This document shows, piece after piece, positions 1 through 64,000 of a DNA stretch of 64,000 nt. The stretch is from Heterodontus francisci (taxonomy: Eukaryota). The notes under the pieces are model-generated. The model did no database searches. It was given only the letters and a program-made list of their open reading frames with translations, and was not told the origin of the DNA. The stretch spans positions 50,252,430 to 50,316,429 of the forward strand of contig NC_090399.1 in assembly GCF_036365525.1 (NCBI RefSeq). Reading direction: 5' to 3'. The first letter of the stretch is position 1, and every line of letters begins with the position of its first letter. A program made the translations under genes and the position numbers.

Positions 1-3000
1 TGGGGGTTCGAGTCACAGTCTGATCAGAGGGTAAAGGGGATCTGGTATCTGATAGAAATGGGGGTTCGTGTCACAGTCCGATCAGAGGGGAAAGGGGAAA
101 CAGTATCAGATAGAAATTGGGGTTAGAGTCACAGTCTGCTCAGAGGGGAAAGGGGATTGAGTATCAGATAGAAAAGGGGGGTTAGAGTCACAGTCCGCTC
201 AGAGGGGAAATGGGATTGAGTATCTGATAGAAATGGGGGGTTAGAGTCACAGTCTGATCAGAGGGGAAAGGGGATCCAGTATCAGGTAGAAATGGGTGGT
301 TCGAGTCAAAGTCTGATCAGAGGGGAAAGGGGATCCAGTATCAGATAGAAATGGGGGTTCGAGTCACAGTCTGATCAGAGGGGAAAGGGGATCCAGTATC
401 AGATAGAAATGGGGGTTAGAGTCACAGTCTGATCAGAGGGGAAAGGGGACCAACTATCAGATAGAAATTGGGGTTAGAGTCACAGTCTGATCAGAGGGGA
501 AAGGGGATCCAGTATCAGATAGAAATGGGGGGTTAGAGTCACAGTCTGATCAGAGGGGAAAGGGGACCAACTATCAGATAGAAATGGGGGTTAGAGTCAC
601 AGTCCGATCAGAGGGGAAAGGGGATCCGGTATCAGACAGAAATGGGGGTCAGTGTCAAAGTCTGATGAGAACGGAAAGGGGATCGAGTATCAGATAGAAA
701 TGGGTGTCAGAATCACAGTCTGATCAGAGGGGAAAGGGGATCGAGTATCAGATAGAAATGGGGGGTTAGAGTCACAGTCTGATCAGAGGGGAAAGGGGAC
801 CAACTATCAGATAGAAATGGGGGTTAGAGTCACAGTCCGATCAGAGGGGAAAGGGGATCCGGTATCAGACAGAAATGGGGGTCAGTGTCAAAGTCTGATG
901 AGAACGGAAAGGTGATCGAGTATCAGATAGAAATGGGGGTTAGAGTCACAGACTGATCAGAGGGGAAAGGAGATCCAGTATCAGATAGAAATGGGGGTTA
1001 GTGTCACAGTCTGATGAGAACGGAAAGGGGATCGAGTATCAGATAGACATGGGGGTTAGAGTCACAGTCTGATCAGAGGGGAAAGGGGATCAAGTATCCG
1101 ATAGAAATGGGGGGGTCAGAGTCACAGTCTGATTAGAGGGGAAAGGGGATCCAGTATCAGATAGAAATGGGGGTTAGAGTCACAGACTGATCAGAGGGGA
1201 AAGGGGATCCAGTATCAGATAGAAATGGGGGTTAGAGTCACAGACTGATCAGAGGGGAAAGGAGATCCAGTATCAGATAGAAATGGGGGTTAGTGTCACA
1301 GTCTGATGAGAACGGAAAGGGGATCGAGTATCAGATAGAAATGGGGGGGTCAGAGTCACAGTCTGATTAGAGGGGAAAGGGGATCCAGTATCAGATAGAC
1401 ATGGGGGTTAGAGTCACAGTCTGATCAGAGGGGAAAGGGGATCAAGTATCCGATAGAAATGGGGGGGGGGCGGGTCAGAGTCACAGTCTGATTAGAGGGG
1501 AAAGGGGATCCAGTATCAGATAGACATGGGGGTTAGAGTCACAGTCTGATCAGAGTGGAAAGGGGATCAAGTATCCGATAGAAATGGGGGGTTAGAGTCA
1601 CAGTCTGATCAGAGGGGAAAGGGGATCCAGTATCAGATAGAAATGGGGGGTTAGTGTCACAGTCTGATCAGAGGGGAAAGGGGATCCAGTATCAGATAGA
1701 AATGGGGGTTAGAGTCACCGTCTGATCAGAGGGGAAAGGGGATCCAGTATCAGATAGAAATGGGGGGTTAGTGTCACAGTCTGATCAGAGGGGAAAGGGG
1801 ATCCACTATCAGATAGAAATGGGGGGTTAGAGTCACAGTCTGATCTGAGGGGAAAGGGGATCCAGTTTCGGATAGAAATGGGGGTTCGTGTCACAGTCCG
1901 ATCAGATGCAAAAGGGGTTCCAGTTTCAGATAGAAATGGGGGTTAGAGTCACAGTCTGATCAGAGGGGAAAGGGGATCGAGTATCAGATAGAAATGGGGG
2001 TTAGAGTCACAGTCTGATCAGAGGGGAAAGGGGATCAAGTATCTGATAGAAATGGGGGGTTAGAGTCACTGTCTGATCAGAGGGGAAAGGGGATCCAGTA
2101 TCAGATAGAAATGGGGGTTAGAGTCACAGTCCGATCAGAGGGGAAATGGGATTGAGTATCAGATAGAAATGGGCTAAGAGTCACAGTCTGATCAGAGGGG
2201 AAAGGGGATCCAGTATCACATAGAAATGGGGGTTAGAGTCACAGTCCGATCAGAGGGGAAAGGGGATCGAGTATCAGATAGAAATGAGGGTTAGAGTCAC
2301 AGTCTGATCAGAGGGGAAAGGGGATACTTTGTCAGATAGAAATGGGGGGTTGGAATCACAGAATGATCAGAGGGGAAAGGGGTCCAGTTTCAGATAGAAA
2401 TGGGGTGTTAGAGTCACAGTCTGATCTGAGGGGAAAGGGGATCGAGTATCAGATAGAAATGGGGGGTTAGTGTCACAGTCTGATCAGAGGGGAAAGGGGA
2501 TCCAGTATCAGATAGAAATGGGGGTTCGAGTCACAGTCTGATCAGAGGGGAAAGGGGATCCAGTATCAGATAGAAATGGGGGGTTAGAGTCACAGTCTGA
2601 TCAGAGGGGAAAGGGGATCGAGTATCAGATAGAAATGGGGGTTAGAGTCACAGACTGATCAGACGGGAAAGGGGATCCAGTATCAGATAGAAATGGGGGT
2701 TAGTGTCACAGTCTGATGAGAACAGAAAGGGGATCGAGTATCAGATAGAAATGGGGGTTAGAGTCGCCGTCCGATCAGAGGGGAAAGAGGATCCAGTATC
2801 AGATAGAAATGGGGGGGTTAGAGTCACAGTCTGATCAGAGGGGAAAGGGGATCGAGTATCAGATAGAAATGGGGGGTTAGTGTCACAGTCTGATCAGAGG
2901 GGAAAGGGGATCCAGTATCAGATAGAAATGGGGGTTCGAGTCACAGTCTGATCAGAGGGGAAAGGGGATCCAGTATCAGATAGAAATGGGGGGTTAGAGT

Positions 3001-4346
3001 CACAGTCTGATCAGAGGGGAAAGGGGATCGAGTATCAGATAGAAATGGGGGTTAGAGTCACAGACTGATCAGACGGGAAAGGGGATCCAGTATCAGATAG
3101 AAATGGGGGTTAGTGTCACAGTCTGATGAGAACAGAAAGGGGATCGAGTATCAGATAGAAATGGGGGTTAGAGTCGCCGTCCGATCAGAGGGGAAAGAGG
3201 ATCCAGTATCAGATAGAAATGGGGGGGTTAGAGTCACAGTCTGATCAGAGGGGAAACGGGATCCAGTATCAGATAGAAATGGGGGATTAGAGTCAGAGTC
3301 TGATCAGAGGGGAAACGGGATCCAGTATCAGATAGAAATGGGGGGGTTAGAGTCAGAGTCTGATCAGAGGGGAAAGGGGATCCAGTATCAGATAGAAATG
3401 GGGAGGTTAGAGTCACAGTCTGATCAGACGGGAAATGGGATCCAGTATCAGATAGAGATGGGGGGGTTAGAGTCAGAGTCTGATCAGAGGGGAAAGGGGA
3501 TCCAGTATCAGATAGAAATGGGGAGGTTAGAGTCACAGTCTGATCAGACGGGAAATGGGATCCAGTATCAGATAGAAATGGGGGGGTTAGAGTCAGAGTC
3601 TGATCAGAGGGGAAAGGGGATCCAGTATCAGATAGAAATGGGGAGGTTAGAGTCACAGTCTGATCAGACGGGAAATGGGATCCAGTATCAGATAGAAATG
3701 GGGAGGTTAGAGTCAGAGTCTGATCAGAGGGGAAAGGGGATCCAGTATCAGATAGAAATGGGGAGGTTAGAGTCACAGTCTGATCAGACGGGAAATGGGA
3801 TCCAGTATCAGATAGAAATGGGGAGGTTAGAGTCAGAGTCTGATCAGAGGGGAAAGGGGATCCAGTATCAGATAGAAATGGGGAGGTTAGAGTCACAGTC
3901 TGATCAGAGGGGAAAGGGGATCCAGTATCAGATAGAAATGGGGAGGTTAGAGTCAGAGTCTGATCAGACGGGAAATGGGATCCAGTATCAGATAGAAATG
4001 GGGAGGTTAGAGTCAGAGTCTGATCAGAGGGGAAAGGGGATCCAGTATCAGATAGAAATGGGGAGGTTAGAGTCACAGTCTGATCAGACGGGAAATGGGA
4101 TCCAGTATCAGATAGAAATGGGGAGGTTAGAGTCAGAGTCTGATCAGAGGGGAAAGGGGATCCAGTATCAGATAGAAATGGGGAGGTTAGAGTCAGAGTC
4201 TGATCAGAGGGGAAAGGGGATCCAGTATCAGATAGAAATGGGGAGGTTAGAGTCAGAGTCTGATCAGAGGGGAAAGGGGATCCAGTATCAGATAGAAATG
4301 GGGAGGTTAGAGTCACAGTCTGATCAGATGGGAAAGGGGATCAAGT
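1..4346. repeat. 59-60 bp tandem minisatellite (about 73 copies) in the alpha1-alpha2 intron of gene A
   Basis: Unit about GGGGGTTAGAGTCACAGTCTGATCAGAGGGGAAAGGGGATCCAGTATCAGATAGAAATG. From about 3240 it is exactly 60 bp, partly alternating as a 120-bp dimer, which produces the spurious 336/360-aa ORFs. Confidence 0.97.
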
Positions 4347-4853
4347 AGATGATATATAGATCAGAGGCATTTCTGTGGAAATTGATTATTTGAAGCTGTG
4401 TTCTGGTGAATTCGACCTGATTAATAGGCCAAGTCACATGGAATGAGATAGGTTTGTAATGGAGCAAGTTGAGAATGTTGAGATGGGTGAAATTATCCGG
4501 GAAAGGGCAGCTTGTTGGGTGATTCCTGTTTTCTTGCTGTGTCTCAATGTTTATTCATATATATGGGGGTGAGATCAATCTTTTCCAGTATTCCATGATG
4601 GACAATGTGAATCCAGGAGGCAGTGTGACTGGAGAATGGGACTCACTGTTGGAAGTATCTCAGAGAGAGCAGGAAGTGGAGACTAACAAGGACAGACTCG
4701 TCTCCCATGATGGAGAATCGGAGACGAATAAACAACAGATATTAACAGTAATAAGTGTGTGTGTAGGGAGGAGGGGTCGATGTCCCGGCTGAGACAATGA
4801 CGTATTAACCATGTCATTCTACACTCTAACTGGTCTCTCATTAACAATCCACT

Positions 4854-5246
4854 CAGTGCATCTCCCAGACTGACCCCTGGGTCACTCCACTCAGGTCAAC
4901 TCCCAGCACTGACCCCTGGGTCATTCCACTCATTCCATCGTCCAGCACTGACCCCTGGGTCACTCCACTCAGTCCATCTCCCAGCACTGACCCATGGGTC
5001 ACTCCACTCAGTCCGCCTCCCAGCACTGACCCCTGGGTCACTCCACTCAGTCCATCGTCCAGCACTGACCCCTGGGTCACTCCAGTCAGTCCATCTACCA
5101 GCACTAAGCCCTGGGTCACTCCATTCAGTCCATCTCCCAGCACTGACCCCTGGGTCAGTCCATTCAGTCCATCTCCCACCACTGACCCCTGGGTCACTCC
5201 ACTCAGTCCATCACCCAGTACTGACCCCTGGGTCACTCCACTCAGT
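4854..5246 (-). repeat. 39-bp minisatellite (about 10 copies) resembling a CR1 RT segment
   Basis: Minus-strand unit ATGGACTGAGTGGAGTGACCCAGGGGTCAGTGCTGGGAG translates as LSGVTQGSVLGDG; compare the CR1 RT motif TSGVPQGSVLGP in the 39383-40486 ORF. Confidence 0.88.
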
Positions 5247-5422
5247 TTATCCTTGATCAAAAGATGGAGAAGGAACAGAATAAATGTCTGTGTCCCTGAT
5301 TCATGGTGTCCCACACACTGTCCACCCCAGTCTCACAGACTGCAGTATAACTATGGTTGAGTACTTGTCTGTCACCCATTAAGCGTCTCAATTCGTGGAA
5401 GATTCTGCATTGCTGATCTTAC

Positions 5423-5683
5423 CAGATGTCTGGTTTGTACTCTTCATTATCATATTCAGATTCTCCTTTGCCATGTCTGATCGTGTATGCAGACGACGTG
5501 TGAGATCATCCCAGTGTTCCACACTGAAATAGTCTGCCATGAATTGCTGCCTCGGGATTAACCGACCAATATTCGTGTCATAACAATCTATTTGAACTCC
5601 ATCGACCACCGCGAATCCAGTAAACTGAGGGAAATATTCTAACCCGAAGACTGCTGTGTATATCAAAGTAAATGTGTTGCTAT
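5423..5683 (-). CDS. MHC class I-like gene A, exon 2 (alpha1 domain)
   Basis: 261-bp exon between acceptor ttgttttacAG and donor G|GTAAG, phase 1/1. Translates (D)SNTFTLIYTAVFGLEYFPQFTGFAVVDGVQIDCYDTNIGRLIPRQQFMADYFSVEHWDDLTRRLHTRSDMAKENLNMIMKSTNQTS(G). Class I alpha1 hallmarks present: YTAV, P.F, VDG.Q, PR, W60 and the N86 sequon NQT. Confidence 0.92.
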
Positions 5684-5984
5684 CTGTAAAACAAACAATG
5701 AAAGGGAAATATTAATAAACATGTACACTCATTACTAGTGAGACCCATCCACACAGTGACAATCTCCAATAGTCCAGCACTTTATCACAATGTCAGAATC
5801 ATGTCAGATATTATAACCAGAAAAATATTATGCTGGGTCAGAATTAGATGGCTGAAGTCTCACAAACAGGGAGTAAACACGGAATCAGAGTCACTCACAT
5901 AACCAATGAAGTGAGTGTGTACACGTGGGAGAGAGGCTGGGAACCAGGCACGTTTTAAACAGAAGCTCTCTCATGAATGAACAA

Positions 5985-8900
5985 TAACCCAGAACACACC
6001 CGCTCTATGTCTAACCCAGAACAGCAACCTGGGACACACCCAGACTATCTCTAAACCGGAACAGTAGCCTGGACACACCTAGTCTATCTCGACCCCTTAA
6101 CAGTAACCTGGGACTCTCCCTGTCTCTCTGTAACCTGGAGCAGTAACCCTGGACGTTCCAGTCTATCTCTACCCGGAACATTAACCTGAGACACAGCCTG
6201 TCCATCTTTACCCGGAAATGTAACTCGAGACAAACTGGGTCTATCTCTAACACAGAAGAGTAACCCGGTATACACCCGGTCTATCTCTAACTCCGAAGAG
6301 TAACCCGGGACACACCTGGTCTATCTCTAACCTGGAACAGTAACCTGGGACACATCCGGTCCATCTCTAACACGGTCAGTAACCTGGGACACACCTGGTC
6401 TAACTCTAACCCAGAAATGTAAATTGGGAGATACCCGGTCTACCACTAAATTGGGACAGTATCCCATGACATATCCGGTCTATCTGTAACCCAGAACATT
6501 AACCCAGGACAGACCAAGTCCATCAGGAAACTGGAACAGGAACCCTTGACACACCCGGTTTATCTCTAACCCGGAACAGTACCCTGGGACAAAACCTGTC
6601 AATCTTTAACCCGGAAGAGTAACCTGGTATACACCCAGTCTATCTGTAACCTGGAACAGTAATTCCGGACATACCCGGTCTAAGTCTAACTGGAACAGTA
6701 AGCTGGGACAAACCCGGTCTATCTATAACGCGGAACAGTGACCTGGGACACAGCTGGTCTATCTCTAACCCGGAACAGTAACCTGGGACATACCCAGTCT
6801 ATCTCTAACCCGGGACACATCCGGTCTATCTCTAACCTGGAACAATAACCTGAGACACACCCATTCTATCTCTCCCAGGTTTGTCCCGGGTCTATCTCTA
6901 ACCCAGAACTGTAACCTGGGACACACCCAGTCTATCTCTAACCAGGAACATAAACCCAGGACATTTCCGGTCGATGTCGAACCCGGAAAAGAAACCCGGA
7001 TACACCCGGTTTATCTCTAATCCGGAACACTAATCTGGGACACACCCAGTCCATCTCTAACCTGGGACACAGCCCGTCTATCTCGAACCCGTGACAGCAA
7101 ACCGAGACATACCCGGTCTATCTCCAACCGGAACAGTAACCCGGGACACACCCGAACCATCACTAAAGTGGAACAGTAATCGAGGACCCACCCGGTCGAG
7201 CTCTAACCCGAACAGTAACCCGGGACAAACCCGGTCAATCTCTAACCCGGAACAGTAATCCGGGACACACCTGGTCTATCTCTAACCCGGAACAGTGACC
7301 CTGGGACATACCCAGTCCACCGCTAACCCGGGACAGTAACCTGGGATACTCCCAGTCCTTCTCTAACCCGGAACAGTACTCCGGGACACACCTGTTCAAT
7401 CTCTAACTGGGAAGAGTAACCCGGGACTCATCCGGTCCATCTCTAACCCCGAAAAGTAACCCGGGTCACACCTGGTCTATCTCTAACCTGGAACAGTAAC
7501 CTGGGACACATCCGGTCTATCTCTAATACCGAAGAGTAACCCGGGACACACCTGGTCCATCTCTAACCTGGACCAGTAAACTGGGACACATCCGGTCTAT
7601 CTCTAACCCTGAAGAGTAACCCGGGACACACCTGGTCTATCTCTAACCTGGAACAGTAACCTGGGACACATCCGGTCCATCTCTAACACCGAAGAGTAAC
7701 CTGGGACATATGCGGTCCATCTCTAACCTGGAACAGTAACCTGGGACACATCCGGTCCATCTCTAACCCCGAAGAGTAACCCGGGACACACCTGGTCTAT
7801 CTTTAACCTGGAACAGTAACCTGGGAGACATCCGGTCCATCTCTAACCTGGAACAGTAACCTGGGACACATCCGGTCCATCTCTAACCCCGAAGAGTAAC
7901 CCGGGACACACCTGGTCTATCTCTAACCTGGAACAGTAACCTGGGACACATCCGGTCCATCTATAACCTGGAACTGTAACCTGGGACACATCCGGTCCAT
8001 CTCTAACCCCGAAGAGTCACCCGGGACACACCTGGTCTATCTCTAACCTGGAACAGTAACCTGGGACACATCCGGTCCATCTCTAACCCCGAAGAGTAAC
8101 CCGGGACACACCTGGTCTATCTCTAACCTGGAACAGTAACCTGGGACACATCCGGTCCATCTCTAACAGGACAGAGGAATCTGAGACACACCCGGTCTAT
8201 CTTTAACGCAGAAAGGTTAGCTGGGACAAACCCGGTCTGTCTCTAAACCACAAGGATAACCAAGGACACACCCGGTCTATCTCTAACTGGGAAGAGTAAC
8301 CCGGGACACACCCGGTCTATCTCTAACCTGGAACCGTACCCCGGGACATACCTGTGTAACTTTAATGCAGAAAAGTTACTTGGGACAAATCGGGTCTGTC
8401 TCTAACCCACGACAGTATACCGGGACACCCGGTCTATCTATAATCTGGAACAGTAATCTGAGACACACCCGGTCCAACTTTATCCCAGCACAGTTACCTG
8501 GGACACACCTAGTCTACCTCTAACACGGTCAGTAACCTGGGACACACCTGGTCTAACTCTAACCCAGAACAGTAAATTGGGAGATACCCGGTCTACCACT
8601 AAATTGGGACAGTATCCCATGACATATCTGGTCTATCTGTAACCCAGAACATTAACCCAGGACAGACCAAGTCCATCAGGAAACTGGAACAGGAACCCTT
8701 GACACACCCGGTTTATCTCTAACCCGGAACAGTACCCTGGGACAAAACCTGTCAATCTTTAACCCGGAAGAGTAACCTGGTATACACCCAGTCGATCTGT
8801 AACCTGGAACAGTAACTCAGGAAATACCCGGTCTAAGTCTAACTGGAACAGTAAGCTGGGACAAACCCGGTCTATCTCTAACGCGGAGCAGTAACCTGGG

Positions 8901-10423
8901 ACACACCTAGTCTATCTCTAACCCGGGACACACCCGGTCTATCTCTAACCTGGAACAATAGCCTGAGACACACCCATTCTATCTCTCCCAGGTTTGTCCC
9001 ACGTCTATCTCTAACCCAGAACTGTAACCTGGGACACACCCAGTCTATCTCTAACCAGGAACATAAACCCAGGACATTTCCGGTCGATGTCGAACCCGGA
9101 AAAGAAACTCGGACACACCCGGTTTATCTCTAATCCGGAACAATAATCTGGGACACACCCAGTCTATCTCTAACCTGGGACACAGCCCGTCTATCTCTAA
9201 CCCGTGACAGCAAACCGGGACACACCCGGTCTATCTCTAACCGGAACAGTAACCCGGGACACACCCGAACCATCACTAAACTGGAACAGTAATCGGGGAC
9301 CCACCCGGTCTAGCTCTAACCCGAACAGTAACCCGGGACACACCCGGTCTATCTCTAACCCGGAACAGTAATCCGGGACACACCCGGTCTCTCTAACTCG
9401 GAACAGTAACCCGGGACACACCTGGTCTATCTCTAACCCGGAACAGTAACCCTGGGACATACCCAGTCCACCGCTAACCCGGGACAGTAACCTGGGACAC
9501 TCCCGGTCCTTCTCTAACCCGGAACAGTACTCCGGGACACACCTGTTCAATCTCAAACCCGGAAGAGAAACCCGGGACACACCCTGTCTATCTCTAACCA
9601 GGAACAAAAACCCGGACCTTTCCCGGTCGATGTTGAACCCGGAAAAGAAGCCCGGATACACCCGGTTTATATCTAATCCAGAACATTAATCTGGGTCACA
9701 CCCAGTCTATCTCTAAACTGGAACAGTAACCGGGGACACACCCGGTCTATCTCTAACCCAGACCAGAAACCGGCGACACACCCGGACTATCTTTAACCCT
9801 GAACAGAATCCCAGAGCTTTCCCGGTCGATGTCGAACCCGGAAAAGAAACCCGGACACACCCTGTTTATCTCTAAACTGGAGCAGTAAACTGGAACACAC
9901 CCGGTTTATCTCTAACCCAGACCAGAAACCCGGGAAACACCTGGTCTATCTCTAACCTGGAAGAGAAACCCGGGACACACCTGGTCTATCCCTAACCCAG
10001 AACTGTAACCTGGGAGGCACCTGGTCTATCTCTAACCTGGAATAGAACCTTAGGACACACCTGGTCTATCTCTAACCCAGAACAGTAACCCGGGACACAC
10101 CCAATCTGTCTTCAACACGGAACAGTAACCTAGGACACACCCTCTCAATGTCTAATCTGGAGCAGTGACCTGAGACACACCTGGTCTATCTCTAACCCAG
10201 AACAGTAACCTGGGACACACCCAATCTATCTTCAACACGGAACAGTCACCCAGGACATATCCAGTCTATCTCTAACCTGGAACAGTAACCTGGACACACC
10301 CGGTCTATCTCTAACCCAAAACAGTAACCTGGATACACCTGGTCTATCTCTAACCTGGAACAGTAACCTGGACACACCTGGTCAATCTCTAACCTGGAAC
10401 AGTAACCTGGACACACCTGGTCT
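5985..10423 (-). repeat. 40-bp satellite, block 1 (orientation opposite to block 2)
   Basis: + strand unit about CTATCTCTAACCCGGAACAGTAACCCGGGACACACCCGGT. Copies are diverged, with an internal duplication of about 2.15 kb (6368 vs 8521). Confidence 0.95.
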
Positions 10424-13400
10424 CAGATTATTGTTCCAGGTTAGAAATAGTCCGGGTGTATCCTGGTTTACTCTACCCTGTTAGAGATAAACCAGGTGTG
10501 TATTGGGTTACTGTTCCAGGTTAGAGATAGAACGGGTGTTTTCCAGGTTACAGTTTCAGGTTAGAAATAGAATGGGTGTTTCCCGGGTTACTGTTCCAGG
10601 TTAGTGATAGAACGGGTGTTTCCCGGGTTACTTTTCCAGGTTAGAGATAGAACGGGTGTTTTCCGGGTTACTGTTCCAGGTTAATGATAGAACGGGTGTT
10701 TCCCGGGTTACTGTTCCAGGTTAGAGATAGAACGGGTGTTTCCCGGGTTACTGTTCCAGGTTAGAGATAGAACGGGTGTTTCCCGGGTTACTGTTCCAGG
10801 TTAGTGATAGAATGGGTGTTTCCCGGGTTACTGTTCCAGGTTAGAGATAGAACGGGTGTTTCCCGGGTTACTGTTCCAGGTTAGTGATAGAATGGGTGTT
10901 TCCCGGGTTACTGTTCCAGGTTAGAGATAGAACGGGTGTTTCCCGGGTTACTGTTCCAGGTTAGAGATAGAATGGGTGTTTCCCGGGTTACTGTTCCAGG
11001 TTAGAGATAGAACGGGTGTTTCCTGGGTTACTGTTCCAGGTTAGAGATAGAACGGGTGCGTCCCGAGTTACTGTTCTGGGTGAGAGATAGACTGGGTGTG
11101 TCCTGGGTTACTGTTCCAGGTTAGCGATAGATCGGATGTATACCGGATTATTGTGTTGGGTGAGAGATGGACCAGGCGTGTCCCAGGTTACTCCTCCGGG
11201 TTAGAGATAGACAGGGTGCGTCCCGGGTTACTGTTCCAGGTTAGAGATAGACTGGATATGTCCTGGGATCCTGTCCCGGGTTAGAAATAGACTGGGTGTG
11301 TCCTGTGTTACTGTTCCAGGTTGGAGATAGACCGGGTGTGTCCCGCGTTACTGTTCCAGGTTAGAGATAGACTGGGTGTGTCCTGGTTTACGGTTCCATT
11401 AGAGATAGACCGGGTGTGGCCCGAGTTACTGTTCCAGGTTAGAGATTGACCGGGTGTGTCCCGAGTTACTATTCTGGGTTAGAGATAGACCGGGTGTGTC
11501 CTGGGTTACTGTTCCAGGTTCGAGACAAACCGGGTGTGTCCCGAGTTACTGCTCCAGGTTAGAGATAGAACGGGTGTTTCCCGGGTTACTGTTCCAGGTT
11601 AGAGATAGAACGGGTGTTTCCCGGGTTACTGTTCCAGGTTAGAGATAGAACGGGTGTTTTCCGGGTTACTGTTCCAGGTTAGAGATAGAACGGGTGTTTC
11701 CCGGGTTACTGTTCCAGGTTAGAGATAGAACGGGTGTTTCCCGGGTTACTGTTCCAGGTTAGAGATAGAACGGGTGTTTCCCGGGTTACTGTTCCAGGTT
11801 AGAGATAGAACGGGTGTTTTCCGGGTTACTGTTCCAGGTTAGAGATAGAACGGGTGTTTTCCGGGTTACTGTTCCAGGTTAGAGATAGAACGGGTGTTTC
11901 CCGGGTTACTGTTCCAGGTTAGAGATAGAACGGGTGTTTTCCGGGTTACTGTTCCAGGCTAGAGATAGAACGGGTGTTTTCCGGGTTACTGTTCCAGGTT
12001 AGAGATAGAACGGGTGTTTTCCGGGTTACTGTTCCAGGTTAGAGATAGAACGGGTGTTTTCCGGGTTACTGTTCCAGGTTAGAGATAGAACGGGTGTTTC
12101 CCGGGTTACTGTTCCAGGTTAGAGATAGAACGGGTGTTTCCCGGGTTACTGTTCCAGGTTAGAGATAGAACGGGTGTTTCCCGGGTTACTGTTCCAGGTT
12201 AGAGATAGAACGGGTGTTTCCCGGGTTACTGTTCCAGGTTAGAGATAGAACGGGTGTTTCCCGGGTTACTGTTCCAGGTTAGAGATAGAACATGTGTGTC
12301 CCGAGTTACTGTTCCAGGTTAGTGATAGAACGGGTGTTTCCCGGGTTACTGTTCCAGGTTAGTGATAGAACGGGTGTTTCCCGGGTTACTGTTCCAGGTT
12401 AGAGATAGAACGGGTGTTTCCCGGGTTACTGTTCCAGGTTAGAGATAGAACGGGTGTTTCCCGGGTTACTGTTCCAGGTTAGAGATAGAACGGGTGTTTC
12501 CCGGGTTACTGTTCCAGGTTAGAGATAGAACGGGTGTTTCCCGGGTTACTGTTCCAGGTTAGAGATAGAACGGGTGTTTCCCGGGTTACTGTTCCAGGTT
12601 GGAGATAGACCGGGTGTGTCCCGCGTTACTGTTCCAGGTTAGAGATAGACTGGGTGTGTCCTGGTTTACGGTTCCATTAGAGATAGACCGGGTGTGGCCC
12701 GAGTTACTGTTCCAGGTTAGAGATTGACCGGGTGTGTCCCGAGTTACTATTCTGGGTTAGAGATAGACCGGGTGTGTCCTGGGTTACTGTTCCAGGTTCG
12801 AGACAAACCGGGTGTGTCCCGAGTTACTGCTCCAGGTTAGAGATAGAACGGGTGTTTCCCGGGTTACTGTTCCAGGTTAGAGATAGAACGGGTGTTTCCC
12901 GGGTTACTGTTCCAGGTTAGAGATAGAACGGGTGTTTTCCGGGTTACTGTTCCAGGTTAGAGATAGAACGGGTGTTTCCCGGGTTACTGTTCCAGGTTAG
13001 AGATAGAACGGGTGTTTCCCGGGTTACTGTTCCAGGTTAGAGATAGAACGGGTGTTTCCCGGGTTACTGTTCCAGGTTAGAGATAGAACGGGTGTTTTCC
13101 GGGTTACTGTTCCAGGTTAGAGATAGAACGGGTGTTTTCCGGGTTACTGTTCCAGGTTAGAGATAGAACGGGTGTTTCCCGGGTTACTGTTCCAGGTTAG
13201 AGATAGAACGGGTGTTTTCCGGGTTACTGTTCCAGGTTAGAGATAGAACGGGTGTTTTCCGGGTTACTGTTCCAGGTTAGAGATAGAACGGGTGTTTTCC
13301 GGGTTACTGTTCCAGGTTAGAGATAGAACGGGTGTTTTCCGGGTTACTGTTCCAGGTTAGAGATAGAACGGGTGTTTCCCGGGTTACTGTTCCAGGTTAG

Positions 13401-16400
13401 AGATAGAACGGGTGTTTCCCGGGTTACTGTTCCAGGTTAGAGATAGAACGGGTGTTTCCCGGGTTACTGTTCCAGGTTAGAGATAGAACGGGTGTTTCCC
13501 GGGTTACTGTTCCAGGTTAGAGATAGAACGGGTGTTTCCCGGGTTACTGTTCCAGGTTAGAGATAGAACATGTGTGTCCCGAGTTACTGTTCCAGGTTAG
13601 TGATAGAACGGGTGTTTCCCGGGTTACTGTTCCAGGTTAGTGATAGAACGGGTGTTTCCCGGGTTACTGTTCCAGGTTAGAGATAGAACGGGTGTTTCCC
13701 GGGTTACTGTTCCAGGTTAGAGATAGAACGGGTGTTTCCCGGGTTACTGTTCCAGGTTAGAGATAGAACATGTGTGTCCCGAGTTACTGTTCCAGGTTAG
13801 AGATAGAACGGGTGTTTCCCGGGTTACTGTTCCAGGTTAGAGATAGAACGGGTGTTTCCCGGGTTACTGTTCCAGGTTAGAGATAGAACGGGTGTTTCCC
13901 GGGTTACTGTTCCAGGTTAGAGATAGAACGGGTGTTTCCCGGGTTACTGTTCCAGGTTAGTGATAGAACATTTGTGTCCCGAGTTACTGTTCCAGGTTAG
14001 AGATAGAACGGGTGTTTCCCGGGTTACTGTTCCAGGTTAGTGATAGAACGGGTGTTTCCCGGGTTACTGTTCCAGGTTAGAGATAGAACATGTGTTTCCC
14101 GGGTTACTGTTCCAGGTTAGTGATAGAACGGGTGTTTCCCGGGTTACTGTTCCAGGTTAGAGACAGAACATGTGTTTCCCGGGTTACTGTTCCAGGTTAG
14201 TGATAGAACAGGTGTTTCCCGGGTTACTGTTCCAGGTTAGTGATAGAACGGGTGTTTCCCGAGTTACTGTTCCAGGTTAATGATAGAACATGTGTTTCCC
14301 GGGTTACTGTTCCAGGTTAGTGATAGAACGGGTGTTTCCCGGGTTACTGTTCCAGGTTAGTGATAGAACGGGTGTTTCCCGGGTTACTGTTCCAGGTTAG
14401 TGATAGAACGGGTGTTTCCCGGGTTACTGTTCCAGGTTAGTGATAGAACGGGTGTTTCCCGGGTTACTGTTCCAGGTTAGTGATAGAACGGGTGTTTCCC
14501 GGGTTACTGTTCCAGGTTAGTGATAGAACGGGTGTTTCCCGAGTTACTGTTCCAGGTTAGTGATAGAACGGGTGTTTCCCGGGTTACTGTTCCAGGTTAG
14601 AGATAGAACATGTGTTTCCCGGGTTACTGTTCCAGGTTAGTGATAGAACGGGTGTTTCCCGGGTTACTGTTCCAGGTTAGTGATAGAACATGTGTTTCCC
14701 GGGTTACTGTTCCAGGTTAGTGATAGAACGGGTGTTTCCCGGGTTACTGTTCCAGGTTAGTGATAGAACATGTGTGTCCCGAGTTACTGTTCCAGGTTAG
14801 TGATAGAACATGTGTGTCCCGAGTTACTGTTCCAGGTTAGTGATAGAACGGGTGTTTCCCGGGTTACTGTTCCAGGTTAGTGATAGAACATGTGTGTCCC
14901 GAGTTACTGTTCCAGGTTAGTGATAGAACATGTGTGTCCCGAGTTACTGTTCCAGGTTAGTGATAGAACGGGTGTTTCCCGGGTTACTGTTCCAGGTTAG
15001 TGATAGAACGGGTGTTTCCCGGGTTACTGTTCCAGGTTAGAGATAGAACGGGTGTTTCCCGGGTTACTGTTCCAGGTTAGTGATAGAACGGGTGTTTCCC
15101 GGGTTACTGTTCCAGGTTCGTGATAGAACGGGTGTTTTCCGGGTTACTGTTCCAGGTTAGTGATAGAACGGGTGTTTCCCGGGTTACTGTTCCAGGTTCG
15201 TGATAGAACGGGTGTTTCCCGCGTTACTGTTCCAGGTTAGTGATAGAACGGGTGTTTTCCGGGTTACTGTTCCAGGTTAGTGATAGAACGGGTGTTTCCC
15301 GGGTTACTGTTCCAGGTTAGTGATAGAACGGGTGTTTCCCGGGTTACTGTTCCAGGTTAGAGATAGAACGGGTGTTTCCCGGGTTACTGTTCCAGGTTAG
15401 TGATAGAACGGGTGTTTCCGTGTTACTGTTCCAGGTTAGTGATAGAACGGGTGTTTCCCGAGTTACTGTTCCAGGTTAGTGATAGAACGGGTGTTTCCCG
15501 AGTTACTGTTCCAGGTTAGAGATAGAACGGGTGTTTCCCGGGTTACTGTTCCAGGTTAGAGATAGAACGGGTGTTTCCCGAGTTACTGTTCCAGGTTAGT
15601 GATAGAACGGGTGTTTCCCGCGTTACTGTTCCAGGTTAGTGATAGAACGGGTGTTTCCCGAGTTACTGTTCCAGGTTAGAGATAGAACGGGTGTTTCCCG
15701 GGTTACTGTTCCAGGTTAGAGATAGAACGGGTGTTTCCCGAGTTACTGTTCCAGGTTAGTGATAGAACGGGTGTTTCCCGAGTTACTGTTCCAGGTTAGA
15801 GATAGAACGGGTGTTTCCCGGGTTACTGTTCCAGGTTAGAGATAGAACGGGTGTTTCCCGAGTTACTGTTCCAGGCTAGTGATAGAACGGGTGTTTCCCG
15901 AGTTACTGTTCCAGGTTAGAGATAGAACGGGTGTTTCCCGGGTTACTGTTCCAGGTTAGAGATAGAACGGGTGTTTCCCGAGTTACTGTTCCAGGTTAGT
16001 GATAGAACGGGTGTTTCCCGGGTTACTGTTCCAGGTTAGAGATAGAACGGGTGTTTCCCGAGTTACTGTTCCAGGTTAGTGATAGAACGGGTGTTTCCCG
16101 AGTTACTGTTCCAGGTTAGAGATAGAACGGGTGTTTCCCGGGTTACTGTTCCAGGTTAGAGATAGAACGGGTGTTTCCCGGGTTACTGTTCCAGGTTAGA
16201 GATAGAACGGGTGTTTCCCGGGTTACTGTTCCAGGTTAGTGATAGAACATGTGTGTCCCATGTTACTGTTCCAGGTTAGTGATAGAACATGTGTTTCCCG
16301 GGTTACTGTTCCAAGTTAGTGATAGAACGGGTGTTTCCCGGGTTACTGTTCCAGGTTAGTGATAGAACGGGTGTTTCCCGGGTTACTGTTCCAGGTTAGT

Positions 16401-19400
16401 GATAGAACGGGTGTTTCCCGGGTTACTGTTCCAGGTTAGTGATAGAACATGTGTTTCCCGGGTTACTGTTCCAGGTTAGTGATAGAACGGGTGTTTCCCG
16501 GGTTACTGTTCCAGGTTAGTGATAGAACATGTGTGTCCCAAGTTACTGTTCCAGGTTAGAGATAGTACGGGTGTTTTCCGGGTTACTGTTCCAGGTTAGT
16601 GATAGAACATGTGTTTCCCGGGTTACTGTTCCAGGTTAGTGATAGAACGGGTGTTTTCCGGGTTACTGTTCCAGGTTAGTGATAGAACATGTGTGTCCCA
16701 AGTTACTGTTCCAGGTTAGAGATAGTACGGGTGTTTTCCGGGTTACTGTTCCAGGTTAGTGATAGAACATGTGTGTCCCAAGTTACTGTTCCAGGTTAGT
16801 GATAGAACATGTGTTTCCCGGGTTACTGTTCCAAGTTAGTGATAGAACGGGTGTTTCCCGGGTTACTGTTCCAGGTTAGTGATAGAACATGTGTGTCCCA
16901 AGTTACTGTTCCAGGTTAGAGATAGTACGGGTGTTTTCCGGGTTACTGTTCCAGGTTAGTGATAGAACATGTGTTTCCCGGGTTACTGTTCCAGGTTAGT
17001 GATAGAACGGGTGTTTCCCGGGTTACTGTTCCAGGTTAGTGATAGAACATGTGTGTCCCAAGTTACTGTTCCAGGTTAGTGATAGAACATGTGTTTTCCG
17101 GGTTACTGTTCCAGGTTAGTGATAGAACATGTGTGTCCCAAGTTACTGTTCCAGGTTAGTGATAGAACATGTGTTTCCCGGGTTACTGTTCCAAGTTAGT
17201 GATAGAACGGGTGTTTCCCGGGTTACTGTTCCAGGTTAGTGATAGAACATGTGTGTCCCAAGTTACTGTTCCAGGTTAGAGATAGTACGGGTGTTTTCCG
17301 GGTTACTGTTCCAGGTTAGTGATAGAACATGTGTTTCCCGGGTTACTGTTCCAGGTTAGTGATAGAACGGGTGTTTCCCGGGTTACTGTTCCAGGTTAGT
17401 GATAGAACATGTGTGTCCCAAGTTACTGTTCCAGGTTAGTGATAGAACATGTGTTTTCCGGGTTACTGTTCCAGGTTAGTGATAGAACATGTGTGTCCCA
17501 AGTTACTGTTCCAGGTTAGTGATAGAACATGTGTTTCCCGGGTTACTGTTCCAAGTTAGTGATAGAACGGGTGTTTCCCGGGTTACTGTTCCAGGTTAGT
17601 GATAGAACATGTGTGTCCCAAGTTACTGTTCCAGGTTAGAGATAGTACGGGTGTTTTCCGGGTTACTGTTCCAGGTTAGTGATAGAACATGTGTGTCCCA
17701 AGTTACTGTTCCAGGTTAGAGATAGTACGGGTGTTTTCCGGGTTACTGTTCCAGGTTAGTGATAGAACGGGTGTTTCCCGGGTTACTGTTCCAGGTTAGT
17801 GATAGAACGGGTGTTTCCCGGGTTACTGTTCCAGGTTAGAGATAGAACGGGTGTTTTCCGGGTTACTGTTCCAGGTTAGTGATAGAACGGGTGTTTCCCG
17901 GGTTACTGTTCCAGGTTAGAGATAGAACATGTGTTTCCCGGGTTACTGTTCCAGGTTAGAGATAGAACGGGTGTTTTCCGGGTTACTGTTCCAGGTTAGT
18001 GATAGAACGGGTGTTTCCCGGGTTACTGTTCCAGGTTAGTGATAGAACATGTGTTTCCCGGGTTACTGTTCCAGGTTAGTGATAGAACGGGTGTTTCCCG
18101 GGTTACTGTTCCAGGTTAGTGATAGAACGGGTGTTTCCCGGGTTACTGTTCCAGGTTAGAGATAGAACGGGTGTTTCCCGGGTTACTGTTCCAGGTTAGA
18201 GATAGAACGGGTGTTTCCCGAGTTACTGTTCCAGGTTAGTGATAGAACGGGTGTTTCCCGGGTTACTGTTCCAGGTTAGTGATAGAACGGGTGTTTCCCG
18301 GGTTACTGTTCCAGGTTAGAGATAGAACGGGTGTTTCCCGAGTTACTGTTCCAGGTTAGTGATAGAACGGGTGTTTCCCGGGTTACTGTTCCAGGTTAGT
18401 GATAGAACGGGTGTTTCCCGGGTTACTGTTCCAGGTTAGTGATAGAACGGGTGTTTCCCGGGTTACTGTTCCAGGTTAGTGATAGAACGGGTGTTTCCCG
18501 AGTTACTGTTCCAGGTTAGTGATAGAACGGGTGTTTCCCGGGTTACTGTTCCAGGTTAGTGATAGAACGGGTGTTTCCCGGGTTACTGTTCCAGGTTAGA
18601 GATAGAACGGGTGTTTCCCGGGTTACTGTTCCAGGTTAGTGATAGAACGGGTGTTTCCCGGGTTACTGTTCCAGGTTAGAGATAGAACGGGTGTTTCCCG
18701 GGTTACTGTTCCAGGTTAGTGATAGAACATGTGTTTCCCGGGTTACTGTTCCAGGTTAGAGATAGAACGGGTGTTTCCCGGGTTACTGTTCCAGGTTAGT
18801 GATAGAACGGGTGTTTCCCGGGTTACTGTTCCAGGTTAGTGATAGAACGGGTGTTTCCCGGGTTACTGTTCCAGGTTAGAGATAGAACGGGTGTTTTCCG
18901 TGTTACTGTTCCAGGTTAGAGATAGGATGGGTGTTTCCCGGGATACTGTCCAGGTTAGAGATAGACAAAGTATGTCTCGGGACACTGTTCAGGGTTCGAG
19001 ATATACTGGGTGTGACCCAGTTTACTGTCCAGGTTAGAGATAGACCGGGTGTGCCCAAGGTTACTATTCCAGTTAGAGATAGACCGGGTGTGTCCTGGGT
19101 TACTGTTCCGGGTTTGAAATAGACCGATGTGTCTCGGGTTACTGTTGCGGGTTAGAAATAGACCGATGTATCCCGGGTTACTGTTCCGGGTTCGAAATAG
19201 ACCGATGTGTCCCGGGTTACTGTTCTGGTTTGGAGGTAAAACGGGTGTGTCCCTGGTTACTATTCTGGGTTAGAGATGGACCAGGTGTATCCCAGGTTAC
19301 TGTTCTGGGTTAGTGATAGAACATGTGTTTCCCGGGTTACTGTTCCAGGTTAGTGATAGAACGGGTGTTTCCCGGGTTACTGTTCCAGGTTAGTGATAGA

Positions 19401-22400
19401 ACATGTGTGTCCCAAGTTACTGTTCCAGGTTAGAGATAGTACGGGTGTTTTCCGGGTTACTGTTCCAGGTTAGTGATAGAACATGTGTTTCCCGGGTTAC
19501 TGTTCCAGGTTAGTGATAGAACGGGTGTTTTCCGGGTTACTGTTCCAGGTTAGTGATAGAACATGTGTGTCCCAAGTTACTGTTCCAGGTTAGAGATAGT
19601 ACGGGTGTTTTCCGGGTTACTGTTCCAGGTTAGTGATAGAACATGTGTGTCCCAAGTTACTGTTCCAGGTTAGTGATAGAACATGTGTTTCCCGGGTTAC
19701 TGTTCCAAGTTAGTGATAGAACGGGTGTTTCCCGGGTTACTGTTCCAGGTTAGTGATAGAACATGTGTGTCCCAAGTTACTGTTCCAGGTTAGAGATAGT
19801 ACGGGTGTTTTCCGGGTTACTGTTCCAGGTTAGTGATAGAACATGTGTTTCCCGGGTTACTGTTCCAGGTTAGTGATAGAACGGGTGTTTCCCGGGTTAC
19901 TGTTCCAGGTTAGTGATAGAACATGTGTGTCCCAAGTTACTGTTCCAGGTTAGTGATAGAACATGTGTTTTCCGGGTTACTGTTCCAGGTTAGTGATAGA
20001 ACATGTGTGTCCCAAGTTACTGTTCCAGGTTAGTGATAGAACATGTGTTTCCCGGGTTACTGTTCCAAGTTAGTGATAGAACGGGTGTTTCCCGGGTTAC
20101 TGTTCCAGGTTAGTGATAGAACATGTGTGTCCCAAGTTACTGTTCCAGGTTAGAGATAGTACGGGTGTTTTCCGGGTTACTGTTCCAGGTTAGTGATAGA
20201 ACATGTGTTTCCCGGGTTACTGTTCCAGGTTAGTGATAGAACGGGTGTTTCCCGGGTTACTGTTCCAGGTTAGTGATAGAACATGTGTGTCCCAAGTTAC
20301 TGTTCCAGGTTAGTGATAGAACATGTGTTTTCCGGGTTACTGTTCCAGGTTAGTGATAGAACATGTGTGTCCCAAGTTACTGTTCCAGGTTAGTGATAGA
20401 ACATGTGTTTCCCGGGTTACTGTTCCAAGTTAGTGATAGAACGGGTGTTTCCCGGGTTACTGTTCCAGGTTAGTGATAGAACATGTGTGTCCCAAGTTAC
20501 TGTTCCAGGTTAGAGATAGTACGGGTGTTTTCCGGGTTACTGTTCCAGGTTAGTGATAGAACATGTGTGTCCCAAGTTACTGTTCCAGGTTAGAGATAGT
20601 ACGGGTGTTTTCCGGGTTACTGTTCCAGGTTAGTGATAGAACGGGTGTTTCCCGGGTTACTGTTCCAGGTTAGTGATAGAACGGGTGTTTCCCGGGTTAC
20701 TGTTCCAGGTTAGAGATAGAACGGGTGTTTTCCGGGTTACTGTTCCAGGTTAGTGATAGAACGGGTGTTTCCCGGGTTACTGTTCCAGGTTAGAGATAGA
20801 ACATGTGTTTCCCGGGTTACTGTTCCAGGTTAGAGATAGAACGGGTGTTTTCCGGGTTACTGTTCCAGGTTAGTGATAGAACGGGTGTTTCCCGGGTTAC
20901 TGTTCCAGGTTAGTGATAGAACATGTGTTTCCCGGGTTACTGTTCCAGGTTAGTGATAGAACGGGTGTTTCCCGGGTTACTGTTCCAGGTTAGTGATAGA
21001 ACGGGTGTTTCCCGGGTTACTGTTCCAGGTTAGAGATAGAACGGGTGTTTCCCGGGTTACTGTTCCAGGTTAGAGATAGAACGGGTGTTTCCCGAGTTAC
21101 TGTTCCAGGTTAGTGATAGAACGGGTGTTTCCCGGGTTACTGTTCCAGGTTAGTGATAGAACGGGTGTTTCCCGGGTTACTGTTCCAGGTTAGAGATAGA
21201 ACGGGTGTTTCCCGAGTTACTGTTCCAGGTTAGTGATAGAACGGGTGTTTCCCGGGTTACTGTTCCAGGTTAGTGATAGAACGGGTGTTTCCCGGGTTAC
21301 TGTTCCAGGTTAGTGATAGAACGGGTGTTTCCCGGGTTACTGTTCCAGGTTAGTGATAGAACGGGTGTTTCCCGAGTTACTGTTCCAGGTTAGTGATAGA
21401 ACGGGTGTTTCCCGGGTTACTGTTCCAGGTTAGTGATAGAACGGGTGTTTCCCGGGTTACTGTTCCAGGTTAGAGATAGAACGGGTGTTTCCCGGGTTAC
21501 TGTTCCAGGTTAGTGATAGAACGGGTGTTTCCCGGGTTACTGTTCCAGGTTAGAGATAGAACGGGTGTTTCCCGGGTTACTGTTCCAGGTTAGTGATAGA
21601 ACATGTGTTTCCCGGGTTACTGTTCCAGGTTAGAGATAGAACGGGTGTTTCCCGGGTTACTGTTCCAGGTTAGTGATAGAACGGGTGTTTCCCGGGTTAC
21701 TGTTCCAGGTTAGTGATAGAACGGGTGTTTCCCGGGTTACTGTTCCAGGTTAGAGATAGAACGGGTGTTTTCCGTGTTACTGTTCCAGGTTAGAGATAGG
21801 ATGGGTGTTTCCCGGGATACTGTCCAGGTTAGAGATAGACAAAGTATGTCTCGGGACACTGTTCAGGGTTCGAGATATACTGGGTGTGACCCAGTTTACT
21901 GTCCAGGTTAGAGATAGACCGGGTGTGCCCAAGGTTACTATTCCAGTTAGAGATAGACCGGGTGTGTCCTGGGTTACTGTTCCGGGTTTGAAATAGACCG
22001 ATGTGTCTCGGGTTACTGTTGCGGGTTAGAAATAGACCGATGTATCCCGGGTTACTGTTCCGGGTTCGAAATAGACCGATGTGTCCCGGGTTACTGTTCT
22101 GGTTTGGAGGTAAAACGGGTGTGTCCCTGGTTACTATTCTGGGTTAGAGATGGACCAGGTGTATCCCAGGTTACTGTTCTGGGTTAGAGCTAGTCCAGGT
22201 ATGTCCCGGGTTACTGTTCCGGGTTAGAGATTTACCAGATGTGTCCCAGTTTACCATCCATATTAGAGATAGACTGGGTGTGTCCCGGGTTACTGTTCAT
22301 GTTAGAGATGGAGCGGGTGTGTCCCGGGTTACTGCTCCGGGTTAGAGATAGACCGGGTTACTGTTCCTGGTTACTGTTCCAGTTTAGAGATAGACCGGGC

Positions 22401-25400
22401 CTGTCCCAAGTTACTGTTCTGAGTTAGAGATAGACCAGGTGTATCCTGGGTTACTATTCCAGTTAGAGATAGACTGGATGTGTCCTGGCTTACTATTCCG
22501 GTTAGAGATAGACCGGGTCTGTTCTGGGTACTGTCCAAGTTAGAGATAGACCGGGTGTGTCCTGGGTACTGTCCAAGTTAGAGATAGACAGGGTGTGTCC
22601 CGGTTTGCTGTTCTGGGTCAGAAATAGACCGATGTGTCTCGGGTCACTGTTCCGGGTTAGAGATAAAACGGGTGTGTCCCAGGTTACTATTCTGGGTTAG
22701 GGATAGACCAGGAGTGTCCCGGGTTACTGCTCCAGGTTAGAGATAGACCAGGCGTGTCCCGGGTTACTGCTCCAGGTTAGAGATAGGTCAGGTGTGTCCC
22801 GGGTTACTGATCTAGTTTCCTGATGGACCGGGTGTGTCTCGGGTTACTGTTCCAGGTTAGAGATAGACTGCGTGTATCCCAGGTTACTGTTCCAGATTAG
22901 AGGTAGACTGAGTGTGTTCCGGGTTACTGTACTGGGTTAGAGATAGACCGGATATGTCATGGGATACTGACCCGGGTTAGAGATAGACCAGGTATCTCCC
23001 AGGTTACTGTTCTGGGTCAGAGATAGACCGGGTGTGTCCCGGGTTTCTGTTCCATGTGAGAGATAGACCGGGTGTCTTCCGGGTTCTCTTCTGAATTTGA
23101 GATACACCGGGTGTGTCCCGGGTTTCTTTTCTTGGTGAGACATAGACCGGGTGTGTCCCGGGTTACTGTTCCGGTTTAGAGACAGACTGGGTGTGTCCAG
23201 GCTTATTGTACAGGGTTAAGGATAAACCGGTATGTCCCGGGTTACAGTTCCAGGCTAGAGAAAGAAAGACAGGGCGTGTCCCGGGTTGACTGCTCTTGTT
23301 TCCTGATGGACCGGGTGTGTCCTTGGTTACTGTTCCAGGTTAGAAATAGACTGGGTGTGTCCCGAGTTACTCTTCTGGGTTAGAGATAGACTGGGTGTGT
23401 CCTGGGTTACTGACCCAGGTTAGAAATAGACCAGATGTGTCCCGAGTTACTGTTCCAGATTAGAGATAGAACGGGTGTATCCCGAGTTACTGTTCTGAGG
23501 TAGAGATAGACTGGGTGTGTCCTGGGTTACTGTTCCAGGTTAGCGATAGATCGGATGTATACCGGATTATTGTGTTGGGTGAGAGATGGACCAGGCGTGT
23601 CCCAGGTTACTCCTCCGGGTTAGAGATAGACAGGGTGCGTCCCGGGTTACTGTTCCAGGTTAGAGATAGACAGGGTGCGTCCCGGGTTACTGTTCCAGGT
23701 TAGAGATAGACAGGGTGCGTCCCGGGTTACTGTTCCAGGTTAGAGATAGACTGGATATGTCCTGGGATCCTGTCCCGGGTTAGAAATAGACTGGGTGTGT
23801 CCTGTGTTACTGTTCCAGGTTAGAAATAGACCAGGTGTGTCTCGAGTTACTGTTCCAGGTTCGAGATAGACCGGGTGTATCCCGAGTTACTGTTCTGAGG
23901 TAGAGATATTTTGGGTGTGTCCTGGGTTACTGTTCCAGGTTGGAGATAGACCGGGTGTGTCCCGCGTTACTGTTCCAGGTTAGAGATAGACTGGGTGTGT
24001 CCTGGGTTACGGTTCCATTAGAGATAGACCGGGTGTGGCCCGAGTTACTGTTCCAGGTTAGAGATCGACCGGGTGTGTCCCGAGTTACTATTCTGGGTCA
24101 GAGATAGACCATGTGTGTCCTGGGTTAGTGTTCCAGGTTAGAGATAGACCGGGTCTGTCCCGAGTTACTGTTCCAGGTTAGAGATAGACCGGGTTGTCCC
24201 GAGTTGCTGTTCGGGGTTAGAGATAGACCAAGTGTGTCCTGGGTTACCCTTCCAGGTTAGCGATAGATCGGATATGTCCTGGGATACTGTCCCTGGTTAG
24301 AGATAGACTGGGTATCTCCCAACATACTGTCCCAGGTTAGAGATAGACCAGGTGTGTCCCGAGTTACTGTTCCAGGTTTGAGATAGACCAGGTGTGTCCC
24401 GATTTACTGTTCTGGGTTAGAGATAGACTGGGTGTGTCCTGGGTTACTGTTCCAGGTTAGAGATTGACCGGGTGTGTCCTGGGTTACTGTTGCGGGTTAG
24501 AAATAGACCGATGGATCCCGGGTTACTGTTCCGGGTTCGAAATAGACCGATGTGTCCCGGGTTACTGTTCTGGTTTGGAGGTAAAACGGGTGTGTCCCTG
24601 GTTACTATTCTGGGTTAGAGATAGACCAGGTGTATCCCAGGTTACTGTTCTGGGTTAGAGCTAGTCCAGGTATGTTCCGGGTTACTGTTCCGGGTTAGAG
24701 ATTTACCAGATGTGTCCCAGTTTACCATCCATATTAGGGATAGACTGGGTGCGTCCCCGGTTACTGTCCATGTTAGAGATGGAGCGGGTGTGTCCCGGGT
24801 TACTGTTCCGGGTTAGAGATAGACCGGGTTACTGTTCCTGGTTACTTTTCCAGTTTAGAGATAGACCGGGCCTGTCCCAAGTTACTGTTCTGAGTTAGAG
24901 ATAGACCAGGTGTATCCTGGGTTACTATTCCAGTTAGAGATAGACTGGGTGTGTCCTGGCTTACTATTCCGGTTAGAGATAGACCGGGTGTGTCCTGGGT
25001 ACTGTCCAAGTTAGAGATAGACAGGGTGTGTCCCGGTTTGCTGTTCTGGGTCAGAAATAGACCGATGTGTCTCGGGTCACTGTTCCGGGTTAGAGATAGT
25101 CAGTGTGTGTCCCGGGTTACTGTTCTGGGTTGGAGATAAAACGGGTGTGTCCCAGGTTACTATTCTGGGTTAGGGATAGACCAGGAGTGTCCCGGGTTAC
25201 TGCTCCAGGTTAGAGATAGACCAGGTGTGTCCCGATTTACTGTTCTGGGTTAGAGATAGACTGGGTGTGTCCTGGGTTACTGTTCCAGGTTAGAGATTGA
25301 CCGGGTGTGTCCTGGGTTACTGTTCCACGTTAGAGATAGACAGGGTGTATCCCGGGTTACTGTTCCGGGTTAGAGATAGACAGGGTGTATCCCGGGTTAC

Positions 25401-26578
25401 TGTTCCTGGTTAGCGATAGATCAGATGTGTCCCGGATTATTGTGTTGGGTGAGAGATGGACCAGGCATATCCCAGGTTACTCCTCCGGGTTACAGATAGA
25501 CAGGGTGTGCCCCAGGTTAATGTTCTGGGTTAGAGATAGACTGGATGTGTCCTGGGATATTGTCCCGGGTTAGAGATAGACTGGGCATCTCCCAACATAC
25601 TGTTCCAGGTTAGCGATAGACCGGGAGTGCCCTGGGTACTGTCCAAGTTAGAGATAGACTGGGTGTGTCCCGGATTACTGTCCCTGGTTAGAAATAGACT
25701 GATGTGTTTCGGGTTACTGTTCCGAGTTGGAGATAGACCAGGTGTATCCGAGGTTACTGCCCATGTTAGAGATAGACCGGGCTTGTCCCGGGTTACTGTT
25801 CCAAGTTTGAGATAGACCGGGTATGTCCCAGGATAGTTTTCCAGGTTTGAAATAGATAGTATATGTCCCAGGTTACTGTTCCTGTTTAGAGATAGGCCAT
25901 GTGTGTCCTGGGTTACCATTCCGGGTTAGAGATTGACCGGGTGTGTCCCGGGTTACTATTCCAGGTTGGGGATAGATCGGGTGAGTCCGAGATTACTCTT
26001 CTGGGTTAGAGATAGCCTGAGTGTGTCCCGCTTTACTATTCCAGGTGAGAGATAAACCGGGTGGGTCCGAGATTACTCTTTCGGGTTAGGGGTAAACCGG
26101 GTGTGTCCCGGGTTACAGTTCCAGGTTAGAGGTAGACCGGGTGTGTCCTGGATTACCGTTCCAGTTTGGAGATAGACTGGGTGCGTCCCAGGTTACAGTT
26201 CCAGGTTAGAGATAGACCCGGAGTGTTCTGGGTTACTGTTCCAGGTTAGAGATAGATCGGGTTGTCCCGAGTTGCTGTTCGGGGTTAGAGATAGACCAAG
26301 TGTGTCCTGGGTTACTCTTCCAGGTTAGCGATAGATCGGATATGTCCTGGGATACTGTCCCTGGTTAGAGATAGACTGGGTATCTCCCAACATACTGTCC
26401 CAGGTTAGAGATAGACCAAGTGTGTCCCGAGTTACTGTTCCGGGTTTGAGATAGACCAGGTGTGTCCCGATTTACTGTTCTGGGTTAGAGATAGACTGGG
26501 TGTGTCCTGGGTTACAGTTCCAGGTAAGAGATAGACTGGGTGCGTCCCAGGTTACAGTTCCAGATTAGAGATAAATCG
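10424..26578 (+). repeat. 40-bp satellite, block 2 (about 400 copies, inverted relative to blocks 1 and 3)
   Basis: + strand unit GGTTACTGTTCCAGGTTAG(A/T)GATAGAACGGGTGTTTCCCG is the reverse complement of the block 1 unit. The core (about 11.5-21.8 kb) is highly homogeneous and has higher-order duplications. Confidence 0.97.
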
Positions 26579-26840
26579 GGACATGCCTGGTCTATCTCTA
26601 ACCCGGAACAGTAACCTGGGACATACTCAGTCTATCTTTAACCCGGAATTGTAACCTGGGGCACACCCAGACTGTCACTAACCCGGAACAGTAACCTGGG
26701 ATATACCTGGTCTATTTCTAAATTTGAACAGAACTCGGGACACACCAGTCTATCTCTAACAGGAATGGTATCTGGAACAAACCCAGTCTCTCTCGAACCC
26801 GGAATGGTAGCCCAGGATACACCCAGTCTATCTCTAAATC
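26579..26840 (-). repeat. 40-bp satellite, block 3 (same orientation as block 1)
   Basis: After ...GATAAATCGGG the + strand reads ACATGCCTGGTCTATCTCTAACCCGGAACAGTAACCTGGG, i.e. the block 1 orientation again. Confidence 0.9.
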
Positions 26841-26896
26841 AGAAGAATTATCTCGGTCTAAACACACTCTCGTGCACAACTGGAGTATGGTACGGG

Positions 26897-27320
26897 GGAG
26901 TCCATCAAGACCAAGGAACATTTGGAGGGAAATATTGAGGACTCCCTCCTGACCAGAGAAAATCTGGACGAGATGTTGAGGAGTCCCTCATGACCAGGGA
27001 ACATCTGGAGGGAGCTATTGAGGAGTCCTTCCTGACCAGGGAACATCTGGAGGGAGATGTTGAGCAGTCCCCCCTGACCAGGGAACATCTGGAAGGAGAT
27101 ATTGAGGACTCCCTCCTGACCAGGGAACATCCGGAGGGAGATGTTGAGGAGTCCTTCCTGACCAGGGAACATCTGGAGGGAGATGTTGAGCAGTCCCCCC
27201 TGACCAGGGAACATCTGGAAGGAGATATTGAGGACTCCCTCCTGACCAGGGAACATCCGGAGGGAGATGTTGAGGAGACCCTACCGAAAAGGGAACATCT
27301 GGCGGGAGAAATTCAGGATA
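26897..27320. repeat. 42-bp minisatellite with 126-bp (3-mer) higher-order unit, in intron 1 of gene A
   Basis: CTGACCAGGGAACATCTGGAGGGAGATGTTGAGGAGTCC(T)TC recurs at 27032, 27074, 27116, 27158, 27200 and 27242. Confidence 0.9.
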
Positions 27321-27981
27321 ACCCGAGGGTGGGACTGTTGTTCATTCTCATAAGGAGGAAATGTGGTGTGAGTGATTTCAGGATTGAAATGAAGTGAAAG
27401 AGAGATATTTGGGAGGATGATGTGTGACACCATGGGGAAGCAGTCACTGTATGAACAATCTCACTGTCACAGGGTGATGGACAATCTGGAGCAGTATCTC
27501 CAGTCTCCTTCACAGATCTTTTTAATCACCCCTCACACATGGCCAGTAGGATAGTGATGGTCTTAGATAACCTGGCCTATTTAACCATGAGGGCATCACA
27601 GCTGAGCCTGGTGTGGGTTAAACCTGGATTATCATTTTCCTCCCGCAGTGTTTTGAAGATTTTTGACCCAGGAGTAATGAAACTGTTTTGCTTTTTCCAA
27701 CAGATGTGAAAATTAAAATTGCCCATTTGAAACATTTTCCATTTGCTCCAAGCTTCTCTGATCTCAGTGTTTCCACATCCTTCTGTCAGGAGACCTGGAG
27801 ACAAATCCCATCAGAGTCTTCCACACTGTACTGTCTTCAATGGTGTAAAATATCAGACTGGGTGTAGAACAGGAGGCTGATCAAACATCACCCATTTCAA
27901 ACCCTCACCCAAAGTTTAACATTAACCCCATCGAGAGACAGAGAGAGAGAGTGAGAATGGAAAACTGAATTCTGTACTTAC

Positions 27982-28033
27982 CGGGATAGACCCAGGAAAA
28001 ACACAGGGAGATGGAGAAAAGGATCAGCAACAT
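27982..28033 (-). CDS. MHC class I-like gene A, exon 1 (signal peptide)
   Basis: ATG TTG CTG ATC CTT TTC TCC ATC TCC CTG TGT TTT TCC TGG GTC TAT CCC G|GTAAGT gives MLLILFSISLCFSWVYP. This is a hydrophobic leader with a consensus phase-1 donor that joins in frame to the alpha1 exon (G+AT = D). It lies directly downstream of the ISRE/SXY elements. Confidence 0.85.
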
Positions 28034-28194
28034 TCTGGGACTCCAGACTGGGAATAAAACATTCCGAGAGGGACACAATTACCGCTTATTAACTGGAAAA
28101 GCAGAGAAAACAACAAATCAACCGAAACCTCATTTACTGTCGAACTTGAAATGTGATCATTTCTAAAATTGAAACTGCAGAACTAGAGGGTGAT

Positions 28195-28270
28195 GATTGG
28201 TTAATCTCTGAAAAATAACCCAATGAAAGAGATAAACATCCGCCTGTCACCAGTTACCAGGAGGCTGAGA
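28195..28270 (-). promoter_or_regulatory. SXY-like module (S, X1/X2, Y) plus a second CCAAT box in the gene A promoter
   Basis: Minus strand: CAGCCT (S-like), CCTGGTAACTGGTG (X1-like, compare CCTAGCAACAGATG; 28248-28261), overlapping TGACAG (X2-like), then 20 nt, then TTCATTGG (Y box, ATTGG at 28220-28224). An extra CCAATC lies at 28195-28200. Confidence 0.7.
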
Positions 28271-28280
28271 TTCCGACTGT

Positions 28281-28292
28281 GAAACTGAAACT
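28281..28292 (-). promoter_or_regulatory. ISRE (interferon-stimulated response element)
   Basis: AGTTTCAGTTTC on the minus strand is a perfect match to AGTTTCNNTTTC. It sits immediately upstream of the SXY-like module, as in class I promoters. Confidence 0.8.
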
Positions 28293-28497
28293 CAATTGAA
28301 CAGGTCTCATGACCAGCTCCAGTGTAAAGAGAGGAGACACTGGGATCCTGGGCTCCCCTCTCACAGTAAACACACTGACACTGGTCCCATTCCCACTGGG
28401 AACTGTTAACTGTCTCGGGTCAAACTGGAGTTATACCACAAGAAGTTACAGTTATAAACCACTTTTAATATAGTGACCATCACAGAGAAACTCACTA

Positions 28498-28943
28498 AGC
28501 AGGAGGAGAGGGGAGGGAGTCACACCAACAGGAGGAGAGTGAGGTGGGGGAGGGAGTGACTCAAATAGCAGGAATGTGAGGGGAATGAGTGAGACTAACA
28601 GAAGGATAGCGAGGGCAGGGATTCATACTAACAGGAGGGGAGGGAGTGACAGTAACAGGAGGAGAGTGAGGGGAGGGCGTGACACTAACAGGAGGAAAGT
28701 GAGGGGAGGGAGTGACAATAACAGGAGGAGAGAGAGGGGAGGGAGTGACACAAACAGGATGAGAGTGAGTGAGGGAGTCACACCAACAGGAGGAGAGTGA
28801 GGGGAGGGAGGGACGCTAACAGGAAGAGAGTGAAGGGAGGGAGTGGCACTAACAGAAGGAGAGTGAGGGAAGGGAGTGACGCTAACAGGAAGAGAGTGAG
28901 GGGAGGGAGTGACAATAACAGGAGGGGAGTGAGGGAATGTGAC
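28498..28943. repeat. 33-bp purine-rich minisatellite
   Basis: Unit about AACAGGAGGAGAGTGAGGGGAGGGAGTGACACT, about 13 diverged copies upstream of the gene A promoter. Confidence 0.85.
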
Positions 28944-29025
28944 GATTTCGACTCCTTCAGGTGTGATGTGGAGTTATGTTTTTCACACGGCTCTTCCCGG
29001 TGTGAGGAGGCTGCAGTGAACGGAA

Positions 29026-30243
29026 TGAACCCCCACACTGGGCTCTGGGTACTCGACCCACTCCATGAACGCCAACACTGTGCTCTGTGTACTCAACCCA
29101 CTCCATGAACCCCCACACTGTGCTCCGTGTACTCGACCCACTCCATGAACCCCCACACTGTGCTCTGTGTACTCGACCCACTCCATGATCCCCCACACTG
29201 GGCTCTGTGTACTTGACCCACTCCATGAACCCCCACACTGTGCTCCGTGTACTCGACCCACTCCATGAACCCCCACACTGTGCTCTGTGTACTCGACCCA
29301 CTCCATGAACCCCCACAGTGGGCTCTGTGTACTCGACCCACTCCATCAACCCCCACACTGTGCTCTGTGTACTCGACCCACTCCATGAACCCCCACAGTG
29401 GGCTCTGTGTACTCGACCCACTCCATCAACCCCCACACTGGGCTCTGTGTACTTGACCCGCTCCATCAACCCTCACACTGGGCTCTGTGTACTTGACCCA
29501 CTCCATCAACCCCCACACTGGGCTCTGTGTACTTGACCCACTCCATGAACCCCCACACTGGGCTCTGTGTACTCGACCCACTCCATGAACCCCCACACTG
29601 GGCTCTGTGTACTCAACCCATTCCATGAACCCCCACACTGGGCTCTGTGTACTCGACCCACTCCATGAACCCCCACACTGGGCTCTGTGTACTTGACCCA
29701 CTTCATCAACCCCCACACTGGGCTCTGTGTACTTGACCCACTCCATCAACCCCCACACTGGGCTCTGTGTACTTGACCCACTCCATCAACCCCCGCACTG
29801 GGCTCTGTGTACTTGACCCACTCCATCAACCCCCACACTGGGCTCTGTGTACTTGACCCACTCCATCAACCCCCACTCTGGGCTCTGTGTACTTGACCCA
29901 CTCCATCAACATCCACACTGGGATCAGTGTACTCGACCAACTCCATGAACGAACCCCCCACACAGGGATCTGTGTACTTGACACACTCCATCAACCCCCA
30001 CACTGGGCTCTGTGTACTTGACCCACTCCATCAACCCCCACACTGGGCTCTGTGTACTTGACCCACTCCATCAACCCCCACACTGGGCTCTGTGTACTTG
30101 ACCCACTCCATGAACCCCCACACTGGGCTCTGTGTACTTGATCGACTCCATCAACCCCCACACTGAACTCTGTGTACTTGACCCACTCCATCAACCCCCA
30201 CACTGGGCTCTGTGCATTTGACCCTCTCCATGAAAACCCCACA
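29026..30243. repeat. 40-bp minisatellite B, left part
   Basis: Unit AACCCCCACACTGGGCTCTGTGTACT(C/T)GACCCACTCCAT(G/C), about 30 copies. Confidence 0.95.
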
Positions 30244-31780
30244 CATTCCGGTAGCTGGTGTGTGTTCTTCTATTCTCTCCAAGCTCGGATACTGTCATAC
30301 GCTATGACTTGACTTTACTAACTTGGTAACTAGTTAACTCATCAAATCAATAAGACGTTTAGACAGACATTGCAGGACAGGTTTTCTGCCTTGACTGCAA
30401 CATGTGGGAGTTTGTGGAGAGCATTGTGATCCTGGACAACCATAACTGCGCTGAGTGTCTGCAGCTCGAGCAACTTCAGCTCAGAGTTGTTGAGCTGGAG
30501 TCTGAGCTGCAGGCATTGTGGGGCATCAGGGAGCGGGTGAGTTCCCTGGAGACTTTATTCCAGCAGGCAGTCTCACCCATTAGATTAAGTAGAACTTTAG
30601 TTGGTAAGTGGTCAGGGACAGGAGGGTGTGACTGAGAGTCAGACAAGTTTGGGGATCCAGGATGAAGTGATCGAGGAGACTCAGTCATGACTTTGAGCAA
30701 TGGGTATGAGGTACTTACTACCTGTGTATACGAGAACAAGGTCTGCAGGGTGGATGGGCACTGACCTTTACACCATGGTGCAGGGAGTAATGGAGGTGGA
30801 AGTCAGTGAAAAGGAACAAGTTAGTGATGGGACAGTATAGTTAGGGGGATTGATACTGTTCTCTGCAGGGCTACTGGGTGTTCCAAAGGTTGTGTTTCCT
30901 GCCTAGTGCCGGGGTTAGGGACATCTCCTCGCGGCTAGAGACATATTTGGAGTGGGAGTGGGAGGATCCCATAGTCATAATTCATGTAGGAACCAATGAC
31001 ATAAGTAGTACTAGGAATGATATTCTGCTGAGTGAGTTTGAGGAGTTATAATCCAAATTACACACAAAATATGAAACATTATAATCTCTGGATTGTTAAC
31101 TAAACTACATGTCAATTAACATAAAGTCAAGCAGATTAGAGAATTAAATGCAAATCTCAAAGAATGGTGTGGGAAGAAGGTGTTTAGATTCATGGGGAAC
31201 TGGCACCAGTACTGGGGAAAGAGGGAGCTGTTCTGTTGAGATGGGCTCCACTTAAACTGGGCTGGTTCCAGTCTCCTGGTGAATAGTATAACTACGGCTG
31301 TAGATAGGGCTTTAAACTAACAGAAGGATGTAAGGGTTCAGGTGAAGGGAAATTTAGAAATCTAAAGAGAAAAGTCGAGCCAAAAAAGCAGTGTAGCGAT
31401 TTGGGTAAAGACGGAGTGGGACGGGAAAGGACAGAGAGTTTAATGGTCATAAAGCATCAGCAAATAATGTCCATAAAAGATTTGTTGCTATCAAGTAAAA
31501 TTAATGGCTCTTTATCTGAATGCATGAAACATTTGTAAGAAAACAGATGAATTAACAGCAAAAATAAAGATAAATATATTCGATCTAATCAGCATTACTG
31601 AGGCATGGTTACAAGGTGACCAAGGTTGGGAAATAAATATTCATGGTTACACAACATTTTGAAAAGACAGTGAGAATGGAAAAGGTGGAGGAGTATCCCT
31701 GATAATAAAGGATGACATAAGGATACTAGTGAGAAAGGATCTTGACTCAGAAGATGAGGAAATAGAATTAGTATCGGTGA

Positions 31781-33103
31781 TGTTACAAGTGCTTTCATTT
31801 TTTTGTTATAGTTTTTTGAGGACTTAGGTTTTAAAACTGAAAAGCATTCCATAAATACTGGACATTGCGTTTTGTTTATTTATTTTTTTTATTTAGAGAT
31901 ACAGCACTGAAACAGGCCCTTCGGCCCACCGAGTCTGTGCCGACCATCAACCGCCCATTTATACTAATCCTACACTAATCCCATATTCCTACCACATCCC
32001 CACCTGTCCCGATATTCTCCTACCACCTACCTATACTAGGAGAAATTTATAATGGCCAATTTACCTATCAACCTGCAAGTCTTTTGGTGGTGGGAGGAAA
32101 CCGGAGTACCCAGCGAAAACCCATGCAGACACAGGGAGAACTTCCAAACTCCACACAGGCAGTACTCAGAACTGAACCCGGATCGCTGGAGCTGTGAGGC
32201 TGCGGTGCTAACCACTGCGCCACTGTGCCGCCTGAAAGAGGTCATTTGAAAGACTTATGAATGTGGTTTGAAAACAATCAATTGGTGGAAGAATGAAGGA
32301 GTGCTAAAAACAAGGCATGACCTGTCTTTAGATAATTACCCAACAGGGGTTTTTTGACTTTGGGAAAGATGTTTACAAAGAAGTGACAGGTCAGGATTCA
32401 TAGAGGTCAGGAGGCTTGACTCTTGTGACATTGTTTTGGGTTTTAATTTGGACAGTGAGTTGGGAGTGTGGACAGTGTTAAAAAGACAGTTGGAGAAAAC
32501 TTGCCAAGGGAGAAAACCCCAACCCAGCTTGTTCCATCTCTTTGAAAAGCCTGTCAGCTTTTATTATCTCTTTCAGAAGTCTTGAGATGCAAGTATAAGA
32601 AGCAGATTGAAACTGTCGCCGCATTTCTCCTGAAAGGCCTGAAAAACTGATCCTCAACGTCGTCTGAAAGGAAATGTACTAGGAAGATCCCAGTGACAGC
32701 CGTCTCTGCGTATTTGGGATGCCACATTAAAACAAAGGACATCTGACATGTTTCCATATCTTCTCTTTTTCCTTCAAGGATTGACCAAAGTATTCTTTTT
32801 TGTCCTGTGTTGTTTTTTCGGTTAACAAGTGTATGTGTGTGAGGGGCGAAGGTAAAAGGGAACTTTCATATTTTACTCTGTGTGTTAATGCTTTGCTTCA
32901 TTACTGGTTACATCTTGTTTATAATAAACTGATACATTTTGTTGTTTGTTAAAGAAACCTGGTTGGTATATTTTATTCTGGAATAAAAATAGAGTCTATA
33001 ATTGACCATATCGGAAGCTGGGAAAAAAATGTCAATATATGTTGTGACCTGTGGAGGAGTGGAATGAGAAAAACAGTTAACTCCTCCTGCCTCGGTCATA
33101 ACA
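31781..33103. mobile_element. Solo-LTR-like insertion inside the CR1 endonuclease region
   Basis: Termini TGTTAC...ATAACA with an imperfect 4-bp TSD (GTGA/GTGG) and AATAAA near the right end. CR1 APE sequence resumes directly at 33104. Confidence 0.7.
31872..32232 (-). mobile_element. tRNA-derived V-SINE (HE1-like) nested in the LTR-like insertion
   Basis: Minus strand begins GGCGGCACAGTGGCGCAGTGGTTAGCAC (A box) then GGGTTCAGTTC (B-box-like). V-domain TGTGTGGAGTTTG...CTCCGGTTTCCTCCCAC; CR1-type tail GCCTGTTTCAGTGCTGTATCTCTAAATAAA. Confidence 0.85.
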
Positions 33104-33741
33104 GTGGAGACATGGAATAACAAGGGGCAGAAAATGCTGTTGGGAGTAGTTTATAAGCCCCCCAGCAGTAATTATACCATTAAACAGAGCATTAAGCAAG
33201 AAATAATTGGAGCTTGTAACAAAGGCAATGTAATAATTGTTGGGGACTTTAATCTTCATATAGACTGGGCAAATCAGATTGGAAAAGATGGTCTGGAAAA
33301 TGAGTTTGTAGATTGCTTTCCTGGCAGTTTCCTGGAATAATACATTGTGGAACCAATTAGGGATAAAACTATTTGAATCTCATTTTGTGCAGTGAGCCAG
33401 ATTCAATTAGTAATCTCACAGTAAAAGATCTGCTGTGAAAAAGTGATCAAAATATAACTGAATTGCATACTAAGTTTGAAAGGAATATACTCCAGTCTCA
33501 AAGGAGAATCTTGAACTTAAACAAAGTTAATACATAAGGTATGAGGGGAAAGCTGGCTAAAGTTGATTGGGGAAATAGACTAAAAGATATGGCAGTAAAT
33601 AAATAGTGGGAAATACTAAAAGAAACAATTCCAAAGCTTTAACAAAAATACATTCCATTAAAAAACAAAAGCTCAGCAGGAAAGATCCATCCGTGACTTA
33701 CTGGGGAAGTTTAAAACAGTATTAGATGAAAAGAGGAAACT

Positions 33742-34611
33742 TATAATGGAGGCCCCCACCTGCCAAGAATGAGGCACATTAATTTAGCCACATGGACTTT
33801 AATTTTCAAATTGATGCTGGAAAGAAGAGGCCTAATACAAGGGGTTGCCGAGCCCTTGGCTGGAAGGACATTTTTGCACATTACTCGCAGACAGTGTTGG
33901 AACAAAGAAACCATTCCCTGCTCCCAATACACAGAACAGACGTAGTCAGACCAGGTTAGTCACATGACTAACTAGCTGTTGCAGAGTTTGAATTGAGAGT
34001 TTTAAATTGGGGAAACAGTGTTTGAAGACAGAAAGCTCTTGGCTCCTGGACTGAAAAGACCTCCCCTGGCTGGCTCGCCACAGCCTCTCCTGTCTGCTCC
34101 CACCTCTTTCTCACCAGCTTCGGAATCCATTGAAGACACGTGAACCCCAAGAGAGAAAAGTCTTTGACAGTGAACAAGGTTTAAGAAGAATACTGGGCCC
34201 CAACGAAAAGCAAGATCAACCAACCAGAAGACGCTACAGTGAGCTTGAAGACCGTAACAAAAACTCTTCAGCGATTGCCTCAAACCTTTCCACATTATTT
34301 TTCTTCTGCACTCTTCTGTCTCTATTGGCATATGTGTATCACGTATGCATGCTAGCGTGGGTGCATTGTGTCTCTGTAGGTGTTAACGGAATTAGATATT
34401 TTAGTTTAAGTTTAATAAATTTCACTTTTCTTCTTTAAACTTAAGAAAGCCTGTTTGTTCTCATTTCTTTGCCTTATAATTAGAAAGTGGTGAACAAGCA
34501 TTCACCAAGGAGGAGCTAAAAACACGGTGTGTTTATAATTGAACCCTGTTACAGTAAGACCAGTGAAGGCTGAGAGGGAACCCTAGACCCCTTTCTCACC
34601 TGCTCGTAACA
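33742..34611. mobile_element. Second solo-LTR-like insertion in CR1 ORF2
   Basis: About 870 bp of non-CR1 sequence ending CGTAACA, with AATAAA at about 34414. The CR1 frame (..KEE../..KNSSKSEDW) is contiguous across it. The left terminus is degenerate (TATAAT). Confidence 0.6.
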
Positions 34612-36528
34612 CTCATGTTGTGAAGAATAGCAGCAAGTCTGAGGATTGGGAGTGTTTTACAAACCAGCAAAGGACCACCAAAATATTGATAAAAAGGGAA
34701 AAAAATAAAATGAGAATAAATTAGCCAGGAATATAAAAACAGATTGTAAGAGCTTTGGAAGTACATAAAAAGGAAAGTAGCTAACATAAACATTAGTCCC
34801 TTAGAGGCAGAATCTGGAGAAATTATCATGGGGAATGAGGAACTGGCAGAGACATTGAATATTTTGTGTTGGTTTTTACAGTACAAGACTCAAATTACAT
34901 ACCAGAATTCGAGGGTAACCGAGCAGTTAATAAGAGTGAGGAGCTTAAGATAATTACTATCAGCAGAGAACAGATATTGGAGAAACTTAAGGACGAAAAT
35001 CCACCAAATCTCCAGAACCTGATGGCCTACATCCTAGGGTTTGAAAAGAGGCAGCTGTAGAGATAGTGGATGTGCTGGGTATGGTTTTCCAAAGTGTTCC
35101 GTATTCTAGAAAGGTCCCAATGGATTGTAAGTTAGCAAATATAACACCGCCATTCAAGAAATGAGGAGAGAGAGAAAACAGGCCAGCTGACATCAGTCCT
35201 CGGGTAAGTGCTGGAATTTATTATTAAGCAAGTCTGAGCACTGAAAAAGATCATCTTAAAGTCAGACAAAGTCAACATGGTTTTATAAAAGGGAAATTCT
35301 GTCTGACAAATTTCTTGGAGTTTTTGATGATGTAACTGGTATTGCAGATAAAGGGGAACCAGTGGATGTGGTAGACACGGATTACCAAAAGGCATTCAAT
35401 AAGGTGCCACACAACAGGTTAAAGTGCAAGATAAGGGCTCATGGAGTTGGGGGGTGATATACTAGCCTGGATGGAGGATTGGTTAATGGACAAGAAACGG
35501 AGTGTAGGGATAAACGGGATACTTTCAAGTTGACAGGCTGCAATTTGTGGAGTGCTGCAATGATCAGTGTCAGGGCCTCAGCTATTTACAATCTATATTA
35601 ATGAATTAGACAAAGAGACTGAGAATAATGTATCTATGTTTGCTGACAATACAAAGCTAGGTGGGAATATAAACTGTGAGGAAGATACAAAGCAGCTGCA
35701 AAGAGATATAGACAGGTTCAGTGAGTGGGCAACAAAGTGACAGATGGAGAACAATGTGGGAAATGTGAGGTTATTCACTTTGGCAGTAAGAATAGAAAAA
35801 CAGAATATTTTTAAAAGAAGTGAAAGTTTTAAGTATTGATATTCAGAGAGACTTGGATGTGCTCATATAAGCAACACAGAAAGTTAGCATGCAGATACAG
35901 CAAGCAATTAGGAAGGCAAATTGGATGTTGGCCTTTATTGCAAGGGGTTGGAGTACAAGAATAAGGAAGTCTTGTTACAATTGTACAGGGCTTTGGTGAG
36001 AACACACCTGGAATACTGTGTGCAGTTCTGATCTCGATATCTAAGGAAGGATATACTTGCATTGCAGGCAGTACATCAAAGGTTTACTAGATTGGTCACT
36101 GGAATGAGGGGGTTGTCCTATGATGAGATGCTGGGTAAATTGGGTCTCTGGAGTTTGGAACTAGGAGAGGTGATCTCATTAAAACATACAATATTCTGAA
36201 GGGGCTGGATAGGGTAGATACTGTGAGACGGTTTACACTGGATGAAAAATCGAGAACAGGCAGGGAACAGTGAAATGAGGAAAATTTTGTCAGACAGAGG
36301 ACTGTGAATCTTTGGAATTGTCTACCCCAGAGGGTTGTGAATGCTTCGTCGTTGAATATATTAAGGCTGAAATTGAGAGATTTTTGATCCCTCAGGGAAT
36401 CGAGGGATGTGGGAAGTGGGTGGGAATGTGGAGTTGAGGTAGAAGATCAGCCAGGATTGTATTGAATGGTGGAACAGGTTCGAGGGGCTGAATGGGCTAC
36501 TCCCGCTCCTATTTCTAATGTTCTTATG

Positions 36529-37047
36529 AACATCGACACTGACCTCTGTGTACCCGACCCACTCCATGAACCCACACACTGGGCTCTGTGTACTGAACCC
36601 ACTCCATGAACCCCCACACTGGGCTCTGTGTACTCGGCCCACTCCATGAACCCCCACACTGGGCTCTGTGTACTCGACCCACTCCATGAACCCCCACACT
36701 GGGCTCTGTGTACTCGACCCACTCCATGAACCCCCACACTGGTGTCTCTGTACTGGACCCACTCCATGAACCCCCACACTGGGCTCTGTGTACTCGACCC
36801 ACTCCATGAACCCCCGACACAAGGCTCTGTGTACTCGAACCACTCCACGAAACCTCCACACTGGTCTCTCTGTACTGGACCCACTCCACGAAACCTCCAT
36901 ACTGGGCTCACTGTATTCGACCCACTCCATGAATCCCCAAACTGGGCTTTGTGTACTCCACCCACTCCATGAACCCCCACACTGGGCTATGTGTACTCGA
37001 CCCATTCCATGAACCCCCACACTGGGTTTTGTGTACTCGACCCATTC
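36529..37047. repeat. 40-bp minisatellite B, right part
   Basis: Same unit and orientation as 29026-30243. It resumes directly after the CR1 3' tail. Confidence 0.93.
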
Positions 37048-37384
37048 AGTGGGGGATGTCCAGGCTCTGGCCGGCTCTCAGTTTCCTACAGAACTAAATC
37101 CTAATGCCCATCTTTCCTCTTGACCTTCCTTGTCTCCGGGATTTCCTGTGAGACTGGCCTGGGAACACACCTTGTGACCCTGTTAAAGTTTCTCTGTCTG
37201 AATCTCGGTGAGGATTTCCACCAGTCTGGAGTCTGGGCCTCACTGTCCGGTCAGTATATGGTGTGAGATCAGACGGAGCCAGTGAGTTACACGCTGCTGT
37301 CAACTTCACCCCCTCATGACTCTCATTGGGAGTGGGGGTTAAAATCAGGCCCCATTCCCTCTACCTGGGAACTCATTGATCACT

Positions 37385-38936
37385 CAAGCCCCCTCCCCCA
37401 ACTCTTTTTCTGGTACATTGATGACTATATCGGTGCCGTTTCCTGCTCCCGCCCCGAACTGGAAAACTTTATCAACTTTGCTTCCAATTTCCACCCTTCT
37501 CTCACCTTTACATGGTCCATCTCTGACACTTCCCTTCCCCTCCTCGACTTCTCTGTCTCCATCTCTGGGGATAGGTTGTCCACTAATATCCATTATAAGC
37601 CCACCGACTCCCACAACTACCTCGACTACACTTCTTCACACCCTACCTCCTGTAAGGACTCCATTCCATTCTCCCAGTTTCTCCGTCTCCGACGCATCTG
37701 CTCTGATGATGCTACCTTCCATGACGGTGCTTCTGATATGACCTCCTTTTTCCTCAACCGAGGATTTCCCCCCACTGTGGTTGACAGGGCCCTCAACCAT
37801 ATCCGGCCCATTCCCCACACCTCTACCCTCACCCCTTCCCCTCCCTCCCAGAACCGTGACAGGGTTCCCCTTGTCCTCACTTTTCACCCCATCAGCCTCC
37901 ATATCCAAAGGATCATCATCCGCCATTTCCGCCACCTCCAGCGTGATGCCACTACCAGTCACATCTTCCCCTCCCTTCCCCTGTCAGCATTCCGAAGGGA
38001 TGGTACCCTCTGCGACACCCTGGTCCACTCCTCCATTACCCCCACCACCTCGTCCCCGTCCCATGGCACCTTCCCCTGCAATCGCAGGAGGTGTAATACC
38101 TGCCCATTTACCTCCTCTCTCCTCACTATCCCAGGCCCCAAACACTCCTTTCAGGTGAAGCAGCGATTTCCTTGTACTTCTTTCAATGTAGTGTACTGTA
38201 TTCGCTGCTCACAGTATGGTCTCCTCTACATTGGGGAGACCAAACGCAGACTGGGTGACCGCTTTGCGGAACATCTCCGCTCAGTCCGCAAGCAGGACCC
38301 TGAGCTTCCGGTTGCTTGCCATTTCAACACTCCCCCCTGCTCTCATGCTCACATCTCTGTCCTGGGATTGCTGCAGTGTTCCAGTGAACATCAACGCAAG
38401 CTTGAGGAACAGCATCTCATTTACCGATTAGGCACACTACAGCCTGCCAGACTAAACATTGAGTTCAATAATTTCAGAGCATGACAGCCCCCCATTTTAC
38501 TTTCAGTTTTAGTTATTTTTTCTTCCTTTTTTTTACATTCTTTTTTACATTTTTTTACAATCTTTTTTTTGCATTTATTTCATTTCATCTTAGTTTGTTC
38601 AGTTTGCTTACCCACTGTTTTTTTTCCGGTTTGCACTTGCTGCTGTTCAATATTCAGTGTATTAACACCTAATCTGCGCTAATGCTTTGCCTTTCAACAC
38701 GCATTAACATATTGTTTGCCTTTGCTCCGTGACCTTTTGGTCAGCTATGTGGCCTGGTCCAATCTAGACCTCCTTTGTTATCTCTTGCCCCACCCCCACC
38801 TCACTTGCTTATAACCTGTGACTTTTCTAATATTTGTCAGTTCCGAAGAAGGGTCACTGACCCAAAACGTTAACTCTGCTTCTCTTTTCACAGATGCTGC
38901 CAGACCTGCTGAGTGGTTCCAGTATTTCTTGTTTTT
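37385..38936 (+). mobile_element. 5'-truncated Penelope-like retroelement (RT C-terminus plus GIY-YIG endonuclease)
   Basis: Open frame to 38484 with YIDD, PLLDFSV, HYKPTDSHNYLDYTSSHP, a Cys-rich linker and NVVYCIRC..LLYIGET.R.L.DRFAEH (GIY-YIG). Flanked by the 15-bp direct repeat AACTCATTGATCACT (37370-37384 and 38937-38951). Confidence 0.92.
38843..38875 (+). ncRNA. Degenerate minimal hammerhead-ribozyme motif in the PLE 3' end
   Basis: CCGAAGA-A-GGGTC-ACT-GACCC-AAAAC-GTTAAC compared with the PLE hammerhead core CUGAnGA-stemII-GAAAC; two core positions are substituted. Confidence 0.55.
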
Positions 38937-39299
38937 AACTCATTGATCACTGTCTGTGTGACGAATCTCCCGCATTGAAACTGTGTCCTCCTGGTCCTCA
39001 TCTCACAATTTTGTGAAAGTCATTCTCAGATTTCCTTTCCCTGCACTGTGTTTTGTTTTATAAATCTCTCAGGTGCTTCCTTTCCAGGTTGAATATCCCA
39101 AGTCTCTCCTGTCTTTCCTGATAACTCAGAGCCCTGACCCTGGGGGTGCGTCAGGAGGTTTCTCTCTGCACTGCCCCCAGGGTCTGAGTGTCTGCCCTGT
39201 GTCTCAGTGACATGAACTGGACTCAGTACCAGTGAGAACACTGGGCTTCATGGGTTTACCAGGCAGCCGAGGTCTAACAGTGAATGATGTATCCGTTTG

Positions 39300-64000: not shown

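What the first reader, a model, noticed from the sequence alone, without database searches (positions are those of the whole stretch)
5985..26840. A 21-kb intronic satellite with two polarity switches: a very large inverted repeat inside an ISRE-bearing gene
Seen in sequence: intron 1 (5684-27981) is about 93% one 40-bp satellite. It flips orientation at about 10423/10424 with essentially no spacer and flips back at about 26579. Established knowledge: class I intron 1 is usually short, and long inverted repeats in pre-mRNA form dsRNA that ADAR edits and dsRNA sensors can detect. Inference: the pre-mRNA could fold into a multi-kb imperfect hairpin (block 1 with block 2). That could loop out the intron, attract A-to-I editing, yield small RNAs or modulate this interferon-responsive gene. 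At DNA level it could be a cruciform or fragile site promoting copy-number change.
Basis: partly seen in the sequence, partly recalled or inferred. Interest (0 to 1): 0.7.

Follow-up and report, generated by a model that had tools for sequence, protein, structure and literature searches.

The report
Inverted minisatellite in shark MHC intron
A 21-kb run of 40-base repeats fills the first intron of a spliced shark immune (MHC class I) gene, and its middle 16 kb lies backwards, likely from one old inversion; the RNA is predicted to fold into a long but loose hairpin (about three bases in four paired) that is likely a harmless passenger, not a control switch.

Summary
Intron 1 (22,298 bp) of a horn-shark non-classical class I gene is 93.6% one 40-bp repeat, which three patterns found nowhere else in the genome. 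It flips at 10423/10424 and back at about 26582, each junction with 4 bp of microhomology and no spacer. A public contig joins the leader to exon 2, so the intron is transcribed and spliced. An ISRE-like 12-mer lies upstream in 5 of 6 paralogues. One internal inversion, with an 11-kb expansion inside it, best explains both flips. The arms are only 76% alike (81% with G-U; longest helix 31 bp). A hairpin is predicted (twice the folding energy of controls) and ADAR editing is plausible. It is far from the long near-perfect duplexes that MDA5 favours, and probably too divergent for a cruciform. I found no sign of selection for pairing; no paralogue has the repeat. Two other opposite-strand repeat pairs lie in 1.66 Mb sampled nearby. 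Public contigs did not cover junction 1, an uninformative hole. The scan noted strand switches in other genomes and giant intronic minisatellites in this one before. Verdict: real, tidy, ordinary.

The parts
28281..28292 (-). ISRE-consensus 12-mer, 259 bp upstream of the ATG
   Evidence: Pattern match; same motif 284-297 bp upstream in 4 of 5 other paralogues, 8 matches in 764 kb. Interferon response untested.
27982..28033 (-). Coding part of exon 1 (leader peptide)
   Evidence: Translation; N-terminus of P0001/P0010; joined to exon 2 in contigs.
5684..27981 (-). Intron 1, 22,298 bp, GT-AG
   Evidence: spliced joint in X5, X7, X8.
5820..27468 (.). 21.65-kb segment absent from the closest paralogue (C130), whose intron joins the two flanks over a CAG overlap
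   Evidence: Its non-repeat ends match nowhere else in the genome.
26897..27309 (+). Unrelated 42-bp minisatellite, 9.9 copies, inside the same segment
26583..26845 (+). Block 3: about 6.5 diverged 40-bp units, likely the natural end of the original array
26577..26582 (.). Junction 2: 4-bp microhomology in the register of the monomer's own 5-bp inverted repeat
21785..26582 (-). Block 2, old part: diverged units like block 1, with internal duplicates of 94-99%
10517..21824 (-). Block 2, young expansion: 254 units 93.5% alike, with a 2,874-bp duplicate at 100% and a 1,278-bp-spaced duplicate at 99.9%
10420..10424 (.). Junction 1: 4-bp microhomology, no spacer; tip of the predicted RNA hairpin
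5979..10423 (+). Block 1: about 112 diverged 40-bp units (75% alike to each other), with a 2.1-kb-spaced internal duplicate
5423..5683 (-). Exon 2 (alpha-1 domain)
   Evidence: Translation; class I matches; covered by contigs that stop at both exon ends.
1..4347 (+). End of a 54-kb one-way 58-bp array in intron 2 of the same gene (alpha-2 exon at G000:C29:50196661)

Best explanation
A single-locus 40-bp minisatellite fills intron 1 of a spliced non-classical MHC class I gene, and its middle 16 kb is reversed, likely by one internal inversion repaired at 4-bp microhomologies; the transcript is predicted to fold back into a loose kilobase hairpin that would be spliced out, probably edited by ADAR, and likely has no selected function. 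Steps. Shown: three blocks, two spacerless junctions, single-locus repeat, splicing across it. Inferred: the array first grew one-way; a segment flipped by two microhomology joins (end-joining or template switching), leaving 6 extra bases; about 11 kb of one variant unit and exact duplicates grew inside the reversed segment (most simply afterwards). Predicted: block 2 pairs with block 1 (4.4-kb arm) and block 3 (0.26-kb arm) at about 76% Watson-Crick, like an inverted Alu pair. Untested: editing, splicing rate, polymorphism.
For: Outer blocks share one orientation and decay into the flanks; inner ends are abrupt. Junction phases are reciprocal to within 6 bp: block 1 can stop at unit position 23 and reversed block 2 start at 24. 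Junction 2 lies in the register of the monomer's own inverted 5-mer. Three patterns hit only this locus: 13 of 13, 64 of 64, 30 of 30 matches, so block 2 came from this array. It is no recent copy of block 1: longest exact inverted match 42 bp, 13 shared 31-mers among 3,686 and 5,330. No selection for pairing: G-U-type against A-C-type mismatches 5.0% v 4.6% (young) and 6.8% v 6.5% (old); four young-variant changes are transversions; identity at the tip (78% over 200-500 bp) is about the random-monomer mean (75-77%). Arrays of 500 bp or more are 736 of 1,660 kb sampled, and two other opposite-strand pairs were found there. Strand switches in satellite arrays are documented (10.1101/2021.07.12.452052, passages); loose intronic duplexes are only weakly purged (PMC7006430, passages).
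Against: A 6-bp offset has a one-in-three chance by itself (13 of 40 registers). Multi-unit kinship between block 1 and old block 2 did not exceed shuffled order (best 25.7; 6 of 30 shuffles were higher), so continuity across the breakpoints is not proven. Divergence beside the junctions fits a flip only weakly. Neither junction is confirmed in raw reads. Abutting switches are uncommon here: besides this array only one other was found among 88 TRF rows. Absence of a selection signal in one haplotype does not exclude a recent or incidental effect on expression.
Confidence: 0.7

Rival explanations
1. Block 2 was inserted backwards (an old inverted duplication or a re-integrated circle of the same array) into one unit, duplicating 9-17 bp of target, rather than flipped in place. 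Consequences for the RNA are the same.
For: Block 1's last and block 3's first 17 bases cover the same unit positions and agree at 14 of 17. Continuity across the breakpoints was not shown.
Against: Three mismatches in 17 bases is about the level of unrelated units (75%). No close source copy remains: best ungapped 300-bp match to block 1 is 85%. The left breakpoint is in exact phase for an inversion.
Confidence: 0.12
2. One or both junctions are assembly errors, and the true array is one-way or differently arranged.
For: The array (21 kb) with an 11-kb near-homogeneous core and a 2,874-bp exact duplicate is hard to assemble; only 5% of 31-mers in the young block are unique. An assembly gap lies 81 kb from the gene's start. 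No raw-read support for either junction is in hand.
Against: A false flip needs long near-identical inverted overlaps and a fold-back read artefact gives identical arms (my own knowledge); the longest exact inverted match is 42 bp. Both junctions have mostly unique 31-mers on at least one side (72% block 1, 60% old block 2, 95% block 3), carry microhomology and are near-reciprocal. The exact duplicate could be an artefact without affecting the flips.
Confidence: 0.1
3. The inverted array is a working RNA element: its hairpin loops out the intron, draws ADAR or yields small RNAs, and so tunes an interferon-inducible class I gene or signals to dsRNA sensors.
For: Strong predicted fold-back at both junctions; 4.4-kb potential arm with a very short loop and 1,380 + 871 adenosines in the two arms; conserved ISRE-like motif; short loops favour immunogenicity of inverted Alu pairs (PMC12695637, passages).
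Against: No selection for pairing; not shared by 5 paralogue introns; immunogenic dsRNAs are depleted of introns (PMC12695637); best identity over 300 bp is 78% gapped and 85% ungapped, below the >96% class (PMC7006430); no exon between the arms; the gene model also spans a 61-kb intron 2 whose array never flips.
Confidence: 0.06
4. Junction 1 extrudes a cruciform and is a fragile site that drove the expansion of block 2.
For: The young expansion starts about two units from junction 1. In long single-stranded DNA, 75%-alike inverted Alus still cause rearrangements in yeast (PMC10164571, passages).
Against: In double-stranded DNA the same paper reports a 1,087-fold drop at 75% identity; the tip has mismatches within a few bases and is not homogenised; larger arrays nearby (54, 79 kb) grew without a detected flip.
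Confidence: 0.05

Closest known systems
Strand switches (inversion breakpoints) in human satellite arrays, T2T-CHM13 (10.1101/2021.07.12.452052; passages read)
   Same: A tandem array with an internal reversed segment; such inversions are reported in alpha, beta and HSat3 arrays, one of them polymorphic.
   Different: Here a single-locus 40-bp minisatellite of 21 kb inside a transcribed intron, not a pericentromeric megabase array.
Intronic inverted Alu pairs, the common ADAR substrates (PMC7006430 and PMC12695637, passages; PMC13019027, abstract only)
   Same: Inverted repeats above 70% identity in one pre-mRNA, predicted to pair; intronic and spliced out.
   Different: Arm up to 4.4 kb instead of about 0.3 kb; tandem units allow many registers; almost no loop; no exon between the arms; editing not shown.
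Tribolium satellite macro-dyad symmetries (PMC12581902; passages)
   Same: Truncated units joined back to back without foreign sequence, potential hairpin with a short loop.
   Different: There a few conserved junction types recur across arrays and chromosomes; here each junction occurs once.
Repeat-enlarged shark MHC genes (PMC1513397, passages; 10.1101/2025.06.08.657570, passages)
   Same: Shark MHC genes 3-5 times larger than mammalian ones, with simple repeats in a class I gene; intron growth by repeats.
   Different: The passages I saw describe no inverted array.
Elasmobranch non-classical class I lineages, UEA being the multicopy one in the cluster (PMC10751288, PMC12562908; passages)
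   Same: Multicopy, MHC-linked, divergent class I with close relatives across sharks.
   Different: Lineage not assigned: the UEA paper (PMC8454915) is not held and I had no reference sequences.

Membership tests
Internal inversion in a tandem array | Same repeat on both strands in adjacent blocks, outer blocks co-oriented | tested here: met
Internal inversion in a tandem array | Reciprocal breakpoints | tested here: inconclusive
   Net offset 6 bp, chance 13 of 40; multi-unit continuity not above shuffles.
Internal inversion in a tandem array | Junctions present in raw reads | tested here: inconclusive
Intronic inverted-repeat ADAR substrate | Inverted match over 40 bp at over 70% identity in one pre-mRNA | tested here: met
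   486 inverted BLAST segments, longest 4.6 kb at 75%; criterion from PMC7006430; intron spliced.
Intronic inverted-repeat ADAR substrate | A-to-I editing observed | not testable with these tools
MDA5-grade endogenous dsRNA | Over 300 bp at over 96% identity | tested here: not met
   Best 78% gapped, 85% ungapped; longest helix 31 bp.
MDA5-grade endogenous dsRNA | Present in mature cytosolic RNA | tested here: inconclusive
   Contigs show the intron removed; retention levels unknown.
Cruciform-forming fragile palindrome | Spacer under about 20 bp | tested here: met
   About 14 nt in unit register; 4 nt in the predicted fold.
Cruciform-forming fragile palindrome | Near-perfect symmetry at the centre | tested here: not met
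   78% over the first 200 bp, longest exact run 14; threshold from PMC10164571.
Loop-out exon skipping by inverted repeats | An exon between the two arms | tested here: not met
   Both arms lie in intron 1; tblastn shows no exon between.
Tribolium-type macro-dyad | Conserved junction repeated across arrays | tested here: not met
   Repeat confined to one locus; two different junctions.
MHC class I heavy chain | Leader, alpha-1, alpha-2, alpha-3, TM exons in order, open frame | tested here: met
Classical class Ia | Peptide-anchoring residues and alpha-2 disulfide | tested here: not met
   Aligned to solved chains, the Y59 and Y159 positions read H and N and both alpha-2 cysteines are replaced (numbering recalled).
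Shark UEA lineage | Clusters with UEA reference sequences | not tested
   Paper not held.
Interferon-stimulated gene | Induction through the ISRE | not testable with these tools
   Motif present and conserved; no expression data.

The most novel reading that the evidence does not exclude
A chance inversion turned a minisatellite into a 4.4-kb, almost loop-free RNA duplex in the first intron of an ISRE-bearing MHC gene, a heavily edited ADAR sink that slows splicing or, when the intron is retained during an interferon response, feeds dsRNA sensing, so that one paralogue gained feedback control from a tandem repeat.
Probability: 0.06. Interest if true: 0.65.

Novelty: new member of a known kind. 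Interest (0 to 1): 0.24.

Why it matters
As it stands it is a clean case of how a single-locus minisatellite is rearranged: growth, one flip at microhomologies, and a young variant expanding inside the flipped part. It shows that a shark gene is spliced across a predicted multi-kilobase loose hairpin. It is also a ready natural substrate for asking whether tandem repeats, not only transposon pairs, are hyper-edited in cartilaginous fish. A regulatory role would matter more, but nothing here points to one.

Tried and rejected
Junction 1 in public DNA contigs: X1-X4, one sample that may be the source of the assembly, X2 and X3 apparently one data set. Contigs match block 1 up to 10414 and nothing covers 10415-10490 in 4 of 4. 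I do not count this for or against: the 69-nt contig there is a 39-bp loop with no exit and also lacks the branch to an ordinary copy at 10271, so true paths were pruned. No listed holder is on record as RNA; X5 and X6 are guessed RNA, and I rely on the exon-only cover and the spliced joint. X6 showed no leader joint, and its long contig is a paralogue (16 differences). Splicing of this gene's own intron 2 was not resolved: the loose ends at 5422-5431 fit paralogues. Shared rare variants over 3-unit runs between block 1 and old block 2 were not above shuffles; the first version was spoiled by gap columns and dropped. A transposon origin of the 21.65-kb segment was rejected: its ends are single-copy; gain here against loss in C130 is undecided. 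Rfam: 0 matches in 5600-28600. Pfam: no family for the alpha-1 exon alone. A DNA search with array sequence was not scored. Two strand flags were checked: one was simple-repeat noise, one real. One single-bin flag was not followed. That detector missed block 3 of this array, so the background count is a lower bound. Paper searches listed no report of this locus or of an inverted intronic minisatellite in sharks; listings only, subscription journals and supplements unseen.
Full report
The gene. The window is G000:C29:50252430-50316429 of a 6.0-Gb genome. The exon at 5423-5683 (minus strand) is an MHC class I alpha-1 domain, identical to P0001 and P0010, labelled Heterodontus francisci class I. 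The leader starts at 28033; alpha-2, alpha-3 and TM exons lie 56-62 kb left of the window. Both alpha-2 cysteines and two anchor tyrosines are replaced (numbering recalled), so it is non-classical; the lineage is not assigned. A contig of run X5 matches exon 2 without a difference and continues into the leader exon, and X7 and X8 of another organism do the same with a 96%-alike exon. The 22,298-bp intron is therefore transcribed and removed. An ISRE-consensus 12-mer lies 259 bp upstream and is shared by 5 of 6 paralogue promoters, among 8 matches in 764 kb; induction is untested.

The array. It spans 5979-26845, 93.6% of the intron, in three blocks: plus, minus, plus. Block 1, block 3 and 4.8 kb at the far end of block 2 are old, with units 69-77% alike. 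About 11 kb of block 2 is a young variant, 254 units 93.5% alike, including a 2,874-bp exact duplicate. Three patterns hit only this locus (13 of 13, 64 of 64, 30 of 30; the first count equals the window's own), and a profile found no copy at E below 0.08 elsewhere in 1.06 Mb fetched. None of five paralogue introns has it. The closest paralogue, on contig C130, has a 0.65-kb intron that joins our flanks at 5820 and 27468. The extra 21.65 kb has single-copy ends, so it is not a transposon; gain or loss is undecided.

How the flips arose. Both junctions are spacerless with 4 bases that read either way. In unit positions, block 1 ends at 23-27 and reversed block 2 starts at 20-24; reversed block 2 ends at 12-16 and block 3 starts at 11-15. 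That is a reciprocal inversion with 6 extra bases. Junction 2 sits in the register of the unit's own 5-base inverted repeat. Alone the 6-base fit is weak (13 of 40), and kinship of multi-unit runs across the breakpoints did not beat shuffles. But the outer blocks look like natural ends, the repeat has no other source, and block 2 is no recent copy of block 1 (longest exact inverted match 42 bp). One in-place inversion is the simplest account; an old inverted insertion remains possible.

Is it real? A false flip or a fold-back read would leave long identical inverted arms (own knowledge), and there are none. Public DNA contigs did not cover junction 1, but their graphs lack ordinary branches beside it too, so the test says nothing. 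I leave 10% for misassembly.

The hairpin. 500-nt windows centred on the junctions fold at -316 and -306 kcal/mol with about 200 pairs across the centre, against -120 to -187 for 7 one-way windows and -148 and -161 for 8 shuffles each. In register, the 4.4-kb arm is 76% Watson-Crick, 81% with G-U, with one helix of 31 bp and 15 of 20 bp or more. This meets the loose criterion for putative dsRNA (over 40 bp, over 70%) and misses the long near-perfect class (over 300 bp, over 96%) of PMC7006430, which finds the loose class only weakly depleted in pre-mRNA (passages). PMC12695637 finds immunogenic dsRNAs depleted of introns (passages). For DNA, PMC10164571 reports a 1,087-fold fall in rearrangements at 75% identity, though such repeats still act in long single strands (passages). 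Editing is thus plausible; sensing and cruciform breakage are unlikely.

Signs of function. None found. Mismatches that would be G-U in the transcript are no commoner than their mirror class (5.0 v 4.6%, 6.8 v 6.5%). The young variant's commonest changes at unit positions 16, 21, 24 and 31 are transversions that break pairing with block 1; position 38 gives G-U. The tip is no more symmetric than random units. No exon lies between the arms. The same gene's intron 2 holds a 54-kb one-way array.

Background. In 1.66 Mb sampled, nearly all on C29, TRF gave 88 rows of 500 bp or more covering 736 kb. Seven were flagged for an opposite-strand block within 10 kb: two are this array, two a 54-bp pair 4 kb apart at 92% identity, two a 35-bp array with an abutting switch, one a single bin not followed. 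The detector missed block 3, so this is a floor. Giant arrays are the rule here; flips are uncommon but not unique.

Comparison. It is a strand switch of the kind catalogued in human satellites (10.1101/2021.07.12.452052, passages) and, in recurring form, in Tribolium (PMC12581902, passages). It works, if at all, like an oversized intronic inverted Alu pair. Shark MHC genes enlarged by repeats are known (PMC1513397, passages). Eight paper searches listed no report of this locus; supplements were not read. Earlier notes of this scan gave leads only.

Verdict. Real in the assembly, probably one inversion, predicted loose dsRNA, most likely neutral. New member of a known kind; interest 0.24.

Noticed in passing
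G000:C130:770291-785930 and G000:C29:50315407-50361455 (window 62978-64000 onward): Unplaced contig C130 carries a leader and alpha-1 exon and ends in the same 36-bp array that runs on C29 up to a 200-N gap; it likely belongs in that gap and supplies the 5' half of the gene whose alpha-2 to TM exons lie at window 58493-55280.
   Followed up: partly
G000:C29:52142611-52179170: A 54-bp repeat forms a 1.6-kb block and, 4 kb on, a 31-kb reversed block at 92% identity, a much tighter inverted pair than the one studied; gene context unknown.
   Followed up: partly
G000:C29:52238813-52251073: A 35-bp array switches strand almost without spacer near 52239190 and resumes 2.8 kb later in the first orientation, 8-20 kb upstream of another class I paralogue.
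   Followed up: partly
P0001-P0009: This class I lineage lacks the usual alpha-2 disulfide cysteines in P0010 and by eye in the other sharks' sequences.
   Followed up: no
G000:C29:50091283 and 50078683: A leader and promoter 96% like this gene's (355 bp) stand 12.5 kb upstream of an alpha-1 exon of a quite different class I type (36% identity), a possible leader swap.
   Followed up: no
window 27410-27981 and 5684-5820: Against C130 the 5' part of intron 1 is 94% alike but the 3' part only 78%, suggesting gene conversion of the promoter-leader end.
   Followed up: no
G000:C29:50195075-50194962: Isoform X2 (P0001) ends in read-through sequence without a TM segment, a possible secreted form.
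   Followed up: no
window 10424-26582: On the transcribed strand block 2 holds 344 CTAAC branch-point-like words, yet no strong donor motif and one pyrimidine-AG site.
   Followed up: partly
window 11083-11550 and 23500-24100: Pieces of the old part of block 2 reappear 12 kb away inside the young expansion (170 bp exact), showing long-range copying within the block.
   Followed up: partly
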